Shown: piece after piece, positions 1-64,000 of the stretch
How positions within the stretch are numbered: the first letter of the stretch is position 1
Layout of the letters: each line of letters begins with the position of its first letter
Source of the DNA: Chloroflexota bacterium
GTDB taxonomy: Bacteria > Chloroflexota > Anaerolineae > Aggregatilineales > Phototrophicaceae
Direction of reading: 5' to 3'
Length of the DNA stretch: 64,000 nt
Assembly: GCA_026709625.1 (NCBI GenBank)
Contig: JAPOSR010000044.1
Location: 186-64,185 of the forward strand
Made by a program: the position numbers and the translations under genes
Notes under the pieces: model-generated
Database searches by the model: none
The model's input: the letters and a program-made list of their open reading frames with translations, nothing else
What the model was told of the DNA's origin: nothing

Positions 1-1003
1 CCATGAGGGACAACGGTTTTTGCGTGGGGTAGCCGAGCCGTTCTTTGGCGCTTCCAGTTAACGGTTTTATGTCAGCCCAAACATCACCAGAAATTTTTCC
101 AGGCCTATCGTCAAGATAGTATTTGATGTATGGAAATCCATCTTGTTTCTTTGGCCAATGGATCATGCCGACTTCGTCGAATAGGTCGAGTTTCGCATGA
201 ATGCCCAATTTCACCCACTCATCTTCCGATGGCAAGAGGCTCTTAAGCCATGTGGGAAATCGCTTGTAGCCTGGCAATGCCCAAGCACGACCACTGCTCG
301 GGACTCTACCACGCCATGGTTGATATGCCTCAGTCCCGCCAGCTTTTGCACCTGTTAGCATATTTGCCCTATACACACCTCGTTCATCTTCATAACGGAA
401 GCTTTTCCGAATGTATTCCTCATCATAATCACTATGTACTCGATTCCAGCACCACTCATCACTTCTGCTGTACATTAATATCACGTCGTGAATAGCGGGC
501 CACTGCTTTGCGCCCAAATCGTGCGCGCCCGTGCGTTTCCAAACAACTTCGCTGCGAAAGTTGACGGGGCTAAAAATCGCATCCAGCACAATTTTCAGAT
601 AATGGCTGGCGGTCGGGTCGCAGTGCAGATACAAGCTGCCGGTCGCTTTCAAAACGCGGTGCAATTCCACCAGCCGCGCCGTCATCATGACCAAATACGC
701 CATCATCTGGTTGCGGTCGATGAGGTTCATCAGCGCTTCAATCGCCGTGCTGACCTTGGCCGGCGCGTCGATGATCAATTCGTGGTAGGTGGCTTCGGCG
801 GTTTCGCCCCAATGCCAGGTGTCTTCGAAGGCGGTGATCTGGGCTTGGCTGTCCGCGCCGCTCTCGGCTTTGAAGAGCACATTGTGGTCGCGGTTGCTGT
901 TGAAAGGCGGGTCGAGGTAAATCAGGTCGACGCAGGCATCGGGGAAGTATTCGCGGCTGCGCAGGATGTCGAGGTTGTCGCCATAATAGAGTCGGTTGGT
1001 CAT
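1..1003 (-). CDS. DNA methyltransferase, beta-class N6A/N4C type, 3' end cut by window edge
   Basis: Absent from the ORF track because it runs off the window. Hand translation from the ATG (cat at 1001-1003) gives MTNRLYYGDNLDILR..VDLIYLDPPFNSN..TGSLYLHCDPTASHYLK..ERLGYPTQKPLSLM. Paralogous to 36544-37782 and 55859-57347. Confidence 0.85.
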   Translation of the reverse strand, partial: MTNRLYYGDNLDILRSREYFPDACVDLIYLDPPFNSNRDHNVLFKAESGADSQAQITAFEDTWHWGETAEATYHELIIDAPAKVSTAIEALMNLIDRNQMMAYLVMMTARLVELHRVLKATGSLYLHCDPTASHYLKIVLDAIFSPVNFRSEVVWKRTGAHDLGAKQWPAIHDVILMYSRSDEWCWNRVHSDYDEEYIRKSFRYEDERGVYRANMLTGAKAGGTEAYQPWRGRVPSSGRAWALPGYKRFPTWLKSLLPSEDEWVKLGIHAKLDLFDEVGMIHWPKKQDGFPYIKYYLDDRPGKISGDVWADIKPLTGSAKERLGYPTQKPLSLM

Positions 1004-1020
1004 CGCCTATTCCTTCACAA

Positions 1021-1071
1021 AGTCCCTCCCTCATTTTTGGGGGAAGGATTTAGGGTGGGGGTATCCCTCAC
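1021..1071 (+). repeat. Dispersed hairpin + G-tract repeat, copy A
   Basis: agtCCCTCCCTCAtttttGGGGGAAGGatttaGGGTGGGGGtatccctcac. Aligns by eye with copies at 5997-6043, 57411-61 and, inverted, 55808-49. Lies 18 nt upstream of the methyltransferase ATG. Confidence 0.7.
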
Positions 1072-1949
1072 CCAGCCCGCAGATGCCGCGACAGCAACGC
1101 GCTCACCAGCCGAATCAAGGCATAGGGCAGCGCGACCGGCAGCGCCAGATCCACAGTCACAATCAGCGCCAGCGCCCAAGGCAGCCCAGCGCCCCCGTCC
1201 AGCGCGGTGCCCAACTGCTGCAAGTTGAGCTGCTGCAGCATATTGATGAGCAGCAGATAAAAGCCGACCCAAGCCACCGATACGCTGATGGCGAGGCTGC
1301 GGATGGGCAGAAAAGCGCCGATGCCCACGCCCACCATGCCGAACATCAGCGGCTCCAGCGCCAGCCGCAGCAGCGAAGTCACGGTCATGGCGATGATCAG
1401 CGCAAAGGGCAGCCCGCCCGACTCGCGCAGTGGAAACAGTCCGGCGTAGTGCATAATGATGAGTGGCGGACCGAATATCGCCGCGCCTTGCACGATCAGA
1501 ATCAAGTCGTCCATCTTTCGCCAGATTGCCGAAGCCGCCTTGCCCAGAAAGATCTGATCCAGCGACATCGGCGTCGACATGAGCAGCAGCATGGTGTTGT
1601 TGCGCAGCTCATCCGCCATCACCGCCGCCGAATTGCCGGCGATTGAGACCAACGCGCGCGCATAAAAGATCGCGCCGACCGGGATGACCAGCACCGACAC
1701 CACGATCACGGTGGTCGCCAGGTCGGTCACGAAAGGAAGGAATAGGCCGACCGCCAGCAGCGCGATCCAAAAGCCACTGATATAAAATATCGGCTCGAAT
1801 TCTGGCGGCAGGGTGCGCCAGTACAAGCCCAGATGCCGGCGCACGATGGGGTTGGTCGCTCGCGCCCAATAGGGCAGGCTCTGCATAGCAGACGGCTCGT
1901 CAGCGATGGGCTGCGGGCTGCTGCTGCGCGGCGAGGCGTCGGCGGTCAT
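1068..1949 (-). CDS. Multi-pass membrane protein, ABC-2-type permease-like
   Basis: ORF 1068-2018, mostly hydrophobic helices. The motif ELRNNTMLLLMSTPMSLDQIFLGK resembles the E..GT.E.L...P......GK motif of ABC-2 permeases. Start uncertain (Met at 1949 or 1886). Confidence 0.55.
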   Translation of the reverse strand: MTADASPRSSSPQPIADEPSAMQSLPYWARATNPIVRRHLGLYWRTLPPEFEPIFYISGFWIALLAVGLFLPFVTDLATTVIVVSVLVIPVGAIFYARALVSIAGNSAAVMADELRNNTMLLLMSTPMSLDQIFLGKAASAIWRKMDDLILIVQGAAIFGPPLIIMHYAGLFPLRESGGLPFALIIAMTVTSLLRLALEPLMFGMVGVGIGAFLPIRSLAISVSVAWVGFYLLLINMLQQLNLQQLGTALDGGAGLPWALALIVTVDLALPVALPYALIRLVSALLSRHLRAG

Positions 1950-1953
1950 CGCG

Positions 1954-2373
1954 CTAGGCGGCGAAGTCGATGCCGCGGTCTTTGTGCGCGGTCGATTTCG
2001 ACAGCGCCTCGACCACAAGAACCGGATTCACAAGGGCGGCGCCGCTTCGCGCAACCCGCCCTGCGCCACGCACAGCACATAAATCGGGGAAAAAATAAGT
2101 GGACGGGGCGATATGCACGCTGACATTGCTGCTGTGAATGCCATAGTCGCTTCCGGCAAGCTGTTGCAGCAAGATACGCGTCATATTGATCTGGATACTG
2201 CTGTGAAACAGTGTGACTCCATCCATGACGAAAATCGCCCCGTCGATGTATTCAATCCTGCGCTCGCTCGCGACTGTCATAGCGAAGTATTCTTCGAGCG
2301 TGACAAAGCGGCTGGCGGCAGGCAATGCCTCAGGCGGGGCCGGCGCTCTTTCGAGCAGCAAATCTGTGGGCAT
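1954..2373 (-). CDS. Uma2 (DUF820) family endonuclease, C-terminally short
   Basis: MPTDLLLER..RIEYIDGAIFVM..HSSIQINMTRIL..FPDLCAV..PVLVVEALSKST matches the Uma2 pattern. About 139 aa versus 188 aa for the intact paralog at 23827-24393. Confidence 0.65.
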   Translation of the reverse strand: MPTDLLLERAPAPPEALPAASRFVTLEEYFAMTVASERRIEYIDGAIFVMDGVTLFHSSIQINMTRILLQQLAGSDYGIHSSNVSVHIAPSTYFFPDLCAVRGAGRVARSGAALVNPVLVVEALSKSTAHKDRGIDFAA

Positions 2374-2510
2374 CACAATACCTTTCAGCACAGACGGGCA
2401 AGTCCAGTATAACACGCGTTTGGCTGAATTTTGCCGCAGCCGTGATGATCCTGAGCCAGCGTCAGCCATACCGTGTTACAATTAGGGCGCAATCGCAACC
2501 GAGGCCAGCC

Positions 2511-3644
2511 ATGCGCGTCGCGCTTGTCAGCGAAACTTTTCTGCCCAAGGTCGATGGCATCGTCAAGGTCGCTTGCCTGCTGCTGGATCATCTGTCTGCG
2601 CGCGGCATAGAGGCCATGGTGATCGCGCCGCGCTATGGTGATAATCAGCGCTACAAGCATGCGCCCGTCCACAGCCTGCCCAGCGTCGCGGTGCCGCTCT
2701 ATCCAGAAGCGCGACTCGGCTTTGCCACATCAGAGCTTTTTCGCGCGATTGCCGCCTTCCAACCGGATGTCGCGCATCTATTTCATCCAGCCATGACCGG
2801 CCTCCCGACTATGGCGATGCTGAAATGGCTAGGCGTGCCGATTGTGGCATCGTTCCACCTCGACTATGCGCGGCTGGCCAGCCAGTTTCAGGTGGGTGGC
2901 TTGGGCCTCAGTCTCGCGAGCCCGCTTATCGATCAAGTGACGCGGCGGGTCTTCAACTGGGCAGATGCGCGGCTCGCGCCCTCCCAGCTCGTGCAGGGGC
3001 AGATGCAGGCGCTGGGCATAGGCGAGGTCGGGCTGTGGCGGCGCGGGGTCGACGCAGAGGCATTTCACCCGCGTTTTTCTTCGCCAGCCATGCGCGCCGA
3101 GATGAGCCAAGGTTGCCCAGACGACACGTTGCTGGTCTATGTGGGGCGTTTGTCCGATGAAAAACAGTTGGAGCACATCCGCCCTGTCCTGGAGCAGACG
3201 CCCAATCTACGGCTGGCGCTGGTGGGCGACGGGCCGGCTCGGCAGCGGCTCGAACAAACCTTCGCCGGTCTGCCTGTAACATTCATGGGCTACCTGCGCG
3301 GAGACAGGCTGGCGAGCGCGTATGCCAGCGCCGATATCTTTGTGTTCCCTTCGCGGCTAGAGACATTCGGCTTGGTCGTGGTCGAGGCGATGGCGGCTGG
3401 TTTGCCCGTGGTGGCGGCGCGAGTCGGCGGCGTGACCGAAGTCGTCCGCGAAGGCAGCAATGGCTATACATTCGCAAGCGGCGATACCAGCGGGCTGGCG
3501 CAGGGCATCCACGCCATAGCAAAAGACCGCGAGACGCTGCGCTGGATGGGACGGCAGGCGCGCGCCTACGCCGAAACACAAAGCTGGAGCGCAAGTATGA
3601 ATGACTTAATAGCGGAGTACGCCAGACTCATCGTCAAGAACTAA
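2511..3644 (+). CDS. Glycosyltransferase family 4 (SqdX/PimA-like)
   Basis: MRVALVSETFLPKVDGIVKV.. N-terminus and C-terminal FVFPSRLETFGLVVVEAMAAGLPVVA (E-x7-E region). ATG at 2511 inside ORF 2325-3644. Confidence 0.85.
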   Translation: MRVALVSETFLPKVDGIVKVACLLLDHLSARGIEAMVIAPRYGDNQRYKHAPVHSLPSVAVPLYPEARLGFATSELFRAIAAFQPDVAHLFHPAMTGLPTMAMLKWLGVPIVASFHLDYARLASQFQVGGLGLSLASPLIDQVTRRVFNWADARLAPSQLVQGQMQALGIGEVGLWRRGVDAEAFHPRFSSPAMRAEMSQGCPDDTLLVYVGRLSDEKQLEHIRPVLEQTPNLRLALVGDGPARQRLEQTFAGLPVTFMGYLRGDRLASAYASADIFVFPSRLETFGLVVVEAMAAGLPVVAARVGGVTEVVREGSNGYTFASGDTSGLAQGIHAIAKDRETLRWMGRQARAYAETQSWSASMNDLIAEYARLIVKN

Positions 3645-3654
3645 GGCGCGCGGT

Positions 3655-4623
3655 TCATTCACGCAAGGCCCGCCCCGCCGCCGCGACCACCCGCGCATGA
3701 TGCTGCCCGTTGCTGATAATCATGCCGGCATTGGGCAGAGTCTCGCCGCGCGAAAAATCCAGCGCTTCGCCGTCCAGCCCCGTCGCCATGCCGCCAGCCG
3801 CCTGCACCAAGGCCACGCCAGCGGCATGATCCCAGACCTTGTGCGCATAACCGCTGCCCGCCCTCGGCAGGCGCATATACAAATCAGCATCGCCACAAGC
3901 CACCAAAGCATATTTCTCCATGCTGTCCAGCTCAACGATGCGCGCGCCGCCCAAACCCGCCAGCTCACGCGTCCGACCCATGCGCGATTTGCTGGCATGC
4001 GCCCGTTCATAGCTCTGCGCAACGACAAATTCATCGCCGCCGCGCCGCGCCGACACCGACACCCGCCGCCCAGCGCCGCCCGCCAATAACGCCCGCCAGG
4101 TCTCGCCAGCCTGGGTATAGAAGAGCGCGCCCTCGCCATCGTTATAGCCCGGCGCCGCCACGATGCCATCGGCAATCTCTCCATCGACCAGCAAGCCACA
4201 GGCGATTGCATAATGCCGCCGCGCCAAAAAACCTTTCGTGCCATCAATGGGGTCGATCACCCAGGTGCGCCGCGACCGCCGGCCCGCGCCGAAATCGAGC
4301 CAGGTCAAAAGCTGCGCCTCGCTCACTGCCTCGCCCAGCACAGCAGCCAGCAGCTGCAGCGCCTGCGCGCGTTTTTCGCTGGAGACCACCTGCCTGAATT
4401 GACGCCCCGATTCTTCGGCGATGACCGCGTCATCAGGATAGCGCTGCTGCAAAGCGCGGCAGATGATGGCCTGCGAGCCATAGTCGGCGATGGTCACCGG
4501 CTCGGTATGCGCGCCCGCCGTCTTTGCGCTGGCGCTCAGGTAGCGGTCTTGCACCAACTGGCAGAGTCTGGCGGCATCGCGCAGAGCCTCGTGCAATGCT
4601 TGCATCATTGTTCTTCCGATCAT
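3655..4623 (-). CDS. Inositol monophosphatase / 3'(2'),5'-bisphosphate nucleotidase (CysQ/HAL2-like) family
   Basis: Motifs VIAEESG, WVIDPIDGTKGF and KVWDHAAG are typical of the IMPase superfamily. Confidence 0.8.
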   Translation of the reverse strand: MIGRTMMQALHEALRDAARLCQLVQDRYLSASAKTAGAHTEPVTIADYGSQAIICRALQQRYPDDAVIAEESGRQFRQVVSSEKRAQALQLLAAVLGEAVSEAQLLTWLDFGAGRRSRRTWVIDPIDGTKGFLARRHYAIACGLLVDGEIADGIVAAPGYNDGEGALFYTQAGETWRALLAGGAGRRVSVSARRGGDEFVVAQSYERAHASKSRMGRTRELAGLGGARIVELDSMEKYALVACGDADLYMRLPRAGSGYAHKVWDHAAGVALVQAAGGMATGLDGEALDFSRGETLPNAGMIISNGQHHARVVAAAGRALRE

Positions 4624-4737
4624 TTGCCCGGCTGTTGGCGCTTTCTGGTCGGCATCATTTTCCCAGCGCCGGCTGCTGCTGTCCAGCCTAGATGATGGCG
4701 CAATCTCACAGCGCCCGGCGCGCGCTCACACACTGTA

Positions 4738-4766
4738 TTGACATGCTTATTTTCATATGGTGCAAT
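4738..4766 (+). promoter_or_regulatory. Sigma70-like promoter candidate
   Basis: TTGACA (4738-43), 17-nt spacer, TGCAAT (4761-66). About 45 nt upstream of the ATG at 4811. Confidence 0.4.
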
Positions 4767-4810
4767 GTCGTTTGCTTTATCGCTAAAAATCTAGTGAACG
4801 GGGATTTGCA

Positions 4811-5752
4811 ATGAGTCGGTTGATTCGTATGTTGCTTGTATTATTTCTGCTGGCTGGCTTGGTCATTGTCGCCGTGGCGCAAGACAGCCCAAAAAAACCG
4901 AAGAAAGTCCATTTCACCTGCGACAACAATGAGCTGAGGCTCGCCTGGAAAGCAGGCGAAGGCGCGAAGGGATTTATCTATGCCTTGGAACAAGCGGGCG
5001 CGCAGGTATTTAAGAAAATAACGAAGGCAACGGAAGTCTGGCTGGCAGCCGGCGAGCCAGGCGTGGAATATGTTGCCAAAGTCCGTTCAAAGCGGGGCGA
5101 CAAACGATCCAAGTGGGTCAAGCGGACAGTCATCTGCCCGTCCGCCCAAGTGGCGGCTGTCCCAACCGCGGCGCCGACCCAAGAAATCCCCCCGCCCGAG
5201 CCAAGATTCACCCGTATGGAATGCTCGCGCATATCGCGGCAAATCCATGTCGAGTGGCAACTGCAGCCGAGCAATGTGCTGTATCACCTAGAAATTTACG
5301 AGCTGCCGAATTCCCTGCCTATAGCCACTTGGACCTCCCACTGGGGCAACATGGCTGGCATCACCCCTGCGGGCAACGATGGCAAGACCTACCGCGCGCT
5401 GCTTACAGCCAGCGACGGCAACGTCAGATCACGCGCCGTCAGCACCGAGCACACCTGCGATTTTGGCACGTTGCGAGCGCCGAAACCACCGATAGATCTG
5501 TCACTGAGCTGCGGAGAGAACAGCGAGCTCATTTTATCGTGGCGAGCCAACCCGAGCGGCGATATCGTATCCTCCTTCAACTACAAGCTGTATGAAAACG
5601 GCCGGCAGTTTGACAATGGCAGTACGGCTGGCGCTGACAACCGGGGCATGTTCCCGCCGACTTGGGCATCTGGACGAACATATCGCGGGACAGTGCGCGC
5701 CTATAACGACGCTGGCTATAGCGATTGGGCCACAGTTGACCGGCGCTGCTAA
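4811..5752 (+). CDS. Secreted protein with three FN3-like modules, each bracketed by cysteines
   Basis: Signal peptide MSRLIRMLLVLFLLAGLVIVAVA. Three ~95-aa units have W and Y.(V/A)..(N/S) patterns; the last ends YRGTVRAYNDAGYSDWATV, a classic FN3 C-terminus. Confidence 0.6.
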   Translation: MSRLIRMLLVLFLLAGLVIVAVAQDSPKKPKKVHFTCDNNELRLAWKAGEGAKGFIYALEQAGAQVFKKITKATEVWLAAGEPGVEYVAKVRSKRGDKRSKWVKRTVICPSAQVAAVPTAAPTQEIPPPEPRFTRMECSRISRQIHVEWQLQPSNVLYHLEIYELPNSLPIATWTSHWGNMAGITPAGNDGKTYRALLTASDGNVRSRAVSTEHTCDFGTLRAPKPPIDLSLSCGENSELILSWRANPSGDIVSSFNYKLYENGRQFDNGSTAGADNRGMFPPTWASGRTYRGTVRAYNDAGYSDWATVDRRC

Positions 5753-5849
5753 TTGTATAGTCCATCTGCCGCTGGCGAGACACCAAGCTAGCCAGTGACA
5801 AGCTGTGCCAGACGGCGCAATCGATATCGCAATACCGTTTCACCTCATC

Positions 5850-5882
5850 AAGGCTGGCTTGTTTTTTGCTAGCCTTTTGTTG
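5850..5882 (+). terminator. Rho-independent terminator candidate
   Basis: aaggctggc / ttgtttttt / gctagcctt gives a 9-bp stem (one G-U) followed by ttgttg. Located downstream of 4811-5752. Confidence 0.45.
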
Positions 5883-5943
5883 CCATTGGCGATTGGGAGT
5901 GGCGAATCTGCTGGATGCGCGTTGCTTTGCCCCCCCAAAAAAT

Positions 5944-5967
5944 CCCTCCCTCAACAATGAGGGAGGG
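5944..5967. repeat. Perfect 10-bp-stem hairpin related to the dispersed repeat core
   Basis: CCCTCCCTCA acaa TGAGGGAGGG. Confidence 0.7.
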
Positions 5968-5996
5968 GCTACCATGCTGCGGAGGCGCTGGCAAAA

Positions 5997-6043
5997 CCCC
6001 CTTCCCTCGTTCTGGGGGCAAGGGGCCGGGGGATGGGGGCTTG
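5997..6043 (+). repeat. Dispersed hairpin + G-tract repeat, copy B
   Basis: cccccttccctcgttctGGGGGcaaGGGGccGGGGGatGGGGGcttg. Four G-runs of 4 or more. Confidence 0.65.
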
Positions 6044-6163
6044 GTTGCCATAGCCACGCAACTAGCCATACCGGAGATTCGCGCTATTTACTTTCTGGGG
6101 CGCATGGATTATGGTTCTTCGCCCTGTTTTCGCATTGTCTCTGAGCCACAAGTGGAGTAGACA

Positions 6164-7945
6164 TTGAAACAGAAGAGCGAGTTTGCGATTGAAGGCTTGC
6201 GGGAATACAACCGGCAATCAGCCGTGCGCTGGATTATCTCGCACTGCCTCGAGCACAAGCCCTATTTATTCATCGGCTTGGTCGGCTTTGCCCTGACTTA
6301 CATCTCCTTTTCGGGCGCGCGGGTGATGTTTGGCAGGGGCGCAGAGATTATCATCGAGGGCGGCGACGCCCAGGCGGTCATCGCGGTGAGCCTCGCCGTA
6401 TTGGTCTTGTCGGTGTCGGACGGATTGTTTTCGCTGATGGGGTCGATGGTGATGGTGATCTTGTCGACTCGGGTCGAGCGAGATTCACGCCACGAGCTGT
6501 ACACCAGTTTGCTGGGCAAGAGCCAGACCTTCCATGACCAGCAGCGGGTGGGCGACATCATGGCGCGCGCCACCGATGATGTCCGCCAGCTCAATTTTGT
6601 GATCCATCCGGGCATCATGTTCATTTTTGACATGGTGCTGGGCTTCGCGGTGCCGATGATTTATATCGCGGCCATCAACCTTGAGTTGCTGCTGGTGCCA
6701 ATGATCTTCGTGGTGGCTTATGTGATCGTCGTGCGCCGGTATATGCACCGGCTGCAACCTGTGGTGATGCAGCAACGGCAGCAGTACGGTGCCCTCAGCG
6801 CGCGCCTCGAAGAGACCATCAGCGGCATCGAGATCGTCAAAGTGGCGGCGCAGGAGATGGAAGAGCGCAAGAAGTTCAAACGCAACGCCTGGAAATTCCG
6901 CGACTTCTTCGTGCAGCAAGGCAAGATCGAAGCGGCCTATCTGCCTTTGTTGATGTTCGGCATCGCCTTCGGTTTCTTCTTCCTGCATTGTCTGAACATG
7001 TATGCACGCGGCATCCTCAGCATTGGCGATGTCATCGCCGTCGCCGGCTTGATGCAAGTACTTTCGTTCCCGGTCTTCATCTCGCTGTTTTCGATCAGCA
7101 TGATCCAGCTGGGTCTCGCTGGCGCGCGCCGCATCCTCGAGCTGATTGAGCAGCGCACGGACATCGATGAGAATCTGGCGGGGCACCGCGCTGCGGTGAC
7201 CGGCGCGATCGAATTTGACAACATCACTTTCAAGTTCCACGGCAAGACAGTCTTGGAAGATGTGTCCTTCCGTGTCGAACCCGGCCAGACAGTCGCAATC
7301 GTGGGGCAGACCGGCAGCGGCAAAACGACGCTCACGCAACTGGTCGGGCGCACCTACGATGTCCATGCCGGGCGCGTGTTGATCGATGGCGTAGATGTGC
7401 GCGACTGGAATCTCGACCGCCTGCGCTCGCAGATGGGCAAGATTGAGCAAGATATCTTCCTGTTTTCGCGCTCTGTGGCCGACAATATCGCCTTTGGCGT
7501 GCAAGGTGCCACACGCGAACAGATCGAAGCCGCCGCCAAAGAAGCCCAGGCGCACGACTTCATCATGGCCTTCAACGATGGCTATGACAGCGAGATCGGC
7601 GAGCGCGGGGTGATGCTCTCTGGCGGGCAGCGGCAGCGTCTGGCATTGGCGCGCGCATTTTTGCGACAGCCGCGCATCTTGATCCTGGACGACTCGACCA
7701 GCGCGATCGACAGCGCCACGGAAGACGAGATCCAAAAAGCCATGCGCCGCGCCCAAGAGGGACGAACCACCATCCTGATCACGCATCGGCTGTCGCAGAT
7801 CCGCTGGGCAGACCGCATCATCGTGCTGGAAAATGGCCGGGTTATCGCCAATGGCGCGCACGAAGAACTGCTGGGCAGCTCGCCCCATTATCGGCGCATA
7901 TTCGCCCGCTACGACGCGCCGCAGCTGGCGCCCGCATTCGCCTGA
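6164..7945 (+). CDS. ABC exporter, fused permease/ATPase (MsbA/TmrA-like), subunit 1
   Basis: Six-helix TMD followed by an NBD. Walker A GQTGSGKTT, signature LSGGQRQR, Walker B ILILDDSTSAID, H-loop ITHRL. TTG start per the ORF track. Confidence 0.9.
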   Translation: MKQKSEFAIEGLREYNRQSAVRWIISHCLEHKPYLFIGLVGFALTYISFSGARVMFGRGAEIIIEGGDAQAVIAVSLAVLVLSVSDGLFSLMGSMVMVILSTRVERDSRHELYTSLLGKSQTFHDQQRVGDIMARATDDVRQLNFVIHPGIMFIFDMVLGFAVPMIYIAAINLELLLVPMIFVVAYVIVVRRYMHRLQPVVMQQRQQYGALSARLEETISGIEIVKVAAQEMEERKKFKRNAWKFRDFFVQQGKIEAAYLPLLMFGIAFGFFFLHCLNMYARGILSIGDVIAVAGLMQVLSFPVFISLFSISMIQLGLAGARRILELIEQRTDIDENLAGHRAAVTGAIEFDNITFKFHGKTVLEDVSFRVEPGQTVAIVGQTGSGKTTLTQLVGRTYDVHAGRVLIDGVDVRDWNLDRLRSQMGKIEQDIFLFSRSVADNIAFGVQGATREQIEAAAKEAQAHDFIMAFNDGYDSEIGERGVMLSGGQRQRLALARAFLRQPRILILDDSTSAIDSATEDEIQKAMRRAQEGRTTILITHRLSQIRWADRIIVLENGRVIANGAHEELLGSSPHYRRIFARYDAPQLAPAFA

Positions 7946-7997
7946 TGAGCGCTTGCCAGACAAATCGCAAGCCCGCGGCAGAAACGAAAGGAACGAC

Positions 7998-9803
7998 ATG
8001 GGCTTCATAATGGATGGGCTGGAAGCCGAAGATTACGACCGCCAATACACCGACTGGGCGCTGGTCAAACGGATTATTGGCTACTTTCGCCCGCAAGCCT
8101 GGAAGATGCTGGTGGTCGCCGCTGTCGTCTTCCTCAGCTCGGTGATGGACCTGATTCTGCCGGTGGTCGTCTCGCAAGCGCTGGACCAGCTGCAGTTCAC
8201 GCCCGAGACATTTGACCCAGTCGGGGCATCGATCATCCTTGGACTGGCCGCGAGCGCTGGCTGGGTGGCCAACATGATCCGCCAGTGGCTGTCGGCAGAG
8301 GCGGTCGGCGATGTCACTTTTGACCTGCGAGAAGATGCCTTCAACGCCGTAACCGAGCGCGACATGTCGTTTTATGACCAGTTCGCCACTGGCAAGGTGG
8401 TCAGCCGCGTGCTTTCCGACACACAGGCATTCAGCGAGACAGTCCGCCTGAGCATCAATTTGATGAGCCGCCTGCTGCTGGTTGTGCTGCTGATAATCTA
8501 CCTGTTCACAGTCAATGTGAACATGACGCTTGTGTTGATGACGATCATGCCATTCATCATTTATACCGCCCTGAGATTTCGCACGGTCGCGCGCCGCACA
8601 GTGACCAATTCGCGCCGGCAGTTGGCGACCGTCAACGCGCATATTCAAGAGTCGATCAGTGGCATCGCCGTCGCCAAAGCCTTCCGCCGCGAGCAGATGA
8701 TTTATGACGAATTCAAGGCGGTCAACCATGAGTCATACGAGGTTGAGAAGATCAACGGCTTCGTCTTCGGCAGCATATTCCCGATCCTGGTCACCATTGC
8801 CGGCTTGGGTGTGGCAGCGGTGGTCTGGTTTGGCATCAACCTGGCGCAGCAGGGGATTCTGACAGCTGGCGAGTGGTTCCTGTTCATTCAAGGCATGGGC
8901 ATGATTTGGTTCCCGCTGACGAGCATTTCATCATTTTGGAGTCAATTTCAGCTTGGACTCGCCGCTGGCGAGCGCGTCTTTGCCTTGCTGGATGCCGAGG
9001 CGCTGGTCAAGCAGAAAGCGGACGAACAGGCACCGGCTCTGCAGGGCGAGATCGAATTTGTTGCGCTGGACTTCCAGTATACCGAAGGCGAGCCGGTCCT
9101 GCGCGACTTCAGCCTGCACATCCAACCGGGCGAGACTCTGGCGCTGGTCGGGCATACGGGCAGCGGCAAATCTAGCATCGCCAAGCTGATCAACCGCTTC
9201 TATGAATATCAGCGGGGCGACCTATTCATCGACAGGCGCGATATCCGCTACTTCAACCTGCCCAGTTATCGCGCGCAGCTGGGCATGGTCACCCAGACGC
9301 CTTTCCTCTTTGATGGCAGCGTCATGGACAATATCCGCTATGGCAAGCCCGAAGCCACAGACGAGCAAGTGACGCGCGCCGCCAACATGGTGGGCCGCGG
9401 CGACTGGCTGGTCAGCCTGCAAGACGGCTTGCAGACCCAGGTGGGCGAGCGGGGCGGCAGTCTGTCTATGGGCCAGCGGCAACTGGTGGCGATCGCGCGC
9501 GTGCTGCTGCAAGACCCAGCCATCTTCATCCTGGACGAAGCCACTGCCAGCGTCGACCCCCTGACTGAAACATTGATCCAGGAGGGCTTGGACACTTTGC
9601 TGGGTGCCCGCACATCCATCGTCATCGCCCACCGCCTGTCGACGATCCAGCATGCCGACCGCATCATCGTGCTTGATCATGGCGCAATCATCGAATCGGG
9701 CACACACGATCAGTTGATGCTGGACGGCGGGCATTATGCCACGCTCTACGATTCCTACTTCCGCCATCAAAGCCTGGAGTATATTGAGCGCCTGGCAGGC
9801 TAG
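7998..9803 (+). CDS. ABC exporter, fused permease/ATPase, subunit 2
   Basis: ATG at 7998 (MGFIMDGLEAEDYD..) inside ORF 7833-9803. Walker A GHTGSGKSS, signature LSMGQRQL, Walker B IFILDEATASVD, H-loop IAHRL. Confidence 0.9.
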   Translation: MGFIMDGLEAEDYDRQYTDWALVKRIIGYFRPQAWKMLVVAAVVFLSSVMDLILPVVVSQALDQLQFTPETFDPVGASIILGLAASAGWVANMIRQWLSAEAVGDVTFDLREDAFNAVTERDMSFYDQFATGKVVSRVLSDTQAFSETVRLSINLMSRLLLVVLLIIYLFTVNVNMTLVLMTIMPFIIYTALRFRTVARRTVTNSRRQLATVNAHIQESISGIAVAKAFRREQMIYDEFKAVNHESYEVEKINGFVFGSIFPILVTIAGLGVAAVVWFGINLAQQGILTAGEWFLFIQGMGMIWFPLTSISSFWSQFQLGLAAGERVFALLDAEALVKQKADEQAPALQGEIEFVALDFQYTEGEPVLRDFSLHIQPGETLALVGHTGSGKSSIAKLINRFYEYQRGDLFIDRRDIRYFNLPSYRAQLGMVTQTPFLFDGSVMDNIRYGKPEATDEQVTRAANMVGRGDWLVSLQDGLQTQVGERGGSLSMGQRQLVAIARVLLQDPAIFILDEATASVDPLTETLIQEGLDTLLGARTSIVIAHRLSTIQHADRIIVLDHGAIIESGTHDQLMLDGGHYATLYDSYFRHQSLEYIERLAG

Positions 9804-9843
9804 CTCAGACGGCGCGCAATGTTTGAATTTGAACGAAACACCA

Positions 9844-10092
9844 TTTACAATCAAAGAGATTAATAGGCATACTGTAATTGAAACAACAGAGTGTATCCGC
9901 CGGTCCAAGAAGATTAATCTGACCGAATAGGAAGCGGTGATTATCGTGTGATCACTTTTTACTCGTGGCGTCAACATTCCTGTCTTCCTGCTTGGTGCGT
10001 ATAGCAAAACCAGCAAGATTACCTTGTCGCAGCGAGAGAAGAATGCCTTCAGACAAACTATTTCGACTATACTGCGAGACTACGGAGGTTGA
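9844..10092 (+). pseudogene. Decayed RelE/ParE-superfamily toxin (GG.RVIY-type addiction-module toxin)
   Basis: Three pieces in two frames: ..HTVIETTECIRRSKKINLTE*, GSGDYRVITFYS and RGVNIPVFLLGAYSKTSKITLSQREKNAFRQTISTILRDYGG*. The central ~35 aa expected between pieces 1 and 2 is missing. Confidence 0.45.
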
Positions 10093-10097
10093 ACAAC

Positions 10098-10343
10098 ATG
10101 AGTGAGTTTGGCAAGAGCCTGTTGAAGGGAGCAAAGCAAGCCGCGGACATCGCAGCGGGAAGAGCCAAACCCGGCACCTATCGCATCACCGCCTATGATG
10201 ATAAAGGCACGCCCCTTGTCATCGCCGATTTCAGTGAAGACGTATTGACGCGGATCGACACAGAGATCGCGGCCGAGCGAGAGAGAACACAGCCCGCCGA
10301 GCCTGCGACTATCCGGCAGCTTACCAATACTATAGCCAAGTGA
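10098..10343 (+). CDS. Small hypothetical protein with an antitoxin-like N-terminus and no recognisable HTH
   Basis: MSEFGKSLLKGAKQAADIAAGRAKP resembles the first helix of XRE-type antitoxins that follow such toxins. The remainder is unrelated. ATG at 10098 preferred over the TTG at 10089. Confidence 0.4.
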   Translation: MSEFGKSLLKGAKQAADIAAGRAKPGTYRITAYDDKGTPLVIADFSEDVLTRIDTEIAAERERTQPAEPATIRQLTNTIAK

Positions 10344-10352
10344 AAGCTTGAT

Positions 10353-11090
10353 ATGCCACTACAAACCCTGACTGACGCCACCTTCGCCCGCCGGACGCGC
10401 CGCGCGCCTGCGCTCATCCTGCTCTCCAGCGGCAGCGACAAATTGCGCAGCGATTTCAAAACCGCCTTTGTCAAAGCCGCCGATGAAGAAGCGGGCATCT
10501 TGTTTGCCCAGGTCGAGCCCGACAACAATCCACAACTGTGCGAGCGCTTCGCCTACCAAAATAAAGCGCTGCTGATTGGCTTGTATCGCGGCGAGGCGCT
10601 GGTGCGGCGTTCGCGTCCCTGGTCCAGCGACCTGCCCGACTTCATCCAGCAGCTGCACGCAGCGCGCGAAGCCGATGACCCACCCGCCAAGCCCATCAAG
10701 AAAGCCAAACCCAAACGCAAGCCGCTCAGCAAGCCGATGGATGTGAGCGACGCCACTTTCGAGAAAGAAGCCATCGCCGCCTCGCAGGATCTGCCGGTGC
10801 TGGTGGATTTCTGGGCGGAATGGTGCGGTCCCTGCCGACAAGTCGCGCCTATCCTGGAGAAGCTGGCGGCTGAATACGCCGGGCAGATCCGCATCGTCAA
10901 GGTAGATACCGATGCCAATCCCGGACTCAGCCAGGCATTCCAAATCCGCAGTATCCCGACTATCGCCATGTTCAAGGCGGGCCAGCTGATCTTCATGCAG
11001 CCCGGCGCGCTGCCCGAAGCCTCGTTCCGCGACTTGATCAAACAAGCGCTCGCGCTGGAAGCGCCGGCCGTCGGCGCGCCCGCCAGCTAG
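10353..11090 (+). CDS. trxA: Two-domain thioredoxin: degenerate N-terminal Trx-like domain plus canonical WCGPC thioredoxin
   Basis: C-terminal half reads VLVDFWAEWCGPCRQVAPILEKLA..IRSIPTIAMFK. The N-terminal ~100 aa is Trx-like but lacks CxxC. A lysine/proline-rich linker joins them. Confidence 0.8.
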   Translation: MPLQTLTDATFARRTRRAPALILLSSGSDKLRSDFKTAFVKAADEEAGILFAQVEPDNNPQLCERFAYQNKALLIGLYRGEALVRRSRPWSSDLPDFIQQLHAAREADDPPAKPIKKAKPKRKPLSKPMDVSDATFEKEAIAASQDLPVLVDFWAEWCGPCRQVAPILEKLAAEYAGQIRIVKVDTDANPGLSQAFQIRSIPTIAMFKAGQLIFMQPGALPEASFRDLIKQALALEAPAVGAPAS

Positions 11091-11129
11091 GAACGACTCG
11101 CTAGCCGGATACTCGCCCGCTTGGGCGAT

Positions 11130-12233
11130 TCACCGCCCGATTAATGCATGCAGCTGCCCTAGCTCATGCGGCGGATGGAACATGTTGGGCGGATGCCGGT
11201 CGCGCCCGTCCAGCGCGCCGATGTAGGTCTGCGTGGTCTGCAAACTGGCATGACCCAGATTTTGGCGAATGCGCTCCAGATCCATGCCAAAGTCATAGGC
11301 ATTGCGCGCATAGGTGCGGCGCAAATCGTGCGGCTTGACCAAGCGCAGCGCCCCGTCGATGCTGATTGGATAGTTGTTCATGATGTCGTTGATAGTCCAT
11401 GCGCCGATGCCCCGCGCGCCGATAGTCCGGTTGCCCTTGAGAATCCTGCGGAAAACCGGCCCCGCTTTAATCTGCGCCTCGCCCTGCCAGGCATCGACAT
11501 ACAGCAGGCACCAATTCAGCGGACCATACGGAATCAGCCGTTGTTTGCCGCCCTTGCCTTCACGCACACGCAGCGACAATTCGCCGCCCAGCTGTTGGCG
11601 CAGGTCATCCACCTGCAAAGCCGCCGCTTCGGCCGCGCGGACGCCCGTGCAGACCATCAGCGTCATCAAAGCCGTATCGCGCAGTCCACGCAGGCTGCTG
11701 ATGCCCGGCGCGCCCAGCAGAGCGCTGACCTGGTAAGGCTTCAAACGCAGGTGCTCGCTATCGGCGCGGTCTTGCAACTCGACCACTTTGATTGGCGCGG
11801 CTGTCGGATGCAGGTCGTTGGCCAAGCGCACAAAAAATTCATCCACCAGCGCGCGCTGCTCGGTTTCGCTGGCTTCTGGATTGGCAAGCTCGTACAGACG
11901 GTCGCGGATTTCGTTGCTGCGCGTGAGTTCTTTGTAGCGACCGCGGATGGTAGCCAGATGCGCCAGCGCCGTCTGTGGCGAGAGCGTTGCCGCCTTGATT
12001 TGGTTTTGCTTGTTGGCGCGCGTGCGCGTGTGCAGCAAATAATCTCGATACGCGCGCAGATCAGGTTGATACCAATGAAGCCCGGCGCGCGTCAGCCAGT
12101 CGATAAAGAAGCCCAGGCGTGATTTTTGGTCTTTGTTGGGCGCAGACGGCATCAGCGCCGCCATATTGTCACGATGCAGCTGCGCCTGTCGCTGCGACAA
12201 GTCGGCGTGGCGGGTGGCATCGGCAAGTGTCAT
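11130..12233 (-). CDS. Tyrosine site-specific recombinase (phage integrase family)
   Basis: TGVRAAEAAAL (Arg I), HDLRRTYA (H-x-x-R), GHASLQTTQTYIG (His and Tyr nucleophile). Start taken at MTLADAT inside ORF 11130-12299. Confidence 0.85.
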   Translation of the reverse strand: MTLADATRHADLSQRQAQLHRDNMAALMPSAPNKDQKSRLGFFIDWLTRAGLHWYQPDLRAYRDYLLHTRTRANKQNQIKAATLSPQTALAHLATIRGRYKELTRSNEIRDRLYELANPEASETEQRALVDEFFVRLANDLHPTAAPIKVVELQDRADSEHLRLKPYQVSALLGAPGISSLRGLRDTALMTLMVCTGVRAAEAAALQVDDLRQQLGGELSLRVREGKGGKQRLIPYGPLNWCLLYVDAWQGEAQIKAGPVFRRILKGNRTIGARGIGAWTINDIMNNYPISIDGALRLVKPHDLRRTYARNAYDFGMDLERIRQNLGHASLQTTQTYIGALDGRDRHPPNMFHPPHELGQLHALIGR

Positions 12234-12401
12234 GCCGCGCAGTATAGCGCAGAAGAACATCCAAGTAAGCGAGCAAAATCGAAACCAAAAAGAAACCAAG
12301 ATTCTTTACAAAGAGGCTCGGGCTTTTTTCGCCCCTACAGCAATGCCCCAAGCAGGTCTATAATCGGCGGCATTCTATGGGCGACCAACAAGGCGAGCGC
12401 C

Positions 12402-13394
12402 ATGAGCGGTGTGGCAGAAATCGGACCGGAGCAATTTGGCGAGCTGGCGCGCAGCCTCGAGGCGGAGGTCGGCAAAGTCATCGTCGGGCAGCGCGATGTC
12501 TTGCGCAGCGCGTTGATCTGCGTGTTGGCTGGCGGGCATGCCCTGTTGGAAGGCGTGCCGGGCTTGGGCAAGACGATGCTCATCCGCACGTTGGGCGACG
12601 CGCTCGATTTGCAATTTTCACGCATCCAGTTCACGCCTGATTTGATGCCCGCCGATATTGTCGGCACAGATATCTTGGAAGATACGGAAGACGGGCGGCG
12701 ACAGTTTCGCTTTCAGTCGGGGCCGATCTTCGCCAATCTCGTGCTGGCTGACGAAATCAACCGCGCCACACCCAAAACGCAATCCGCCATGCTCGAAGCC
12801 ATGCAAGAAAAAACGGTCACCGTCGCTGGCCGCCGCTATGAGCTGGAGGTGCCGTTTTTTGTGCTCGCCACCCAAAACCCGCTGGAAATGGAAGGCACTT
12901 ACCCGCTGCCCGAAGCGCAGCTAGACCGTTTCCTGTTCAAGGTGAATGTGCCATTCCCCGATGTGCAAGATCTCGTCAATATCTTGGAGCGCACGACCGG
13001 CGTCGAGCCGCCGCAAGCCAGCAAGGTCGCCGATGGGGCGCAGGTGCTGGGCATGGGCAAGCTGGCATTGAGCACGCCGATCGCCAGCCATGTCAGCGCC
13101 TATGTAGCGCGCCTGGTGGTGGCTACACATCCCGAGCAAGCCGCTGGCGCTTCGCTAATCAAGCGCTATGCCCGGTATGGAGCGAGCCCACGCGGAGCGC
13201 AGGCGCTCATCATCGGCGCAAAGATCAACGCGCTGCTGGATGGGCGCAACAATGTCGCCTTTGACGATGTCGCGGCAATCGCCCATGCCGCTTTGCGTCA
13301 TCGCATTCTGCTCAACTTCGATGCCCAAGCCGATGGCATCAGCGCCGATGACCTCGTTGATGATGCGCTGAAAGCCGTGCCCAAGACGATGTGA
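12402..13394 (+). CDS. MoxR-family AAA+ ATPase
   Basis: VIVGQRDVLRSALICVLAGGHALLEGVPGLGKTML, FSRIQFTPDLMPADIVG, LADEINRATPKTQSAMLEAMQE, ATQNPLEMEGTYPLPEAQLDRF. ATG at 12402. Confidence 0.9.
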   Translation: MSGVAEIGPEQFGELARSLEAEVGKVIVGQRDVLRSALICVLAGGHALLEGVPGLGKTMLIRTLGDALDLQFSRIQFTPDLMPADIVGTDILEDTEDGRRQFRFQSGPIFANLVLADEINRATPKTQSAMLEAMQEKTVTVAGRRYELEVPFFVLATQNPLEMEGTYPLPEAQLDRFLFKVNVPFPDVQDLVNILERTTGVEPPQASKVADGAQVLGMGKLALSTPIASHVSAYVARLVVATHPEQAAGASLIKRYARYGASPRGAQALIIGAKINALLDGRNNVAFDDVAAIAHAALRHRILLNFDAQADGISADDLVDDALKAVPKTM

Positions 13395-13537
13395 AGAGAG
13401 GCTTTCTGAGGGAGCGGAGTATCTCCAAGCAAACTCGCAGGAAAAAACAGCCTGTCGATGCGCGATCAGCAGCCTGGCTTGTTTGTTCGCCAGCGAGACC
13501 ACACCGACAGGCAATCCCGACTATAGCTGGCATAGAA

Positions 13538-13810
13538 TCAATTCACGGCATTGGCCAAGCTAGCGCCCGGCTTGAATCTGATCACCTTCTTGGCGGCGAT
13601 GTGAATGCTCTCACCACTGCTGGGGTTGCGGCCCATGCGCGCGGGGCGTTCGTTGACCGACCAAGTGCCAAAGCCGACCAACTGCACGCGGTCGCCACCG
13701 ACCAGGGCTTCTTCGACGGCCTCAAGCATCGCCGCCAGAGCCTCGCCTGACTGCTTCTTGTCCAGACCGGATTTCGCAGCAATCGCTTCAACCAATTCTG
13801 CCTTGTTCAT
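13538..13810 (-). CDS. hup: HU-family DNA-binding protein
   Basis: MNKAELVEAIAAKSGLDKKQ..VQLVGFGTWSVNERPARMGRNPSSGESIHIAAKKVIRFKPG. Confidence 0.9.
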   Translation of the reverse strand: MNKAELVEAIAAKSGLDKKQSGEALAAMLEAVEEALVGGDRVQLVGFGTWSVNERPARMGRNPSSGESIHIAAKKVIRFKPGASLANAVN

Positions 13811-13895
13811 TGCTCTCGCTCCTTCAAGCACAAGTTACAGCAAGCAGTATAGCAACTTTCAGCAAACTTGCCGTACAAATGTAGACTGGTTTTTT

Positions 13896-14867
13896 TCAAC
13901 TGGCAGACCGCGCCAAGAAGTTTTCGACCTCGTCCAGCCGCGGCAAAGCGCCACGACCACCCAGCGCGCGGCAATTCAACGCGCCGACAGCAGCAGCGAA
14001 AGTTGCCATGCGCGGCACATCCCAGCCTTGCAGCAGCGCGTACATGAATGCGCCGTGATAAGCATCGCCCGCGCCAGTCGTATCAACCACATCCACCGCA
14101 AAGGCGGGAAAAGCTCGTGTCTGCCCGCCCCAACTCGCCACGGCGCCACGCTCGCCCAGGGTGACGATTGCGATCTGCGCGCCCGCCTGGCAAAGGCGCT
14201 CGGCAACCACGCTGGCCGGCTGGCCGGGCAGCCAAGCGCGCGCCCAGGCTTCGGGAACGATGGGCACAGTGACATATTCCAGCAGCGGCTCGACCTCCGC
14301 GTAGGGCTGGGACGGATCAAGCACGACATGCCTGCCCGCTTCCCGCGCCCACTTCGCCGCTTGCAACGTCGATTCATTGTATTTGTCGACAAACAGAACA
14401 CGCGCGCCGCAGATGTCTTCGCGCCGCAATTCTCGCGCAGCCACAGCTTGGCTCGTGGGCAAGCGAGTCATGATGCTGCGGTCGCCCGATGGCTCGTCCA
14501 CGACGATCACCGATACATGCGACTCGCCCCCCGCCGCGACCAGCAGCCGCGAGACATCGATACCTTCGGCAAGCAGCCCGGCGCGGATATAAGCGCCGGC
14601 ATCATCATCGCCGATGCGCGCAATGAGCTGGGCACGAGCGCCCAGGCGAGCTGCGGCGATCAAGGCGATGGAAGCGAGCCCGCCCAGTTCCCGCGCAAAC
14701 CGGCGAGCGCGCATATTTTCGTTGCGCTGCGGCAGGCGCGGCACGATCACCAAATAATCGACCGTGCAGACGCCAATGCCGATGATGTCGGGCGCATTGT
14801 TCACTGGCTTACCCTTTTCCTCACCTGCATACGCGCTTGCGCAAGCCATCATTGTAGCGCAAGCCAC
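13896..14867 (-). CDS. PfkB-family carbohydrate kinase
   Basis: N-terminal IGIGVCTVDYLV and C-terminal VVDTTGAGDAYHGAFMYALLQG (PfkB signature 2). Exact start uncertain. Confidence 0.8.
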   Translation of the reverse strand: MACATMMACASAYAGEEKGKPVNNAPDIIGIGVCTVDYLVIVPRLPQRNENMRARRFARELGGLASIALIAAARLGARAQLIARIGDDDAGAYIRAGLLAEGIDVSRLLVAAGGESHVSVIVVDEPSGDRSIMTRLPTSQAVAARELRREDICGARVLFVDKYNESTLQAAKWAREAGRHVVLDPSQPYAEVEPLLEYVTVPIVPEAWARAWLPGQPASVVAERLCQAGAQIAIVTLGERGAVASWGGQTRAFPAFAVDVVDTTGAGDAYHGAFMYALLQGWDVPRMATFAAAVGALNCRALGGRGALPRLDEVENFLARSAS

Positions 14868-15012
14868 ATTGCTCGCCCGCGTTTCTGCCTCTATGCCCTC
14901 TGTGGCAAATAGTTTTTTTTCACAATTTTCATGATTCTACTTCTGTTCTCTGTGCGCATTCTGTCGTTACAATAGAAAGAATCATTCACATGCCAACGAG
15001 GAGTCAATCACC

Positions 15013-15489
15013 ATGCAAACCCGCGCCGAAAGCATCGCCGCCATCCGCGCCCTGCCCGCCCAGCTGCGCGAAAAAGTCGCGGGCTTGTCGCCCGAGCAGC
15101 TGACCACCGCCTACAATGCGCCCGAATGGACGATCGCCCAAAATATCCACCACCTGGCTGACACGCACATGGTCTGCATCCGCCGCTTCAAGCTGATTTT
15201 GACCAGCCCCAGCTTCCAGTTCACTGGCTACGATGTCAATGCCATCGCCGAAATGCCCGATGCCAAAGATGCCGACATCGAATACTCGCTGAAAATCCTT
15301 GATGGTCTGCAAGCGCGCTGGGCGATTTTGCTGGAAAACATGAGCGATGACGACTGGGCAAAAGCGGGCCGCGCAGCCAGCCCCGACCGCCCGGATTACA
15401 GCCTGGAAGACCTGGCGCGCCTCTATGCCCGGCACGGAATCAACCACCTGCAGCAGATCCAGGAGGTGCTGGACAAAATGCCCGCATGA
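15013..15489 (+). CDS. DinB/YfiT-like metal-dependent four-helix-bundle protein
   Basis: EWTIAQNIHHLADTHM and a C-terminal ..YARHGINHLQQI histidine pattern. About 158 aa. Confidence 0.7.
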   Translation: MQTRAESIAAIRALPAQLREKVAGLSPEQLTTAYNAPEWTIAQNIHHLADTHMVCIRRFKLILTSPSFQFTGYDVNAIAEMPDAKDADIEYSLKILDGLQARWAILLENMSDDDWAKAGRAASPDRPDYSLEDLARLYARHGINHLQQIQEVLDKMPA

Positions 15490-15680
15490 ACGGAAGCAGC
15501 TTCGTCATTGAAACGCCGCCACAGTTCGATTTTCTTCAGACCGTCCTCAGCCACGGCTGGGTTATGCTGGCTCCATTCCGATGGGCTGCTGCAAGGGGGC
15601 GGCTCAGCTATGTATATCAAAGCGAGGCGGGCGCTGTGCTGCGGCTGGACAATGTGCGTTACTGGTCCACCCGCGATTAA
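15486..15680 (+). CDS. Short ORF, possibly the N-terminal fragment of a larger gene (DNA-glycosylase-like N-terminus?)
   Basis: ATGA overlap with the upstream stop suggests translational coupling. The 64-aa ORF ends where the convergent peptidase gene ends. The family guess (FDFLQTVLSHGW..PFRW) is weak. Confidence 0.3.
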   Translation: MNGSSFVIETPPQFDFLQTVLSHGWVMLAPFRWAAARGRLSYVYQSEAGAVLRLDNVRYWSTRD

Positions 15681-17107
15681 CCTGCTGTTATGAATACCGC
15701 CGCATCGGCTTTCAGTTTTGCCAGCGAGGCTTCGTGCAGGTACATCATGTGCCCGGCTTCGTACTCAGCGATTGTCACATTGCCGCGCAGGTCGCTGTCC
15801 AGACCCATGTGCGCCAGCGAATAATAGGCAGCCTGGAATGGAGTGGCCAGGTCATAATAGCCTTGCGCCACCAACACGCGCATGAAGGGATTCTTGGCGA
15901 AGGCAGCGCGCAGTCTCTCGCTGGTATCGGGAAATTCGCCACCCGCATATTGCCAATTTTCACCGACGCGGGAGCTCAATATCTCATAATTCAAGTCGCT
16001 TTCATAACGAAGCTGCTGACGGATGTATTGGTTGAATACAGCGTTGTAAGGCGGGATGATGGCGTGCATGGACGGGTCGAAGTCGAAGCGCTGCCCCTCT
16101 GCCGAAGCCATGATGCCGACAAAGCGCGAATCCAGCCGCCCGACCGCTCGTTTGTCATCGCGCAGCAGCTCTTTGCAAAAGCTCATGATATGGATGCGCA
16201 GGTCTGCGCCCAATACAAAACGAGTCGACAAGCCGGTGTATTGCGAAAGCCGCTCCGCCACCGCCTGGCGCTCATCGCCAGACAAGCGATCGCCCTTTGC
16301 CAGCGCAGTTGTATAGTCGCCTTCCGCCCACTCCGCGACTTCAGCCAGCAAGGGCCGCAGCTCCCGCGCATTCAACTCTTTGGACAGCGCGCCATGATAA
16401 TGAGCGGTGGCGCAATAGCTGGGCACATAGAGCGCATAAGGCAGGTCGTTGCCTTTGCTAAAGCGCAGGGTCTGAAAGTTCATCACGGTGGAAATCAAGA
16501 CGATGCCATTGAAGGCGATGCCGCGATCAATCAAGTAGCCAGCCAAGCCCGCCGCGCGCGTCGTGCCATAGCTCTCGCCAGCCAGATACAACGGCGATGC
16601 CCAGCGTTGGTTGCGCGACAGATACAGGCGAATGAACTCGCCCACCGCTTCCAGATCGGCTTCGAGCCCCCAGTACTTCTTGTTGTCGTCTGGATCAGCC
16701 GCGCGAGAATAGCCTGTGCCAACCGGGTCAATGAAGACCAGGTCGCCCAGACCAAGCCAGGTATGCGCGTTGTCGATGAGCTTGTAGGGCGGCGGCGGCA
16801 TAAAACCTTCCGCGCCCATGTCGACGCGTTTGGGCCCCAGCGCGCCCATGTGCAGCCAGATTGACGCCGAGCCAGGCCCACCGTTGAAGACGAATATCAA
16901 CGGGCGAGCAGCGCTGTCAGCCGAATCCAGCTGATAAGCCGTGTAGAAAATCTGCGCGGCGATCTCGCCCTGTTCGTCTTTGAGCGGCAGCATGCCGGCC
17001 GTGGCGCGATAGACAAGCTCACCCGCTGGCAGCGAGATGCTGTGCGCAGTCGTGATGGGCGGCTGCTCAGTGATGACGGGTTTATCGCTATCTTTAGTTT
17101 CAGTCAT
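15677..17107 (-). CDS. Serine carboxypeptidase, peptidase S10 family
   Basis: FVFNGGPGSASIWLHMGALGP and YLAGESYGTTRAAG (catalytic Ser). Start MTETKDSD at 17107 inside ORF 15677-17470. Confidence 0.85.
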   Translation of the reverse strand: MTETKDSDKPVITEQPPITTAHSISLPAGELVYRATAGMLPLKDEQGEIAAQIFYTAYQLDSADSAARPLIFVFNGGPGSASIWLHMGALGPKRVDMGAEGFMPPPPYKLIDNAHTWLGLGDLVFIDPVGTGYSRAADPDDNKKYWGLEADLEAVGEFIRLYLSRNQRWASPLYLAGESYGTTRAAGLAGYLIDRGIAFNGIVLISTVMNFQTLRFSKGNDLPYALYVPSYCATAHYHGALSKELNARELRPLLAEVAEWAEGDYTTALAKGDRLSGDERQAVAERLSQYTGLSTRFVLGADLRIHIMSFCKELLRDDKRAVGRLDSRFVGIMASAEGQRFDFDPSMHAIIPPYNAVFNQYIRQQLRYESDLNYEILSSRVGENWQYAGGEFPDTSERLRAAFAKNPFMRVLVAQGYYDLATPFQAAYYSLAHMGLDSDLRGNVTIAEYEAGHMMYLHEASLAKLKADAAVFITAG

Positions 17108-17228
17108 GGTTGCGCTCGCATAAAAAATGTCAAATTGGATAAGTAGATTTAACCACAGAGGGCAGCGAAGGCACAGAGTGAAAAGATGCGCGCGTATCGG
17201 ATCTGTCAGTGGTGGCTGTCTCGGCAAT

Positions 17229-17257
17229 TTGGACATGCCGCCAAACTGCGCTAAACT
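17229..17257 (+). promoter_or_regulatory. Sigma70-like promoter candidate
   Basis: TTGGAC, 17-nt spacer, TAAACT. Overlaps the ORF-track ATG at 17258, which argues for the ATG at 17291 (GGAG 9 nt upstream) as the true start. Confidence 0.35.
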
Positions 17258-17290
17258 ATGAGTGGCGAGAGTGGCAAGCTGGAGTTTGGA

Positions 17291-17896
17291 ATGAATTTCG
17301 ACACAAACGTTTCTCTGGAACTCGTCTTGACAGTGTTGGCGATTTTGGGCGCGGTCTGGCGCATACAGCATGTGCTGGAGGCGCGGATAGACGATTTGCG
17401 CAAGGAACTCAAAGCCGACAATGGTGCCTTGCGTGAACAAATGCAGGCTGGCGACACCGCCTTGCGCCACGAAATCAGCAATTTGCGTGAGGAGATGCAG
17501 GCTGGCGACACCGCGCTGCGTGAGGAGATGCTAGCTGGACACGCAGCCTTGCGTGAGGAGATGCAGGCTGGACACGCAGCCTTGCGTGAGGAGATGCTAG
17601 CTGGACACGCAGCCTTGCGTGAGGATATGCAGGCTGGCGACACCGCGCTGCGTGAGGAGATGCAGACTGGACACGCAGCCTTGCGCGAGGATATGCAGGC
17701 TGGCGACACCGCGCTGCGCGAGGATATGCAGACTGGACACGCAGCCTTGCGTGAAGAAATGCTAGCTGGACACGCGGCAATTCGCGCAGACATGCGCCGT
17801 ATAGAAGATAAAGTAGACGACAATACTCAGCGCCTGGCGCGCCTCGAGGGCATCGTTCTCGCGCGTGAAGGCATGGTCGGGACCATCGTCGAGTAA
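17291..17896 (+). CDS. N-terminally membrane-anchored protein made of 11-residue (hendecad) repeats
   Basis: TM helix LELVLTVLAILGAVW, then ~11 units of ALRE(E/D)M(Q/L)(A/T)G(H/D)(A/T), then a C-terminal RIEDKVDDNTQRLARLEG. Confidence 0.7.
   Translation: MNFDTNVSLELVLTVLAILGAVWRIQHVLEARIDDLRKELKADNGALREQMQAGDTALRHEISNLREEMQAGDTALREEMLAGHAALREEMQAGHAALREEMLAGHAALREDMQAGDTALREEMQTGHAALREDMQAGDTALREDMQTGHAALREEMLAGHAAIRADMRRIEDKVDDNTQRLARLEGIVLAREGMVGTIVE
17426..17809 (+). repeat. In-frame 33-bp tandem repeat array (~11 units)
   Basis: Repeating gccttgcgtgaggagatgc(a/t)(g/a)gctgg(a/c)cac(g/c)c(a/g) units are visible directly in lines 17461-17760. They encode the ALREEMQAGHA units. Confidence 0.9.
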
Positions 17897-18047
17897 CCCA
17901 ACGACAGCTCACGATTCACAGAGTCTGTCTTCGCCTTCGTTGCTCGTCCGCAGTTCAATACATGTTGATGCGATTGCCCCGCGCCACCAAGCCTGCTAGA
18001 ATAAGGCTAGACAGGCAGGCTGCATAGCGTCGGGAGGCAGCGACCCA

Positions 18048-20927
18048 ATGAGCAACCCCTTGCTGGAGCTTCAAGATTTCGGGCAGAGCGCCTGGCTTGA
18101 TTACATCCACCGCGATGACCTGCACAATGGCGCGCTGCAAAGCCGCATCGAAACCGACGGCGTGCTGGGCGTAACGTCCAATCCAGCCATCTTTCAGAAA
18201 GCCATCGGCGATTCCGATACGTATGACAGCGCCATCATGACCATGCTGGACATGGACACGCCCGATATCTATGAAGCGCTGGCGATTGAGGATATCCAAA
18301 ACGCGACCGATCTCTTCCGACCGCTCTATGAACGCAGCGGCGGCGGCGATGGCTATGTAAGCCTGGAAGTTTCGCCACTGCTGGCGCGCGACACGCAAGG
18401 CACCATCGCCGAAGCCCAGCGCCTCTTCAGTACAGTCGACCGTCCTAACCTGATGATCAAAATCCCGGCGACGCCCCAGGGTCTGCCGGCGATCGAAGCA
18501 GCAATAGCAGCCGGCATCAATGTCAATGTGACGCTGATCTTTGCCATCAACAATTATGAGCAGGTCGCCGAAGCCTTCATTCGTGGGCTAGAGCGGCGGC
18601 TGGCGGCTGGCGAGGATGTCACGCGCGTGGCTTCGGTGGCCAGCTTCTTTTTGAGCCGCATCGATGTGGTGGTCGATCACATCCTCGAGAACAACATCCG
18701 CGCGGCGCAGCTTCGGCAAGACACAGCCCGCATCAGCGCCAACAGCCGGCTGCTGGGGCAAACCGCTATCGCCAATGCCAAGCTGGCATACCGCGCCTTC
18801 CAGCGCATCTTTGAAGGCGAACGGTTTGCGCGGCTGCGTGCCGCTGGCGCCCAAGCGCAACGGCCGCTGTGGGCTTCCACCGGCACCAAGAATCCCGCTT
18901 ATTCCGACACCTTGTATGTCGATAACTTGATCGGCGCGCGCACCGTCAACACGTTGCCGCCGGCGACGCTGGCGGCTTTCAAAGATCATGGCAGGGCCGC
19001 GGACACCCTGACAAAAGACATGCCAGGCTTTTTGCCGCCAGACGAAGTCCTGGACCGCCTGGCGGAATTGGGCGTCGACCTGGCGCAGGTGACAACTCGC
19101 CTGCAAGACGATGGCGTGGATGCCTTCATCGATGCCTTTGAAAAGCTAATCTCGCAGGTGGCAGCCAAACGCACCTTGCTGCGCAGCGGCATCATCGAGC
19201 GCACCAAGCTGGCGCTGGGCATCTATCACGGCGCGGTCGACGAGACGGTCGACCACCTGGACGAGCAGTTGGCAAATGCGCGCTTGTGGAACAAGGATGG
19301 CAGTTTGTGGAAGACCCACGCGCCAACCATCGACAAAATCGTCAAACGGCTGGGCTGGCTGGATATCGCCACGACCATCGACCGCGAGCGTTTGACCGCC
19401 CTGCAAGAAAGCGTCCGCGGTGGACATTGGCGGCATGTTGTGCTGCTGGGCATGGGCGGCAGTTCGCTTGCTCCTGAAGTGCTGGCGCGCACATTTGGAC
19501 GGCAAGACGGCTTCCCGCAATTGATCGTGCTCGACAGCACCGACCCCGCGCGCATCAGCCAGGTCGAAGCCGCCATCGAGCTGAAAAAAACGCTCTTCGT
19601 GGTCGCCAGCAAGTCCGGCGGCACGATTGAGACCCTGGCTCTCCACCAGTATTTCCAGGCCAAGACGGGCGGCGCTGGCGAGCAGTTCATCATTATCACC
19701 GATCCGGGCGCGCGTCTGGAAGAAGACGCCCGACAAGCTGGCGCGCGCGAACTCTTTCTCAACCCAGCGGATATCGGCGGCCGCTATAGCGCCTTGAGCT
19801 ACTTCGGCATGGTGCCCGCGGCTTTGATCGGGCTGGATTTGAATGGCTTGTGGGAGCGGGCGGATACCATGTTGGACGCCATCGGCGAGGGCATCCCGGC
19901 GCATTATCATCCCGGCTTGCTCTTGGGCGCGGTCATCGGCGCGCTGGCGCTGCAAGGCAGAGACAAAATCACCATCTACACCAGCGAATCGCTGCGCAGT
20001 TTCGGCGATTGGGCCGAGCAGCTGCTGGCCGAGAGCCTGGGCAAAGAGGGCAAAGGCGCGCTACCAGTGGTGGGAGCGGCCATCGGCTTGCCGCATGATT
20101 ATGTGACCGACCGCCTGTTCGTCTATTTGCGCGTGGACAACGACGGCGATGTGGCGCAGATGGATGCGGCTGTGCGCACCTTGCGCGAAGCCGGGCATCC
20201 ACGCGTGACCCTGCGCCTGGCCGACCCGCTAGCGATCGCTGGCGAATTTTTGCGCTGGGAATATGCAACCGCCATTGCCGGCGCTTTGCTGCGCGTCAAC
20301 CCCTTTGACGAGCCCAATGTAACCGAAGCCAAAGACGCCACCAAAGCGCTTCTGGATACAGTCCGCGAGTCGGGCAGCCTGCCGCAGTCCGAACCAGTCA
20401 TGACACGCGAACCTTTGCAGCTTTATGCAAACGAAAACACGCTTGCCCCCCTGCGCGAGCTCTGCCGACAGCATGGCTTCGATGGCGGTGATGTCGTTCA
20501 GGTAATCGGCGCGCAAATGGCTGGCACAAAAGCGGGCGACTACTTTGCGCTGCTGGTTTACTTCACGCCGACTGTGGAAGAAGCGCGCATGTTGGAACAA
20601 GTGCAGCGGCGTCTGCGCCATGTGACCAAACGCGCGGTTACAATCGGGTACGGTCCCCGCTATTTGCACAGCACCGGACAATACCACAAAGGCGGCGGCG
20701 ACAATGGCGTCTTTTGGCAGCTGACTGCCGATGCCGCGCCCGACCTGTCCATCCCCGGTTTTGACTACAGCTTCGGTGCCCTGTTCGCCGCCCAGGCAGC
20801 GGGCGATCTGCAAGCGCTGCAAGACCATGGCCGCCGCGCCATCCGTTTGCATCTGAGCGGCGACCGCGCGAGCGGGCTGGATACGCTGCTCTCGGCCATT
20901 GAGTTCGTCGCGACGCGCCGGCGCTAG
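18048..20927 (+). CDS. Bifunctional transaldolase / glucose-6-phosphate isomerase
   Basis: N-terminus QSAWLDYIHRD..GVTSNPAIFQKAI..LMIKIPAT (transaldolase). C-terminal ~550 aa carries the PGI/SIS pattern (LLGMGGSSLAPEV, FVVASKSGGTIET). Confidence 0.9.
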   Translation: MSNPLLELQDFGQSAWLDYIHRDDLHNGALQSRIETDGVLGVTSNPAIFQKAIGDSDTYDSAIMTMLDMDTPDIYEALAIEDIQNATDLFRPLYERSGGGDGYVSLEVSPLLARDTQGTIAEAQRLFSTVDRPNLMIKIPATPQGLPAIEAAIAAGINVNVTLIFAINNYEQVAEAFIRGLERRLAAGEDVTRVASVASFFLSRIDVVVDHILENNIRAAQLRQDTARISANSRLLGQTAIANAKLAYRAFQRIFEGERFARLRAAGAQAQRPLWASTGTKNPAYSDTLYVDNLIGARTVNTLPPATLAAFKDHGRAADTLTKDMPGFLPPDEVLDRLAELGVDLAQVTTRLQDDGVDAFIDAFEKLISQVAAKRTLLRSGIIERTKLALGIYHGAVDETVDHLDEQLANARLWNKDGSLWKTHAPTIDKIVKRLGWLDIATTIDRERLTALQESVRGGHWRHVVLLGMGGSSLAPEVLARTFGRQDGFPQLIVLDSTDPARISQVEAAIELKKTLFVVASKSGGTIETLALHQYFQAKTGGAGEQFIIITDPGARLEEDARQAGARELFLNPADIGGRYSALSYFGMVPAALIGLDLNGLWERADTMLDAIGEGIPAHYHPGLLLGAVIGALALQGRDKITIYTSESLRSFGDWAEQLLAESLGKEGKGALPVVGAAIGLPHDYVTDRLFVYLRVDNDGDVAQMDAAVRTLREAGHPRVTLRLADPLAIAGEFLRWEYATAIAGALLRVNPFDEPNVTEAKDATKALLDTVRESGSLPQSEPVMTREPLQLYANENTLAPLRELCRQHGFDGGDVVQVIGAQMAGTKAGDYFALLVYFTPTVEEARMLEQVQRRLRHVTKRAVTIGYGPRYLHSTGQYHKGGGDNGVFWQLTADAAPDLSIPGFDYSFGALFAAQAAGDLQALQDHGRRAIRLHLSGDRASGLDTLLSAIEFVATRRR

Positions 20928-20964
20928 GAAAGCGCGCAAGAGCGGCTCTTGTGGCTTGGGCGGG

Positions 20965-21777
20965 TCAGGCAGATTTGGCAAGCGCGTAAAGACGTGGTGC
21001 CTGCGCTGCGATGACGGCTGGATCGCTGCGGAAAGCGAACTTCTCGCCGATGCCTCCATATTCAAAGGCCATGCGCTCGGGATGCCGCCATTCTCCCGCG
21101 CGGATCTGCCCCAGCGCATAGTCCGCGATTGCCCAGTCGCTTTCATTCATGGCGAAATGATCCTCGCGAATGCCCAGTTCGTCGCGCTTGGGCAAGAGAC
21201 CCACGACATGCAATTCGCGCAGCCTGTGCACGGGCAGAGCATCGAGATAGCCGTGGATATCGCTAGCGCTTGTGCCCTCGCAAGCGCGGATGGCATGCGC
21301 CAGGTCGAGCAAGAGTCCGCAGCCACTGCGGTCGCAGATCGCCGATATGACAGCGGGGTCAACCGATTCGGCGAGTTGGTCGTCCCGCCAGGCTCGCGTT
21401 GGATAGGCCAGATTTTCTATCACGACCCGCTCTGGACCAAAGCGCTCGCACAGCGGCATCAGCTCGCGGAGTCCGCGCGTGACGACAGCCTCGCGGGTGA
21501 TGCGTTGGCCCGGCGCAAAGCTGGAGCGCAACATACAAAGATGCGTATTGATGACCTGTGTATCGCCCGTATCCAGCCAACCAGCCAGCGCCTCCATATC
21601 AACATCCACCAGCCGTCCCTGCCCGACAATCAAGCTGCAATGCACATAGAGCGAATGATAGCGGCTGACCTCGGCGACCAGGTCGTGCCAGTCCGGACAT
21701 TTGAAGAGGTCGACTTGTATCGCGCCCTCGCGCCATAATCGCAGCGCTTGCGGCGAGTAATTGATGGCAAATTGCAT
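20965..21777 (-). CDS. DUF692-like (MbnB/TglH-type) or xylose-isomerase-like TIM-barrel protein
   Basis: MQFAINYSP.., VVIENLAY.., GCGLLLDLAHAI..YLDALPVHRLRELHVVG resembles the DUF692 LLLD(V/L)..N/H..EIH.AG pattern. Family call is from memory only. Confidence 0.5.
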   Translation of the reverse strand: MQFAINYSPQALRLWREGAIQVDLFKCPDWHDLVAEVSRYHSLYVHCSLIVGQGRLVDVDMEALAGWLDTGDTQVINTHLCMLRSSFAPGQRITREAVVTRGLRELMPLCERFGPERVVIENLAYPTRAWRDDQLAESVDPAVISAICDRSGCGLLLDLAHAIRACEGTSASDIHGYLDALPVHRLRELHVVGLLPKRDELGIREDHFAMNESDWAIADYALGQIRAGEWRHPERMAFEYGGIGEKFAFRSDPAVIAAQAPRLYALAKSA

Positions 21778-21928
21778 GCGTTTTCTCCTTGGCGCGCGGT
21801 TTGCAAAAAAATGGAGCGGCGTCTCTGGTATCATACACAGAATTGGCCGGCATGCGCGGACTGGCTAGCTGATGCGCCGGCAACTATGCTATGCTCTAGG
21901 CAATTCACTGGCAGCGGCGACAGCGCCT

Positions 21929-22594
21929 ATGACGACGATTTTGCTAATACGCCACGCGGTCAACGACTTCGTGAAGACAGGCAAGTTGGCGGGTTGGACA
22001 GCCGGCGTGCATCTAAACGAAGAGGGCTGGGCGCAGGCCGAGGCGCTGGGGGCGCGTTTGGCAGAAGCGCCGCTCGCCCAACTCTACGCCAGCCCCATCG
22101 AACGCACGATGGAGACAGCCGCCGCCATCGCCGCGCATCATCCGCAGTTGACCGTGCGGGCATGCGAAGAAATCGGCGAAGTGCGTTATGGCGCTTGGCA
22201 GGGCAAGACGATCGCCGAGCTTGCTCAGCGCAAGATGTGGGCGGTCGTCCAGGAATATCCATCGCGGGCGGTCTTTCCCGAAGGCGAATCCATGCGCGGC
22301 GTGCAAACGCGCATCGTCGACGCCATCGAAGCGCTGCTGCGCCGTCATCCCAATCAACTGATCGCGCTGGTCTTTCATGCTGACCTGATCAAAATGGCTT
22401 TGGCGCATTATCTGGGCATGCATTTGGATGTCTTCCAGCGCATCGTAATTTCGCCAGCATCAATCAGCACAGTGCAGCTGGGGCACAGTCGTCCCCTCAT
22501 CGTGAGCATGAATGACACCGCGCATCTGCAAGCGCTGAAATCGGCGCGCGGCAAGACAGACGAGCAATCGTCGCAGAATGGAGGGGCGCAATGA
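21929..22594 (+). CDS. Histidine phosphatase family protein (MSMEG_4193-type putative phosphomutase)
   Basis: MTTILLIRHAVND (RHG-type motif), SPIERTMETA, and a later H in VFHADLIK. Followed by a DUF3090 gene, as in actinobacterial/Chloroflexi loci. Confidence 0.75.
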   Translation: MTTILLIRHAVNDFVKTGKLAGWTAGVHLNEEGWAQAEALGARLAEAPLAQLYASPIERTMETAAAIAAHHPQLTVRACEEIGEVRYGAWQGKTIAELAQRKMWAVVQEYPSRAVFPEGESMRGVQTRIVDAIEALLRRHPNQLIALVFHADLIKMALAHYLGMHLDVFQRIVISPASISTVQLGHSRPLIVSMNDTAHLQALKSARGKTDEQSSQNGGAQ

Positions 22595-23157
22595 GCAATG
22601 TGATCGAGTTGAATCCGGTCGACTTCGTCACGGTTGGCACGATCGGCCCCAAAGGCCAACGCATCTTTCACCTGCAAGCGGGCCAAGACAATCGAATCAT
22701 CTCGTTTACGATTGAAAAAGAGCAGGTGCACGCGCTGTCAGCCGCCATCTCGGAGATGCTGGACGATATCGATTCACGCGAAAACACCGCCACTGAAGCC
22801 GATTTCAGCCAGTTGGACATGGAATTGCGCGAGCCGATCGAACCGCTGTTTCGCATCGCCCAAATGGGCTTGGCGCACGACCGCGACCGCGACCAGATCA
22901 TCCTCGTAGCCACCGAATATGTGCCCGGCGATGCCGATGAACTGGGGGACGATTTTGACGAGCTGGATGTGGATGACGAGGGCGGCGTGGCCGATTTCTT
23001 CAATCCCTACGCTGGCGAAGAGGGCGATCCTATGGTGGTGCGGATGTGGTGCACCCGTCAGCAGATGCGCGCGCTCAGTCTGCATGCCATGGACACAGTC
23101 AAATCGGGCCGGCCCGACGCGCGCCAAAACGGCCGCATCATTTTTTATTGGACATAA
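22591..23157 (+). CDS. DUF3090 family protein
   Basis: VDFVTVGTIGPKGQRIFHLQAGQ..ISFTIEKEQVHALS.., acidic middle, C-terminal GRPDARQNG. ATGA overlap with the upstream gene. Confidence 0.7.
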   Translation: MSNVIELNPVDFVTVGTIGPKGQRIFHLQAGQDNRIISFTIEKEQVHALSAAISEMLDDIDSRENTATEADFSQLDMELREPIEPLFRIAQMGLAHDRDRDQIILVATEYVPGDADELGDDFDELDVDDEGGVADFFNPYAGEEGDPMVVRMWCTRQQMRALSLHAMDTVKSGRPDARQNGRIIFYWT

Positions 23158-23830
23158 CGGAGCTGCCCGACAGCCGCCGTGTGGCGCGCCGTTTGCGTTG
23201 CTGCTTGCTGCGCCGCCCCAAATGCGCGTGCATCTCGAGAAAGTAATCCAGCGTCTGCGCGGTCTGCGCGGCTGTGCTTTGCAGGCGCTCGGGACAAAGC
23301 AGCTGTCGCTGCCGGGTGATCTCGTACAAACATAGCGCCGCCGTCACCGAAACATTCAAGCTCTGCGCAATGCCACGCATAGGAATAGTGACGCGGCGGT
23401 CGGCGAGCTCCAGCGCGCGCTGCGAAAGTCCGTCACGCTCGTTTCCCAAGAGCAGCGCCAGGCGAGGCTGACAAAAATCCGCATCAAACAGCGACTCGGC
23501 ATCGCCGTCCAACACAGTCGCGACCACTTGCCAGCCGTCTTCTTGCAACGATTGCAAGGCTTTTTCGCTGTCGAAATGCGCCTGGTATTGCAGCCATTTG
23601 TTGGCGGCGGTAGAGCTGTTTTTGCCGATTGTCTTGGGGTCGAATGGGGCGCTGTTCTCGAAGATGACATGCAGCTGCTGGACGCCGAAAGCATCACAGC
23701 TGCGGGCGATCGCGCCAAGATTGTGCGGGTCGAAGACATCTTGAATCACGATCGTCAAGCCAGGCTGGCGTTGGGTCGCCGCACGTTTTAGCTTTTGCAG
23801 GCGCGCTCGGGTAGGCGCAGACTCGCTCAC
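23138..23830 (-). CDS. SpoU/TrmH-family RNA 2'-O-methyltransferase
   Basis: LTIVIQDVFDPHNLGAIARSCDAFG, LLLGNERDGLS, TIPMRGIAQSLNVSVTAALCLYE. Confidence 0.85.
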   Translation of the reverse strand: MSESAPTRARLQKLKRAATQRQPGLTIVIQDVFDPHNLGAIARSCDAFGVQQLHVIFENSAPFDPKTIGKNSSTAANKWLQYQAHFDSEKALQSLQEDGWQVVATVLDGDAESLFDADFCQPRLALLLGNERDGLSQRALELADRRVTIPMRGIAQSLNVSVTAALCLYEITRQRQLLCPERLQSTAAQTAQTLDYFLEMHAHLGRRSKQQRKRRATRRLSGSSVMSNKK

Positions 23831-24393
23831 AGGTCAAACAGCCGCCCCAGGTCAAGCCTGAAGCCGGGCAGCACATCGCCGCCAGTTAAGGCGTCGCTGA
23901 TGCCCAAGGACTGAAACTCGCCAGCGCTGCTGTGCGCTTCAACACGCTCTTCATCCAAGATGACCAACCACACCAGCCGCGCGCCATTGCGCAGGTACAG
24001 CGCGGCTTTCTCGCGCATAGCCGACAGGGTATCGCTTGGCGAAGCGATCTCAACCGCCAAATCGGGCATGACAGCGTTCAGTCCACGATCGCCAGGCTGT
24101 GGCGCGCGAGCGTGCCTTGTAAAGGACACATCGGGACGCAGCACCAAGGCCGGATCAAATGCAGAACGAAGACCAGATTCTACCGCCACTCTGCCCAGCT
24201 TATGTTTCTTCGCATACTGCCGAAGGTAATAGCAGATTTCCCCTGCTAACTCTCCATGTGCGAAACCCGGCGCAGTCATCTTCACCATTTCTCCCTGGAT
24301 CAATTCATACTCGTTGTCCCGGTATTCTGGCAGATGCTGCATATCCAAAAACGCATCGGCATCAATCAGCCGTTCCAGCACGGGCATTGGCAA
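23827..24393 (-). CDS. Uma2 (DUF820) family endonuclease, full length
   Basis: YELIQGEMVKM.., HGELAGEI.., RPDVSF.., MPDLAVEIASPSD.., KAALYLRNGARLVWLV. 4-nt overlap with the trmH-like gene. Confidence 0.8.
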   Translation of the reverse strand: MPMPVLERLIDADAFLDMQHLPEYRDNEYELIQGEMVKMTAPGFAHGELAGEICYYLRQYAKKHKLGRVAVESGLRSAFDPALVLRPDVSFTRHARAPQPGDRGLNAVMPDLAVEIASPSDTLSAMREKAALYLRNGARLVWLVILDEERVEAHSSAGEFQSLGISDALTGGDVLPGFRLDLGRLFDL

Positions 24394-24636
24394 CTCCTTA
24401 TGATGCAGCTTGTAGAGAAATCATAACACAGGCCAAGAGCCTACGAGCACTGGAGTTGAAGCTGCGCAATCGCATCATCTGGCACTTTGGTCATAGGCTG
24501 CGCGACCGGCGAACTAGCGCCCTGAAGACACGCCGCATTAGGCAAACCAAACGACAATCCGGCGCTGCCAATCGGTGGACGCTGATGCGCATCGCCATAC
24601 ATTGACGGCTGTGCTCAGCATCACACCGCCCGCGAG

Positions 24637-25395
24637 CTAACCAGCCCGCACCGTACTGATGATCTGCCCAGCGGCGCTGGACAGAATGGCTGTCTCGGTC
24701 ATCACGGTGATGAAGTCATAGCCGCGCCCGATCATCTCAATGGCATGGTCTGTGTTGGCGCAGAAGATGCCGGCTTTGAGGCTGTGCTGCCGCGCCGAAG
24801 CCAAGATGTCATCCAACGCGGCATCGACCACCGTATCGCGGTCAAAGCCAGCCTGGCCTGTCATGCTCAAGCGCAGGTCGCCGATGCCCACAAAGACCGC
24901 GTCCAAGCCCGCCACCGCCATGATTTCATCGCGATTGTCGAAGCCCAACTGCGTCTCGATCATGGCGAAAGTGAGCACCGTGTCATTGGCATGCTCGGCA
25001 TAATCCGCCCCCGCATAGACCCGAGCGCGCGTGGGTCCCAAACTGCGATAACCCAGCGGCGGAAAGCGGCATGCGCCCACGAAGGCCTCGCACTGCTGCC
25101 GCGTTTCGATCATCGGACAGATGATGCCATAGGCGCCAGCATCCAGCAGACGCATGATATCGCCGGGCGTATTCCAGTTGACGCGCGCCAGTGGCGCTGT
25201 GTCGGTGGTCGAAATCGCCTGCAGCATAATGATGGCGGTCTCCATGCCCATCATCCCGTGCTGCATGTCGATGACCAGGCTATCCCAATCTTGATTCGCC
25301 ATGACCTCGGCCGACCAGGCGCTGGGGATATGCAGCCAGCCATTCAGCGCCGGCCTGCCCGCCGCCCATATCTCGCGCACTCGGTTTTTGCGCAT
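24637..25395 (-). CDS. HpcH/HpaI-family aldolase (2-keto-3-deoxy-acid aldolase)
   Basis: LNGWLHIPSAWSAEVMA..DSLVIDMQHG..ARVNWN..LDAGAYGIICPMIE..PPLGYRS..IETQ. Confidence 0.85.
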   Translation of the reverse strand: MRKNRVREIWAAGRPALNGWLHIPSAWSAEVMANQDWDSLVIDMQHGMMGMETAIIMLQAISTTDTAPLARVNWNTPGDIMRLLDAGAYGIICPMIETRQQCEAFVGACRFPPLGYRSLGPTRARVYAGADYAEHANDTVLTFAMIETQLGFDNRDEIMAVAGLDAVFVGIGDLRLSMTGQAGFDRDTVVDAALDDILASARQHSLKAGIFCANTDHAIEMIGRGYDFITVMTETAILSSAAGQIISTVRAG

Positions 25396-25567
25396 GCGTC
25401 GCTCCTGTCGCTCGCCCGGTTGCCCGCCAGATTAAAGCACAAAGGCGCAACGGACACAACGATTCTTTGGTCAGGGAGAGCGGCGCAGCGCGCTCGCTTG
25501 GACAGACGAGCCGCCGAGAGCTAGCCTGCTATACTCAATGCGCGCAGCCAGCCCAAGGCGAGATGCC

Positions 25568-26758
25568 ATGACCGCCGGCAACATCAACAAAGTCATCCTC
25601 ATCAGCTTTGCCCAGCGTTTTCACCTCTATGTGCATGCCTATGCGCTGCTGCTGCTGGCTCGTGGATTGACGCTGCTGCAGATCAGCCTCATCGAGTCTG
25701 TCGTCATCGGCAGCATCTTCCTTATGGAAGTGCCCACTGGCATCTTGGCCGACCGGCTGGGTCGCAAATGGTCGATCGCCACTTCGACCTTTTTGCTGAT
25801 GTGCGCCGAGTTTATCTTCCTCTTCGCGCGCAGCTTCGAGTGGTACATCGGCATCGCGCTGTTGACGGGCACGGGCTTTGCTTTTGCCTCGGGCGCGGTC
25901 GAGGCGCTGGTCTACGACAGCTTGCCCGCGGACGATCGCGAAGACGCCATGAAGCGCGCCATGGGGCGGCTCAACAGCGCCAGCCAGATCGCCTTTGTCA
26001 TCGCGCCCCTCCTCGGCGGCTTGATCATCGGCGATGCCCGCGCCGAAAACTTCGTCCCCGCCATTGCCTTGACCGTCGCAGCGCTGGGCATCGGGCTGCT
26101 CGTCTGCTTTAGCCTGCGCGAGCCAGCGACCACAACCGGCGATGAGCGACCGGGCAGCCTGAGCCTGCTGCGCGCTGGCATTGTCTTGCTGGCTACCAAT
26201 CAGCGCTTGCGGCGGCTGACGCTGCTGGCGGTCTTCAGCGCGCCATTCACGGCGACTCTGGTCACCACATTGGCGCCACCTTACCTGGTGCAAAATCAGG
26301 CGACGCCTTTCGTGGTGGGTTTGACTTTGTCGCTGGGCAGCCTGCTGGCGGCGGTCACACAACGTTATGCCTGGAAGCTCGAAGCCTGGTTGGGACAAGC
26401 GCGGGCGGTGGCGCTGCTGATTCTGCTGCCAGGCGCGATGTATTGGCTGCTGGCGGCGGCGGCAGGTCCGGTCGCGACTGTGCTTTTGGTCACCTTTATG
26501 TACGGCGCAAACGATATGAAAGCGCCGCTCTTTTCGGCTTATCAGAACGCGCTGATTTCGAGCGAAAATCGCGCGACGGCGCTGTCGCTGATCAATATGT
26601 TCGTCAGCTTGTTCATCGCCATTGGCGCGCCCATTTACGCATCGCTGGCGCAGACTTCGCTGGAGCTGGCTTTTGTGACGATAGGCGCGGTGATCGTGGG
26701 CTCTGCGCTGCTGCTGCGCGTGCATCGCCTGCCGCAAGCCACTGTGGAATCATCATGA
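25568..26758 (+). CDS. MFS transporter
   Basis: About 12 hydrophobic helices. Loop motif GILADRLGRKWSI (MFS motif A) between TM2 and TM3. Confidence 0.8.
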   Translation: MTAGNINKVILISFAQRFHLYVHAYALLLLARGLTLLQISLIESVVIGSIFLMEVPTGILADRLGRKWSIATSTFLLMCAEFIFLFARSFEWYIGIALLTGTGFAFASGAVEALVYDSLPADDREDAMKRAMGRLNSASQIAFVIAPLLGGLIIGDARAENFVPAIALTVAALGIGLLVCFSLREPATTTGDERPGSLSLLRAGIVLLATNQRLRRLTLLAVFSAPFTATLVTTLAPPYLVQNQATPFVVGLTLSLGSLLAAVTQRYAWKLEAWLGQARAVALLILLPGAMYWLLAAAAGPVATVLLVTFMYGANDMKAPLFSAYQNALISSENRATALSLINMFVSLFIAIGAPIYASLAQTSLELAFVTIGAVIVGSALLLRVHRLPQATVESS

Positions 26759-27301
26759 CGACGCCAGCGCATACACGCCGCGTTTCGTATAGACCGCGCC
26801 ACCCGAGCGCAGTTGGCTTTCGTACAAAGCGAATTCACGCACAGAAAACGGCTCAATATAAAAATCCAGATGCCTTTGAAGCCAGCGGCTCGCCAGACCC
26901 CGGCGCAGCGGCTTTTTGAAGCGCATGAGTGTGATGTGGGGATGGAAGCGCCGCCGCTCGAGTCTGTGCCCGCTATCTTGCAAGGCGCGTCCAGTCGCAT
27001 CGTGCAGCGCGCGCAGCTCTGGCGTATTGTCGACGCCTGCCCAGATCACGCGGGGGCGGCTGTCGACCGGGAATTGCCCGACGCCGCCTATCTGCAAAGC
27101 GAATGCTGGAACCGCCACCTGTTGCAGCGCCTGCTTATACCGGCGCGCTTGTGGCTCAGTCGTTTCGCCGATAAACTGCACAGTCAAGTGCAGCCCGGCG
27201 CGGCAGGTCCAGCGGCCCGGCGGCAAGTCGTCCTCGCGCAAGTTCAGGATTTGGTCTTTGGCGGCGTCTGGCAGGTCAATAGCGACAAACAGGCGGGGCA
27301 T
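26753..27301 (-). CDS. thpR: RNA 2',3'-cyclic phosphodiesterase (2H phosphoesterase, ThpR/LigT)
   Basis: MPRLFVAIDLP.., two H-x-T motifs (GLHLTVQF and HPHITLMRF). Start at 27301 inside ORF 26753-27454. Confidence 0.8.
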   Translation of the reverse strand: MPRLFVAIDLPDAAKDQILNLREDDLPPGRWTCRAGLHLTVQFIGETTEPQARRYKQALQQVAVPAFALQIGGVGQFPVDSRPRVIWAGVDNTPELRALHDATGRALQDSGHRLERRRFHPHITLMRFKKPLRRGLASRWLQRHLDFYIEPFSVREFALYESQLRSGGAVYTKRGVYALASS

Positions 27302-27605
27302 GCGGCAGGCTCCTTGCATTTGACAACCCGGCAGTATAGCGCGAAGCTCGCTCTTGGCTCGGCGCCGGTGCCACCAGGCGCATCGCTTCAAATTATTGTT
27401 CACCGCTCTCGCAACGCAAACTTTTGCTTGCGTCTCGGCGCACTCAATCAACACATTGTACTCGGTGGTAAACTATGGTGAGCAAGGCCTTTCATTTTGT
27501 AGCAATTGCCTGAGCGCTAGCCGGACAGCTTTTTGTCAGCGCTTGTCTTGCCCAGGCAAATTCGTATGCTTAGAGATGAGAATGGCTGTGCTGCCAAGGG
27601 AGTCA

Positions 27606-28934
27606 ATGATGTCGTCCAGAAAATTGCGCCTCACGATTTTGCTGTGCCTGCTGACCACGCTGGCAACCGGCGCAAGCTATGCCGAAGACCGCTGCGACTT
27701 CGCCGAAGACACTGTGCGGCTGGGCGCTGTTGCGCCGCTTTCCGCGCCTGGCTCTGTGACCGGCGGCATCGGCATGCAATGGGGATTCGAGCAGGCCATC
27801 GCCGATATCAACGCGGATTGCGGCATCCAGATCGATGGCGCGAATCATCGCCTGGATATTGTCATCGCCGATTCGGAAGGCGTGTCGGAATATGGGCAGG
27901 CGGTTGTTGAGCGGCTGATCTTGCAAGACAGGGTGCAGGGCATCGTTGGCTTTTATCACAGCGCAGTCGGGCTGGCGACCATGGCCATGGCGCAGCGCTA
28001 TCGCATACCCACGATTTATGCCCACCCCCGCAACGACAACATCAGCGCCGCCGGTTATGTCGAATTTGAGGGCAAGCCGCCGCGCCGCAGCCAGGGCGTC
28101 GACTATGTCTTCCGCATCTCGCCGCCCAGTTCCATCGTCGGCAAGACCGTGACCGACTGGCTGGTCTCGCTGGGCGTGGCTGATGTGGTGATTATCCTGG
28201 AAAACACCGACTATGGGCACCCTGCCGCCGCCGCCGAACGAGCGCACCTGGAACAAGCCGGCGTTCATGTCGAGCAGCTGGAAATCGAGCTGGGCACCGA
28301 AGACTTCGTGCCCATCCTCAGCCGCATCCAGGCGCGTCCCGAGCCGCCCGATGCCATTCGCCTGCTGGTGAGTGGCGAAACTGCGTATAACCTCACGCAG
28401 CAAATGGTCGAGCTGGGCTTGGCGCCAACAGCCGACACCATCTGCGTCACCAATCACCTGGCTTTCCAGTCGACGCAATACTGGAACAATGTCCCCGATG
28501 GCAACTTCTGCGCATTTGACCGCGTCGGCACGGTGCCCAGCCTGTACACCGACCTGGCAGCCAAACTGGACCAGCGCTACCAGGAAGACTTCGGCGATAC
28601 CCTGGTCAGCTTCGCCATGGAAGCCTATGACAGCGTTTGGCTCATGGCCGACGCGATGCAGCGAGCCGGCAGCTATGCCGATGCAGACGCTGTCGTCGCG
28701 GCGCTGGAGCTGGCAGACATTGAGCTTTCGCAGGGGCGTTATTATTTTGAATATGGCAGCCACAACCCCGACCTGCCCGCCGATGCGCCCGCTTATATGT
28801 GGCATCAATGGCCCGTGCCGGTCGTGACCGTGATGCAATACTTCGCAGCCGGGCAAAGCAGCCTGGATGCCGCTGTCGTCTGGCCAGCGATCTATCAGAC
28901 GCATGGCGCCTCGTATTTCGAGCCAGACAACTGA
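27606..28934 (+). CDS. Periplasmic-binding-protein type 1 (Leu/Ile/Val-binding-like) ABC substrate-binding protein, copy 1
   Basis: Signal peptide MMSSRKLRLTILLCLLTTLATGASYA, then VRLGAVAPLSAPGS..GFYHSAVG... Paralogous to 29025-30383 along the whole length. Confidence 0.75.
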   Translation: MMSSRKLRLTILLCLLTTLATGASYAEDRCDFAEDTVRLGAVAPLSAPGSVTGGIGMQWGFEQAIADINADCGIQIDGANHRLDIVIADSEGVSEYGQAVVERLILQDRVQGIVGFYHSAVGLATMAMAQRYRIPTIYAHPRNDNISAAGYVEFEGKPPRRSQGVDYVFRISPPSSIVGKTVTDWLVSLGVADVVIILENTDYGHPAAAAERAHLEQAGVHVEQLEIELGTEDFVPILSRIQARPEPPDAIRLLVSGETAYNLTQQMVELGLAPTADTICVTNHLAFQSTQYWNNVPDGNFCAFDRVGTVPSLYTDLAAKLDQRYQEDFGDTLVSFAMEAYDSVWLMADAMQRAGSYADADAVVAALELADIELSQGRYYFEYGSHNPDLPADAPAYMWHQWPVPVVTVMQYFAAGQSSLDAAVVWPAIYQTHGASYFEPDN

Positions 28935-29024
28935 AGCCAATTTCCGCTTCTGCCAGCCGGCGCAAAGCCAAGTTGCGCGCTTTGGTTGACAGCCCAGTCC
29001 AATATCGCTTACACTTGTCTATAG

Positions 29025-30383
29025 ATGTCCATTGAAAAGAATGTGGAGACTCTTATCCGCTACATTACCGCAGTATTGATAGCAACGCTTGTTCTGTTTT
29101 CGCTCGCAGCGCCAGCCACAATCGCCGACTCGCAGTGCGAATTCGCCGAAGAAGTCATCCGTCTCGGTGGCATCGCGCCGCTTTCACCGCCCGGAGCAAC
29201 TGGCGCCGGCGTGATTATCGACTGGTCTTATCAACAGGCGGCCGCCGATATCAACGCGCAATGCGGGGTCGATATCGCTGGCGTCAACCATCGCGTAGAG
29301 GTGCTGACTGGCGACAGCGAAGGCATCTCTGAACGCGGGCAGGCGCTGGCTGAGCGCTGGATCTTTGAAGATGGCGTGCATGGCGTTGTCGGTGGCTACC
29401 ATAGCGCGGTGGCGCTGGCAATGATGATCGTGACGCAGGAAAATGCCGTGCCCACCCTCTTCGCCGGGCCTTGGAATGACAACATCACCGCCAATGGCAT
29501 CGGCGAATTTGAAGGCAGAGCGCCGCGCAGCGAAGGTGGCCTCGACTATATCTTTCGCACTTCACCGGCCAACTCGATGGTGGCGGCGGTGGCGGCGAAC
29601 TGGTTCATTGATCTCGGCTTGGATGATGTCATCATCATGACCGAGAACACCGATTATGGCATCCCGGCCGCAGCCGATGAAACCGTCCTGTTGGAAGCGG
29701 CTGGCGTGACAGTCGAGCAGTTCAGCTTCGAGCTGGGCACTGAAGACTTTGTGCCGGTGCTCAACCGCGTCCTGGCGCGCCGCGAACCGCCGGATGCCAT
29801 TCGCGTGCTGGTTACGGGCGAGACCGGCTTCAACCTGGTGCAGCAGATGGCTGAGCTGGGTATCGCGCCCAGCGCCGATACCATCTGCGTCGCCGAAAGC
29901 TTCGCCGGCGATTCAACGCAGTTTTGGGCGGCTGTGCCCGATGGCAACTATTGCGCTTTCACCCGCGTCGGCGCCACGCCCGCGCTCTTTGGCGATATCG
30001 CGCATGATGTCAACGCCCGCTATACAGCCGAGTGGGGCGGCGTCGCCCCCAGCTATTCGCTCGAGCCATATGACAGCGTGTGGCTGATGGCCGCGGCCAT
30101 GGATGCCGCCGACAGCTTCAACGACGCCGATGCCATTGTCGCCGCGCTGGAGACCATCGACATCGAGCTGGCGCAAGGACGCTATTACTTCGAGTATGGC
30201 AGCCACAATCCAGACTTGCCCGAAGGCGAGCCCACCTATCTGTGGCATCAATGGCCCGACCCGATTGTGACAGTCGTGCAATACTTCGAGCAAGATCAGA
30301 GCGCGCTCGATGCGGCGGTAATCTATCCGCCGGTCTATCAGACGCATGGCGCTGCCTATATCCAGCCAGGCACGATGCCATGA
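29025..30383 (+). CDS. Periplasmic-binding-protein type 1 ABC substrate-binding protein, copy 2
   Basis: N-terminal TM/signal then IRLGGIAPLSPPGA..GGYHSAVA... Shares four conserved Cys and the C-terminal YYFEYGSHNPDLP..WHQWP..YQTHGA block with copy 1. Confidence 0.75.
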   Translation: MSIEKNVETLIRYITAVLIATLVLFSLAAPATIADSQCEFAEEVIRLGGIAPLSPPGATGAGVIIDWSYQQAAADINAQCGVDIAGVNHRVEVLTGDSEGISERGQALAERWIFEDGVHGVVGGYHSAVALAMMIVTQENAVPTLFAGPWNDNITANGIGEFEGRAPRSEGGLDYIFRTSPANSMVAAVAANWFIDLGLDDVIIMTENTDYGIPAAADETVLLEAAGVTVEQFSFELGTEDFVPVLNRVLARREPPDAIRVLVTGETGFNLVQQMAELGIAPSADTICVAESFAGDSTQFWAAVPDGNYCAFTRVGATPALFGDIAHDVNARYTAEWGGVAPSYSLEPYDSVWLMAAAMDAADSFNDADAIVAALETIDIELAQGRYYFEYGSHNPDLPEGEPTYLWHQWPDPIVTVVQYFEQDQSALDAAVIYPPVYQTHGAAYIQPGTMP

Positions 30384-30480
30384 ATCTAACTGCCACAACC
30401 GGCAAGGGGTAGAATCGCCACAACGGGCGGGTGAAAAGCCCGCTCGTTTTTGTTTTCATCGGCGCCAGCAGGAACAGATT

Positions 30481-31404
30481 ATGACATTCCCCACCTTGAG
30501 CGCCGCCTTTCGCCTGGAGCGTTTGCAGCCACCGCGCAGCAAAGTACGCATGGCGCTGGATACCGATGCCTACAACGAGATTGACGACCAATTCGCGCTT
30601 GTATATGCGCTGCTGTCGCCAGAGCAGCTGTCGGTCGAAGCGGTATATGCCGCGCCATTTCACAACAGCCGCTCCGATTCGCCTGGCGATGGCATGCGGA
30701 AGAGCTATGACGAGATTCTACGCCTGCTGGAATTTTTGAACATAACTGTCGATGGCTTTGCCTACCGCGGCGCAGATTCGTATCTGGGTGCCGGGCGCGC
30801 GCCGGTCGAAAGCGCCGCCGTCCGCGACCTGATCGACAAAGCCCTGTCCAGCCCCGATGACGATCCCCTCTATGTCGTTGCCATCGGCGCAATTACCAAT
30901 GTGGCTTCGGCGCTGCTGCTCGCGCCCGAGATCATCCGCAAGGTCGTGGTGGTCTGGCTGGGCGGACATGCCTTGCACTGGGGGCACACGCGCGAATTCA
31001 ACCTGGCGCAGGATGTGCCGGCGGCGCAAGTCGTGCTGGACAGCGGCGTGCCTCTTGTCATCGTGCCCTGCCTGGGCGTCAGCTCGCACTTGCTGACGAC
31101 TCTGCCCGAGCTGCGCGCGAGCATCGGCGGCACGAGCGCAGTGGGCGATTACCTGTGTCAGATCTTCGCCGAATATCGCCCGGACAGCTTCGCGGCATCC
31201 AGCGTGATATGGGATATTTCGACCATTGCCTGGCTCATCAATGCCGATTGGCTGCCCAGCGAGCTGACGCACAGTCCGCTGCTGACCGACCAAGTCACCT
31301 GGAGCATCGACCGCAGGCGGCATCTTGTGCGCGTGGCGAGCTTCATCCATCGCGACCCGGTCTTCCGCGATATGTTCAGCAAGATCCGCGGGCTGGACGG
31401 CTGA
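30481..31404 (+). CDS. Nucleoside hydrolase (IUNH family)
   Basis: N-terminal aspartate cluster MALDTDAYNEIDDQFAL and a later VVAIGAITNVA. ATG at 30481. Confidence 0.75.
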   Translation: MTFPTLSAAFRLERLQPPRSKVRMALDTDAYNEIDDQFALVYALLSPEQLSVEAVYAAPFHNSRSDSPGDGMRKSYDEILRLLEFLNITVDGFAYRGADSYLGAGRAPVESAAVRDLIDKALSSPDDDPLYVVAIGAITNVASALLLAPEIIRKVVVVWLGGHALHWGHTREFNLAQDVPAAQVVLDSGVPLVIVPCLGVSSHLLTTLPELRASIGGTSAVGDYLCQIFAEYRPDSFAASSVIWDISTIAWLINADWLPSELTHSPLLTDQVTWSIDRRRHLVRVASFIHRDPVFRDMFSKIRGLDG

Positions 31405-31553
31405 TTTCCAGCGTGATTTGACCTACCACTCTCATAACGATATACTTGGAATTGCGCTAGGCAGACAAAAGGGCAATGGGCGAATTGGATAAGGTCAATA
31501 GAATCGTGATAGCTGAAGAGAAAGAATGAAAAAGCTAAGTAACGATTGCAGCG

Positions 31554-31949
31554 GTGTTCGTGCTGGCGGTGAGCATTGCCGCGTATTCGTTTAGCTGGTC
31601 CGAAGTCTGGAGCAGCGTAATCGAAACCGCCCTGGATTTCCCACCAGACGCAAACGACGAATTTACTCAGGAATACCTTGATGGTATGCGCGAGTGGGGC
31701 ATTGTCGTCGATGAGTGGGCGGATTGCAACGAGATTTTCGACAAGCTGGACAAGCTGGCTTTGGATACGTACCCAGAACATGAGGACTATGTAGAAGACC
31801 TCAAGCTGGCTGGCGATTGCTTCTCTGTGCTGATTTCAATGGAGCGGCTTCGCTATATTGTATGGCAAACCTGGCAAGCGATGGGCAAGAGTGATCCAGT
31901 AGGAATTGAATCCGCGGCGGCGGACTATCGTGAGTGGAGGAAAGAGTAG
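31554..31949 (+). CDS. Acidic hypothetical protein with an N-terminal hydrophobic segment
   Basis: GTG start per the ORF track (FVLAVSIAAYSF..). An ATG at 31526 (MKKL..) is one nucleotide out of frame. Lies in an AT-rich islet. Confidence 0.45.
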   Translation: MFVLAVSIAAYSFSWSEVWSSVIETALDFPPDANDEFTQEYLDGMREWGIVVDEWADCNEIFDKLDKLALDTYPEHEDYVEDLKLAGDCFSVLISMERLRYIVWQTWQAMGKSDPVGIESAAADYREWRKE

Positions 31950-32416
31950 AAACTGTGCAGCTATCCGCAGATATGTTGGTGACTATCGGCAGTGTCGTTG
32001 TCTTGTTTTTGACGATTGTCTATCACTTTCGGACACTAGACACGAAGATTGATACCACGCGCAAGGAATTGAAATCCGACATTAAAGACAACAGCGACAA
32101 AGTTGATACTACGCGCCTGGAGTTGCTGTCTGAAATCAAAGTCAACCGAACCGAGCTGAAGTCCGAAATCAATGCCAACAGTGAAAAAATTGATGTCTAT
32201 CGAGCAGAGAACAAGATAGACCTCAAAGCCAACAGCGATAAGATGGACGCCAACCGAGCCGAGTCCAAGGCAGACATCGCTGCGCTGACGGAGCGAATCA
32301 ATGATCTAAACGACACCGTCAAGGACTTGCAGGGCGATATTCGCGTGCTGCAGGTGCAGGTGAAGAATATCGAAGAAAAGCTCGACCGCGACCAAGTCGG
32401 CACATTGCCCGGCTAG
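31934..32416 (+). CDS. N-terminally membrane-anchored coiled-coil protein with 11-residue periodicity
   Basis: TM MLVTIGSVVVLFLTIVY, then TTRKELKSDIK/DNSDKVDTTRL/ELLSEIKVNRT/ELKSEINANSE/KIDVYRAENKI/DLKANSDKMDA/NRAESKADIAA units, then a C-terminal LQGDIRVLQVQV. True start may be the GTG near 31955. Confidence 0.55.
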   Translation: MEERVETVQLSADMLVTIGSVVVLFLTIVYHFRTLDTKIDTTRKELKSDIKDNSDKVDTTRLELLSEIKVNRTELKSEINANSEKIDVYRAENKIDLKANSDKMDANRAESKADIAALTERINDLNDTVKDLQGDIRVLQVQVKNIEEKLDRDQVGTLPG

Positions 32417-32437
32417 CTCACCGCAAACGCAGCGAGC

Positions 32438-32839
32438 TCACTTCAGTTTGGGCAGGTATTGGCTCGCCTGCACAATCAGTTCGCGCACGGCGGGCTTTTG
32501 CAGGTCGGCAGCCTGGCGGATCTTGATATGCCGCAGGTTTGCGCCTTTGCCTTCCAGCAGATTCGCGGGGTCGGGCAAATGCGCACCATACATGAAACCG
32601 AGGTTGAGATGCTGCTTAAAGGGCGCAATATAACAAAAATGCTGCGACATCTTCTTGGGGCCGACGCCATAGCCAACATATTTCTGGCGCGCCCAGGGCA
32701 CCTCGGTGATGCCCGGCATGACATCCGCCAGCAGCTCGCGGGCAGCGCGCGCCATGGCTTGGATCTCTGGCGACGCATTGGCGATCACATCCTGGAAGCT
32801 GCCGTTGCCGCCCACGGTCTTGATATTGGGATCGGTCAT
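32438..32839 (-). CDS. DUF1801 (YdhG-like) domain protein
   Basis: Size (133 aa) and the pattern ..VGYGVGPKKMSQHFCYIAPFKQHLNLGF..G..L.. are typical of DUF1801. Confidence 0.65.
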   Translation of the reverse strand: MTDPNIKTVGGNGSFQDVIANASPEIQAMARAARELLADVMPGITEVPWARQKYVGYGVGPKKMSQHFCYIAPFKQHLNLGFMYGAHLPDPANLLEGKGANLRHIKIRQAADLQKPAVRELIVQASQYLPKLK

Positions 32840-32974
32840 AATTTTTTGCCTCTCGCTGCCAAGGCTGCCAATGTAACTGCTGTCCGCCGCCGAGTCAACG
32901 CAAGGCTGCCCGCGCTTGTTCCGCGCCTGTGATATACTCGCGCTCAGTCAGCCCGCGCTCGAGATACAGCATTC

Positions 32975-33979
32975 ATGCCCAAAGTCAGCGTCGTCATGGC
33001 GGTATACAACGGCGAGGCTTACCTCAGCGAAGCCATCGTCAGCATATTGACGCAAACGCTGGCCGACTTCGAATTCCTGGTTGTCGATGATGGCTCGCAA
33101 GATGCTTCGGCGCAGATCATACAAGGCTGGCAGCAGCGCGATGAACGGATTCGTTTGTTGCGGATGAGGCGCAACATGGGCATGGCAGACGCGCGCAATC
33201 GGGGCATCGAGGCCGCGGCGGGCGCCTACATCACCTTTATGGACTGTGATGACATCAGCCTGCCAAAGCGCCTCGAGAAACAAGTCGCCTTCCTAGAGGC
33301 GCATCCTGAAATCGGCGGCGTCGGCACAGAGGGCGAGTTGGTCGACAAAGACTTGTCGCAAACGCTCTACCGATTTCGCCTGCCACAGCAGCATGCCCTA
33401 ATCCTGTTTGATATGCTGGGCGGCGTCAGCTTTATCTATACCACGGTCATGTTTCGCCGCGAGCTGCTCCAGGCGGTTGGCGGGTATGAAGCGGGCAGAC
33501 GCTCGGGCGAAGAGCGCGAACTGCCCTGGCGCATGCTCAAGCAAACGAGCATACAATTCGCCAATTTGCCCGAAAGCCTCTATCGCTATCGCCGACATGA
33601 ACATTCGCACAGCGCCACTCGCAGCCAGGTTCCGCAGCACCAAGCCCAAGCCGATGAAATCAAAGCGCGTATCTTGCGCGAATTGTGGGGGGAAGCGCCG
33701 CTAGCCAGCCTCGACCGCTTGCAGCGCATGGCCAAGGGGCAGCGCCTCGACTGGGCAGAGCGCAGGCGGGCCAGGCGCGATATGGAACGGCTCATTGACG
33801 CGCTACTCGTCAAGTCGCTGGTCGCGCCGCATGACAAAGCCCTGCTGACAGCGGAAATGCGCCGCCGCCTCGAACGCATGATGCCGCGTTGGGCGCGCAA
33901 GCTCTCGCAATGGCGCAGGACGGGCTTTCATCGACGCGTTCAGCCTGCTGCCAGCGGCGACGAGCCTGACGCAGGTTGA
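32975..33979 (+). CDS. Glycosyltransferase family 2
   Basis: VSVVMAVYNGEAYLSEAIVSILTQT..FEFLVVDDGSQD..ARNRGI..ITFMDCDDIS (DxD). Confidence 0.85.
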   Translation: MPKVSVVMAVYNGEAYLSEAIVSILTQTLADFEFLVVDDGSQDASAQIIQGWQQRDERIRLLRMRRNMGMADARNRGIEAAAGAYITFMDCDDISLPKRLEKQVAFLEAHPEIGGVGTEGELVDKDLSQTLYRFRLPQQHALILFDMLGGVSFIYTTVMFRRELLQAVGGYEAGRRSGEERELPWRMLKQTSIQFANLPESLYRYRRHEHSHSATRSQVPQHQAQADEIKARILRELWGEAPLASLDRLQRMAKGQRLDWAERRRARRDMERLIDALLVKSLVAPHDKALLTAEMRRRLERMMPRWARKLSQWRRTGFHRRVQPAASGDEPDAG

Positions 33980-34163
33980 TGGATCGAGAAGAGGCTCATT
34001 CCATTGTATGGCGCAAGCTCGGGCAAGAGCGCATAGACATCATCGCGGAAAAAGAACTTGCCTTTTCGAGGGTCCGGCTTTGCGCGCCCCAACAGCCACG
34101 AGCGACAAGGCTGCCCGACTGATTTGATTAAGAATTGCTCTCAACCCACTTTGCTGACGGTTT

Positions 34164-36476
34164 TTAACTCGGTGACTGGGCGGATTGCATAGCTTCCCAA
34201 ACGCGGCGGGGCGTCAAGGGCATGTCGATATGGCGCAGGCCCAAGGGACGCAGCGCATCCATGACGGCGTTGACCACAGCGGGCGTCGAGCCAATGGTGG
34301 CGGCTTCGCCAATGCCTTTCACACCCAGGGGATTTAGCGTGGTTGCGGTCACGGTCTGATCCAGCGTAAAGTGCGGGAAGTCGTCGGCGCGCGGCAGGGT
34401 GTAATCCATCATGGTGCCGGTCAGCAATTGCCCGCCTTCGTCGTAAATGACCTGCTCGAGCAGCGCTTGCCCGATACCCTGCGCCAAGCCGCCGTGAATC
34501 TGTCCAGCCGCCAGCAGCGGGCTGATGCGCGGGCCGCAATCGTCCACGGAATAATAGGCGCGCAGGCTGATGATGCCGGTTTCGCGCTCGATTTCGACTA
34601 CGGCGATATGGGTGCCAAATGGATAGATGAAAGAGGGCGGGCGGAAGAAATCAGTGCCTTCGAGGCCTGGGTCGATATCGGCGGGCAGGCGCTGGCTATA
34701 CGCGCGCTGGGCGATCTGGCTCAGCGTCAGGCTGCTGCCGGGCGCGCCTTTGACGCGGTATTCGCCATCAGCCAATTCGATATCGCCGGGGGCTGCCTCC
34801 AGCATGTGCGCCGCGATCTTTATGGCTTTTTCGCGGACGGCTTTGGAGGCGCGAACGATGGCCGAGCCGCCCACAGCCAGGCTGCGGCTGCCAAATGTGC
34901 CAACGCCAGCCGGCTGCGAGCCCGTATCACCATGGCGCACAATGATATTGTCATACGCCGCGCCAATTTCATCGGCGACGATCTGGGCGAAGGTCGTCTG
35001 CAAGCCTTGGCCATGTGGCGACGCGCCGGTGTAGACAGTGACTGTGCCGCCGGGCTCCACGCGCACAACGCCGCTTTCGTAAGGACCAAAACCGCACATC
35101 TCGACATAAGTCGCCATGCCAATGCCCAGCAGGCTGCCGGCAGCGGCGGCTTGCCTTTGCGCCTGTTCGGCGCGCAACGTGTGATAATCAGCCGCTCGCA
35201 GCGCTGTGTCCAGGTTCTTTTCGTAGTCACCGGTGTCATACGTCGAGCCAGTGGGCGTCTGATAAGGGAACTGGTCAGGCTGGATATAATTGCGCCGGCG
35301 CACATCGGCTGGGTCAATGTCAAGCTCGCCCGCGATCATGTCGATGGCGCGTTCGATGTAATAGATGGCCTCGGGTCGGCCCGCCCCGCGATAAGCCGCC
35401 ACCGCGACCGTGTTGGTGAAGACATTGCTGTTTTTGAAGTGCACGGCGGGAATGTCATAGTTGCCGGTCGCCATGAGCCCCGTCATGAACGACAGGTCAT
35501 AGAAGGGTGGATAAGCGCCCAGCTCGCCAATCACATACAGGCGCAGTCCCAAGATGCGCCCCGCATCGTCAAAAGCGACTTCGACATCGGCGATCTGCGA
35601 GCGGCCCTGCGTGGTGGCGCTGAAGTGTTCAGAGCGCGTGCCCGACCAGCGCAATGGCTTGTTGTGCCGCTGCGCCAGCTTTGCCAGCGCCATCTCTTCG
35701 GGATACAGCTGGTTCTTCACGCCAAACCCGCCGCCGACATTGGGCGCGATGACCCGCAACGTGTTTTCGGGCATACGCAGCGCCTCTGCCAATGCCGAGC
35801 GCACGCCATGGGGGATCTGCGTACTCGTCCACAGAGTCAAACCGCCAGTTACGGCATCGGGCGCGGCCAGCGCGGCGCGAACTTCCATCGGCACGCCAGC
35901 CAGCCGCTGACTGCGCATGCGCTGGCGCAAGGTGTGTGGCGCGTTGTCAAAAACAGCATCGACATCGCCGCTCTTCGTCTCGCCCGCATTGGCGATATTG
36001 CTGTCTAGCCCAGTGAAGATCGGTGGCGCAGCGCCTTCATAAGCCGTCATCAGATCGGCCGCAGCCGGCAATTCTTCATACTCCACAGCGATATCGTCCA
36101 GGGCGTCCGCCGCGATTTCGGCGCTCTGGGCGATGACAGCCGCCACGATCTCGCCCACATGCCGCACAGTCCCCGCCGATATCGCATAGTGGCTGTAGTT
36201 GGCGCGCGCCTCGCTGCCGCCGGCGACTGGCACTGTCGCCCATTCATCTTGCAGATCTGCGCCAGTGACCACGGCATAAACGCCCTGGCGCGATTCTGCG
36301 GCTGCGCGGTCGATGTCGAGGATATTCGCATGCGCATAGGGACTGCGCAAGAATGCCACATGCGCCATGCCCGGCAATTTGATATCGCCGACATATTTGC
36401 CAGCGCCGTTGATTAAACCAGGGTCTTCCTTGCGTTTGATGTTTGCGCCTATCAGCGAGCGTAATGCCATGTCCAT
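34164..36476 (-). CDS. Xanthine dehydrogenase/CoxL-family molybdopterin-binding large subunit
   Basis: 770 aa. N-terminus IKRKEDPGLINGAGKYVGDI.. (a/b hammerhead), GGGFG motif (APNVGGGFGVK), C-terminal LNPLGVKGIGEAATIGSTPAV. Confidence 0.9.
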   Translation of the reverse strand: MDMALRSLIGANIKRKEDPGLINGAGKYVGDIKLPGMAHVAFLRSPYAHANILDIDRAAAESRQGVYAVVTGADLQDEWATVPVAGGSEARANYSHYAISAGTVRHVGEIVAAVIAQSAEIAADALDDIAVEYEELPAAADLMTAYEGAAPPIFTGLDSNIANAGETKSGDVDAVFDNAPHTLRQRMRSQRLAGVPMEVRAALAAPDAVTGGLTLWTSTQIPHGVRSALAEALRMPENTLRVIAPNVGGGFGVKNQLYPEEMALAKLAQRHNKPLRWSGTRSEHFSATTQGRSQIADVEVAFDDAGRILGLRLYVIGELGAYPPFYDLSFMTGLMATGNYDIPAVHFKNSNVFTNTVAVAAYRGAGRPEAIYYIERAIDMIAGELDIDPADVRRRNYIQPDQFPYQTPTGSTYDTGDYEKNLDTALRAADYHTLRAEQAQRQAAAAGSLLGIGMATYVEMCGFGPYESGVVRVEPGGTVTVYTGASPHGQGLQTTFAQIVADEIGAAYDNIIVRHGDTGSQPAGVGTFGSRSLAVGGSAIVRASKAVREKAIKIAAHMLEAAPGDIELADGEYRVKGAPGSSLTLSQIAQRAYSQRLPADIDPGLEGTDFFRPPSFIYPFGTHIAVVEIERETGIISLRAYYSVDDCGPRISPLLAAGQIHGGLAQGIGQALLEQVIYDEGGQLLTGTMMDYTLPRADDFPHFTLDQTVTATTLNPLGVKGIGEAATIGSTPAVVNAVMDALRPLGLRHIDMPLTPRRVWEAMQSAQSPS

Positions 36477-36543
36477 CAGCTCCTTATTCTTATGGGGCTT
36501 ATGTCAGTCAATGGTGTCTGTCCATTCAATGACACTCGCGCGA

Positions 36544-37782
36544 TCATCGCAGCTGAAGCTTCACTCGCAAGTATTCCATACCGCGATTGCCCTTGATGCG
36601 ATTGCAAGAGCCGCACAGCAGCTGCAAGTTCTCGCTATGGTCGGTGCCGCCTTTCGAGCGCGGGATGATGTGGTCGACTTCCAAGCGCTGACTCTGAAAA
36701 TGCTCGCCGCAGCCTGCGCAGTTGCCCGCCTGCTCGCCATACAGCGCCTTTTTGTGGCTGGCGGGGCGCGGCAGCCCGCCCAGGTCGGTGCGCCGAGGCA
36801 TATCGGCGCGGTGGATGGGATTGGAAAACAAACCCAGTTCTTCGCGCAGGCGCAGTTTGGTCAGCTCGGTGGCTTTGCCCGCCACATCAATCCCCACCCA
36901 CTGCCGCCCCATGCCCTGCGCGGCGATGCAGGTCGTGGCGCAGCCGCAGAAGGGGTCAAGCACCAGAGCGCCTTCATCGCTGCCCGCTGCGATTAAGCGG
37001 CGATAAAGCGCGAGAGGCTTCTGTGTGGGGTAACCTGTGCGCTCCTTGTCCGAGTTATTCAGTTTTGGAATATCCCACACGTCGTCCAGGGGAATGCCAT
37101 AGCGCATCGCTTCATCCAAATACCTGCGTGCCCGCCGCCCGCCGCCGCCATCGGACAATACATACTCCCGTCCATCCTCATCGACGCGGACCTTCTGTTT
37201 TCGTACTTTGATATATTCCTCTTTGCTTTCCCAGGTTCTTGCTGGCGGATTAAATACTGCGCCATCTGCCTTGGAATAAAACAATATGACATCATGGCGG
37301 CGCTCGATATGGGCTTTCAGCTGTTTGTTCCAGCCGGAATAATGCCAGATAATCTCATTGCGAAAGTTGCCGCGTCCGAAAATCGCGTCCATGACCAGCT
37401 TCAAGTAGTGGCTCATGGTGGGGTCGCAATGCAGGAACAGGCTGCCGGTCGGCTTGAGGATGCGGCGCATCTCCAGCAGTCTGACCGCCATATAGACCAG
37501 GTAGGATTTGTCGCTGTCGGTCATAGCGGCGAGCAGAACGCGATGCAGCCCGGCGTGCTTGCTCTCGATGAGGTTGATCCATTCGGCATCGATGTCCGAC
37601 AGAGTCCAGGTATCTTTGAATTCAGCGCCGGCGGCTTGCGAGCCAATCGGGGCGGCGTAATTTGCGTTGGAATTGAAAGGGGGATCGAGGCAAATTAAAT
37701 CGACGCACTCGGAATTCGTGCCGCGCATGATGTCGAGGCAGTCGCCTGTCCACACCGTTTGATTTCGGAAGTTCGGCTTCAT
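36544..37782 (-). CDS. DNA methyltransferase (beta-class N6A/N4C) fused to a C-terminal HNH nuclease
   Basis: VDLICLDPPFNSN, TGSLFLHCDPTMSHYLK, ERTGYPTQKPLALYRRLI, VLDPFCGCATT. C-terminus reads CAGCGEHF..LEVDHIIPRSKGGTDHSENLQLLCGSCNRIKGN (CxxC..HH..N..CxxC). Confidence 0.9.
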   Translation of the reverse strand: MKPNFRNQTVWTGDCLDIMRGTNSECVDLICLDPPFNSNANYAAPIGSQAAGAEFKDTWTLSDIDAEWINLIESKHAGLHRVLLAAMTDSDKSYLVYMAVRLLEMRRILKPTGSLFLHCDPTMSHYLKLVMDAIFGRGNFRNEIIWHYSGWNKQLKAHIERRHDVILFYSKADGAVFNPPARTWESKEEYIKVRKQKVRVDEDGREYVLSDGGGGRRARRYLDEAMRYGIPLDDVWDIPKLNNSDKERTGYPTQKPLALYRRLIAAGSDEGALVLDPFCGCATTCIAAQGMGRQWVGIDVAGKATELTKLRLREELGLFSNPIHRADMPRRTDLGGLPRPASHKKALYGEQAGNCAGCGEHFQSQRLEVDHIIPRSKGGTDHSENLQLLCGSCNRIKGNRGMEYLRVKLQLR

Positions 37783-37832
37783 GCGCGACCTGAACGATTT
37801 CTTCCGTTATTGTAGCCTGAAACCTGTCGCGG

Positions 37833-38165
37833 CTAGCAGTCCCGCGAATGTTCTACGGGATAGCCTTTTTCCCGCCAGCCCTTGGTGCCGTCTTCGAGGT
37901 TGTAGAGCTGCGCATAGCCGAGGCTGGCGAGGTACAGGGCGGCTTGCGACGAGCGGACGCCAGTGTTGCAGACCAGCAGAGCGGGCATATCTTCGTCAAT
38001 CTCATCGACGCGCGCCATGAATTCACTCAGCGGGATGTTGACTGCGCCGGGCAAATGGGCTTCGGCATATTCGTCATCTTCGCGCACATCGATGAGCTGA
38101 TAGCTGTCTGGGTCGCAGTTGGCGAATCGCTGACGGTATTGGTCGCTGCTGAGGTCGGTGTACAT
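37833..38165 (-). CDS. Single-domain rhodanese-like sulfurtransferase
   Basis: QLIDVREDDEYAEAHLPGAVNIPL.., active-site loop LLVCNTGVRSSQA. Start MYTDL at 38165. Confidence 0.85.
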   Translation of the reverse strand: MYTDLSSDQYRQRFANCDPDSYQLIDVREDDEYAEAHLPGAVNIPLSEFMARVDEIDEDMPALLVCNTGVRSSQAALYLASLGYAQLYNLEDGTKGWREKGYPVEHSRDC

Positions 38166-38263
38166 AGCTGCCTCGCGGCTGGCGCGGTCTCTGTGGCGAA
38201 GTATAGCCAAGTTGGGCTGGCGCGGCAAAATGCTTATTCACGCGCACAGATTTTGCGGGGAAT

Positions 38264-39211
38264 CTATGCGCGCTCCCGATACCAGTCCACAGTCCGCCGC
38301 AGCCCTTCGGCAAAGTCGATGGCTGGCGCGAACCCCAGCAGCGCTTTCGCTTTCGTCACATCGGCGCGCGAGTGCTTGATATCGCCGCGGCGCTCGTCAG
38401 TATGGATAGGCGGCAGGTCTGTGCCCAGCGCGGCATTTAACTGCTCAACCAGGTCATTCAGCGTGACGCGCCCGCCAGCCGCCAGGTTGATGGTCGCGCC
38501 CGATGCCTCTGGCGCGGCGCAGGCCAGCAGGTTGCCGCGCACGACATTGTCGATATAGGTAAAGTCGCGGCTTTGCTCGCCATCGCCATAGATGCGCGGC
38601 TGCTTGCCATCTAGCATAAGCGTGATGAACCTGGGGATGACGGCGGCGTATTCCGAAGCCGGGTCTTGGCGCGGACCAAAGACATTGAAGTAGCGCAGCG
38701 CCACCGTCTCCAGCCCGAAGCTGCCTGTGAAAGCGGCAGCATAGTATTCGCCAGCCAGCTTGGCGACGCCATAAGGCGAGATGGGGTCGGGGCGCATGGA
38801 TTCGCGCTTGGCATCGCCCGGCTGGTCGCCATAGGCTGATGAAGAAGCGGCATAGACCACCCTGCGAACGCCACAATCACGCGCGGCAACCAGCACATTC
38901 AACGTGCCGGTGAGGCAGTGCCGATGCGTCTCCAGCGGGTCGGCCAGGCTGCGCGGGACCGATGGCAGGGCGGCTTGGTGCAGCACAAAGTCGCCGCCGC
39001 GCATGAGCCGCCGCAGCAGGTCGATGTCGTTGATGTCGCCAATGGCATAGTCGAAGTCGCCATCCAGCCCGCCCAGATAGTCCAGATTCTCGCGCTTGCC
39101 GGTCAGCAGGTTGTCGATGACGCGCACGCGCTGTCCGTCTTGCAGCAGGCTTTCCGCGATGTGCGAGCCAATGAAACCAGCGCCGCCGGTAACGAGATAG
39201 GTGCTCGCCAT
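38264..39211 (-). CDS. NAD-dependent sugar-nucleotide epimerase/dehydratase (SDR extended family)
   Basis: YLVTGGAGFIGSHIAESL.., SSSAYG.., YGVAKLAGE (YxxxK). Start MASTYL at 39211. Confidence 0.85.
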   Translation of the reverse strand: MASTYLVTGGAGFIGSHIAESLLQDGQRVRVIDNLLTGKRENLDYLGGLDGDFDYAIGDINDIDLLRRLMRGGDFVLHQAALPSVPRSLADPLETHRHCLTGTLNVLVAARDCGVRRVVYAASSSAYGDQPGDAKRESMRPDPISPYGVAKLAGEYYAAAFTGSFGLETVALRYFNVFGPRQDPASEYAAVIPRFITLMLDGKQPRIYGDGEQSRDFTYIDNVVRGNLLACAAPEASGATINLAAGGRVTLNDLVEQLNAALGTDLPPIHTDERRGDIKHSRADVTKAKALLGFAPAIDFAEGLRRTVDWYRERA

Positions 39212-39331
39212 GATGCTCCCTGCGCAATGTAAGACTCCTGTGATTAGACCACAGCGCGCGCTGGCGGCACAGAGGCGAATTTTCGCGCCGCCGCGATACC
39301 TCCCCCGCCGCCCCTGTGCTACACTAGCAGC

Positions 39332-41077
39332 ATGCCCTCTCATCATCAGTCCGAGTTGGAGCAAATCGTCAATCGCTGGGAGCAGCGACACGAGTGGCGA
39401 TTGCTTTCGCGCAGCATGCCCCGCTCGCTGATATTGGCGCTGTTATTGAGCTTGGCGGCCGGCGCGGCTGGCTATTTTTGGCTGGGGCTGCGGGCAGAGC
39501 AGCTGGCGCTGATTGCGGCGGGATTGTGCGCCTTCGGCTTTGCGGGCAACCTGCTGCGCACGGTGCTTTTTCCGCGCGATTTGCCCACCCGCGCGCGCTA
39601 TTTCGACATCGAGTTCAACCTCGGCGAGCGGGTATCGACCGCCTTTGAGCTGCTTTCGGGGCGCATCGGCACGCACCCGGATCTGGCGGCGCGGCAACTG
39701 GCGGATACGCTGGCGCAAGCGCGCGCCATCAACCCAAGCGAACGCATCGCCCTGGACTTTCGGCGTGGCGAGCTGGTTGCGCTGCTGGCGCTGGCTGTGG
39801 CGCTTTTGGGCATGATCGCGCTGCCGGCCATCGTGGGCGCAGAGCTGCTCGACCAGCCGCCGGCGGCGATTGAACTGGCGCGTGAAGACATCCGCGAGAT
39901 GATCGAGACGACCGCCAAAGACCCCGACCTCAACGAGATCGACCGCCAGGACGTGTTGGATGCGCTGGAGATCGCGCTGGAGCGACTGGAAGAAACCGAA
40001 ATCGGCCAAGAAGAAGCCTTCGCCGCTATGAGCCAGCTGGAAGCGCGCTTGGACGAACTCGAGCTGGAACTGGGCGAAACGATGGAGCTGGATCAGTCGG
40101 CGCTGCAGGCTGGGCTGGAAGCGCTTGCAGACTTTGCTCCGCCGCTGGATGAGAGCGGCAGCGAGCAGGCTGGCGATGATTTTGCGGCATTGAGCGAGGC
40201 GCTGGAGCAGTTGGCGCAAGATGCCCGCGATATGAGCGCGGACGAGCGTCTGAATGCGGCGGCGGCGCTGGATGCGGCGGCTGACGAACTGTCCGCGCTG
40301 GATGCGGCGCTGGAAGAGCGGCTCGATGACATGGCGCAGTCGCTGCAAGAAGGGCGGCAGGACCTGAGTGAGCAGCTGGATGCGGCGCAAGAAGCAGTCG
40401 CGCAAGAGCGGCAACAGAACCAAGGCCAGCAAAATGCGCAGCAGACTCTGCAAGAGCAAGCCGAACGCGCCCAAGAAGTCGCCGAGTCCATCGCCCGGCA
40501 GCAAAGGCAGCAAGGCGATCAACAAACTGAAGATGCCCAGGCTGGCGAGGCGGATCCGTCCGATTCGGGGCAGCCCCGCGCTGGGCAGGAAGGCGACCAA
40601 CAATCGGATCAAGCGCGCCCAGGCGCAAACCAAGGCCGCCAGCCGGCGCAGCGCAACGCCGAAAGCAGCGGCGCAGCCAGCCAGCGCAGCCAGGACAGCC
40701 GTGCCAGTGGTGGCGGCACGGGCCAAGGCGACCCCAGCAACCTCAGCATGGCGGGCAGCGGCGGCGAAGACCGCGGCGCGGAAACCAGCGACCGCTCGGC
40801 AGGCCGGGGCGCGATCGAATACGAAGCGCTCTACAGCCCCAGCGGCATCGGCGGTGGCGGCGAGAACGAAGTCCGCTTACAGACCGACCCTGGCGATACG
40901 ACGCTGGCAGAAGGCGAATTCGACGACAACCCACTGGGCGAATCGCGCGTGAGATATGACGCGGTCTTCAATGCGTATCAGCAGGCAGCCAACCGCGCGC
41001 TGGAAAGCGATTATGTGCCGCTGGGACTGCGCGATGTCGTGCGCGAGTATTTCACCTCGCTGGAGCCGGGCGGCTGA
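39332..41077 (+). CDS. Membrane-anchored, highly acidic/Gln-rich low-complexity protein
   Basis: Two or three N-terminal TM helices and ~300 aa of E/D/A/L/Q-rich helical repeats. A G/S/Q-rich disordered stretch follows. Conserved-looking C-terminus YVPLGLRDVVREYFTSLEP. Confidence 0.55.
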   Translation: MPSHHQSELEQIVNRWEQRHEWRLLSRSMPRSLILALLLSLAAGAAGYFWLGLRAEQLALIAAGLCAFGFAGNLLRTVLFPRDLPTRARYFDIEFNLGERVSTAFELLSGRIGTHPDLAARQLADTLAQARAINPSERIALDFRRGELVALLALAVALLGMIALPAIVGAELLDQPPAAIELAREDIREMIETTAKDPDLNEIDRQDVLDALEIALERLEETEIGQEEAFAAMSQLEARLDELELELGETMELDQSALQAGLEALADFAPPLDESGSEQAGDDFAALSEALEQLAQDARDMSADERLNAAAALDAAADELSALDAALEERLDDMAQSLQEGRQDLSEQLDAAQEAVAQERQQNQGQQNAQQTLQEQAERAQEVAESIARQQRQQGDQQTEDAQAGEADPSDSGQPRAGQEGDQQSDQARPGANQGRQPAQRNAESSGAASQRSQDSRASGGGTGQGDPSNLSMAGSGGEDRGAETSDRSAGRGAIEYEALYSPSGIGGGGENEVRLQTDPGDTTLAEGEFDDNPLGESRVRYDAVFNAYQQAANRALESDYVPLGLRDVVREYFTSLEPGG

Positions 41078-41705
41078 GATCCTTTGCCAGCCGCAGCATC
41101 TGCAACTCTTTGCCATTATGTTTCAGTATAGGCGAGGCGGCGACCTGCGCGAAGCCGACTCGTTGATACGCTGAAATGGCGATTGCATTGTCCGCCGCGA
41201 CATCCAACGCTAGTCGCGAGCAGCCACCACGCAGAGCTGATTCTTCAGCATGCGCCAGCAAGGCTTTGCTGAGACCACGCCCGCGAAAAGCCGGGTAGAG
41301 CGCTACAAAAGCGATGTAATAGTCGCCTGGGGAGAGCCTCTGCCCCAGGAAGCCCAGCAACTGACGCATCAGCGCCAGCATCAGCAAGAACCGCGGCAAC
41401 TCCCAGCCCGCCAGCCGCAGCATCAGCAAGAAACCGCGCAATTGGTATGTGTCGCTTGTGGTGGCGCTGTACGCGTGGATCATGCCAGCTATTTCACCCT
41501 CATGCCGGATGAAAGCGCAATGGTAGCAGCTAAACTCGTTGTCTTCACGCAAGAACATGCCTTGCAGCAGTGGAGTGGCGCGGCTCCCGAATAGCTGGCT
41601 GAAGAGCTGGTCGCCCGCAATTTGCGCAAGTTGGGCGAAATGCGCGGCATGCTCGGCGGTGGCTTGCGCATTAATCAACATCAGCAAGCCAGTGGAAGCG
41701 CGCAA
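41052..41705 (-). CDS. GNAT-family N-acetyltransferase
   Basis: YIAFVALYPAFRGRGLSKALLAHAEESA..LALDVAADNAIAISAYQRVGF (acetyl-CoA-binding R/Q-x-x-G-x-G/A motif). Confidence 0.75.
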   Translation of the reverse strand: MRASTGLLMLINAQATAEHAAHFAQLAQIAGDQLFSQLFGSRATPLLQGMFLREDNEFSCYHCAFIRHEGEIAGMIHAYSATTSDTYQLRGFLLMLRLAGWELPRFLLMLALMRQLLGFLGQRLSPGDYYIAFVALYPAFRGRGLSKALLAHAEESALRGGCSRLALDVAADNAIAISAYQRVGFAQVAASPILKHNGKELQMLRLAKDLSRPAPAR

Positions 41706-41869
41706 TCCAGGCTGTCAACCGTTTCCAGCACAACGGCTTTCCAGGCATAGAGCGCGCTGTCTTTGATACGATAGTGGCGGCTGGTTTGAGCGGACAACAT
41801 TTTGCCGGATACAATCTGCGCGACAGCATTGACCCTCAAATCGTCAGCGCAGGCGCGTTTCTTTGGCAT
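41681..41869 (-). pseudogene. IS3-family OrfA-like HTH fragment (transposase remnant)
   Basis: MPKKRACADDLRVNAVAQIVSGKMLSAQTSRHYRIKDSALYAWK resembles MPKKR..F..AV.LV..G.S...VA..LGI....LY.W. About 60 aa with no OrfB. Overlaps the GNAT start. Confidence 0.35.
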
Positions 41870-41968
41870 TCCTGTCTCCCTTCGCTTGCTGACAATGACA
41901 CGCTCTTTGCATAGGAGCCAGCGAGCCAGGACTATTTGGAAGCCAATCCGATTAGACAAGAGGAAATC

Positions 41969-43129
41969 ATGACATCAGACAGCTTGCTCAAATGGCGCGG
42001 CGAATTTCCAATTCTGGAGCGCTGCAATTACCTCATCAGCAATTCACTGGGCGCGATGCCGCGTGGCGTCTATGTCAGCTTGCGGCATTATGCCGATACC
42101 TGGGCCGAGCAAGGCGTTTCGGCATGGAGCAGCGGCTGGTTTGAACTGCCACAGACCGTCGGCGACAAGATCGCCCCCTTGATGGGCGCGGCACCAGGCA
42201 CGGTGCTGATGCATCAAAATGCCAGCATAGCCAACAGCATCTTGCTGGGCGCGCTGGACTTTAGCGATGCGAAGCGCGACAAAGTCGTCGTCACCAGCCT
42301 CGACTTTCCCAGCGATGTCTATGCCTTGCGCAGCTGGCTGCCGCCGCATATCGAAGTGCAGATGATCGAATCGCGCGATGGCGTCAGCATCGACATCGAC
42401 GAGCTGCTGGCGGCGATTGATGAGCGCACGCGGCTGGTCAGCATTTCACATGTATGCTTTCGCAGCGCGTTTATCATGCCAGCGCGTGAAATCACAGCAA
42501 AGGCGCAGCGAGTCGGCGCGCAAACGTTGTTCAATGGCTATCACAGCGTGGGCGTCATCCCGGTGGATGTCGGCGCGTGGGATGTCGACTATTACATCGG
42601 CGGCACCCTGAAGTGGCTCTGCGGGGGACCGGGCGGCGTGTTTCTGTATGTGCGCCCCGACCTGCTGGCCAGCTTGCAGCCCAAGGTGACCGGCTGGTTC
42701 GCCAGTCGCGCGCCATTCGACTTTGATGTGGGCGGGCTCGACCTGCGCGAAGATAGCTATCGGTTGATGAACGGCACGCCGGGCATCGCCTCGCTGCATG
42801 CTGTGCAGCCTGGCGTCGAGATCGTGGCGCAGATCGGCGTCGCGCCCATCCGCGAAAAATCGATGCGCCAAACCGCGTTGATTGTCGAACTGGCTGATGC
42901 CCTGGGCTATGAGGTCGTCTCGCCGCGGTCGCCCGAAGAGCGCGCCGGCACCGTCACGGTCAACCCGCCCCGAGCCTATGAAGTTTCTTGCGAGCTGCTG
43001 GCGCGCGATATCAAGATCGACTTTCGTCCCAAAGCTGGCATCCGCATCGCGCCACATTTTTACAACACTGATGATGAAATCCGCGCAGCGCTGGCAGCAA
43101 TCGAGCAGATACTCGCCGAAATAGGTTGA
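41969..43129 (+). CDS. Class V aminotransferase-fold PLP enzyme (kynureninase/cysteine-desulfurase-like)
   Basis: FPILERCNYLISNSLGAMP.., ..GTLKWLCGGPGGVFLYV (PLP-Lys region). About 386 aa. Confidence 0.7.
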   Translation: MTSDSLLKWRGEFPILERCNYLISNSLGAMPRGVYVSLRHYADTWAEQGVSAWSSGWFELPQTVGDKIAPLMGAAPGTVLMHQNASIANSILLGALDFSDAKRDKVVVTSLDFPSDVYALRSWLPPHIEVQMIESRDGVSIDIDELLAAIDERTRLVSISHVCFRSAFIMPAREITAKAQRVGAQTLFNGYHSVGVIPVDVGAWDVDYYIGGTLKWLCGGPGGVFLYVRPDLLASLQPKVTGWFASRAPFDFDVGGLDLREDSYRLMNGTPGIASLHAVQPGVEIVAQIGVAPIREKSMRQTALIVELADALGYEVVSPRSPEERAGTVTVNPPRAYEVSCELLARDIKIDFRPKAGIRIAPHFYNTDDEIRAALAAIEQILAEIG

Positions 43130-43291
43130 GTGAACAGCTTCGCGGCCGAGGCGCATGGGGTTTGGCGCAGCAATGCCTTAATCATCCGGTTTCGGATGCT
43201 GCGGCTGGCGACCCAGCAGCTCGCGCTTGTATTCATATCAAGATCTGCTCATTACTCGCTTGAAACCATGTCTGTCTGGCGGCGGCACCCT

Positions 43292-44452
43292 TTATCCTTC
43301 TCCCACGACAACGAGGCCAGCGCCAACCCGCCGTCCCCAAGGGCTCGGGACCGCCTCGGCGGCAGCAACTGTGTCTAGCTGATGGTTCGCCAGCACAGCT
43401 TCGTCGAACATGATCCCGTTGCCTGGCGAATCGCCCAGCACGATATGTCCGGCTTCCACGCAGCTGTCATGCGCAAAGACGGCATCGCGCCCGGCATCCA
43501 CCACTTCCATCCAGATATGATTGGGCAGAACGGCGGCGAAGTGCGCCATAAAATTGCCCGGGCAATTCATCACCGAAACCGGCAGGTCGAACCCGTCCGC
43601 CATCTGCGCGACACGCCAAGCGCCGGTGATGCCGCCTGTGCCCATGCCGATCTGCAATATGTCGGCTGCGCGCGCCGCGATTAACGGTCGGAAGTCGGCG
43701 GCATCGTCCAGATTTTCGCCCGTTGCCACCGCCGCGTCGACCGCGTCCGACACCTTGCGCAAACCCGCGACATCCCAGCGCCGCGCCGGCTCTTCCACCC
43801 AAAACAGCTCGTAATGCCGCTCGAAATAACGGATCTTCTGGATGGCTTGCTTGGGCGACCAGTATTCGTTGGAGTCGATCAACAGCGCGGGCGTCTTGCC
43901 AGAGCTGGCCAGGGCATCGTGCATAATCGCAATGCGCCGCAAATCGCTGTCTCGGTCCAAACCGACCTTCAGCTTGCCGGCAAAGATGCCGCGCGCCGCT
44001 TGTTTGCGATAAAATGCGCCGATTTCGTCATCGCTCAGACACAGGTCGATGCCACTGGCATAGGCGCGCACACGCGGGCTGGCCGCGCCCAGGCACTGCC
44101 AGAGAGGCTGTTCGCTGGCTTTGGCTTTGAGGTCCCATAGCGCGATATCCAAGGTGCCGATGACATCGGTGATTGCGCCGCGGTTGCCGCCTTTGAAAGC
44201 GAAATCGGCCATGCGCTGCCACAAGCCGACGACGCTGCGCGGGTCTTGCCCAAAGAGCAGATCGCGCGCCATGCTTTCGATTGCCTGCGCCTGCCCAGGA
44301 TTGCCCAGCGCCACGCCCGTCAAACCAGCGTCGGTATCCACAAAAACGGCCAGGCCGGCATAAAGCGAGCGTCCGCGCGGGTTGTTGGCATCGCCGATTG
44401 CGCGCGCCATTTCGTGCTGGAATGCGCTTGTGCGGATATTGGTGATTTTCAT
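43292..44452 (-). CDS. Enolase-superfamily enzyme (mandelate racemase/muconate lactonizing family)
   Basis: MKITNIRT.., DIALWDLKAKASEQPLWQCLG, later LLIDSNEYW, WVEEP, ATGEN. Confidence 0.8.
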   Translation of the reverse strand: MKITNIRTSAFQHEMARAIGDANNPRGRSLYAGLAVFVDTDAGLTGVALGNPGQAQAIESMARDLLFGQDPRSVVGLWQRMADFAFKGGNRGAITDVIGTLDIALWDLKAKASEQPLWQCLGAASPRVRAYASGIDLCLSDDEIGAFYRKQAARGIFAGKLKVGLDRDSDLRRIAIMHDALASSGKTPALLIDSNEYWSPKQAIQKIRYFERHYELFWVEEPARRWDVAGLRKVSDAVDAAVATGENLDDAADFRPLIAARAADILQIGMGTGGITGAWRVAQMADGFDLPVSVMNCPGNFMAHFAAVLPNHIWMEVVDAGRDAVFAHDSCVEAGHIVLGDSPGNGIMFDEAVLANHQLDTVAAAEAVPSPWGRRVGAGLVVVGEG

Positions 44453-44609
44453 GCTGCCCCCCCAGCGCCCAAAAAATGACAAACCGCAGCTGCGACAAGG
44501 AAGCTGACTAGCCGGGCCGCCAGCGCCAGTCAGTATACAGCTGCAGCAAATCACGCTGCTGCTTGCCATCGCTGGTCGTGGCGCGCGGCTCGCCTGGCAT
44601 AGGCATTGC

Positions 44610-45782
44610 TTACTTCTCGCGCAGCCCGAACAATCCGGCCGCCACAGTCTTGCTGTCTCCCCAGGCATTCAGCGCGCCGATGCCTGCTAGTCCTCGGCTG
44701 TAGAGCGGGCTGGATGCAGCCAGTGGCAGGCTCACAGCGCGCCCGGTGACAGCCGATTCATACGCGCCCAACACGATTTCCAATGCGCGCGCGCCCGCGG
44801 CGGCCGGGGCGATGGGCTGGCGATGCTCGCAGATGGCTGCGGCGAAATCCGCCCACAATTCAATGAAAGAGCGCGCGATATTGGCTTCGTGCGTCGGCAG
44901 GTTGGCCAGCGCATGATCGTGGCGATTCCAAGCGCTGTCCACGCTGTAGAGCTCGATGGGCTGGTTGAAGCCGCCGGACTGATGCTGCTTGTAGCGCATG
45001 CGCAGGTGTCCGTCCGCCCCGCTGATATCGACGCCGCCAACGCCCTCGCCCCAGCCCATCTGTATTGCGGCATAGGCGCGCGGGAAGGCAATCTGCAACA
45101 GCGCCAGGTCTTCGACGACCGGCTGCCGCGCGGCATATTCGGGCGCGTCGATGAATGCCATGACTTGCTGGGCAGGCGCGCCCACCAACCACTCAGCCAG
45201 ATACACGGCGTGAATCATATCCATCAGCACGCCGCCGCCCGCCGCCAGGGTGTGCCGCCAGTCAGCTTGATATTCCGCCGCGCCGGGATAATCAATGACG
45301 CCCAGGAAGTGCAGCATCGCCACGCGTAGATCGCCGATCTCGCCCGCGCCGAGCAACTGCTTGATCAACTGGTATTCGGGCAAGAAGTGATAGTTGTGCA
45401 CCATCGCCAGCACGCGCCCGGCTTCGTTGGCCGCGCCCACCAGCCGCTGAGCCAGCGCCGGGGTATTGGCGATCGGTTTTTCACTGAGTACATGCAGCCC
45501 GGTCGCCAACGCATCCAGCGCGATTTTCGGGCGGAACTGCTGGGGAACAGCGACCACTACGGCATCCAGCGCGTCGATAGCCAGCAAGTCGCGGTAGTCG
45601 GCATAGAGTTGGTCTTCACGCAGGTCAAACCAGTCCGCGCCCAGCTGCCGGCGCTGGGGGGTGATGTCAGCCAGCGCGATGAGCCGCAGCTGGGGCAGGC
45701 TGGTCAGCGCCGGGCGATGCCCATAGACGACGACATTGCCACAGCCGATGAGCCCGATGTTTAGGGGTTTGTCTTCGTTCAC
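44610..45782 (-). CDS. Gfo/Idh/MocA-family NAD(P)-dependent oxidoreductase
   Basis: LNIGLIGCGNVVVYGHRPAL.., ..LHVLSEKPIA... Start chosen at the GTG (VNEDKPL) with GAGGGG upstream. The long ORF-track extension overlaps iolD. Confidence 0.75.
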   Translation of the reverse strand: MNEDKPLNIGLIGCGNVVVYGHRPALTSLPQLRLIALADITPQRRQLGADWFDLREDQLYADYRDLLAIDALDAVVVAVPQQFRPKIALDALATGLHVLSEKPIANTPALAQRLVGAANEAGRVLAMVHNYHFLPEYQLIKQLLGAGEIGDLRVAMLHFLGVIDYPGAAEYQADWRHTLAAGGGVLMDMIHAVYLAEWLVGAPAQQVMAFIDAPEYAARQPVVEDLALLQIAFPRAYAAIQMGWGEGVGGVDISGADGHLRMRYKQHQSGGFNQPIELYSVDSAWNRHDHALANLPTHEANIARSFIELWADFAAAICEHRQPIAPAAAGARALEIVLGAYESAVTGRAVSLPLAASSPLYSRGLAGIGALNAWGDSKTVAAGLFGLREK

Positions 45783-45796
45783 CAGTTCTTCGCCCC

Positions 45797-47662
45797 TCAG
45801 GCATACCAGTTTTCGCGCGTTTTGTTGGCTTCGTAGTCTTCGCGGGCGGCGCGGACGGCAGCCATCTCGCTGACTTCCGCCACCGGCACATCCCACCAGG
45901 CGCCATAGCCGGGCACCCGTTGCCGGCGGTCGACTTCGGTGATGATGCAAACCGGACCGCCTTGTATGGTCTTTGCCTTTTCGATCGCCGCCGCCAACTC
46001 TGCCCGGTCGCGGGCGCGGATAACATGCGCGCCCAGGCTCTCGCAATTTTTGGCGAAGTCGATGGGCAGGGTCTCGCCATCCAGCTGGCCGCTTTCGCTG
46101 CGATAGCGAAACTTCGTGCCAAATCCGTCGCTGCCGACCGCCTTGGATAGCGCGCCGATGCTGGCGTGTCCGTGGTTGTCCAGCACAAGGATGTTGACCT
46201 TGATGCCCTCTTGCACCATGGTCACGATCTCGGTGTGCATCATGAGGAAGCTGCCATCGCCGACCATCACCCAGACTTCATGATCGGGGTCGGCCAGTTT
46301 CACGCCCAGCCCGCCGGCGATCTCGTAGCCCATGGTCGAATAGCCATATTCCAGGTGATAGCCTTTGGGGTTGCGCGTTCGCCAGAGCTTGTGCAGGTCG
46401 CCGGGCATGCTGCCAGCCGCGCAGAGCACCGTGTCGCCAGCCGCCGACAGGCTGTTGACTATGCCGATGACCTCGCCCTGGCTGAGCATGGGTTCGTGCT
46501 CCAGGTTGTAGATGCGATGGACTTCGGCATCCCAAGCCTGGTTGAGCCCCTGCACGCGGGCGCGATAATCGGCGGCCACGCCATAATCCTCCAGCAGCGG
46601 CAGCAGTTCTTCCAGCGTGGCGCGGGCATCGCCCACCAGCGGCAGGGCATTGTGCTTGTGGGCGTCAAATTCAGCGACATTGATGTTGATGAAGCGCAGA
46701 TTTTCGTTGGCAAAGGCCGTCTTGGAGGCGTTGGTGAAGTCGCTGTAGCGCGTGCCAATGCCGATGACGAGGTCGGCTTCGGCGGCGATTTGGATGGCGC
46801 CTTCGGTGCCGGTTACGCCGGTCGCGCCCAGGTTGAGCGGGTTGTCATAGAGCAGCGAGCCCTTGCCAGCCTGCGTCTCGGCGACCGGGATGCCGGTGCG
46901 GGCGATGAAGCTTTCCAGCGCGGCATGGGCATCGCTGTAATGGACGCCACCCCCCGCGATGATGATGGGCTGCTGACTGCTGCGGATCCAGTCGGCGGCG
47001 CGCAGCAGCGCCCCTTGGTCGGGACGGTTGCGCGGGATATGCCAGACGCGCTTCTCGAAGAGGCTGCTGGGATACTCGTAGGCTTCGGCTTGCACATCCT
47101 GCGGCAGGCTGAGCGTCACCGCGCCGGTATCGGCCGGCGAAGTCAACACGCGCATGGCTGCGGGCAGAGCCGCGACCAACTGCTCGGGGCGGCTGATGCG
47201 GTCCCAATAACGCGAGACCGGCTTGAAGCAGTCGTTGACGCTGATATCTTGCGTGCGCTCGCTTTCGAGCTGCTGCAAGACAGGCGCCTGGATGCGCTCG
47301 GCGAATATGTCGCCCGGCAGGATCAACACGGGGATGCGGTTGACAGTGGCGACAGCCGCGCCCGTCAACATATTGGTCGCGCCCGGACCAATGGACGAAG
47401 CGCAGGCGAAAGTGGCCAAGCGGTTGCGCTGCTTGGCAAAAGCGACTGAAGCCAGCACCTGCGCCTGCTCGTTGCGAGATTGATAATAGCGGAAGCTGGG
47501 CGCGTATTGTTCGAGCGCCTGCCCGACTCCCGCGACATTGCCATGCCCAAAGATGCCCCACATGCCAGCGAAGAAGGGATTCTGCGCGCCATCACGCTCG
47601 ACATGCTGGCAGGCGAGGTAGCGGACGAGGGCTTGCGCCATGGTGAGGCGGGTGGTTTTCAT
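45797..47662 (-). CDS. iolD: 3D-(3,5/4)-trihydroxycyclohexane-1,2-dione acylhydrolase (ThDP-dependent)
   Basis: MKTTRLTMAQALVRYL..FGHGNVAGVGQALEQ..KPVSRYWDRISRPEQL aligns closely with Bacillus IolD as I recall it. Confidence 0.85.
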   Translation of the reverse strand: MKTTRLTMAQALVRYLACQHVERDGAQNPFFAGMWGIFGHGNVAGVGQALEQYAPSFRYYQSRNEQAQVLASVAFAKQRNRLATFACASSIGPGATNMLTGAAVATVNRIPVLILPGDIFAERIQAPVLQQLESERTQDISVNDCFKPVSRYWDRISRPEQLVAALPAAMRVLTSPADTGAVTLSLPQDVQAEAYEYPSSLFEKRVWHIPRNRPDQGALLRAADWIRSSQQPIIIAGGGVHYSDAHAALESFIARTGIPVAETQAGKGSLLYDNPLNLGATGVTGTEGAIQIAAEADLVIGIGTRYSDFTNASKTAFANENLRFININVAEFDAHKHNALPLVGDARATLEELLPLLEDYGVAADYRARVQGLNQAWDAEVHRIYNLEHEPMLSQGEVIGIVNSLSAAGDTVLCAAGSMPGDLHKLWRTRNPKGYHLEYGYSTMGYEIAGGLGVKLADPDHEVWVMVGDGSFLMMHTEIVTMVQEGIKVNILVLDNHGHASIGALSKAVGSDGFGTKFRYRSESGQLDGETLPIDFAKNCESLGAHVIRARDRAELAAAIEKAKTIQGGPVCIITEVDRRQRVPGYGAWWDVPVAEVSEMAAVRAAREDYEANKTRENWYA

Positions 47663-47682
47663 GCGGGTGTCCTTTCAGGCAC

Positions 47683-48570
47683 TCAGTCTCTAATAATACG
47701 AAACGGCGCGTTAACTGCTTCCCAAGCTCGAACCTCATCAAACAACGATGTCTGAACAAAGTAATCAAATTCGTAAGCTGTTCGCAGACTAGCCGACAGT
47801 GTTGTACTAGCAAGCGCTAGGCGAGTGGTATCCCTCAAGGGTACGCCAAATTCGCGCTCGAATAGAGATGGAAAAATTAGTGCAATGATATAAACAGCGT
47901 CATGTCCGTTACATAGCTTTATGCTGCCATTAGGAAATTTATTTCGAAGCGCCTTCACTTCTGCAATTAGCCGGTCACTCTGCAACTCTCGTATGTTTTC
48001 GCAAAGTCGCCTAGCTGCCCAGCTTCTGTCAAACTCCAGAGTCTCCACATCAATAACATCCTTGAGATTAAACTCCTTGAAGTTGATGCCATAATTGTGT
48101 TTAGCGTTGAGACAGCGAAAGAGTCCTATCTCCTCAGCCAATTTTAGAGCTTCATGTCTTAGTTTTTCTGCAAACGCATGTACTTCTTCAATCTCCACTT
48201 GTGTTAAATGATTTCGTAATATCTTCGCCAGTGCTGGCGAGTCAAGCAACATGATTTCACTATCTGGGCATGTATTATCGTATAATAAATTCTGTCTATC
48301 CAGCTCATCTGATCGGAGAATAAGATTATAGTCCGCATCCACAATTGCGGCCAAACCTCGAATATCGCGGAACATAGATGAATCGAGCAAAGATAACAGA
48401 TTCTGTTTTCCGTTTACTCGTTCCAATCTGCAATTGTTTTCAACTGTGAAATCCCACCATAGAGCTTCATCAGTACGACCTTCTACTAGAACAAATGCTA
48501 GCGCTTTGTTCCGCATTCGAGACATGAAGATCAGATTGAATAAGTAATGTGGAGTCTTTCTCGGACCCAT
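47683..48570 (-). CDS. DUF4435/TOPRIM-like protein, AriB-like partner of the upstream ATPase
   Basis: N-terminal ..ALAFVLVEGRTDEALWWDF.. then AAIVDADYN (acidic TOPRIM-type motifs). AT-rich. The Met at 48570 abuts the ATPase stop (48573). Confidence 0.65.
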   Translation of the reverse strand: MGPRKTPHYLFNLIFMSRMRNKALAFVLVEGRTDEALWWDFTVENNCRLERVNGKQNLLSLLDSSMFRDIRGLAAIVDADYNLILRSDELDRQNLLYDNTCPDSEIMLLDSPALAKILRNHLTQVEIEEVHAFAEKLRHEALKLAEEIGLFRCLNAKHNYGINFKEFNLKDVIDVETLEFDRSWAARRLCENIRELQSDRLIAEVKALRNKFPNGSIKLCNGHDAVYIIALIFPSLFEREFGVPLRDTTRLALASTTLSASLRTAYEFDYFVQTSLFDEVRAWEAVNAPFRIIRD

Positions 48571-48572
48571 TC

Positions 48573-49949
48573 CTAGCACACACCTTCTGGGTACCGAAGC
48601 CCTACTACCCACTCCCATTTGTCGTCGACCAACGTGGGCGAATGAGTAGCGATAAGGAGGTCGAAATGTCTAAATGCAATAACATCTCTTAGGTCGTCCA
48701 GGAATCTTTCCTGCCAATCGACGTGCAGCGAAAGTTCGGGCTCGTCAATCATTATTAGAGAATTATGCTCAACATGAAACAGCAGTTGATAGATCAGAAT
48801 TAGTTCATGCTGCTCTCCGGAGGATAAACTGGTCTTTGGTATCTCATTACCTTTGTTGTCCTTAAATATAAAACCCTTACGCTTGTCGATCTCAAGTGTC
48901 TTGCACATGAATCGATTATTGATGATGGCTATGAGAATTTCGAGTTGGCGGGATATTGCGTCGACCTTTGAGAGTTTCGCTTCTATGTCTTGCACATAGA
49001 TTGATAGTACATCTGTGAGATTATTCTGCGTAGTGTCGTCCAGCTTTGGAATCTCAGGAACATCCTTATCTTCAAATAATCCAAGCTTAATTAGCTTTGC
49101 CGTCTTCTTCTCAAGTTCGTCAAGTTTCTCCTGCAGATTATCTTGAGCAATTAGCTCTGTTCCATCTGATTCAATTAATCGTTTTGGAAAGCTACGATCA
49201 CGTATTTGCGATTCTTGTCCGTATTCGGCCATCGCGTTACCGATTTCTTTGGCAATTTCCTCAGAATATCTTACGACCGTTGCTTTTGGCGCTGACGAAG
49301 CTCGTCTCCTGCGCGATGACAGATAAGCAGAAAAGCCTAACGGTCGAGTGGGTTCGGGATCCTGAAGCCTTTGCGCCTGAATTAAACGAGTCCGGGTACT
49401 CCTCTTTATATCCTTCATCCACTTAGGTTCATTGTAGAGATATACCTGAAAGTCATATGCCGCTATGACTTCTTCAATGGTCAATACATCTCCGGTTAGG
49501 ATATTCTCCCATCTTGTACTTCCTATGGATGACAGCTCTGGCTTTGACTCTGCCAGTTCTCTGACGCGCGCCAATCCCTGGCGAGTGGGTTTGGGGTTGT
49601 AAGTTTGCTCATTTGAACCATTGCTATCGAAATATCGAAGCACCAGAGACTCTTCAATTGGATCACTGTCTCGATCTCCCTCTGCTGCATCCCTTGTTTC
49701 TAATTCGGTATAGTTTCCTTCAATACAAACTCGCTCCCCACTTGATAATTCAACGCTAAACGACCCAAAGGGTATGCTCAAGAACACTCCGTAATTTGAC
49801 GTAAACAAACCATTGATCATCTTCATCAGAACGGTCTTGCCGATTCCATTTGGTCCATGAATGATTGATATCCGAGAGTCCTGATTCAGTCGAATCTCAT
49901 GGTCAAACATGTCAAACAACTTCGTTACTGTAACACTACGGATGCGCAT
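48573..49949 (-). CDS. ABC/SMC-like AAA ATPase (AAA_15/AAA_21 type), AriA-like
   Basis: Walker A IHGPNGIGKT, ~280-aa helical insert, signature LSSGEQ, Walker B LIMIDEPELSLH, H-loop IATHSP. AT-rich. Confidence 0.8.
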   Translation of the reverse strand: MRIRSVTVTKLFDMFDHEIRLNQDSRISIIHGPNGIGKTVLMKMINGLFTSNYGVFLSIPFGSFSVELSSGERVCIEGNYTELETRDAAEGDRDSDPIEESLVLRYFDSNGSNEQTYNPKPTRQGLARVRELAESKPELSSIGSTRWENILTGDVLTIEEVIAAYDFQVYLYNEPKWMKDIKRSTRTRLIQAQRLQDPEPTRPLGFSAYLSSRRRRASSAPKATVVRYSEEIAKEIGNAMAEYGQESQIRDRSFPKRLIESDGTELIAQDNLQEKLDELEKKTAKLIKLGLFEDKDVPEIPKLDDTTQNNLTDVLSIYVQDIEAKLSKVDAISRQLEILIAIINNRFMCKTLEIDKRKGFIFKDNKGNEIPKTSLSSGEQHELILIYQLLFHVEHNSLIMIDEPELSLHVDWQERFLDDLRDVIAFRHFDLLIATHSPTLVDDKWEWVVGLRYPEGVC

Positions 49950-50000
49950 GAATCGCTACCCTCAAACTATTCCCTTCAGTATGCCATTCATTGTACCACA

Positions 50001-50882
50001 TTACCCCTCCATCCCATGATGCACAATCGGCAGGCGCGGGTCCACGAATGTCCATGTGCCTTTCACCCAGGCGTAGGCTGGATCATCGCTGTTGGCCAGT
50101 GACTGCGCGCTGCCCGCCAAGAAGTTCAGGTAATAGGTCGTGTAGCCATGCGCGCTGACGACCGGGTGATAACCCTCGGGCACGAGCACGCTGTCATGCT
50201 GCCCGGCCATCATCAAGCCATCGATGCTGCGGTCGTCATTGTAGACGCGCTGAACCGCATAGCCGCCGGGATGGTTGAGCTTGTAGAAATAAATCTCTTC
50301 CAGGTCGGCTTCCAGCAAGTTGCCCGCGTCATCTTCGACATGAACATCGTGTTTGTGCGGCGGATAGCTCGACCAATTGCCGCTGGGCGTATACACCTCC
50401 ACCGCCACGATGCGATGACAATTGAAGCCGGGCGGGAGGATGCCGTTGATCTGCCGCGAGGCATTGCCGCCGCCGCGCAGCTCGATCGCGCACATATCGG
50501 GCGTCACCAACTGCGTGGGGAAGTCTTGGTCGGTGGGCACCCAGCACTGGGCGAACTCGAGCCATTCGCTGGTGGCTTTGATTTCATAGTCCTTTCCGCG
50601 AGACAGGTAGAGCGCATAGGGCATGCCATCAAAGACATCGCGCCGCCGCCCGACATTGAAAAAGTCGCCATCGCTCGTGCGGATATCGCATGTGCCGCCG
50701 AGGATGACGAAGGCATTTTCACAGCCCAAAGTGTTGTGGCTCTGGCTTCGTCCACGCCGCAGTCGCCGCGCCCGAAAGTTTAGGTATTCCCAGCCGGCTT
50801 GCGCAGCGCTGACCTCGGCGAATACCCCGCTGCCGCCGCTGTCTTTGGATTTGATGAGCATGGTCTCGGCTGTATAGTTCAT
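50001..50882 (-). CDS. iolB: 5-deoxy-glucuronate isomerase
   Basis: VEVYTPSGNWSSYPPHKHD..QRVYNDDRSID..VPEGYHPVVSAHGYTTYYLNFLAG closely matches Bacillus IolB as recalled. Confidence 0.85.
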   Translation of the reverse strand: MNYTAETMLIKSKDSGGSGVFAEVSAAQAGWEYLNFRARRLRRGRSQSHNTLGCENAFVILGGTCDIRTSDGDFFNVGRRRDVFDGMPYALYLSRGKDYEIKATSEWLEFAQCWVPTDQDFPTQLVTPDMCAIELRGGGNASRQINGILPPGFNCHRIVAVEVYTPSGNWSSYPPHKHDVHVEDDAGNLLEADLEEIYFYKLNHPGGYAVQRVYNDDRSIDGLMMAGQHDSVLVPEGYHPVVSAHGYTTYYLNFLAGSAQSLANSDDPAYAWVKGTWTFVDPRLPIVHHGMEG

Positions 50883-51394
50883 GGCTTGTCTCCATCTTCG
50901 GCTCGCATGCGCCGAGCATAGCTTTGCAGTTGGTCAAAATGGTCGGCGTAATGCGCGAAAGTGTTGCCCGCCAGAAAGTAGAGCAAGGGCATATCGCGGA
51001 TATTGCAGACTGTGGCATCGTTGATTTCTTCGTCGCTCAGGCGCAGCAGCAGGTCTTCTAGCGGCTTCCAGCTCGCGTTAAAGGATGCCAGCACAGTCGC
51101 CAGCGGCAGGTCGTGGTTGTCGGCGAAGATGCGCGCATTCAGTTCGTCGGGCGTTTCGGTGCGCGTGAGCAGCTCGCCACTGAGCGCGCGCGACACCCAG
51201 TTGGTCGCAGACTGTTCCCACCAGGTGATATGAGCGACCAGGTCTTTGACCGACCAGCCAGGCTGGGGACCAGGACGCCGCGTCATCTGCTCAGGAGTAA
51301 GCCCCTGCCACAGGGCGGCCAGGGCGGCGCGTTCCGCCTGCGCGCGAGCCAGCAGGTCGCCCGCTGTCATATAGGTGATCCAATCTTCCGACAT
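50879..51394 (-). CDS. DinB-like / ClbS-DfsB-like four-helix-bundle protein
   Basis: ..GWSVKDLVAHITWWEQ.. and a C-terminal ..FAHYADHFDQL.. His pattern. 4-nt overlap with the iolB start. Confidence 0.55.
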   Translation of the reverse strand: MSEDWITYMTAGDLLARAQAERAALAALWQGLTPEQMTRRPGPQPGWSVKDLVAHITWWEQSATNWVSRALSGELLTRTETPDELNARIFADNHDLPLATVLASFNASWKPLEDLLLRLSDEEINDATVCNIRDMPLLYFLAGNTFAHYADHFDQLQSYARRMRAEDGDKP

Positions 51395-51474
51395 AGCCCG
51401 CTCTTGTCACAAGGCAACTGCGCCGATTGTAGCACACGCTGAAGCAAAGGCCGGCGTGCGGCGGACAAAAGAAA

Positions 51475-52530
51475 TTAGCTGCCGACCTGCAGGATGACCT
51501 TGTTGACGCCCGGCGCATAGGCGGCGTTGCGGGCATACGCGTCGGCCGTCTGCGCCAGCGGAAAGCGGTGCGAAACCAGTTCGTCCAGCGCGACCTTGCC
51601 CGAAGCCGCCAGTTGAATCGCGCGCGGGTAGGTGTGCTTCATGCGCCGCGACATCATGATGGTCAGTCCCTTGCGGCGCGCGGCAGAATGCTGGATGCGC
51701 AGCTTGTCATCGGGCGGGATGCCAACCAGCACCAGCCGCCCGCCATAGCGCGCCATAGCGACCGCTTGCTGCACGGACTGGTCTGCCCAAGCCGCTTCGA
51801 TCGCCACATCAACGCCGCGTCCGCGCGTCAGCTCAGCCACCGCCGCAACGGCATCAACCTCATCGACATTGAGCGTATGCCCAGCGCCCCAAGCCCGCGC
51901 CTTTTGCAAGCGCCAGCCGAACTTGTCGCTGACGATGACGGAATCTGCGCCAGCCAACACAGCCAGGCGGGCGATCAACAAGCCGACCGGCCCCGCGCCC
52001 AGCACAGCCACACTGTGACCGATGCGCAGCTTCGCCAGGTCTAGCGCGTGAATGGCAACGCCCAAGGTCTCCAACAGCGGACCGCTGGCGTCGCTGAGGC
52101 TGTCAGGCATGGGGAAGCAGTTGCGCGCGCTGACGGTCATATAGTCGCGCAAGGCACCATCTTCAGGGTACAGCCCATAAAAACTGTGGTGGGGGCACAG
52201 GTTGGGATGCCCTTGTTCGCAAAGTTCGCAGCGCCAGCAGGGCACAGCAGGATCGACCGCCACACGCTGTCCGACTTGCAGCGGCTCGTGCAAGCCATCC
52301 AGCGCCTCGTCGCCCAGCGCATCGACCACGCCCATGAATTCGTGCCCAAGGACGAAGGGCGAGCTGGCATTGGTATAGCCGATGCGACCCGTCTCATAGA
52401 GGTGCAGGTCGCTGCCACACAGCCCGACTGTGCCGACATGCAAGCGCACTTCACCGCGGGCTGGGCGAAGTGGCGGCGGCTCGTCAGCGATGCGGATGTC
52501 TCTAGGTCCGTACAGGCGCGCGACTTGCAT
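51475..52530 (-). CDS. Zinc-dependent medium-chain alcohol/polyol dehydrogenase
   Basis: GLCGSDLHLY.., LGHEFMGVV, structural-Zn cysteines CWRCELCEQGHPNLC, Rossmann VAVLGAGPVGL. Confidence 0.85.
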   Translation of the reverse strand: MQVARLYGPRDIRIADEPPPLRPARGEVRLHVGTVGLCGSDLHLYETGRIGYTNASSPFVLGHEFMGVVDALGDEALDGLHEPLQVGQRVAVDPAVPCWRCELCEQGHPNLCPHHSFYGLYPEDGALRDYMTVSARNCFPMPDSLSDASGPLLETLGVAIHALDLAKLRIGHSVAVLGAGPVGLLIARLAVLAGADSVIVSDKFGWRLQKARAWGAGHTLNVDEVDAVAAVAELTRGRGVDVAIEAAWADQSVQQAVAMARYGGRLVLVGIPPDDKLRIQHSAARRKGLTIMMSRRMKHTYPRAIQLAASGKVALDELVSHRFPLAQTADAYARNAAYAPGVNKVILQVGS

Positions 52531-52766
52531 GGCGCAGCCTTTCTGCTTGTGGGCGGCTCCGCCAGTCTAGCGATATCGCCCACGCAATTCAATGCGACAG
52601 CCAGGTAGCGAAGATTGTTGCCGGGCGAGGCGCTAACTCGCCAGCAAATCTGAAGCCCTTTGTGCAAATTGCATGAGTTGCTGCGGATTTTCTTTGCGAA
52701 AAGCGTATACAGATTCATCCTCGCAGGTCTCGCTTAGCGGTTTCTAGCCACAATGGAGGTAATCTT

Positions 52767-53342
52767 GTGAAAACGCTGTTGGCGATCCTATCGGTATGCA
52801 TCCTTGCGCTTTCGGGAGGCATCCCCGTTTTTGGGGATGACATTTCTGAATGGGACGCTGCGTTGGAAGCCCTTGGTTTTCAACGGGTATCGAGCAGTTC
52901 TGTCCCCAGTAAGATTCAGGCTTCGTCCAGTTTGTGGCCCAGTACGCTGGGAGAAATCTTATCGCTCATTGAGTCAAGATCATCTACCGCATCCCAGCAA
53001 GTCAGTGGCGCTACATTGTACTCGGCAAACCGTAGCTATGAATGCGCTAAGTTGGTGGGTGGTCTCGGGCACGGGTGGTTCAGGCATTACGTTGACGGTG
53101 TCATAGACAGACGCCACGGCAAGCAGATTTTCGCTAGCTCAAGCAACAACCGCTGGGCTCATACGGGTCTTACATTGGGTACGCAGTTATCCAACGTAAG
53201 TACAAGTAGCCGTATCTCCTCAGACGCGCGAACACTGACAATGCGAAGTTCTTGGGTAGTATCCGTCTATGTGCCGACGCCTTGGGGAGATTACTACTTT
53301 CATTCGGAGTCCGTGAGCAACAGATGCTCCAAGAGCCCATGA
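52767..53342 (+). CDS. Secreted hypothetical protein (cassette copy 1)
   Basis: GTG start with a GGAGG RBS. Signal peptide MKTLLAILSVCILALSGG. Ser-rich 190-aa body with no motif I recognise. Lower GC than the flanks. Confidence 0.5.
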   Translation: MKTLLAILSVCILALSGGIPVFGDDISEWDAALEALGFQRVSSSSVPSKIQASSSLWPSTLGEILSLIESRSSTASQQVSGATLYSANRSYECAKLVGGLGHGWFRHYVDGVIDRRHGKQIFASSSNNRWAHTGLTLGTQLSNVSTSSRISSDARTLTMRSSWVVSVYVPTPWGDYYFHSESVSNRCSKSP

Positions 53343-53566
53343 TGCTGGGAATCGAACAGTTGGGGATCAACCCCACTCACATGGCGCTCACCGCGCTCTG
53401 GATCGCGTCCTATTGCTTTGCTGTTGCCTGGTTGATTCGCTGCGCGCGAGCCGGCCTTGTCAAGCGGACTTGGCTATGGGGACTTGTCATTTTGTTTGTC
53501 CCAGCGGGTCAATTCGCCACGATGCTTTGGCTTTTTTCTATGAGTCAGAAAGCCAAAGCGAAGTAA
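53339..53566 (+). CDS. Small two-helix membrane protein (PLDc_N-like W..LVILFVP motif)
   Basis: ATGA overlap with the upstream stop. MMLGIEQLG..ALTALWIASYCFAVAWLI..TWLWGLVILFVPAGQFATMLWLF..KAKAK. Confidence 0.45.
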   Translation: MMLGIEQLGINPTHMALTALWIASYCFAVAWLIRCARAGLVKRTWLWGLVILFVPAGQFATMLWLFSMSQKAKAK

Positions 53567-53788
53567 CGACCAGACGCAAAGTCAACTCAAGCCCCCTGCC
53601 CAGCTTGGCGGGGACCTCACAGCATCGGGAAACAAGCGGGAATTTGTGCATAATGCATGAATATACTTTGAATATCTATGTTTGTGTATCACAATAAATA
53701 TCGTTGTGGCTGAGGGAAAAGGAGGAATAAGAGTAGCAGTTTGCGACATGCGCGTTTCGCGGTTTAATTCCACTATGGAGGCAATCTC

Positions 53789-54388
53789 GTGAAGACGCTG
53801 TTGGCATTTATCCTGACGATCGTAGTTGCATCTGTTGGTGTTTCTCCTAACTTTGGGGAGAGGTACAGAGAGCCAAGCACTTTCTGCTCAAGAAATGACG
53901 ATTTTGTCTTCGATGGGCTTTCAGCCTGCCTCTGCTAGAGATCATGCCGAAGCTACCGCCGCCGGAATATCATTTTTGCAAGTAAACAGTATAGCGGGAG
54001 CGGCTGCCGTACTTAATCAGTCGCAGAGCGCTTACTCACCAATTGCGCAGCAAACCATAGCAAAAGCTTCCATCGGCAGTTATCAGACATGGGAGTCGTG
54101 TACCAGAAATGCTTGGACATGGTGGGTCAACGCCGAGGCGCGTGTAACCATAAAACCCAAGGAAGTGATAAGAGGTACGGCGCTGTCCATGAAAAGAGAT
54201 TAACATTAGCTGGGTTTCACCCCGCAACTTGGCTTCATAACCCAAGCCTGTGGACAGAACATCGTAATCACCATCGTGTCCCGCGGCTAAACAATCGTAC
54301 ATATGTGAAAGTGGGGATCGTCATTGCAGGGAACGAGTTGGTATACACCTATGGGCATGTCAGTTGGTCCTGCGACTTCACCGCATAA
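53789..54388 (+). pseudogene. Divergent paralog of 52767-53342 broken by two frameshifts (cassette copy 2)
   Basis: Same RBS and leader (GTGAAgACGCTGTTGGC; MKTLLAFILTIVVA). The body continues in ORF 53826-54203, then ORF 54089-54388. Total span of 600 nt compares with 576 nt in copy 1. Confidence 0.45.
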
Positions 54389-54402
54389 CTCGGGAGCTTG
54401 CT

Positions 54403-54546
54403 ATGTTCGATATACCGTTCCTCATTCTCTCAACTCTCGTCTCGGTTGGAGTGACGGCTTTCATTGTGATCAGTTTATACTACATCATCCGCTTGCTGAA
54501 AGAGCTTGTGCAGTATCTGCATAAGCTGAACAACGAAGATGACTAG
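54403..54546 (+). CDS. Small single-helix membrane protein
   Basis: MFDIPFLILSTLVSVGVTAFIVISLYYIIRLLKEL.. with GGGAG 8 nt upstream. Same position as 53339-53566 in copy 1. Confidence 0.4.
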   Translation: MFDIPFLILSTLVSVGVTAFIVISLYYIIRLLKELVQYLHKLNNEDD

Positions 54547-54602
54547 GCGAAGTCAATCCCAGCGAGCCCCTGTCAAATGCGGCGAGGGCTTAGCTTTCTC
54601 GG

Positions 54603-55802
54603 CTAGCGAATTTCTTCCGCCGCCCAGTGGTCGCCCATGGCGCGCCGCCCGGCTGCCAGCCCCGGCCCCTCGCTGACCTGGCGGACACAATCATCGCGGT
54701 CCAGCGCCGCCTCGCGCAGCGCCACGCCCAACCCGGGTCCAGCCGGCACATCGAGACAGCCAGCGCGGACGCTCGGCGACAAATCGGTCAAGGCGGGAAA
54801 GATTTCTTTGTAGAAGGCTCGCGACGACTCGACATAATATAGATTGGGGATATGCGCGCCCAGGTGCATGCAAGCCGCGTGACAGATTGGCCCCGCCACA
54901 TTGTGCAACACGAGCGGCAGGCCAAAAGTCTCGGCCAGCGCGGCGATCTTGCGCGTCTCGCCGATGCCGCCATTCCATACCGCATCGGTCATCACGATCT
55001 GCGACACATGTTTTTCCAGCCATTCGCGCAGCTGCCAGCGCGTCATCAGCAGCTCCGAGCCGACGATGGGAATGTTGATTGACTGCGACAGCGCCTTGAT
55101 CTCGTCGGGATAGACTGGCGACATAACATCTTCCAGGAAGAGGATGTCGAAGGGCTCCAGCGCACGGGCGATGCGCTCCATGCAAGCGCGATTCCAGCGA
55201 AAATGAAACTCCAGCCCGATTTCCATATCTGCGCCGACCGCCGCGCGGATTTGTTTGATGGGCAGCAGGCCGCGTTCGATCTCGGCGCTGCTGATGCGCT
55301 GTCCAAAGCTGTCCTCGCTGAATAGGTCGAAGGGCCAAATCTTCATCGCGCTGATTCCGTCCGCCAGCAAGCTCTTCGCCAGCGCGCCGGCATCATCGTG
55401 CCAGGCTTCATAGTCGCGAACAGCGCCAAAGCTGAGGCAGGTGTTGTAGGTAGGGATTCGCTCGCGAGTCTTGCCGCCCAGCAGATGAAAAAGCGGCGCG
55501 CCATATTGCTTGCCCATGATGTCCCACAGCGCCACTTCGAAGGCAGAAAGCGCGCGCGTCTCTGCCCCCGCATAGCCGTGATACATGATGTTATCCATGA
55601 TGAAGCGCCACAAGCCTTCAATATCCAGCGGGTCTTGCCCGAGCGCGAGCGGCGCGATGGTGCCATGCAAAGCGGCTTTGGCAGCGGGGATTTTGTCGAC
55701 TGTCTCGCCCAAGCCAACGATGCCGCTGTCGGTGTGTACGCGGACGACCAGCAAACGCGGATATTCGCGCCATTGCAGGGTTTCGATAGCTGTGATTTTC
55801 AT
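54603..55802 (-). CDS. Enolase-superfamily sugar-acid dehydratase (D-galactonate/L-fuconate dehydratase-like)
   Basis: MKITAIETL.., GLGET.., [30 protein letters not shown]. Start at 55802. Confidence 0.85.
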
Positions 55803-55807
55803 GATAT

Positions 55808-55849
55808 GCCCCCACCCCAAGCCCCTCCCCCAAGATGAGGAAGGGGCTT
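55808..55849 (-). repeat. Dispersed hairpin + G-tract repeat, copy C (inverted relative to copy D)
   Basis: gcccccaccccaagcccctcccccaagatgaggaaggggctt. Hand alignment to the reverse complement of 57411-57452 gives 38 of 42 identical positions. Confidence 0.75.
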
Positions 55850-55858
55850 ATTTGCGAT

Positions 55859-57347
55859 TCAAGCTGAGATTCTGCCGCGGCGTTTGCGCCCATACTGCGG
55901 AGGCAAATGAAGAGGCTTGTCCCTCAGTAAATCATCGACGCTATAGCCTTGAATCACTGGGTATTCATTGCCAAAACCACCATCCCAAGTCTCACGGCTG
56001 CGCTGGTTTTCAACCGTGCCCATCTGCTCCTTAAAACATACCATCACTCCCGCGACTGCCTCGACGCGGCGCACCGTCTCGCTCAAGGCTTTCACATCCT
56101 CCGCTCGCACATTCCCGCCCTTGACCTGCACCACGATCGATTCTTCATAGACGACGCCTTTGCGGACAACGGGCAGGATGATCTCACCATCAATCCCGCC
56201 ATCCGGACCCTTGTCGCCCGGCTGTTTGCGCAGGCCCATCTTGTTGACGCCGATGCGCCCGCAGACCCATTTTTCAAACTCGAAGGGGCTTTCACGCGCC
56301 AATTGCCTGGCTGTCCGATCGTTATAGGGCAGTCCGACAATGTCGATAGCCGACGCATGCACCCGCGCGGGATAATTGGAAAGGATGCGCTGCCGCATCA
56401 GCTCGGTCGAGAAACGCGAAATGTCAATGCCGATCCATTGGCGATTTAGTTGCTCAGCGGCGTGCACGGTCGTGCCGCAGCCACAGAAGGGGTCGAGCAC
56501 AATGTCGCCCTCATTGGATGAGGCGCGGATGATGCGCTCCAAAAGGGCAAGTGGCTTTTGCGTGGGATAGCCGAGCCGTTCTTTGGACACAGGAGAAAGG
56601 ATAGGAATGTACCACCAGTCACCAACTGCTATTTCTGCCGAAATAGCGCGCTTTATTGGTCTGCCCATATCGTCCTTCGCGGTCACAGTTTTCCCGAACG
56701 AGTCCTTTGCACTAACATACTGAGACGGATTAGGGTTATCGTTCGGCACCATGATAGGAATAAAATTCCATTCTTTCGTATTGGCATACCAGAGAATAAT
56801 GTCATGCAGGCGTGGCAACTGTCGCTTGCTCGCTGTCCATCTCTTATAGCACCACACTATTTCATTTCTGAAGTTCTGCTTTTCAAAAATCGCGTCCATT
56901 ACCACTTTCAAATAATGACTCGCAGTCGGGTCGCAATGCAGGTAAATGCTGCCCGTCGGCTTCAACACGCGCTTCATCGCCAGCAGGCGTTCCGACATAT
57001 TCAGCAGGTAAGATGCCAGGCTGTTGGTTCTTTTTCTCCTACCCCCCCCCGTACATGTGTTCTATACGCTGCGCCACCTCGACGATCATCGCCAGCGTCG
57101 GGCGCGGATCGGGCAGTTTCTTGAACTCCGCCAGTCTCGTATCATCATCGGCTGTCCATGTCCAGGTATCCACAAAGGCTTCGACAGGCTCATAGCCTTT
57201 GTCCTTGCCTTTGAATGGCAGGTTGTATTTGGCATTGGAATTGAACGGCGGGTCAAGGTAAATGAGGTCAACCGATTCGGGTTGGATGTAGTCGCGCAGG
57301 ATATTGAGGCAATCGCCTCGGTAGAGCTTGCGTAGCGGGTTTGACAT
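55859..57347 (-). pseudogene. DNA methyltransferase (beta-class) fused to an Mrr-like PD-(D/E)xK domain, split by a frameshift in a G9 run
   Basis: ORF 57039-57347 (..VDLIYLDPPFNSN..MYGGG*) and ORF 55859-56998 (..TGSIYLHCDPTASHYLK..ERLGYPTQKPL..VLDPFCGCGTT..FEFEKWV..GPDGGIDGEI..VVQVKGG). Removing one G restores a ~496-aa frame. Confidence 0.85.
57042..57050. repeat. C9 (G9 on the coding strand) homopolymer at the frameshift site
   Basis: Line 57041 reads a ccccccccc g. The reading frames of the two ORFs differ by exactly one nucleotide across it. Confidence 0.9.
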
Positions 57348-57410
57348 TTTTGTTTTCCCTTTTTTAGAAGTTCAATGAAGGGCGAGTCAACGCTTCGCCC
57401 CTACTTCTAT

Positions 57411-57461
57411 AAGCCCCTCCCTCATTTTGGGAGAGGGGTTTGGGGTGGGGGCTTGCCTCAC
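57411..57461 (+). repeat. Dispersed hairpin + G-tract repeat, copy D
   Basis: aagCCCCTCCCTCAttttGGGAGAGGGGtttGGGGTGGGGGcttgcctcac. Lies 64 nt upstream of the methyltransferase ATG. Its tail overlaps the FAH stop codon. Confidence 0.75.
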
Positions 57462-58363
57462 ACCCCAATCACCCAATTTTTCAAGCTGCCGATGCCATCG
57501 ATGCCGATGCGCACTTCATCGCCGGGCAGCAGCGTAAATTCAGCCGGCGGCACAATGCCTGTGCCCGTCAGCAGAAAGACGCCGTCTGGATAGCTGTTGC
57601 TGCGCCCCAGATAGTCGATGAGTTCGGCGATGCCGCGTTTGATCTGGTCGGTGGAGATCGCGCCGCTGAAGACCGCTTCGCCCGCGCGCGCGATATCCAG
57701 GCGGATGGTGGCAGCCAGCCACTGGTCGGACGGCGCTAGCAAGATGCCCGGACCCAAGGCGCAAGAAGCGGCATACAGCTTGGCTTGCGGCAGGTAGAGC
57801 GGGTTTGCGCCTTCGATATCGCGGCTGCTCATGTCGTTGCCGATTGTGAAACCCAGCAATTCCATAGCGGGATTGATGGCCAAGCCCAACTCCGGCTCAG
57901 GCACATTCCAGGCTGAATCGCTGCGGATGCCGACATGACCGAGGTGCCCGACTGTGTTTTTGGCGCTGGCTTTATAAAAGATTTCTGGGCGCGGCGCATC
58001 GTAAACGCGAGCATAGACATCGCCGCCATCGCTGGCTTCTTCCTGGCGGGCTTCGCGGCTGCGCATGTAGGTGACGCCGGCCGCCCACACTTCCTGCTCG
58101 TCCAGCGGCGGCAGCCAATGCGGGAGCGTGGACGCGGGCGCGTTGTCAAGCTGGCTGGCGGGGAAGCGACGCAGGGCATCAGCGGCGGCGCGCTCGACGG
58201 CAGCGATGACACCAGCCACATTATTAAGCGAAGCGCGGAAAAGAGCCGCCAGACTCGGGAAGCAGTCGCTGATATCATGCACGGTCTCGCCGCGCAACAC
58301 GCCCAAGCCAGCGCCCGTGCCCGGTTGATGATAGCGAATGAGGATTGGCGCGTCTGTCATCAT
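57458..58363 (-). CDS. Fumarylacetoacetate hydrolase (FAH) family protein
   Basis: ..GFTIGNDMSSRDIEG..PLYLPQAKLY..LLTGTGIVP..LLPGDEVRIGIDGIG.L.N. Start MMTDAP at 58363. Confidence 0.85.
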   Translation of the reverse strand: MMTDAPILIRYHQPGTGAGLGVLRGETVHDISDCFPSLAALFRASLNNVAGVIAAVERAAADALRRFPASQLDNAPASTLPHWLPPLDEQEVWAAGVTYMRSREARQEEASDGGDVYARVYDAPRPEIFYKASAKNTVGHLGHVGIRSDSAWNVPEPELGLAINPAMELLGFTIGNDMSSRDIEGANPLYLPQAKLYAASCALGPGILLAPSDQWLAATIRLDIARAGEAVFSGAISTDQIKRGIAELIDYLGRSNSYPDGVFLLTGTGIVPPAEFTLLPGDEVRIGIDGIGSLKNWVIGV

Positions 58364-58395
58364 GCTTGTCTCCCAGTTTTGTCTCTGTGGTGAAA

Positions 58396-59175
58396 TTAAT
58401 CCTGTGGCTGCTCGCCTTTGACGCTGAGGCCGCCGTCGACTGTATAATTTGCGCCTGTCACAAAGCTGGCTTCGTCCGATGCCAGAAACAGGCAAACATT
58501 CGCCACCTCGGCGATTGTGCCGACGCGCCCGATCGGGTGCATGCGGTCAAAGTCCTGGCGCAGCGAGTCGGGATCGCTCTGCCCAGCCAAAAAGTCGCGC
58601 AGCATGGGCGAGTCGATGGTGCCCGGCGAGACGCTGTTGACGCGGATGCCGCGCGCCGCATAATCGGTGGACATGGCTCGCGTCAGCGCGATTAATCCGC
58701 CTTTGGTCATGCTATAGGCGGCGATGCCCGGCAAGCCCAGCAGGCCGGTTACGCTGGCGATGTGGATGATGCTGCCCCTGCCCAGCGCCAGCATGCCCGG
58801 GATGACGCCGCGGCTGACGAGATAAGCCCCGCGCAGATTGACAGCTACGCAGCGGTCGAAGTCGTCGGGGCTGGTCCTATGAATCGCGCCGACTGGCATT
58901 ACAGCGGCGTTGTTGACCAGCACATCGACAGCCCCAAAACGGTCGCGCAGCCGAGCCAATGCCGAGTTCACCTGCGCTGGCTGGCTGATGTCGGCGGCTA
59001 GGGCAATGGCTTCGCCACCGCTGGAAAGCGCTTTATCAGCCAGCGCCTGACAGGCGGCCCCGTCCAAATCCAAGATGCCGACACGCGCGCCTTCTGCAGC
59101 GAAGCGCAGGGCGATGCCGCGCCCAATCCCCCGCGCCGCGCCAGTGACCAGCGCAACCCTGTCTTGCAATCGCAA
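58396..59175 (-). CDS. Short-chain dehydrogenase/reductase (SDR)
   Basis: [31 protein letters not shown] (S..YxxxK), SPGTIDSPM. Confidence 0.9.
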
Positions 59176-59216
59176 TGGACTGCTCCGCTGTGCTTCGGCT
59201 TGTTTGTCAGCAGACC

Positions 59217-59247
59217 ATTATACGCATTGATGAACATTCCATGTCAA
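59217..59247 (-). promoter_or_regulatory. Sigma70-like promoter candidate for the SDR-FAH-dehydratase operon
   Basis: Minus strand reads TTGACA, 19-nt spacer, TATAAT. About 40 nt upstream of the SDR start. The spacer is long, so this is tentative. Confidence 0.3.
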
Positions 59248-59296
59248 CTTATCGACATAATCGGGAGTGGTGAGCACACGGCAGACGCAAAGCGGG

Positions 59297-59328
59297 AATA
59301 AAAAGCCCCCGCTTCGTTGTGGAGGCTT
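59297..59328 (-). terminator. Rho-independent terminator candidate with no annotated upstream gene
   Basis: Minus strand reads aagcctccac aacgaa gcgggggct TTTTTATT. Confidence 0.4.
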
Positions 59329-59559
59329 GGCTATTCTAGTATGTAATCCCCTAATTTCTATATTTTGCGCAAATTGCCTGGGAAGGCTGGCATTTGTCAA
59401 TCGCCTCATAGAAGACTTCGCGCGCAATGGACTGTGCAGAAAGACCGCGCCCTGCGTGTATGCTTCACGAGCAAGATTGCAGGGTAGATGCCCGCGTTCT
59501 CGGCGATTAAGGGTTTCGCCAGCTCGTGCTACAATACGCAAAATCAGCCGAGACAGCCC

Positions 59560-61857
59560 ATGCCAGAACAGATCGAAGGCAGCATCGAGCGCGTCACCTT
59601 CTACAGCGCAGACAGCGGTTACTCGGTGCTGAAGGTCAAACCCGAGCAGCGTTATCCGCAGGCGCAAGCGCGTGATGGCACCATCGCTGTCGTGGGCGCT
59701 ATGCCCCAGTTGGGCGAAGGCGAAAAAGCCCAATTTATCGGCGACTGGGTTAGCCACCCGCAATACGGCTTGCAATTCCAGGCGCAGCAAGCCATCCCGC
59801 TGCCGCCACAGACCGCCCAGGGCATCGTCAATTACCTCAGCAGCGGTATCATCAAAGGCATTGGTCCAGCCACCGCGCAGAAGATCGTCAATACCCTCGG
59901 CGAGCGCACGATCGAAATCCTGGACGAAGAGCCGCAGCGCATTCATGAAGTGCGCGGGCTGAAACCCCAACTCGCAAAAAAACTCGGCGATATCTGGGCG
60001 GACAACCGCGCCATGCGCAATGTCATGATCTATTTGCAGGGGCTGGGCATCAGCGCGAAGATCGCAAAACGCATTTATGAACGCTATGGCGCGACGACCC
60101 AGTTCGTCATCGACCAAAATCCCTATCAGTTGGCGGACGATGTCTTTTCGATCGGTTTTCGCAAAGCCGACCAGATCGCTCGCAGCATGGGTTTGGGGCG
60201 CGCCGACCAGCACCGGCTGCGCGCCGGGCTGCACTATGCGCTCAATGAATTAGCGCGCGAAGGCCATACCTATGCCCCCCGCGAACTGCTGTTGGAAAAA
60301 GCCGCCGAGCTATTGGATATTGATGATGGCGCGGCTCTCGAGCAGGCGCTGCGCGAGCAAACCAGCCACAAGGCGCTGCGCCAGGACACATTGCAGCCCG
60401 CCGCTGACTGTCCGGCAATCAACGCCATCTATCTGCCGCGTTTCTTCCGCGCCGAAAGCGACTCGGCGCAGCTGCTGCGAGCCATCGCCCAATGCAAAAG
60501 CCAGATCATCGCCGATCATCGCAATACCGATTGGAGCGCCTATCTGGAAGACCTGAGCCAAGCCAACAAGGCGCAGCTGTCTCCGCAGCAACAAAATGCT
60601 GTCCGCGAAGCATTAACCAGCAAGCTGAGCGTCTTGACAGGCGGCCCAGGCACAGGCAAAACCACCACCCTGCAGATGCTCATACATGCGCTGGACGAGG
60701 GCAGCTATCAATACAGCCTGGCCTCGCCGACTGGACGCGCGGCAAAACGGCTGGGCGAAACCACCGGCAAAGACGCCAGCACCATCCACCGCCTGCTCAG
60801 TTTCTCACCCGAAGATGGCGGCTTTGAACACGATGAAGACAACCCCCTGCCAGCCGAGATGGTCGTCATCGATGAAGCCTCAATGCTCGATCTGCGCCTG
60901 TTCCATAGCCTGCTGCGCGCGTTGAAGCCAGCCGCGCATCTGCTGCTGGTGGGCGATATCGACCAGCTGCCATCGGTGGGGGCGGGCAATGTACTGCGCG
61001 ATGTCATCGACAGCGGCATCGCCAGGGTGACGCGCCTCGACCAAATCTTTCGTCAAGATGACAGCAGCCACATCGTCAGCAATGCCCACCGCATCAATCG
61101 GGGCCGCCAGCCCTACACCGACAACCACAGCAAGGATTTCTTCTTTTTCAATATCGAAAATCCCGAAGCGGTGTCGGAGCAGATCGTCCTGCTGGTGCGC
61201 GACAAGCTGCCCGCCCGCGACGACCTGGATGCCGTGCGTGATATTCAGGTCATCGCGCCCATGTATCGGGGAGCGGCTGGCGTGCACAACCTCAACAGCC
61301 GCCTGCAAGCCGAGCTGAATGGCGATGTTCGCGCCGCAGAGCTAAAGCTGGGCAGCCGCATCTTCCGCGTCGGCGACAAAGTGATGCAAACGCGCAACAA
61401 TTATGATAAAGATGTCTTTAATGGCGATATCGGCTTTATCCACAGCATCGACCCGGGTGACAAGCGCTTGCAGATTTCCATGGATGGCCGGCTGGTCAGT
61501 TACGAAGCGATGGACCTGGACGACTTGATGCACGCCTATTGCATCAGCACACACCGTTCGCAAGGCTCAGAGTATCCAGCTGTGGTCATGCCCGTTTTGA
61601 CTCAGCATTGGATGATGCTGCAACGCAACTTGATCTATACCGCCATCACCCGCGCCAAGCGACTGGTCGTGTTGGTAGGGACTCGCCGCGCGCTGAAAAT
61701 CGCTGTGGACAACGACAAAGTGGCGCAGCGGCATACTGGCTTGGCGCAGCGGCTGCGGGCATTGGATAGCCCCATCGCAAAGCGCGCCAATGACAAAGCC
61801 AGGCAAGATGCACTGCTGGCCGCGGCGGCGCTGCGGACGGGCCGGCTGGAGCGATAA
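59560..61857 (+). CDS. recD2: RecD2-type SF1 ATP-dependent DNA helicase
   Basis: N-terminus IEGSIERVTFYSADSGYSVLKV, HhH region, Walker A LTGGPGTGKTT, Walker B MVVIDEASMLD, LVGDIDQLPSVG, C-terminal TTHRSQGSEYP..YTAITRAK. Confidence 0.9.
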   Translation: MPEQIEGSIERVTFYSADSGYSVLKVKPEQRYPQAQARDGTIAVVGAMPQLGEGEKAQFIGDWVSHPQYGLQFQAQQAIPLPPQTAQGIVNYLSSGIIKGIGPATAQKIVNTLGERTIEILDEEPQRIHEVRGLKPQLAKKLGDIWADNRAMRNVMIYLQGLGISAKIAKRIYERYGATTQFVIDQNPYQLADDVFSIGFRKADQIARSMGLGRADQHRLRAGLHYALNELAREGHTYAPRELLLEKAAELLDIDDGAALEQALREQTSHKALRQDTLQPAADCPAINAIYLPRFFRAESDSAQLLRAIAQCKSQIIADHRNTDWSAYLEDLSQANKAQLSPQQQNAVREALTSKLSVLTGGPGTGKTTTLQMLIHALDEGSYQYSLASPTGRAAKRLGETTGKDASTIHRLLSFSPEDGGFEHDEDNPLPAEMVVIDEASMLDLRLFHSLLRALKPAAHLLLVGDIDQLPSVGAGNVLRDVIDSGIARVTRLDQIFRQDDSSHIVSNAHRINRGRQPYTDNHSKDFFFFNIENPEAVSEQIVLLVRDKLPARDDLDAVRDIQVIAPMYRGAAGVHNLNSRLQAELNGDVRAAELKLGSRIFRVGDKVMQTRNNYDKDVFNGDIGFIHSIDPGDKRLQISMDGRLVSYEAMDLDDLMHAYCISTHRSQGSEYPAVVMPVLTQHWMMLQRNLIYTAITRAKRLVVLVGTRRALKIAVDNDKVAQRHTGLAQRLRALDSPIAKRANDKARQDALLAAAALRTGRLER

Positions 61858-61878
61858 CCCGCCAGCGTCGCCAAGCCA

Positions 61879-62652
61879 CTAACGAACCAGCGCCATCCGC
61901 ACGCCTGCCGTCTGCGCAGGCTCGAAAGTCTGCGCCGCCCCCGTCGTCTTGAAGCGCACCGCAAAGGGCGCAGGCGCATTCCTCGCCAAATGCTCGGCCA
62001 GGGGGCCGCGCTCGTCATCGGGCAGCAGGTATTCCAGCGTGTGCCCGCCCACTGTCAGCCGCGTGCCGCTCGCGCGCAGTTCTTCACGCCGCGCAGGCTC
62101 TCCAGCCAAGCCGCCCATCAAGCCCGCCATAATCGGCACAGGGCGCAGGGTAGCCACCGCCACAGTCAGGCAATCGATGCCCATGACGCCGTTGGCATGC
62201 TGGACTTCGGGAGGCAAACGCTCTGCGCGCGGGGTGACATCTTCGATAATGAACGGGATGCGCCCCTGAAATTCGCCCGCGATCTTGTTGTTGACCCACT
62301 TGACGACATAGCCATCGGGACGAGCGCGGCCGCCTTCATACAGGTCGCTGCTGGATACGCCGGCTTCCAAAAGCGCCCGCTGGTCGGCGTGGATGTCATC
62401 GGTAGCCATGCAGAAGTCGATCAATCCGCCGCCGCGCGCTTGCAGCAGGCCCCACCAAGGATGCTCCAGCGCCTCTTCATAAAAACCCAGCAGCTCGATA
62501 TAACTGCCATCGGCGAATCCGATCAGCGCGTTGTATGAGCCATACGGGTGCCGTCCGCCTTCAACGACGGTGAAACCCAGCCCGCGATACGTCTCGATGG
62601 CGCGCTCCAGCGAATGCGCCGCGATGACGAGATGGTCGATGCCGGTGATCAT
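61879..62652 (-). CDS. VOC/glyoxalase-like family protein (two-domain)
   Basis: MITGIDHLVIAA..LERAIETYRGLGF.VVEGGRHP..G..NALI.F.DGSYIELL. Confidence 0.65.
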   Translation of the reverse strand: MITGIDHLVIAAHSLERAIETYRGLGFTVVEGGRHPYGSYNALIGFADGSYIELLGFYEEALEHPWWGLLQARGGGLIDFCMATDDIHADQRALLEAGVSSSDLYEGGRARPDGYVVKWVNNKIAGEFQGRIPFIIEDVTPRAERLPPEVQHANGVMGIDCLTVAVATLRPVPIMAGLMGGLAGEPARREELRASGTRLTVGGHTLEYLLPDDERGPLAEHLARNAPAPFAVRFKTTGAAQTFEPAQTAGVRMALVR

Positions 62653-62679
62653 GTTTCACTCCTTTGCGCTTGGGCTCGT

Positions 62680-63471
62680 TCAAACATAGCCCCCAGCCAC
62701 CTTTGTAACTAGGATCGGCTCATCGCCATTGATGATGACGGTATGCTCATACTGCGCCGACATGCCGCCATCGCCACTGAGCAATGTCCAGCCATCAGCG
62801 GCGGTGTTGATGCGCCCCCTGCCTGTGCACAGAAAAGGCTCCAGGGTCAGAACCATGCCATCGCGCAGCACATCTTTGTTGCGCTTGTGATAATAGTTGG
62901 GGATGGTCGGCGCTTCATGGATGTGCCGCCCCACGCCATGCCCGCCCAGCTCGCGGAAGGTGCGGAAGCCCTGTCGCCGGGCATATGTTTCGACTGCGCG
63001 GCCGATCTCGCTGACTCGAGCCGCCGGGCGCGCCAGTTGAATCGCCAAATCCAGCGCGCGCCGAGTGGCAGCGCACAGCTTGACCAGCCGCTTTTGCAGT
63101 GGCGGCACGATGATTGTCGCGCCAGTATCGCCCCAATAGCCCGCAAGCACAGCCGACACATCGACATTCAGCAGGTCTCCAGCGCGGATGATGCGGTCTT
63201 TGCGCGGCACGCCATGCGCCGCTTCGTCATTCAGGCTGATGCATGTATAAGCGGGGAAGTCGTAGGCTTGCAGCGGGGCAGACAGCGCGCCCATCTCGCG
63301 CAGACAGTCGCGGCCGATGTCGTCCAGGTCGCGGGTAGACATTCCCGCCTCGGCGCTGTCCAGCATGCGCTTGAGCGTCAGCCCGCAGACTTGGCCGACC
63401 TGCCACATGCCGCGCAGATCTCGCTCGCTTTCAATTTGCACGAGGCGCAGAATAGTGGATTTTGCGCGCAA
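62680..63471 (-). CDS. map: Type I methionine aminopeptidase
   Basis: ..AAHGVP...I..GDLLNVDVS....GYWGDT.., GHGVGRHIHEAP, LTLEPFL, YEHTVII (M24A metal ligands). Confidence 0.9.
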   Translation of the reverse strand: MRAKSTILRLVQIESERDLRGMWQVGQVCGLTLKRMLDSAEAGMSTRDLDDIGRDCLREMGALSAPLQAYDFPAYTCISLNDEAAHGVPRKDRIIRAGDLLNVDVSAVLAGYWGDTGATIIVPPLQKRLVKLCAATRRALDLAIQLARPAARVSEIGRAVETYARRQGFRTFRELGGHGVGRHIHEAPTIPNYYHKRNKDVLRDGMVLTLEPFLCTGRGRINTAADGWTLLSGDGGMSAQYEHTVIINGDEPILVTKVAGGYV

Positions 63472-63539
63472 AGACTATGGCAGAATCGGCAAAATGAAGC
63501 GAGTCGTGAAAAGCGAATCGCAAAAACACAAAGGGGTCG

Positions 63540-64000
63540 CTATGTCGCGCCTTCGCCCAGCCGCCGCTCGGTGCCAGCCAGCAGGCGCTGCACATTGCCC
63601 CAGTGGCGCATGACAATCATCACGCTCAGCGCGACTGCATACAACAGCAAAATCGGTTTTTGCCACGCTGTGCCCACCAGCACAATCAGCCACAGATTCG
63701 CCACGGCAAAACCGATCAACACACCCAGCGACACATAGCGCGTGCGAGCGATGACAGCGATGGCGATGGCCGCCGCCACCAATATCTGCAATGGCTGGAT
63801 CATCAGCATCGCGCCAAAAGCGGTCGCCGCGCCTTTGCCGCCACGCACAATCAAACGCAGCTTGCCTTGCCTGAATGACGCGGTAAGCAAGGTGGCGAAT
63901 AGCGACCAGTTGTGCCCGACCACCACGCAAGTCGCCGAAACCGAAGTCGCCACGCCGATCTGTTCGGGCAAAAGCCAATCGCGCGCCAGCCACACCGCCA
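63540..64000 (-). CDS. plsY: Glycerol-3-phosphate acyltransferase PlsY, 5' end beyond the window
   Basis: ..VGHNWSLF..GGKGAATAFG..RHWGNVQRLLAGTE... The N-terminal GSGN region is missing, so the gene probably continues past 64000. Confidence 0.8.
   Translation of the reverse strand, partial: AVWLARDWLLPEQIGVATSVSATCVVVGHNWSLFATLLTASFRQGKLRLIVRGGKGAATAFGAMLMIQPLQILVAAAIAIAVIARTRYVSLGVLIGFAVANLWLIVLVGTAWQKPILLLYAVALSVMIVMRHWGNVQRLLAGTERRLGEGAT

Follow-up and report, generated by a model that had tools for sequence, protein, structure and literature searches.

Results

Two AT-rich genes abut between iolB and iolD

The window, by which we mean the whole 64-kb stretch of Chloroflexota bacterium DNA that was analysed, contains two abutting minus-strand genes wedged between iolB and iolD (Table 1). 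They encode proteins of 458 and 295 aa and are referred to below as ariA and ariB, after their closest characterised relatives. The flanking genes were identified with the NCBIfam equivalog models, which gave 305.7 bits for IolB (cut-off 205) and 912.8 bits for IolD (cut-off 715); IolB is additionally matched by the Pfam family KduI/IolB (4.5e-79). These matches and the gene coordinates agree with the original prediction of an AT-rich, abutting minus-strand pair at this place, and the spacers, which it had put at about 51 and 20 bp, measure 51 and 20 nt.

Table 1. Position of the cassette, its motifs and its flanks in the 64-kb window
Feature	Position	Strand	Basis or remark
iolB (5-deoxy-glucuronate isomerase), upstream conserved flank	50001..50882	-	TIGR04378, KduI/IolB
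Spacer opening the cassette, 51 nt	49950..50000	-	contains TGGTACAAT and GAGGG before ariA
ariA-like ABC ATPase, 458 aa	48573..49949	-	Pfam, PADLOC, PDB sequence match
AriA Walker A GPNGIGKT, aa 32-39	49833..49856	-	motif positions
AriA hypervariable middle, aa 81-340, about 260 residues	48930..49709	-	pairwise identity
AriA signature/Walker B/H-loop stretch	48636..48827	-	motif positions; aligns to E. coli AriA
AriA signature LSSGEQ, aa 375-380	48810..48827	-	
AriA Walker B with catalytic Glu LIMIDEPELSLH, aa 398-409	48723..48758	-	
AriA H-loop ATHSP, aa 434-438	48636..48650	-	
ariB-like DUF4435/TOPRIM nuclease (predicted), 295 aa	47683..48570	-	Pfam, PADLOC, AF2 model
AriB TOPRIM acidic motifs	48250..48492	-	VLVEGRTDE, IVDADYN, CPDSEIM
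iolD leader GTGCCTGAAAGGACACCCGC, right slot edge, 20 nt	47663..47682	-	cross-species DNA homology
iolD (THcHDO acylhydrolase), downstream conserved flank	45797..47662	-	TIGR04377

The two genes are co-oriented with ariA first, and 2 nt separate the stop codon of ariA from the start codon of ariB; the same co-oriented layout is found in all sister cassettes and in the wider family members. The ariB gene can also be read from position 48618, which gives a protein of 311 aa, but the 295-aa start is favoured by the structure model and by alignments with homologues.

The pair forms the deepest GC trough of the whole window. The sharp composition break claimed in the original prediction was borne out by a sliding-window calculation, in which the GC content is 0.42-0.45 in the pair and 0.58-0.65 outside it. 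The two genes themselves have a GC content of 0.42-0.44 and their flanks one of 0.60-0.63. The GC3 values differ even more strongly, being 0.44 and 0.38 for ariA and ariB as compared with 0.75 and 0.80 for iolB and iolD.

The 51-nt spacer in front of ariA contains a -10-like element, TGGTACAAT, at positions 49990-49998, followed by a Shine-Dalgarno-like GAGGG motif that precedes ariA. Motifs resembling GGTATAATGG occur at the equivalent position in eight sister cassettes, including one whose cargo is a methyltransferase (L014), and the -10-like element is possibly a promoter, although a consensus promoter scan did not call it and promoter-like matches in the region were at chance level. At the other edge, interspecies DNA homology restarts about 15 nt ahead of the iolD ATG, and the leader motif of iolD is retained in most sister loci whether their cargo is PARIS-like or a restriction-modification (R-M) system. 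The ccttcag-like strings that had been suspected of being a target-site duplication did not hold up, as the copy near 47668 belongs to the iolD leader CTGAAAGGACxCCxC. This leader is kept in most sister loci, one R-M-bearing locus included, and a similar GAAAGGA stands before iolD in a relative with an empty junction (L032). The proposed duplication is therefore the conserved, putative ribosome-binding leader of iolD.

No intrinsic terminators were found in the region (0 terminator-like sites against 2.4 expected). As had been predicted, no integrase or transposase is near: none was matched by Pfam among the called genes of the 21.4-kb locus that takes in 10 kb on each side of the pair. A search for repeats gave neither direct nor inverted ones at the termini of the cassette. 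An attC-type inverted repeat, as in integrons, is absent from these termini and from the 20-nt right spacer, with no integrase Pfam match nearby, and no tRNA or tmRNA gene lies within the 64 kb.

The first gene encodes an AriA-like ATPase

The Pfam check proposed with the original prediction matched all three expected families, namely AAA_21 (2.5e-19) and AAA_15 (1.1e-16) in the first gene product and DUF4435 in the second. PADLOC, which had likewise been proposed, gave AriA as the best model for the first gene (PDLC04164, 1.5e-25, 88.2 bits) and AriB as the only one for the second. The best PDB sequence match of the ATPase is AriA, chain 8ux9_B of the PARIS complex (3.6e-13), while PtuA is matched at 4e-4. 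By these sequence comparisons the first gene product appears nearer to AriA than to other defence ATPases, with a modest margin: the PtuA models of Septu and retron systems score 78 bits on it, against 88 for AriA. Since the PtuA models score almost as well as AriA, the ATPase alone does not discriminate between the systems and the assignment rests on the partner gene.

All the AriA and AriB motifs quoted in the original prediction were located at their residues. The protein is alignable with E. coli AriA over the ATPase motifs only, and the stretch from the signature to the H-loop aligns with the E. coli segment bearing IDEPE(I)SLH and THSP. The N-terminal 40 aa, which include Walker A, are about 80% identical over all cassette variants. 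Recent DNA exchange was considered as the cause of this near-invariance and ruled out, because the third-codon identity of the same stretch is merely 0.49. The middle of the protein is hypervariable, with a mean pairwise identity of 0.03-0.29 per 20-aa block, and the variants range in length from 362 to 460 aa; this part is presumably a helical insert that serves as sensor and scaffold. A conserved ATPase head joined to a poorly conserved sensor region has also been reported for the known PARIS clades, where the residues of the trigger-binding pore of E. coli AriA are poorly conserved among homologues (PMC11464382).

The second gene encodes a DUF4435/TOPRIM protein with the predicted fold of AriB

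The partner protein matches Pfam DUF4435 (PF14491) with 31.7 bits, the gathering score being 27, and the PADLOC model AriB PDLC02983 with 6.4e-13; the only other Pfam match is a weak one to DUF3226. DUF4435 is likewise matched in 129 of 147 representatives of the AriB family. The acidic TOPRIM residues lie in VLVEGRTDE (aa 27-35; E30, D34), IVDADYN (aa 76-82; D78, D80) and CPDSEIM (D103, E105). All six are invariant in a 90-member family alignment; among 147 aligned representatives this holds for E30, D78 and D80, with at least 90% conservation of D34, D103 and E105. They match in order the residues E26, D30, D88, E90 and E122 of E. coli AriB (PMC11464382).

The AF2 model built from the 90-sequence alignment has a pLDDT of 94.1 and a pTM of 0.90. 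At E <= 0.001 it matches a single PDB chain, 8ux9_A, the E. coli AriB of the PARIS complex, which aligns over the full length (probability 1.00, TM 0.55/0.53, 333 columns) at 14% identity. An earlier model made from 6 sequences reached a pLDDT of 71.5, with 55-67 in the TOPRIM half, and its Foldseek matches were meaningless. The E. coli AriB chain was not reached at E <= 10 by phmmer, by the 6-sequence profile or by the 147-sequence profile, and the best PDB matches of these searches were generic TOPRIM proteins (1t6t, 0.015; RNase M5, 0.45). Such a miss shows remoteness within DUF4435 and is no exclusion from it; the link to the characterised AriB is made through comparison of the predicted fold only. 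The remoteness from the enterobacterial PARIS examples that had been suspected at the outset is thus apparent for both proteins, AriA aligning at its motifs and AriB being recognised by fold.

The slot is occupied by different cassettes across the clade

The iolB-iolD slot was readable in 19 sister lineages and is occupied in all of them, 16 times (the window included) by a PARIS-like pair, twice by a type II R-M system (L010 and L016) and once by a methyltransferase fusion (L014). In 18 lineages the slot has iolB on one side and iolD on the other; in L010 and L021 only the iolD side is present, owing to contig ends. By the titles of their records the hosts belong to Anaerolineae (Aggregatilineales/Phototrophicaceae). 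The PARIS-like pairs are AT-rich and have identical position and orientation in all 16 lineages. Cargo GC across the sister slots is 0.44-0.55 against 0.60-0.65 in the flanks, with the exception of L025, where cargo of 0.44 stands between flanks of 0.53-0.55. L015 and L018 have a second PARIS-like copy in another, nearby intergenic gap of the iol string, and L024 has one further downstream. The empty junction that the original prediction proposed to look for is present in L030, L032 and L038, where the iolB-iolD gap is 35-60 nt; these genomes are all more distant relatives (IolD identity 71-73%).

The flanks are 80-98% identical between species (81-98% for iolB, 80-96% for iolD), whereas the pairs are only 24-73% identical. 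L016 and L018 share 98% identity in IolB, yet the former carries an R-M system and the latter a PARIS-like pair, and L021 and L022 share 96% identity in IolD with AriB proteins that are 28% identical. In neighbour-joining trees, which were the only kind made for host, AriA and AriB, the host sisters L005/L011 and L022/L024 (100% bootstrap) carry AriAs of different deep clades (100%), so that the conflicts between cassette and host trees stand at 99-100% bootstrap. Additionally, there is no rank correlation between the identity of the cassettes and that of their hosts (rho 0.15 and -0.13), and the AriA and AriB trees disagree with each other on the window's pair and on L024 (99% and 86% bootstrap). 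Some neighbouring hosts do have common cassette types, for example L020/L023 and L017/L027, and the two R-M endonucleases are 84% identical, against 82% for the IolD proteins of their hosts.

Since divergent cassettes fill the slot across the clade, it is a hotspot and no single insertion event is to be assumed. The slot is a replacement-type defence hotspot inside an operon. The original prediction of a pair inserted into the operon was therefore right about the foreign composition and needs refining, in that the pair is no lone insertion and exchanged cassettes are present clade-wide. A pair conserved at this locus with native composition was not what the relatives held: the cassettes are foreign in composition wherever they occur, and they are no simple orthologues of one another.

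Wider family and phage relatives

A word-indexed search with a single protein as query had returned 6 relatives and suggested a rare family; this was overturned by an exhaustive profile search, which gave 3,655 representatives. Members of the wider family directly follow an AAA_15/21 ATPase gene encoding 441-459 aa, the two genes overlapping by 4 bp. Transposases, toxin-antitoxin modules or CRISPR-Cas were present in three of four sampled contexts, and one Acidobacteriota relative is wedged, as here, within another gene string. Embedding in operons was therefore rejected as a general habit of the family, as three of the four sampled relatives stand in ordinary defence or mobile neighbourhoods.

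A P2-like Yersinia phage carries an ATPase and DUF4435 pair, whose DUF4435 protein matches the AriB family profile with 99.7% probability (E 7e-26) and the PADLOC AriB model at 1.3e-23; its ATPase partner is matched about equally by the PtuA and AriA models. Viral carriage of the window's clade is unsupported, as no relatives were found on IMG/VR viral contigs and the sole relative among GenBank phages, at 22% identity, was in one P2-like phage.

Discussion

Our data imply that the pair very probably belongs, as a remote member, to the abortive-infection systems of the PARIS (AriA/AriB) family and is located in a replacement-type iolB-iolD hotspot of an uncultured Chloroflexota clade. The PARIS system of E. 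coli B185 resides on a P4-like satellite and is structurally characterised (8ux9, 8v45-8v49; PMC11464382, PMC10802264, PMC12409363). Both systems consist of two genes in equal order and orientation, an ABC ATPase (AAA_15/AAA_21) followed by a DUF4435/TOPRIM gene. The proteins are of comparable length (458 and 295 aa in the window, 464 and 306 aa in 8ux9), the ATPase motifs and the TOPRIM acidic residues are intact, and the match in AriB fold is full-length. The differences are the 14% identity of AriB in the structural alignment, an AriA that is alignable at its motifs alone, and a Chloroflexota host in which the genes sit in a chromosomal catabolic gene string and not in a phage or satellite hotspot. 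Additionally, ariA and ariB were reported not to be swapped frequently in PARIS (PMC11464382), whereas here their trees disagree over the window's pair and over L024. The PARIS pair of the Yersinia phage vB_YenM_31.17 (a P2-like hotspot, for the concept of which see PMC9122126) has the two-gene architecture in common with the window's pair; it is, however, phage-borne, lies in the lysogeny region beside an integrase, and is about 20% identical to the window's AriB. Related AAA_15/21 ABC ATPases are also found in the Septu and retron PtuA-PtuB systems and in OLD and Gabija, and OLD and GajA contain TOPRIM domains as well. In contrast to Septu, the partner here is a DUF4435 protein with no match to the HNH Pfam family (PtuB), and in contrast to OLD and GajA the ATPase and the TOPRIM domain are encoded by separate genes. 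Neither a UvrD-like GajB nor a reverse transcriptase was found near the pair.

Core defence hotspots, or 'replacement islands', have been described in P. aeruginosa (cDHS1/2, PMC10250203) and in E. coli (PMC10121019). The iolB-iolD slot resembles them in its conserved core flanks and in the variable, low-GC defence cargo with different systems per site. The phylogeny of the cargo is discordant with that of the host in both cases, and some of the known sites likewise have no mobility genes, flank recombination having been proposed for them. It differs from them in being a gap of about 50 nt between two enzymes of one pathway, with co-oriented cargo and no terminator, and in holding one cassette of 2.0-2.8 kb instead of a multi-kb island. 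The slot is also conserved over species-level lineages (IolD 80-96%) and not over strains of a single species, it is mostly filled by one type of system (PARIS-like pairs in 16 of the 19 lineages), and there is no tRNA or tmRNA gene in the 64 kb. Both the system and the type of locus are known, and the pair is a new and remote representative.

By analogy with E. coli PARIS, AriA with its variable helical insert would form a scaffold that keeps the TOPRIM nuclease AriB inactive. A phage-encoded trigger protein would bind to the variable part of AriA, and the freed AriB would then cut an essential host RNA, which in E. coli are specific tRNAs, so that translation would halt and the infection be aborted. 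The pair may have an entirely different trigger and RNA target from E. coli PARIS. As there is no detectable terminator and the spacers are only 51 and 20 nt, the cassette is probably co-transcribed with the iol genes, perhaps with an additional contribution of its own -10-like leader element. The content of the slot is swapped among sister species and not inherited, for which the simplest route would be homologous recombination in the iolB and iolD flanks.

One could argue that the pair is mainly a selfish addiction module of the toxin-antitoxin kind, in which AriA neutralises the toxin AriB, loss is lethal and there is no net phage protection. The depositors of 8v45 and 8v46 call the ATPase 'AriA antitoxin', Pfam describes AAA_21 as 'putative AbiEii toxin, Type IV TA system', and every readable sister slot (19 of 19) is filled, its cargo seemingly replaced and not simply lost. 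However, a hypervariable AriA middle beside a conserved ATPase head better suits an arms race with phage triggers, and R-M systems alternate with the pair in the slot; we thus regard this explanation as unlikely. Addiction and defence are, moreover, not exclusive, as PARIS itself is a trigger-released toxin (PMC11464382). It is improbable to a greater degree that the cassette mobilises itself in the manner of free-standing homing endonucleases, the TOPRIM nuclease (with the ATPase) cutting DNA at or close to empty or foreign iolB-iolD junctions and recombinational repair copying the cassette in. Unrelated cargo in the same slot, namely the type II R-M systems and the methyltransferase fusion, indicates that the site is not nuclease-specific, the junctions gave no target-like repeat, the enzyme matched by the AriB fold cleaves tRNA (PMC12409363), and most wider family members live in ordinary defence or mobile neighbourhoods. 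What speaks for self-mobilisation is the precise intergenic position and orientation in 16 lineages, the second copies in L015, L018 and L024, the AT-rich composition with a phylogeny incongruent with the host and no integrase or transposase, and the Acidobacteriota relative wedged in a different gene string.

A single ancestral insertion, inherited vertically and diverging very fast under diversifying selection, would fit the occupation of all 19 sister lineages, the cassette types common to the neighbouring hosts L020/L023 and L017/L027, and R-M endonucleases about as diverged as the IolD of their hosts. Nevertheless, the fully supported tree conflicts of L005/L011 and L022/L024 led us to reject it, and its probability is very low; the contents of L016/L018 and L021/L022 and the lack of correlation with host distance point in the same direction. 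During a long vertical residence GC3 would also be expected to drift toward that of the host, yet it is still 0.38-0.44 against 0.75-0.80. There is hardly any chance that the ATPase is a subunit of an ABC transporter for inositol uptake or catabolism, with the second gene encoding an accessory metabolic protein: the pair does lie inside the iol gene string, and Pfam ABC_tran matches weakly (26.5 bits) over the Walker A region only, but no permease or binding-protein partner adjoins it, the NCBIfam transporter models all score far under their cut-offs, and its composition is foreign. The pair is also dispensable for the pathway, since the slot holds R-M systems in L010 and L016 and is empty in L030, L032 and L038. 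Finally, an abrupt composition break in a window of metagenome-assembled lineage could suggest an assembly chimera. We give this practically no credence, as the arrangement recurs unchanged in no fewer than six assemblies that were made independently, by different pipelines and from different samples, and homologous arrangements occur in long chromosome-level metagenome-assembled records (e.g. OZ242001.1 and OZ243936.1).

Within the PARIS reading, there is a slim chance that the cassettes actively home into gaps of the iol string, the ATPase-TOPRIM pair cutting cassette-free or rival junctions and repair copying the cassette in. Active homing would account for the exact position and fixed orientation, for the additional copies that three species have a few kb downstream, and also for the absence of mobility genes and the prevalence of one type of system in the slot. 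A milder variant would be a family-wide 'allelic' immune locus, in which frequency-dependent selection maintains polymorphism, AriA and AriB are reshuffled and expression is tied to inositol catabolism.

Taken as a remote PARIS member in a replacement-type hotspot, the pair extends PARIS to uncultured Chloroflexota, with an effector tied to the characterised AriB by fold only. A defence hotspot can be as small as a single intergenic gap in a metabolic gene string and still persist across species. The sister loci offer at least 17 PARIS variants in one genomic frame, with a conserved ATPase head and TOPRIM core and a hypervariable AriA middle, and this series is a panel for the mapping of AriA trigger specificity and for the re-pairing of AriA and AriB. 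Should the cassette share a transcript with iolB and iolD, immunity would become tied to a catabolic regulon.

The iolB-iolD gap of the window and its two genes

The gap between iolB and iolD, here called the slot, holds an ariA-like and an ariB-like gene, and the genes filling it in each lineage are referred to as its cargo. The two-gene insert put forward in the original prediction was confirmed: both open reading frames and every motif quoted for them were found in place, the flanking spacers measure 51 and 20 nt as proposed, and the neighbours are genuine IolB (305.7 bits against a curated NCBIfam equivalog cut-off of 205) and IolD (912.8 bits against 715). The next gene downstream encodes a Gfo/Idh/MocA oxidoreductase scoring under the NCBIfam IolG cut-off; therefore, the cluster is iol-type without being a complete canonical operon. 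The composition break, previously judged by eye, is plain in the GC profile of the window: GC, about 0.60-0.65 outside the pair, drops to 0.42-0.45 within it, the deepest trough of the 64 kb, and the GC3 values of the two genes are 0.44 and 0.38 versus 0.75 and 0.80 for iolB and iolD. The reported lack of a nearby integrase or transposase also held, with no such Pfam match among the called genes of the 21.4-kb stretch around the pair (10 kb per side). The same arrangement is present, identical, in at least six independent assemblies, the MAG GCA_026708885.1 among them, which rules out an assembly artefact as the source of the pair. Public gene calls for this DNA differ at the starts (AriA 445 or 458 aa; AriB 277, 280 or 295 aa); alignments of homologues and the structure model back the 458-aa and 295-aa readings.

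Features of the window and of related loci (L-numbers)
Sequence	Position	Strand	Feature
Window	48573-49949	-	gene 1, ariA-like, 458-aa ORF
Window	47683-48570	-	gene 2, ariB-like, 295-aa ORF
Window	55859-56998	-	379-aa type II N6/N4 DNA methyltransferase
Window	52600-54600		low-GC stretch, 0.46-0.54, between Zn-ADH and MR_MLE genes
Window	39332-41077	+	581-aa ORF
L016	3839-5943		slot cargo: N6/N4 methyltransferase (SPPY motif) and TdeIII-family restriction endonuclease
L010	30-1372		slot cargo: same R-M cassette type as L016
L014	3185-5968		slot cargo: one 927-aa N6-methyltransferase fusion ORF
L015	8875-11009		second PARIS-like pair, between PhyH-family and Gfo/Idh/MocA genes, downstream of iolD
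L018	8814-10870		second PARIS-like pair, between PhyH-family and Gfo/Idh/MocA genes, downstream of iolD
L024	from 13383		second ariA-like gene, ~5.5 kb downstream
L011	~3765-3800; ~5930-5975		GC-rich hairpin-forming elements
L093	3679-5858		family pair, 441 + 285 aa, Acidobacteriota MAG GCA_016789605.1

Three other features of the window were recorded. The methyltransferase (PADLOC MTase_II PDLC03339, 1.3e-62) falls under the cut-offs of the NCBIfam adenine methyltransferase models, has a weak C-terminal Mrr_cat match, lies in a mild GC dip (~0.54-0.56) and adjoins an enolase-superfamily gene; since no partner restriction endonuclease was identified, the gene may represent an R-M element that is either orphaned or fused. 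The low-GC stretch carries plus-strand ORFs of 191 aa (with a signal-peptide-like N-terminus), 104 aa and 125 aa, none with a Pfam or PADLOC match; its gene calls vary among assemblies of one lineage, and it may be a further variable islet. The 581-aa ORF, which has no Pfam match, encodes a protein whose N-terminal part contains hydrophobic segments and leads into a long region of low complexity, highly acidic and rich in E, D, A and Q; this accounts for both an extreme AT skew of up to 0.63 and the GC of 0.66-0.69 at 40.2-41.0 kb.

Assignment of the pair to PARIS

The AriA-type identity proposed for gene 1 is supported by its top PADLOC model (AriA PDLC04164, 1.5e-25), with PtuA models scoring close behind, and by Pfam matches to AAA_21 (2.5e-19) and AAA_15 (1.1e-16). 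Its top PDB sequence match is 8ux9_B, AriA of the E. coli PARIS complex (3.6e-13), with the alignment limited to the N- and C-terminal ATPase motifs. Gene 2 does contain the predicted DUF4435 domain (Pfam 31.7 bits against a gathering score of 27), and its sole PADLOC model is AriB (6.4e-13). It is also as remote from the enterobacterial examples as had been suspected: neither phmmer nor profiles of 6 and 147 sequences reached E. coli AriB, and these searches led only to generic TOPRIM proteins aligned over the VEGxxD and DxD motifs. The AlphaFold2 model of gene 2 (90-sequence alignment; pLDDT 94.1, pTM 0.90) has one significant PDB match, the 306-aa AriB of 8ux9 chain A, which it follows over the full length (probability 1.00, TM 0.55/0.53) at 14% identity. 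On this predicted structure, the fold comparison settles the AriB identity. A P2-like Yersinia phage ATPase+DUF4435 pair gives an independent bridge: its DUF4435 partner is matched by the AriB family profile (99.7% probability, E 7e-26) and called AriB by PADLOC (1.3e-23), and its ATPase is roughly tied between PtuA and AriA models.

Residues E30, D34, D78, D80, D103 and E105 of the AriB-like protein are invariant in the alignment of 90 family members; among 147 representatives E30, D78 and D80 stay invariant, with at least 90% conservation of the other three. The acidic residues match, in order, E26, D30, D88, E90 and E122 of E. coli AriB, in which E26A abolishes defence (PMC11464382). On the features examined, namely domain pair, gene order, fold, catalytic residues and AriA as best match, the pair can be classed as PARIS, and direct similarity to E. 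coli AriB, whether by sequence or by profile, is the one feature that fails.

The AriB-like family is large: at E <= 1e-3 it comprises 3,655 representatives, and the stricter threshold of E <= 1e-30 still leaves 852. In all four sampled members of the wider family, the gene lies directly 3' of a 441-459-aa AAA_15/21 ATPase gene with a 4-bp overlap, and in three of them the neighbours are transposases, toxin-antitoxin modules or CRISPR-Cas. The L093 pair (GC 0.44 versus flanks of 0.55; stop and start codons overlapping) sits within a co-oriented KASIII-ACP-AMP-ligase ... SnoaL-DAG-kinase-acyltransferase string and is another gene-string embedding, from outside Chloroflexota.

The slot across relatives

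Species-representative genomes were scanned with IolD, the scanned lineage being Chloroflexota by record titles, with MAGs labelled Anaerolineae, Aggregatilineales or Phototrophicaceae. An intact pair (AriA-like 362-460 aa, AriB-like 294-319 aa) lies upstream of iolD in 14 representatives (L011-L013, L015, L017-L025, L027) whose IolD is 80-92% identical to that of the window; iolB is visible on the far side in 13, the contig of L021 stopping within the slot. Slot GC is 0.44-0.52 versus flanks of 0.60-0.65, except in L025 (flanks 0.53-0.55). With L089 and the window's own lineage, PARIS-like pairs fill the slot in 16 lineages; they predominate there and recur close by, the second-slot pairs of L015, L018 and L024 falling in the 'short AriA' clade that occupies the first slot elsewhere. 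Type II R-M fills it in L016 and in L010, the closest relative (IolD 95%). Their endonucleases are 84% identical and the hosts' IolD 82%; therefore, this cassette type is patchily distributed across the clade. The L014 fusion combines an N6_Mtase domain with weak MmeI_Mtase and type IIG matches. The empty junctions sought among relatives exist in the more distant L030, L032 and L038 (IolD 71-73%), where iolB and iolD stand 35-60 nt apart. Consequently, of the predicted insertion into the operon, the foreign cassette stands and the one-off event does not, because the slot is filled in many sister species: it is a hotspot.

Exchange of cargo

Pairwise identities are 80-96% for IolD and 81-98% for IolB versus 30-73% for AriA and 24-65% for AriB, and cassette and host identity do not correlate (Spearman 0.15 and -0.13, not significant). 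The IolB+IolD host tree groups L005 (apparently the window's own lineage) with L011, L022 with L024, and L016 with L018, each at 100% bootstrap, whereas within each of the first two pairs the AriAs fall in different deep clades (100% and 99%) and L016 carries R-M where its sister L018 carries PARIS. L021 and L022 are 96% identical in IolD and just 28% in AriB. The supported tree conflicts and the missing correlation counter vertical descent and argue that the cargo is exchanged. Between species, the DNA is homologous up to the iolB stop and, in many loci, on into the initial 120-150 nt of ariA; ariB shows no such homology, which returns ~15 nt upstream of the iolD ATG, at the conserved leader CTGAAAGGACxCCxC. 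The cassette ends and slot hold no terminal repeats, attC-like structures or terminator-like sites. The simplest route would be homologous recombination via the conserved flanks, a route also put forward for the core defence hotspots of P. aeruginosa (PMC10250203). All cargo lies 10-20 GC points under the host, the nearest relatives of each cassette are known solely from this slot, and no viral carrier was found among IMG/VR contigs.

Compared over 17 cassettes, AriA shows ~0.8 identity in its first 40 residues, Walker A included, and 0.5-0.74 in the C-terminal motifs, and residues 81-340 vary in length with identities of 0.03-0.29. At third codon positions the conserved N-terminus reaches an identity of just 0.49; its conservation therefore points to constraint on the protein and not to recent DNA exchange. 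This pairing of a conserved engine and a variable middle agrees with the poor conservation reported for the AriA trigger-binding pores among PARIS clades (PMC11464382). The AriA split {L005, L013, L015a, L017, L024, L027} (99% bootstrap; a denotes one of two cassettes) cannot be reconciled with the split {L013, L015a, L017, L018a, L020, L023, L027} of AriB (86%), which suggests, on neighbour-joining trees only, A/B reassortment in the window's pair and in L024. This apparent reassortment would contrast with published accounts, in which A/B swaps are reported to be rare.

Expression and proposed action

The tight spacing, the kept iolD leader and the lack of a terminator-like site fit read-through, by which the pair is probably expressed with iolB and iolD. 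A -10-like TGGTACAAT lies 2 nt past the iolB stop, GGTATAATGG-like motifs occupy the same place in many sister cassettes, and the L014 methyltransferase has the same GGCGGTATAATGG leader upstream as many PARIS-like cassettes. This candidate element, which a consensus promoter scan did not call, may add constitutive transcription. In 'short AriA' cassettes GC-rich hairpin-forming elements, e.g. CCCCTCTCCC-n6-GGGAGGGG, directly follow the iolB stop (L011, and the left junctions of L019 and L022), with one also at the right edge of L011 ahead of the iolD leader. In appearance they resemble REP elements or terminators; the window's cassette has no such element.

By homology, AriA would be an ATPase scaffold keeping AriB inactive until a phage protein binds the variable part of AriA; AriB set free would then cut an essential RNA and abort the infection. 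The targets of E. coli PARIS are tRNA-Lys, tRNA-Thr and tRNA-Asn (PMC11464382, PMC12409363); neither tRNA genes nor Rfam families were found within the window.

The slot behaves like a core defence hotspot of the replacement type (PMC10250203, PMC10121019). In contrast to those, it is a lone intergenic gap within a catabolic gene string, carries one cassette of 2.0-2.8 kb, is kept across species-level lineages and is dominated by one system type. We rate the pair as a new and remote PARIS member in an already known kind of locus. Its main value lies in a natural panel of PARIS variants within one genomic frame.

What the first reader, a model, noticed from the sequence alone, without database searches (positions are those of the whole stretch)
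55808..57461. Methyltransferase cassette bracketed by ~42-nt inverted repeats and wedged into a sugar-acid operon
The segment holding only the methyltransferase-Mrr gene is flanked by 55808-55849 and 57411-57452. These are reverse complements of each other at 38 of 42 positions in my hand alignment.

The cassette separates an enolase-superfamily dehydratase (54603-55802) from FAH hydrolase (57458-58363) and SDR (58396-59175). Together those three genes form the classic non-phosphorylative deoxy-sugar-acid pathway set (dehydratase, dehydrogenase, diketo-hydrolase). All are on the same strand.

The left repeat nearly touches the dehydratase start codon and the right repeat overlaps the FAH stop. 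This looks like a repeat-bounded, transposase-less mobile or recombination-captured module, which is not a described vehicle for restriction-modification genes as far as I know.
Basis: partly seen in the sequence, partly recalled or inferred. Interest (0 to 1): 0.7.

Follow-up and report, generated by a model that had tools for sequence, protein, structure and literature searches.

The report
Dispersed hairpin repeats flank resident methyltransferase
The inverted repeat is real, but its arms are two copies of a common intergenic hairpin repeat sitting beside a DNA methyltransferase-nuclease gene that relatives carry at the same spot without the repeat pair, so the repeats are not a vehicle that moved it.

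Summary
The 44-nt inverted repeat (55808-55851 / 57409-57452, 91% complementary) is confirmed. It is not a cassette boundary.

- **The arms.** Each arm is one copy of a ~45-nt REP-like unit: a hairpin plus a G-tract tail. The window holds five copies, and an exact 19-mer of the unit occurs in at least 120 public metagenome stretches. Units often form tight tails-outward doublets.
- **The gene.** Relatives of this Chloroflexota MAG carry orthologous methyltransferase-Mrr genes (66-76% identical) in the same FAH|dehydratase slot. Most lack the FAH-side arm, and one lacks both.
- **No transposon marks.** There is no target-site duplication and no second copy of the cassette.

What is real:
- In outgroups FAH abuts the dehydratase, so the gene is an old insert.
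- The slot turns over restriction/defence genes among relatives: MTase-HNH, a Type IIG enzyme, Mrr-type and FRG-domain proteins, or nothing.
- The window's allele shows about 3× excess synonymous divergence and a swapped recognition region, which points to allele exchange.
- The gene is frameshifted at a G9 run, the only G/C homopolymer of 8 or more in 64 kb. Near-identical alleles elsewhere occur both intact and truncated at this tract, so phase variation is likely.

Ordinary kinds, moderately interesting combination.

The parts
55805..55852 (-). Left arm. One REP-like unit read on the minus strand: hairpin AAGCCCCTTCC/GGGGGAGGGGCTT, then the tail GGGGTGGGGGC, which ends 5 nt before the dehydratase ATG. 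It carries four G-tracts.
   Evidence: hairpin -29.1 kcal/mol, z = -3.3 on the minus strand; profile hit E = 4e-13; G-quadruplex-type motif at 55809-55831. A unit lies at the same position and orientation in L087, L010, L032 and L092.
57408..57455 (+). Right arm. One REP-like unit read on the plus strand, in the 110-nt FAH-to-methyltransferase spacer. The closest relatives lack it; their spacer is 18 nt.
   Evidence: (E = 1e-13). An exact 30-nt copy of its G-rich half lies about 7 kb away at L004:1952-1981.
55859..57347 (-). Methyltransferase-Mrr fusion gene: a beta-class N6_N4 DNA methyltransferase with a DPPF motif, plus a C-terminal Mrr_cat PD-(D/E)XK nuclease domain. It is frameshifted into a 102-aa ORF and a 379-aa ORF. 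The restored protein is 495 aa.
   Evidence: PF01555 5e-43, PF04471 6e-06; MTase_II 1e-62; intact 470-540-aa homologs; M.RsrI, DpnA, CcrM; both catalytic motifs conserved; dN/dS 0.12-0.14.
57042..57050 (-). G9 homopolymer on the coding strand that causes the frameshift; G8 would be in frame. Candidate contingency (phase-variation) tract.
   Evidence: the only G/C run of 8 or more in 64 kb; L087: G9, in frame; L091: G13, in frame; P0123 intact versus P0043 truncated, 99% identical; P0122 is an N-terminal fragment ending in GGG*; G9 in all the identical public assemblies.
57380..57401 (-). Second, unique hairpin (GGGGCGAAGCGTTGACTCGCCC) in the enlarged FAH-to-methyltransferase spacer. It is not part of the repeat family.
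   Evidence: single occurrence in the window.
54603..55802 (-). Enolase-superfamily sugar-acid dehydratase (downstream flank of the slot).
   Evidence: galactonate/arabinonate-dehydratase-like, below the equivalog cut-offs; orthologs 69-93% identical.
57458..58363 (-). FAH-family hydrolase (upstream flank of the slot).
58396..59175 (-). SDR dehydrogenase of the same operon.
1017..1065 (+). Another unit of the family. It sits 14 nt upstream of the start of methyltransferase paralog 1 (1-1003, minus strand) and 3 nt after the stop of the preceding ORF.
   Evidence: D20; E = 9e-14.
5926..6042 (.). Tails-outward inverted doublet of two units, 5926-5972(-) and 5993-6042(+), 20 nt apart, between an fn3-domain gene and an ABC transporter gene. 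The geometry matches the arms around the methyltransferase, but nothing lies between the units.
   Evidence: (I2). The same doublet type occurs in L032, L091, L110, L126, L163 and L165.

Best explanation
The inverted repeat consists of two independently placed, oppositely oriented copies of a dispersed REP/REPIN-like intergenic element. Each copy is about 45 nt: a 10-12-bp C/T-rich : G/A-rich hairpin followed by GGGGTGGGGG-type G-tracts. The copies lie in the two short spacers on either side of a methyltransferase-Mrr gene that has long occupied a fixed slot between the FAH hydrolase and the dehydratase in this Chloroflexota clade.

**Shown:**
- The gene's orthologs occupy the same slot in other genomes, without the repeat pair.
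- The dehydratase-side unit is positionally shared with relatives. The FAH-side unit is absent from the closest relatives.
- Units appear and disappear at orthologous spacers independently of the gene.

**Inferred:**
- The methyltransferase entered an originally contiguous FAH-dehydratase junction in an ancestor of the clade.
- The slot has since behaved as a small restriction/defence turnover site. Content is replaced by recombination through the conserved flanks: allele exchange and recognition-domain swap in the window lineage, and other restriction or defence genes, or loss, in relatives.
- The gene encodes a single-chain N6-adenine methyltransferase plus Mrr-type nuclease. Expression is switched by slippage of a poly-G tract placed upstream of most of the protein. 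The window's population is in the OFF (G9) state.
For: **Family nature of the arms**
- Five full units lie in three intergenic regions of the window.
- The consensus AAGCCCCTCCCTC-loop-GGGGGAGGGGTTTGGGGTGGGGG is almost invariant across these stretches.
- The hairpin is supported by compensatory changes at 4 of 10 pairs.
- Units avoid long open frames: median covering frame 520 nt versus 1146 nt at random positions.
- Tails-outward doublets spaced 12-78 nt recur.

**Residency of the gene**
- Six of the seven closest intact homologs I could place lie after FAH (or after FAH plus a conserved 465-aa gene), on the same strand. Five of them are followed directly by the dehydratase; L091 has lost it.
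- On a dehydratase NJ tree they are spread over the whole inner clade, including its basal member L093.
- In L087-L091 and L089-L090 the methyltransferase dS equals that of the flanks.

**Arms are not required**
- L087 and L091 have an 18-nt FAH-to-methyltransferase spacer. L089, L090 and L092 have no unit upstream of the gene. L093 has none at all.

**Units are independent of the gene**
- L017, L010 and L032 have units at these positions without this methyltransferase.
- L091 has a doublet between the DinB and KduI genes, where the window's genes overlap.
- There is no target-site duplication.

**Slot turnover**
- L010 carries MTase-HNH on the opposite strand. L021 carries a Type IIG enzyme (1.5e-181). 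L019 carries an Mrr-type protein (PDC-S02, 1e-92). L009 carries an FRG-domain protein (PDC-S15).
- L021 and L009 retain remnants of the displaced 465-aa gene.

**Allele exchange**
- Window versus L087: dS 1.1-1.3 in the methyltransferase against 0.33-0.40 in the flanks.
- The recognition region (aa 161-262) is 38% identical, while the rest is 84-86%.

**Poly-G switching**.
Against: - The segment with excess divergence between the window and L087 starts and ends near the two spacers that hold the arms, at about 120-nt resolution. A role for the spacers or units as exchange break-points cannot be excluded.
- A third unit lies just upstream of another methyltransferase paralog (1017-1065). This gives a weak unit-methyltransferase association within this one window.
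- Ancestral presence rests on a single-gene NJ tree without support values. Repeated insertion of related methyltransferases into the same slot would fit equally well.
- I could not count units across the whole genome, nor look for a cognate transposase.
- Poly-G length differences between assemblies could partly be sequencing or assembly errors. Some relatives come from low-coverage long-read contigs.
Confidence: 0.8

Rival explanations
1. First reader's reading, sharpened. The two arms are the ends of a non-autonomous mobile unit, a REPIN- or MITE-like doublet loaded with cargo. A trans-acting transposase acting on the hairpins moved or exchanged the methyltransferase as a cassette. The tight doublets would be the empty form.
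For: - The tails-outward geometry of the arms is the same as that of the empty doublets at 5926-6042, L032, L091, L110, L126 and L163.
- Two other tails-outward pairs 1.4-1.7 kb apart exist in metagenome contigs L112 and L145.
- The excess-divergence segment between the window and L087 is bounded by the two spacers.
- A unit also lies upstream of methyltransferase paralog 1.
Against: - Orthologs at the same junction lack one or both arms.
- No target-site duplication is present.
- No second copy of the cassette was found. The only off-slot close homolog (L086) has no units.
- The kb-spaced pairs in L112, L145 and L164 bracket unrelated genes, not methyltransferases.
- Other cargo genes at this junction have no bracketing inverted repeat.
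- Methyltransferase paralog 2 has no unit on either side.
- An inverted pair around one gene is expected about 10% of the time at this unit density.
Confidence: 0.05
2. The units are kept at these two spacers for a function in the operon's expression, not by chance insertion. As RNA or DNA structures (a hairpin that competes with a G-quadruplex), they would insulate the sugar-acid genes from the inserted gene. Possible roles are stabilising or processing the mRNA, and supplying a G-rich ribosome-binding region 5-14 nt before the dehydratase ATG.
For: - A unit in the same orientation (hairpin, then G tail, then ATG) lies before the dehydratase in the window, L087, L010, L032 and L092. It is degenerate in L089 and L090.
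- The hairpin shows compensatory substitutions.
- The unit sequence is conserved across genomes whose intergenic DNA is otherwise unalignable.
- Four of the five canonical four-G-tract motifs in the window lie in units.
Against: - L093 and all loci with direct FAH-dehydratase adjacency do without any unit.
- The FAH-side unit is missing in the closest relatives.
- There is no Rfam match and no terminator-like T-run.
- Nothing here measures expression. G-quadruplex formation is only a sequence-pattern inference.
Confidence: 0.2
3. The frameshift is not a switch. The methyltransferase in this population is simply a recently inactivated pseudogene, or the run length is a systematic homopolymer error.
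For: - All public assemblies of this population are 100% identical over the operon, including the out-of-frame G9 tract, so no in-frame variant was seen for this allele.
- Loss of the gene has happened repeatedly in relatives.
Against: - dN/dS of 0.12-0.14 and intact catalytic motifs argue against old decay.
- The tract is the only long G/C homopolymer in 64 kb.
- The tract is conserved, with different lengths, in the two closest relatives.
- A 99%-identical allele pair exists as intact and truncated forms, and an N-terminal fragment ends at the tract.
- Four independent assemblies from different samples make a random error unlikely.
Confidence: 0.3

Closest known systems
REP elements and REPIN doublets (repetitive extragenic palindromes; Bertels & Rainey 2011, PMC3116915; Di Nocera et al. 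2013, PMC3733652)
   Same: - Short (about 45 nt) imperfect palindromes that are dispersed and intergenic.
- They are conserved within a lineage and often occur as two inverted copies separated by a short spacer.
- They show presence/absence differences at orthologous spacers between close relatives.
   Different: - There is no consistent GTAG or CGTC end tag. Most copies start TAAG or GAAG.
- A conserved G-tract tail gives a four-G-tract motif that overlaps the 3' hairpin arm.
- The host is a Chloroflexota (Anaerolineae-type) lineage.
- No RAYT transposase could be looked for.
Phase-variable restriction-modification methyltransferases with homopolymeric tracts (contingency loci of Helicobacter, Campylobacter, Neisseria, Haemophilus; e.g. 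PMC2823697, PMC5953494)
   Same: - A long poly-G run lies inside the coding region of a restriction-type methyltransferase.
- Tract length differs among close alleles by non-multiples of three, giving intact and truncated forms.
- The recognition domain is variable.
   Different: - The enzyme is a beta-class (PF01555) methyltransferase fused to an Mrr-type nuclease, not a Type III Mod or a Type I/IIG enzyme.
- The host is an uncultured environmental Chloroflexota.
- Switching within a population has not been shown.
Defence/restriction hotspots between conserved core genes
   Same: Different restriction-modification or candidate defence genes (methyltransferase-Mrr, MTase-HNH, Type IIG, PDC-S02 Mrr-type, PDC-S15 FRG), or nothing, occupy one junction between the same conserved flanking genes in related genomes. 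This statement about hotspots rests on my own knowledge of the field.
   Different: - The slot lies inside a catabolic operon and holds a single gene.
- No integrase, tRNA or mobile-element hallmarks are present.
- One occupant family appears to have been resident across the clade.
MITEs, composite transposons and integron cassettes
   Same: A single promoter-less gene lies between two about 44-nt inverted sequences that can fold as hairpins.
   Different: - No target-site duplication is present.
- The arms are separable from the gene in relatives.
- No further copies of the module were found.
- There are two inverted units rather than one attC.
- No integrase or transposase was seen nearby.
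Single-chain restriction-modification enzymes (Type IIC/IIG) and E. coli Mrr (Type IV)
   Same: - A methyltransferase and a PD-(D/E)XK nuclease domain lie on one polypeptide.
- The Mrr-type motif D-GGIDGE...VVQVK is conserved.
   Different: - Domain order and methyltransferase class differ from MmeI-like Type IIG enzymes (beta class, nuclease at the C-terminus).
- No solved structure covers the fusion.
- The best PDB matches cover only the methyltransferase part: M.RsrI, DpnA, CcrM, M.MboIIA.

Membership tests
REP / REPIN elements | Short imperfect palindrome able to form a stem-loop | tested here: met
   Folding gives -29 kcal/mol. The consensus hairpin has 10 pairs, 4 of them with compensatory changes, among 24 diverse units.
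REP / REPIN elements | Many dispersed, extragenic copies in a genome | tested here: inconclusive
   Five units lie in 64 kb, plus one partial copy just outside. At least 120 metagenome stretches carry an exact 19-mer. Units avoid long open frames. The whole-genome copy number of this MAG could not be counted.
REP / REPIN elements | Inverted doublets separated by a short spacer (REPIN form) | tested here: met
   Window 5926-6042 (20-nt spacer). L032 7232-7345. L091 5186-5353. L110, L126, L163 and L165 have spacers of 12-53 nt. All are tails-outward.
REP / REPIN elements | Conserved GTAG or CGTC tetranucleotide tag at one end (Di Nocera et al. 2013) | tested here: not met
   Only the copy at 5926-5972 begins GTAG. 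Other copies begin TAAG, GAAG or AAAG.
REP / REPIN elements | Cognate RAYT (Y1 HUH transposase) in the genome, usually flanked by REPs | not testable with these tools
   Only 64 kb plus flanks of this genome are available.
TIR-bounded transposable element / MITE with cargo | Terminal inverted repeats | tested here: met
   44 nt, 91% complementary.
TIR-bounded transposable element / MITE with cargo | Target-site duplication flanking the ends | tested here: not met
   No shared direct word of 4 nt or more in the 15 nt outside or inside the arms.
TIR-bounded transposable element / MITE with cargo | Element present or absent as a unit (arms plus cargo together), or present at more than one locus | tested here: not met
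   Orthologous cargo sits at the same site without one or both arms (L087, L091, L093). Arms occur at these positions without the cargo (L017, L010, L032). The off-slot homolog L086 has no arms.
Simple-sequence contingency (phase-variable) gene | Long homopolymer or short tandem repeat within the reading frame or promoter | tested here: met
   G9 at codons 100-102. It is the only G/C run of 8 or more in the window.
Simple-sequence contingency (phase-variable) gene | Tract length varies among closely related alleles, producing in-frame and out-of-frame states | tested here: met
   Window G9 (out of frame), L087 G9 (in frame), L091 G13 (in frame). P0123 (intact) versus P0043 (truncated) are 99% identical. 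P0122 and the window's 102-aa ORF both end GGG*. Caveat: homopolymer assembly errors.
Simple-sequence contingency (phase-variable) gene | Reversible switching within one population | not testable with these tools
   This needs raw reads. All assemblies of this population are 100% identical over the operon, including the G9 tract.
Beta-class N6/N4 DNA methyltransferase (PF01555) fused to Mrr_cat nuclease | Methyltransferase motifs (DPPF/Y; FxGxG AdoMet site) and the Mrr D...(Q/E)xK motif are present and conserved | tested here: met
   PF01555 at 5e-43 and PF04471 at 6e-06. DPPF, DPFCGCGTT, DGGIDGE and VVQVKGG are invariant or nearly so in 8 orthologs. Enzymatic activities were not tested.

The most novel reading that the evidence does not exclude
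The tails-outward doublet of this hairpin/G-tract unit is a recombination landing pad or vehicle. Single restriction-modification genes would be loaded, exchanged or lost between the two units. On this reading the methyltransferase cassette is a loaded doublet and the tight doublets are its empty form. That would be a transposase-less, REPIN-like carrier for restriction genes in Chloroflexota.
Probability: 0.05. Interest if true: 0.7.

Novelty: new member of a known kind. Interest (0 to 1): 0.35.

Why it matters
The proposed new vehicle for restriction-modification genes is not there, which removes a false lead. Three things remain.

- **A repeat family.** A very conserved REP-like family in Anaerolineae-type Chloroflexota pairs a hairpin with an overlapping four-G-tract motif. 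I found no description of it in the papers searched.
- **A fixed slot.** A single-gene slot inside a sugar-acid operon has turned over restriction and defence genes across a clade, while one methyltransferase-nuclease family stayed resident.
- **A likely switch.** Sequence evidence suggests this family is switched on and off by a poly-G tract and swaps its recognition domain. If read-level data confirm it, contingency-locus control of DNA methylation would extend from a few host-adapted pathogens to uncultured environmental bacteria.

Tried and rejected
- **Known RNA family.** Rfam search of 55000-58000 at E up to 1 gave only a chance snoRNA hit.
- **Terminators and promoters.** No terminator-like site at either arm and no sigma-70-like promoter in the cassette.
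- **Target-site duplications.** None at the outer or inner edges.
- **Inverted repeats around other cargo.** None bracket the other cargo genes at the same junction in nine relatives.
- **Remnants of displaced genes.** No trace of the 465-aa or 670-aa genes in the window.
- **Recent duplication of the three methyltransferases.** Rejected: they are 41-46% identical. Paralog 2 has no flanking unit.
- **A general fast synonymous rate.** Rejected as the explanation for the high dS: in L087-L091 and L089-L090 the methyltransferase dS equals that of the flanks.
- **An old pseudogene.** Rejected by dN/dS.
- **Look-ups that failed.**
  - The 3' flank of methyltransferase paralog 1, beyond the window start.
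  - The context of a 60%-identical homolog.
- **Independent comparison from public assemblies.** All assemblies of the locus are 100% identical to the window.
Full report
**Observation.** The inverted repeat exists as described. The arms are 55808-55851 and 57409-57452, 44 nt and 91% complementary, the longest inverted pair in the window. A 22-nt part of the arm has no chance matches in shuffled sequence. Between the arms lies only a methyltransferase gene. It is on the minus strand, like the flanking MR_MLE dehydratase, FAA_hydrolase and SDR genes.

- The right arm stops 5 nt short of the FAH stop codon.
- The methyltransferase is split into a 102-aa and a 379-aa ORF by a frameshift at a G9 run.
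- Each arm is itself a hairpin followed by a G-rich tail, so the arms also match as direct repeats.

**What the arms are.** A profile built from the copies finds five full units in the window: 1017-1065(+), 5926-5972(-), 5993-6042(+), 55805-55852(-) and 57408-57455(+). An exact 30-nt partial copy lies just beyond the window end. The pair at 5926-6042 is an inverted doublet with tails outward and only 20 nt between the units. This is the geometry of the arms around the methyltransferase, but empty.

- In 85 of those 120 stretches the full hairpin-plus-tail unit is present, with an almost invariant consensus AAGCCCCTCCCTC-loop-GGGGGAGGGGTTTGGGGTGGGGG.
- Four of ten hairpin pairs show compensatory changes among diverse copies.
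- Units avoid long open frames relative to random positions.
- Neighbouring units are mostly tails-outward, including tight doublets spaced 12-53 nt.
- No Rfam family matches, and the arms are not terminator-like.

This is the behaviour of REP/REPIN-type repeats (PMC3116915, PMC3733652). The usual GTAG/CGTC tag is absent, and a cognate transposase could not be sought. Four of the five canonical four-G-tract motifs in the window lie in these units and overlap the 3' hairpin arm. G-quadruplex formation is only an inference from that pattern.

**Is the methyltransferase a newly wedged cassette?** The window comes from a Chloroflexota MAG. Identical copies of the locus are in ENA, NCBI (GCA_026708885.1) and Logan assemblies. 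Record titles of relatives read Phototrophicaceae, Aggregatilineales or Caldilineales.

In more distant orthologous loci FAH is followed directly by the dehydratase, after 8-100 nt (L008, L031, L015, L016, L025, L028, L033, L038). So the junction was originally contiguous, and the methyltransferase is an insert in the evolutionary sense.

The closest intact homologs of the frame-restored protein are 66-76% identical. I could place seven of them:
- **Same slot, same strand.**
  - L087 and L093: FAH, methyltransferase, dehydratase.
  - L089, L090 and L092: FAH, a conserved 465-aa gene, methyltransferase, dehydratase.
  - L091: FAH, methyltransferase, with the dehydratase lost.
- **Elsewhere.** Only L086.

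On a dehydratase NJ tree these genomes are spread across the inner clade, including its basal branch.

L087 is the closest relative: dehydratase 93%, FAH 86% and SDR 86% identical. Its methyltransferase is intact. Its FAH-to-methyltransferase spacer is 18 nt, with no room for an arm. A unit of the family lies before its dehydratase ATG. L091 has the same 18-nt spacer. L093 has no unit on either side.

Conversely, units sit right after the FAH stop in L017, and right before the dehydratase ATG in L010 and L032, which lack this methyltransferase. L091 has a doublet between DinB and KduI genes that overlap in the window. There is no target-site duplication at the arm edges. Given four unit sites among about 58 intergenic gaps, an inverted pair around one gene has roughly a 10% chance.

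**What the slot does.** Among relatives of similar distance the FAH|dehydratase junction holds different things:
- the conserved 465-aa gene alone (L007, L012, L020, L032);
- nothing (L008, L031);
- an MTase-HNH fusion on the opposite strand (L010);
- a 970-aa Type IIG enzyme (L021; PADLOC 1.5e-181);
- an Mrr-type PDC-S02 protein plus a 668-aa unknown protein (L019);
- an FRG-domain PDC-S15 protein (L009).

L021 retains the first ~35 codons of the 465-aa gene, and L009 the last ~20 codons. There the newcomers replaced resident DNA. None of these cargo genes is bracketed by long inverted repeats.

In L087-L091 and L089-L090 the methyltransferase's synonymous divergence equals that of its flanks, so it was co-inherited. 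Between the window and L087 it is 1.1-1.3, against 0.33-0.40 for SDR, FAH and dehydratase. The step in identity falls at the FAH 3' end and at the dehydratase ATG. The recognition region (aa 161-262) is essentially unalignable, while the rest is 84-86% identical. GC3 of the methyltransferase is below that of its flanks in every genome.

I read this as allele exchange at a fixed slot by recombination, with the conserved flanks or spacers as substrates. This is inference. It is also the one point that leaves some room for the spacers, and hence the units, to take part.

**The gene itself.** The restored 495-aa protein is a beta-class amino-methyltransferase. It carries a DPPF motif and resembles M.RsrI, DpnA, CcrM and M.MboIIA. 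It is fused to an Mrr_cat PD-(D/E)XK domain whose DGGIDGE...VVQVK motif is invariant in eight orthologs. dN/dS against intact orthologs is 0.12-0.14, so this is not an old pseudogene.

The frameshift lies in a G9 run, the only G/C homopolymer of 8 or more in 64 kb. The tract is conserved with other lengths in the closest relatives: L087 G9 in frame, L091 G13 in frame. In the protein database:
- P0123 (502 aa, intact, ...QMDRGGGGGKRKR...) and P0043 (383 aa, starting just after the tract) are 99% identical.
- P0122 is a 102-aa N-terminal fragment ending GGG*, like the window's.
- P0024 and P0124 also start at the same methionine.

This is the sequence signature of a contingency tract, as known from phase-variable restriction methyltransferases in Helicobacter, Campylobacter and Neisseria (PMC2823697, PMC5953494). 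Homopolymer assembly error is a caveat for single contigs. For the window's allele, all the independent public assemblies carry the same G9 tract. Because the tract lies upstream of most of both domains, slippage would silence methylation and nuclease together. That last point is inference.

**Verdict.** The arms are two members of a dispersed REP/REPIN-like family. They lie beside a long-resident, probably phase-variable methyltransferase-Mrr gene, in a slot that turns over restriction and defence genes. Each ingredient belongs to a known kind; the combination and the host lineage are new instances. Interest is moderate (0.35). The most novel reading not excluded is that tails-outward doublets act as landing pads or carriers for single restriction genes. 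I give it about 5%.

Noticed in passing
window 1-1003 (-), 36544-37782 (-), 55859-57347 (-): Three beta-class (PF01555) DNA methyltransferases lie within 64 kb, each with a different partner. Paralog 1 is cut by the window start and has a large insertion in the methyltransferase domain. Paralog 2 is fused to an HNH nuclease. Paralog 3 is fused to Mrr. They are only 41-46% identical, so they are not recent duplicates.
   Followed up: partly
window 47683-49949 (-): A pair of adjacent genes (AAA_15/AAA_21 ATPase of 458 aa, and a DUF4435 protein) matches the PADLOC AriA (1.5e-25) and AriB (6e-13) models. This looks like a PARIS-like defence pair, about 5 kb from the operon.
   Followed up: partly
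window 52600-54550: A low-GC stretch (0.44-0.55, against about 0.62 around it) lies just downstream of the dehydratase. It holds small ORFs without Pfam or PADLOC hits, and a 53-nt direct repeat (52731-52783 versus 53753-53805, 81% identical) at the starts of two of them. The close relative L091 lacks this stretch together with the dehydratase.
   Followed up: partly
window 17418-17828: A tandem array of 33-nt repeats, with at least 9 in-register copies 62-88% identical to the reference copy. It probably encodes an 11-residue protein repeat (D1).
   Followed up: no
window 27690-30350: Two adjacent paralogous segments are offset by 1443 nt and 70-72% identical over at least 300 nt. They suggest a tandem gene duplication (D3, D4, D12, D13).
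   Followed up: no
L007, L012, L020, L032, L089, L090, L092 (between FAH and the dehydratase or methyltransferase): A conserved 465-aa protein without any Pfam, NCBIfam or PADLOC match is part of the operon in many relatives (75-85% identical). It is absent from the window, L087 and L093. L017 and L019 share a different 670-aa unknown protein at the same place.
   Followed up: partly
units at window 55809-55831, 57429-57451, 5930-5950, 6014-6039: The G-rich half of the repeat unit is a canonical four-G-tract (G-quadruplex-type) motif that overlaps the 3' arm of the hairpin. Four of the five such motifs in the whole window are in units. This suggests a hairpin versus quadruplex alternative.
   Followed up: partly
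L007:4651-4811, L020 and L032 spacers before the dehydratase: A different inverted-repeat element (TTTACCACCGAGTACACCGAG... arms, 43 nt, 81% complementary, 75 nt apart) lies in the spacer before the dehydratase in L007. Related TTTACCACCGAGGAGACCGAG-type sequence occurs in L020 and L032. This looks like a second small repeat family in these genomes.
   Followed up: no
L091:6353-8305: The close relative L091 carries a further PF01555 methyltransferase followed by a HinfI-family restriction endonuclease just after the KduI gene. In the window the PARIS-like pair lies there instead, which points to another variable defence spot.
   Followed up: no

Follow-up and report, generated by a model that had tools for sequence, protein, structure and literature searches.

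Phase variation of restriction-modification genes through homopolymer tracts counts as a hallmark of pathogens adapted to their hosts, for example Campylobacter, Helicobacter, Neisseria and Haemophilus. In Type IIG enzymes of the MmeI/Cj0031-like layout, a PD-ExK nuclease at the N-terminus is joined in a single chain to a gamma-class methyltransferase and, at the C-terminus, a recognition domain, and the Mrr family (PF04471) comprises Type IV modification-dependent restriction endonucleases. Phase-variable Type III mod genes of Haemophilus, Neisseria, Helicobacter and Moraxella, known from the work of Srikhanta, Atack and Jennings, underlie phasevarions, that is, methylation-controlled regulons. 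Phasevarions are reviewed in PMC13076061. The product of Cj0031c in Campylobacter jejuni NCTC11168 is a phase-variable Type IIG enzyme with an intragenic poly-G tract, and whether it is ON or OFF affects methylation at specific sites as well as the restriction of phages (Anjum et al. 2016, PMC4889913). For Helicobacter pylori, phase-variable Type II methyltransferases and “domain movement” of recognition domains are reported (Furuta et al. 2014, PMC3983042; PMC4209511).

We analyzed a 64-kb stretch of DNA (the window) from a Chloroflexota genome, in which a run of nine G on the coding strand splits a gene for an N6_N4 methyltransferase with an Mrr-like nuclease domain into two ORFs (Table 1). 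We consider it probable, at roughly 0.7, that this tract is a slipped-strand on/off switch of a restriction-modification-like enzyme, and that the window carries the OFF allele. The sequence bears out the ORF boundaries, the C9 run, the one-nucleotide offset between the ORFs and the N-terminal ORF's end as given in a preliminary description of this locus: the translation ends in ...EHMYGGG and is followed by TAG at 57041-57039. The C-terminal frame really begins at 57040 (AGG = R103), upstream of the ATG that was called mechanically.

Table 1. Coordinates of the split gene, its predicted domains and motifs, and the flanking repeat (window positions).
Feature	Positions	Strand	Details
Poly-G tract, proposed slippage site	57042..57050	-	plus strand reads CCCCCCCCC (C9), coding strand G9; predicted G9 = OFF, G8 or G11 = ON
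Whole methyltransferase-Mrr gene	55859..57347	-	1,489 nt with G9; 495 aa with G8
N-terminal ORF, OFF allele	57039..57347	-	102 aa + TAG; catalytic motif IV (DPPF) only
C-terminal ORF, mechanically called	55859..56998	-	379 aa, internal ATG start
N6_N4_Mtase domain, aa 26-312	56411..57272	-	PF01555; interrupted by the tract
Mrr_cat, PD-(D/E)xK-type nuclease-like domain, aa 351-437	56036..56296	-	PF04471
Motif IV, DPPF, aa 32-35	57243..57254	-	read from the sequence
Motif I, FCGCGTT, aa 287-293, AdoMet-binding	56468..56488	-	read from the sequence
Hypervariable middle region, aa ~166-255	56582..56851	-	from the alignment and pN
Upstream arm of 44-nt inverted repeat bracketing the gene	57409..57452	.	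REP-like
Downstream arm of 44-nt inverted repeat	55808..55851	.	91% complementary to the upstream arm

Editing the tract in silico agreed with the earlier proposal that eight G would restore a read-through enzyme. The G8 version encodes a 495-aa protein reading ...MYGGGRRKRTNSLASYLLNMSERLLAMKRVLKPTGSIYLHCD... that matches both Pfam domains, and the G11 version encodes 496 aa; with G9 and G10 translation terminates early. In-silico repair uncovered no second lesion in the 1.49-kb gene. Full-length intact homologs measure 492-501 aa, and the repaired junction aligns, as had been claimed, with the intact paralog at window positions 1-1003; a third methyltransferase paralog lies at 36544-37782.

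The repaired protein matched the Pfam profiles N6_N4_Mtase (E=4.5e-48, 164.5 bits, cut-off 26.7) and Mrr_cat (E=1e-5, 26.1 bits, cut-off 21). Motif IV, the catalytic motif of beta-class N6/N4 DNA methyltransferases, is invariant at D32, P34 and F35 in the homolog alignment (A1), as is motif I from F287 to T293. With motif IV N-terminal, motif I C-terminal, a variable region between them and its profile score, the protein has the features of the beta class. Its nearest solved relatives in the methyltransferase domain are M.RsrI (E=1e-16), MboIIA and CcrM; PADLOC returned MTase_II (E=3e-71), whose label says only “Type II methyltransferase”, and no NCBIfam model matched above its cut-off. In the Mrr_cat domain, a predicted nuclease, the acidic and QxK residues are conserved, with D382, D386, Q407 and K409 invariant across 20 aligned homologs. 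The middle region shows no sequence relationship to its counterpart in the closest orthologs, with a pN of ~0.5 vs ~0.07 in the rest of the gene, and is presumed to be the target-recognition domain. The predicted product is a single-chain beta-class DNA methyltransferase, probably N6-adenine-specific (motif DPPF), with a C-terminal Mrr-like PD-(D/E)xK nuclease domain.

The tract comes after motif IV and before the presumed recognition region, motif I and the Mrr_cat domain; since motif I lies downstream of the frameshift, it is absent from the OFF product. An AlphaFold model of modest confidence (mean pLDDT 67), used only to place the tract, puts the residues it encodes (100-106) in a loop, itself of low confidence, that connects helices 82-98 and 110-127. 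Homologs carry indels at this loop, so in-frame length changes should be tolerated there. Glycine codons outside the tract are mostly GGC, and codon preference therefore does not explain the run.

Although the tract is the longest homopolymer of the window, at least one G9/C9 also turned up in 21 of 100 dinucleotide-shuffled versions of the window. A lone G9 in 64 kb is thus within chance, and the significance of the tract comes only from the comparative data. In a set of 80 loci picked by protein similarity alone, G/C runs of 8 or more numbered 25 in the genes and the 300 nt upstream of them (139 kb), vs 4 in 552 kb of flanks, an enrichment of ~25-fold in or just upstream of the genes (Fisher p=4e-14). 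Such a run stood at the loop site itself in 13 of the 80 loci, whereas 80 homologs with this architecture from prophages or viruses included none with such a run there.

The gene stands among FAA hydrolase, SDR and MR_MLE enzyme genes, and a housekeeping-type helicase, RecD2, lies 2 kb off on the other strand. Assignment to a Type III (Mod/Res) restriction-modification system was rejected, as no res gene is among these neighbors. We likewise rejected a mobile cassette with 44-nt terminal inverted repeats: copies of the repeat occur at unrelated sites in related genomes and the gene is syntenic across species, and the repeat is treated here as a dispersed REP-like element that is not gene-specific.

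The same G9 occurs in two further public assemblies of the window strain (L001 and L002, samples SAMN13943198 and SAMEA7723690), both 100% identical to the window over 7 kb. A collection of 5.8 billion proteins held no full-length G8 version of this exact protein. In relatives, the tract is variable. Syntenic orthologs carry it at the same codon position; in these, an FAA-hydrolase gene lies on one side and an MR_MLE or ADH gene on the other, with 73-93% identity between the flanking proteins. More distant paralog clades (50-56% identity) from sponge-type Chloroflexota MAGs, assigned to Phototrophicaceae, Aggregatilineales and Dehalococcoidia, have tracts at the same loop (Table 2). Across both groups the length ranges from 8 to 17, with in-frame and out-of-frame states both present; for tracts of 13 or more, the length read from long-read or Illumina assemblies may be wrong by one, which leaves some ON/OFF calls uncertain. 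A scan of JGI metagenomes for close relatives returned only 8 distant loci.

Table 2. Tract length and predicted state in relatives of the window gene.
Locus	Relationship	Tract	State
L006	syntenic ortholog	G8	ON
L007/L008/L009	syntenic orthologs	G9	ON
L003/L004	syntenic orthologs	G12	OFF
L005	syntenic ortholog	G9	OFF
L097	syntenic ortholog	G13	ON
L011	syntenic ortholog	G16	ON
L098, L010	syntenic orthologs	16 or more; Illumina scaffolds break into Ns there	
L012	syntenic ortholog	interrupted, GGAGGGAGGGAG; exception to the uninterrupted form	
L022	distant paralog	G10	ON
L087	distant paralog, syntenic with L022	G9	OFF
L040	distant paralog	G10	ON
L054	distant paralog	G17	ON
L050	distant paralog	G17	ON
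L076	distant paralog	G16	OFF

Length also differs among close strains and copies, as expected of a simple-sequence-repeat contingency locus, while all three assemblies of the window strain read G9. Three orthologs at ~98% nucleotide identity have G13 (L097), G16 (L011) and G17 or more (L098), and between these strains (L097 vs L011/L098) ~230 nt of the recognition region have been replaced. One Aggregatilineales MAG holds four copies of a 2,684-nt repeat, comprising an IS1595-like transposase and this methyltransferase, which are identical except for the tract (G8, G9, G9 and G8) and are all OFF. Two further features of contingency loci are seen here: the repeat lies inside the ORF (G9 in the window, G8-G17 in relatives), and its length toggles between full-length and truncated products in silico, likewise in 17 related loci.

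Homopolymers are a classic site of indel errors, and the G9 could be a consensus artefact over a true G8 (or G11) in an intact gene. Longer tracts in relatives do break Illumina scaffolds into Ns (L010, L098 and L039), and the two ENA contigs, being 100% identical to the window, are perhaps not fully independent of it. Nevertheless, all three assemblies read G9 in contigs of differing length, and independent sampling and different technologies also yield out-of-frame tracts (two assemblies for L003 and L004; further L005, L076, L081-84 and L087). Nor did checking the ORFs around the other 6-8-nt runs reveal another window gene broken at a homopolymer: long ORFs that contain A7, C6 and C7 runs stay open and encode complete domains, and the remaining runs lie in intact ORFs or between genes. 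We judge an assembly error unlikely, and even if it were true, the conserved G8-17 tract would still be hypermutable.

Selection bears on whether the gene is instead a fixed pseudogene, killed by a single slippage and decaying with no return to ON. The window strain is OFF in every available assembly, about half of the tract-bearing relatives are OFF as well, the four IS-borne copies also fit silencing or decay of those copies, and with at least two other methyltransferase paralogs in the window a loss could be tolerated. However, besides the lack of a second lesion, dN/dS stays at 0.03-0.10 upstream and downstream of the tract, even for the OFF-OFF pair of the window and L003, which indicates strong purifying selection on the sequence downstream of the break. 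Furthermore, tblastn placed the junction of every frameshift among 88 loci at query residues 99-109, that is, at the tract, and a single slip (+1 or -1) separates each OFF allele from ON. Apart from L012, the tract has stayed uninterrupted although dS among syntenic orthologs is 0.7-2.9, near saturation. Fixed loss is, on this evidence, quite unlikely. The preliminary description had preferred a slippage switch to decay or assembly error, and the variable tract in relatives, the confinement of frameshifts to it, the purifying selection and the lack of any other homopolymer break point the same way.

Alternatively, the full-length protein might be made from the G9 allele by recoding, through a prfB-like +1 ribosomal frameshift at GGG-UAG or through RNA-polymerase slippage. 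The parts of a prfB-like site are present, namely a slippery codon, a stop codon and a G-rich Shine-Dalgarno-like run upstream, and most clade members have TAG or TAA after the tract. A +1 shift of tRNA-Gly from GGG (57044-57042) to GGU (57043-57041) would bring AGG at 57040 into frame and yield the G8 product. A programmed shift would thus rescue the window allele, but we rejected it as the layout is not conserved among OFF alleles: L006, L007, L011 and L097 are in frame, and L003, L005, L082 and L087 need the opposite shift (+1 nt, i.e. a -1 shift). Such a mixture suggests random slippage states and not a programmed site. Long homopolymers are known sites of transcriptional slippage, which is best documented at A/T runs; it could leak product from any allele, yet gives no account of length variation in the DNA. 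Recoding in either form appears very improbable.

Under the phase-switch explanation, slipped-strand mispairing during replication would add or remove one G. Alleles with G8 or G11 would produce the 495/496-aa enzyme (ON), while translation of G9 would stop at the TAG directly after the tract (OFF), with methylation and any nuclease activity lost together; the window would record the OFF state. We infer that switching is reversible within one population and that the ON product is an active enzyme with a recognition motif of its own. The pay-off would presumably be population-level heterogeneity in restriction or methylation against phages and foreign DNA, possibly with epigenetic effects. Given the fused Mrr-like nuclease, a phase-variable restriction-modification enzyme is no less likely than a methyltransferase with a purely regulatory role. 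A real switch would mean that uncultured Chloroflexota and other sponge symbionts use this strategy too, with another architecture and many copies per genome. It would explain “pseudogenes” and scaffold breaks in symbiont MAGs, predict methylation motifs confined to sub-populations, and offer a handle on defense variation in dense, phage-rich holobiont communities.

More tentatively, at slightly under an even chance, the window gene may belong to a contingency system that spans its whole family. Sponge-associated bacteria from several phyla (Chloroflexota classes and apparently also Spirochaetia and Thermodesulfobacteriota MAGs) would then carry many methyltransferase-nuclease fusions per genome, with G/C homopolymers gained at three or more positions, namely at the helix-loop site, at the ORF's 5' end and ~100-140 nt upstream, and each cell line would express a random subset of specificities. 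This subset would be diversified by recognition-domain swapping and IS-mediated copying, so that immunity would be combinatorial at the population level and epigenetic states would be heterogeneous in an uncultured marine symbiosis.

The mechanism itself is established, whereas no description seems to exist for this enzyme family, phylum or habitat, and, in keeping with what the preliminary description had stated for Chloroflexota, the open-access full-text literature yielded no description of phase variation in that phylum or in sponge symbionts. M.RsrI, M.MboIIA and CcrM (1EG2, 1G60 and 6PBD) share the fold family and the motif order (IV, recognition domain, I), but are stand-alone enzymes without a nuclease domain or repeat tract. 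The C-terminal domain resembles Mrr in its Mrr_cat match and in its D...D...QxK residues, invariant in 20 homologs; unlike Mrr, this putative nuclease is fused to a methyltransferase. As in H. pylori, there are many methyltransferase paralogs per genome, homopolymeric G/C tracts and replacement of recognition domains between near-identical alleles (here L097 vs L011/L098), whereas the H. pylori enzymes are not known to carry fused Mrr-like or HNH nuclease domains and belong to another phylum and niche.

With the mod genes of phasevarions, the window gene shares a predicted beta-class N6-adenine methyltransferase whose variable recognition domain is central, an ORF-internal simple sequence repeat, ON and OFF alleles among strains and shuffling of recognition-domain alleles. 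Mod, however, works with a separate Res subunit, and none adjoins the window gene; phasevarion repeats are mostly tetra- or pentanucleotides, as opposed to poly-G; and the phasevarion regulon is experimentally shown, whereas one for the window gene would be hypothetical. Like Cj0031c, the window gene joins nuclease and methyltransferase in a single gene, with an intragenic poly-G tract whose slippage would turn the entire protein ON or OFF. Cj0031 belongs to the MmeI-like Type IIG enzymes and has ~1,200 aa with an N-terminal nuclease and a gamma-class methyltransferase, found in an Epsilonproteobacterial pathogen, while the window enzyme, so far a sequence-based prediction, is a 495-aa beta-class methyltransferase with C-terminal Mrr_cat in an uncultured Chloroflexota symbiont of sponge type. 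Its reversed domain order, beta class and 495-aa length led us to reject membership in the Type IIG group (MmeI/Cj0031-like, ~900-1,300 aa), and it may nonetheless work like a Type IIG enzyme.

The minus strand across the junction reads ...ATG TAC GGG GGG GGG TAG GAG AAA AAG..., and its G9 is the longest homopolymer of the 64-kb window. The preliminary description had placed two ORFs on either side of this tract, one nucleotide out of frame, with a read-through at eight G. ORF calls confirmed the former, and editing the tract to G8 in silico yielded a 495-aa two-domain protein reading ...MYGGGRRKRTNSLASYLLNMSERLL...; G11 gave 496 aa, and the G9 and G10 versions terminated early. The solved structures closest to the repaired protein are the beta-class adenine methyltransferases M.RsrI, MboIIA, and CcrM. 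By itself, a lone G9 is not unusual here, since 21 of 100 shuffles of the window (59% GC) contain one. Overall, we consider it probable (roughly 0.7) that the split gene is phase-switched by slippage at the tract.

Features of the split methyltransferase-Mrr gene and tracts at homologous loci from other public assemblies (L-numbers). ON, tract length in frame; OFF, out of frame.
Feature	Position	Strand	State	Remarks
Window poly-G, G9	57050-57042	-	OFF	Direct reading of the sequence; ON lengths G8/G11
N-terminal ORF, 102 aa	57347..57039	-		ORF call; ends EHMYGGG*
C-terminal ORF, 379 aa	56998..55859	-		ORF call; frame one nucleotide off
DNA methylase domain PF01555	aa 26-312 of repaired protein			Profile match, E=4.5e-48
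Motif IV, DPPF	aa 32-35			Before tract
Hypervariable recognition region	aa about 166-255			After tract
Motif I, FCGCGTT	aa 287-293			After tract
Mrr_cat nuclease domain PF04471	aa 351-437 of repaired protein			E=1e-5, over cut-off
44-nt inverted repeat	55808-55851 and 57409-57452			Arms 91% complementary; brackets split gene
L003/L004, G12			OFF	ON lengths G10/G13
L005, G9			OFF	ON lengths G7/G10
L006, G8			ON
L007/L008/L009, G9			ON
L097, G13			ON
L011, G16			ON
L022, G10			ON
L087, G9			OFF	Syntenic counterpart of L022
L040, G10			ON
L054, G17			ON
L050, G17			ON
L076, G16			OFF
L071, C9	2082-2090			ORF 5' end
L072, C13	3981-3993			ORF 5' end
L086, C11	3978-3988			ORF 5' end
L026, C15	3896-3910			Upstream, C(n)GAAAAT context
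L042, C10	3858-3867			Upstream, C(n)GAAAAT context
L053, C12	3877-3888			Upstream, C(n)GAAAAT context

That the G9 is an assembly artefact is unlikely. The split gene and its G9 recur in two ENA contigs (89.5 kb and 27.9 kb) from two BioSamples, both 100% identical to the window across 7 kb, and a protein collection search recovered both the 102-aa and the 379-aa fragment from several contigs and no full-length form of the window's exact protein. Long ORFs elsewhere in the window keep complete domain sets and remain unbroken despite A7, C7, and C6 runs, and the other long homopolymer runs are intergenic, so there is no sign of systematic homopolymer error. Were the true length G8, the gene would still contain a hypermutable tract.

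Among proteins with 90% or more identity to the N-terminal fragment are further truncated versions, of 103 and 115 aa, along with intact enzymes. The DNA of these proteins, and of orthologs sharing the window gene's context (SDR, FAA hydrolase, methyltransferase, MR_MLE or ADH; flanking proteins 73-93% identical), carries poly-G at exactly the window's tract position, with varied lengths and ON/OFF states; in syntenic L012 the tract is interrupted, GGAGGGAGGGAG. Tract length also varies among related strains: L097, L011, and L098, which represent one species because their DNA is ~98% identical, have G13, G16, and a tract too long for its Illumina scaffold, which shows Ns instead. Comparative genomics supports the phase switch that the preliminary description had proposed. 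Within this species, a ~230-nt replacement in the central (recognition) part of the methyltransferase gene separates L097 (about 2363-2592) from L011 and L098, which indicates recognition-domain swapping added to the change in tract length. Illumina scaffolds break at long poly-G, with N runs and garbled G-rich sequence, in or adjoining methyltransferase genes of L010 (about 4298-4350), L098 (2340-2460), and L039 (3780-3985); long tracts may be a systematic cause of fragmented loci of this kind in MAGs built from short reads.

Among the syntenic orthologs dS is 0.7-2.9, near saturation, and dN/dS is 0.03-0.10 upstream and downstream of the tract alike, a range that also holds between the window and L003, both OFF. 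As Gly codons outside the tract are mainly GGC, these values argue that the tract is maintained against mutational erosion, and the OFF alleles are not old pseudogenes. Against permanent decay of the gene stand the presence of only one lesion in it, the low dN/dS, and the fact that all lesions fall within the tract; we judge a fixed pseudogene very unlikely. The G9 allele might instead be recoded, as a prfB-like +1 shift at GGG-UAG would give exactly the G8 protein; since other OFF alleles would have to shift the opposite way and many orthologs already read in frame, a programmed frameshift site is not conserved, and recoding in place of DNA switching is highly improbable. Leaky transcriptional slippage may also act at the tract.

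We scanned one genome per species, with retrieval independent of the tract, and obtained 80 loci. Their hosts are nearly all MAGs labelled Phototrophicaceae, Aggregatilineales, Anaerolineae, Dehalococcoidia, or Caldilineaceae; several copies per genome are common, and a few loci come from other phyla. Poly-G occupies the same loop in remoter paralog clades (50-56% identity), and each OFF allele is one slip from ON. All tblastn frameshift junctions in 88 loci fall at query residues 99-109, the tract. Across the 80 loci, G/C runs of at least 8 number 25 in the gene plus 300 nt upstream (139 kb) versus 4 in 552 kb of flanks, a ~25-fold enrichment (Fisher p=4e-14); 20 loci hold at least one, 13 of them at the loop site. 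None of 80 prophage or viral homologs of the same architecture (35-45% identity) has a loop-site tract. In the closest viral-contig homolog, L099 (45% identity), a G9 lies in frame at another site (1968-1976), within the conserved WCYSGGG motif. We only tentatively suggest a family-wide, cross-phylum contingency system, at slightly under even odds.

One Aggregatilineales MAG (CAXXTM01) has a 2,684-nt repeat at four loci (L081-L084, about 2961-5646 in each), in which an IS1595-like transposase ORF (311 aa) overlaps the methyltransferase-Mrr gene start, an arrangement suggesting that the IS carries the methyltransferase as cargo. Apart from tracts of G8, G9, G9, and G8, the copies are identical, and all are OFF. 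Other family members have a poly-C tract at other positions. In L071, L072, and L086 (MAGs labelled Spirochaetia, Thermodesulfobacteriota, and Dehalococcoidia) it follows the sole plausible ATG and precedes the conserved N-terminus, apparently out of frame given the presumed starts. In L026, L042, and L053 it lies ~100-140 nt upstream of start codons, with the following GAAAAT conserved, and could be a promoter-type repeat switch.

Slipped-strand mispairing is the best-supported mechanism at the tract and would produce heritable yet reversible states, the window allele being OFF. The AlphaFold model places residues 100-106, encoded by the tract, in a loop of low confidence that joins helix 82-98 to helix 110-127, and homologs align with indels there, so in-frame length changes (GGG, GGGG, GGGGG) should be tolerated. 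An out-of-frame tract would abolish methylation and any cleavage together, since the recognition region, motif I, and the nuclease domain all follow it.

In the homolog alignment, D382, D386, Q407, and K409 of the Mrr-like domain are invariant. A 412-aa paralog in the window (36544-37782, minus strand), 41% identical to the split gene and without a homopolymer tract, joins an N6_N4 methyltransferase to an HNH endonuclease domain at the C-terminus, so a single genome pairs this methyltransferase family with more than one kind of nuclease domain. The invariant residues and this paralog suggest single-chain restriction-modification-like enzymes rather than orphan regulatory methyltransferases. 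A third methyltransferase paralog (1-1003, minus strand) shares 46% identity in its N-terminal part and is cut off by the window start.

The 44-nt inverted repeat, whose arms each contain a small hairpin, was rejected as cassette ends because it recurs elsewhere in related genomes (L011 7603 and 8661, L097 5189, L045 2907, L006 1678); it is more likely a dispersed REP-like element. Elsewhere in the window, a low-GC island (47683-49949, minus strand; GC 0.43 vs 0.59) encodes an AAA_21/AAA_15 ATPase (458 aa) and then a DUF4435 protein (311 aa), a pair resembling the PARIS (AriA/AriB) anti-phage system. A 313-aa ORF (4811-5752, plus strand) has weak fibronectin type III and tissue-factor-like matches; eukaryote-like domains such as fibronectin type III are often reported from sponge symbionts.

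Our full-text literature search turned up no account of methyltransferase phase variation in sponge symbionts or in Chloroflexota, in line with the preliminary description, which knew of none in Chloroflexota-like genomes; papers on sponge microbiomes go no further than noting that restriction-modification genes are generally enriched (PMC9531527). The split gene resembles Type III mod phasevarions, and Type III membership is excluded because there is no res gene. The split gene also resembles Helicobacter pylori methyltransferases, in which homopolymers occur together with recognition-domain movement (PMC3983042). Cj0031c of Campylobacter jejuni is a phase-variable Type IIG enzyme, a single nuclease-methyltransferase polypeptide with an intragenic poly-G (PMC4889913); the split gene shares the tract and the one-chain arrangement and would work analogously, its domain order, methyltransferase class, and size excluding it from Type IIG. 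The proposed mechanism is a known one; the enzyme family, the phylum, and the habitat are new for it.
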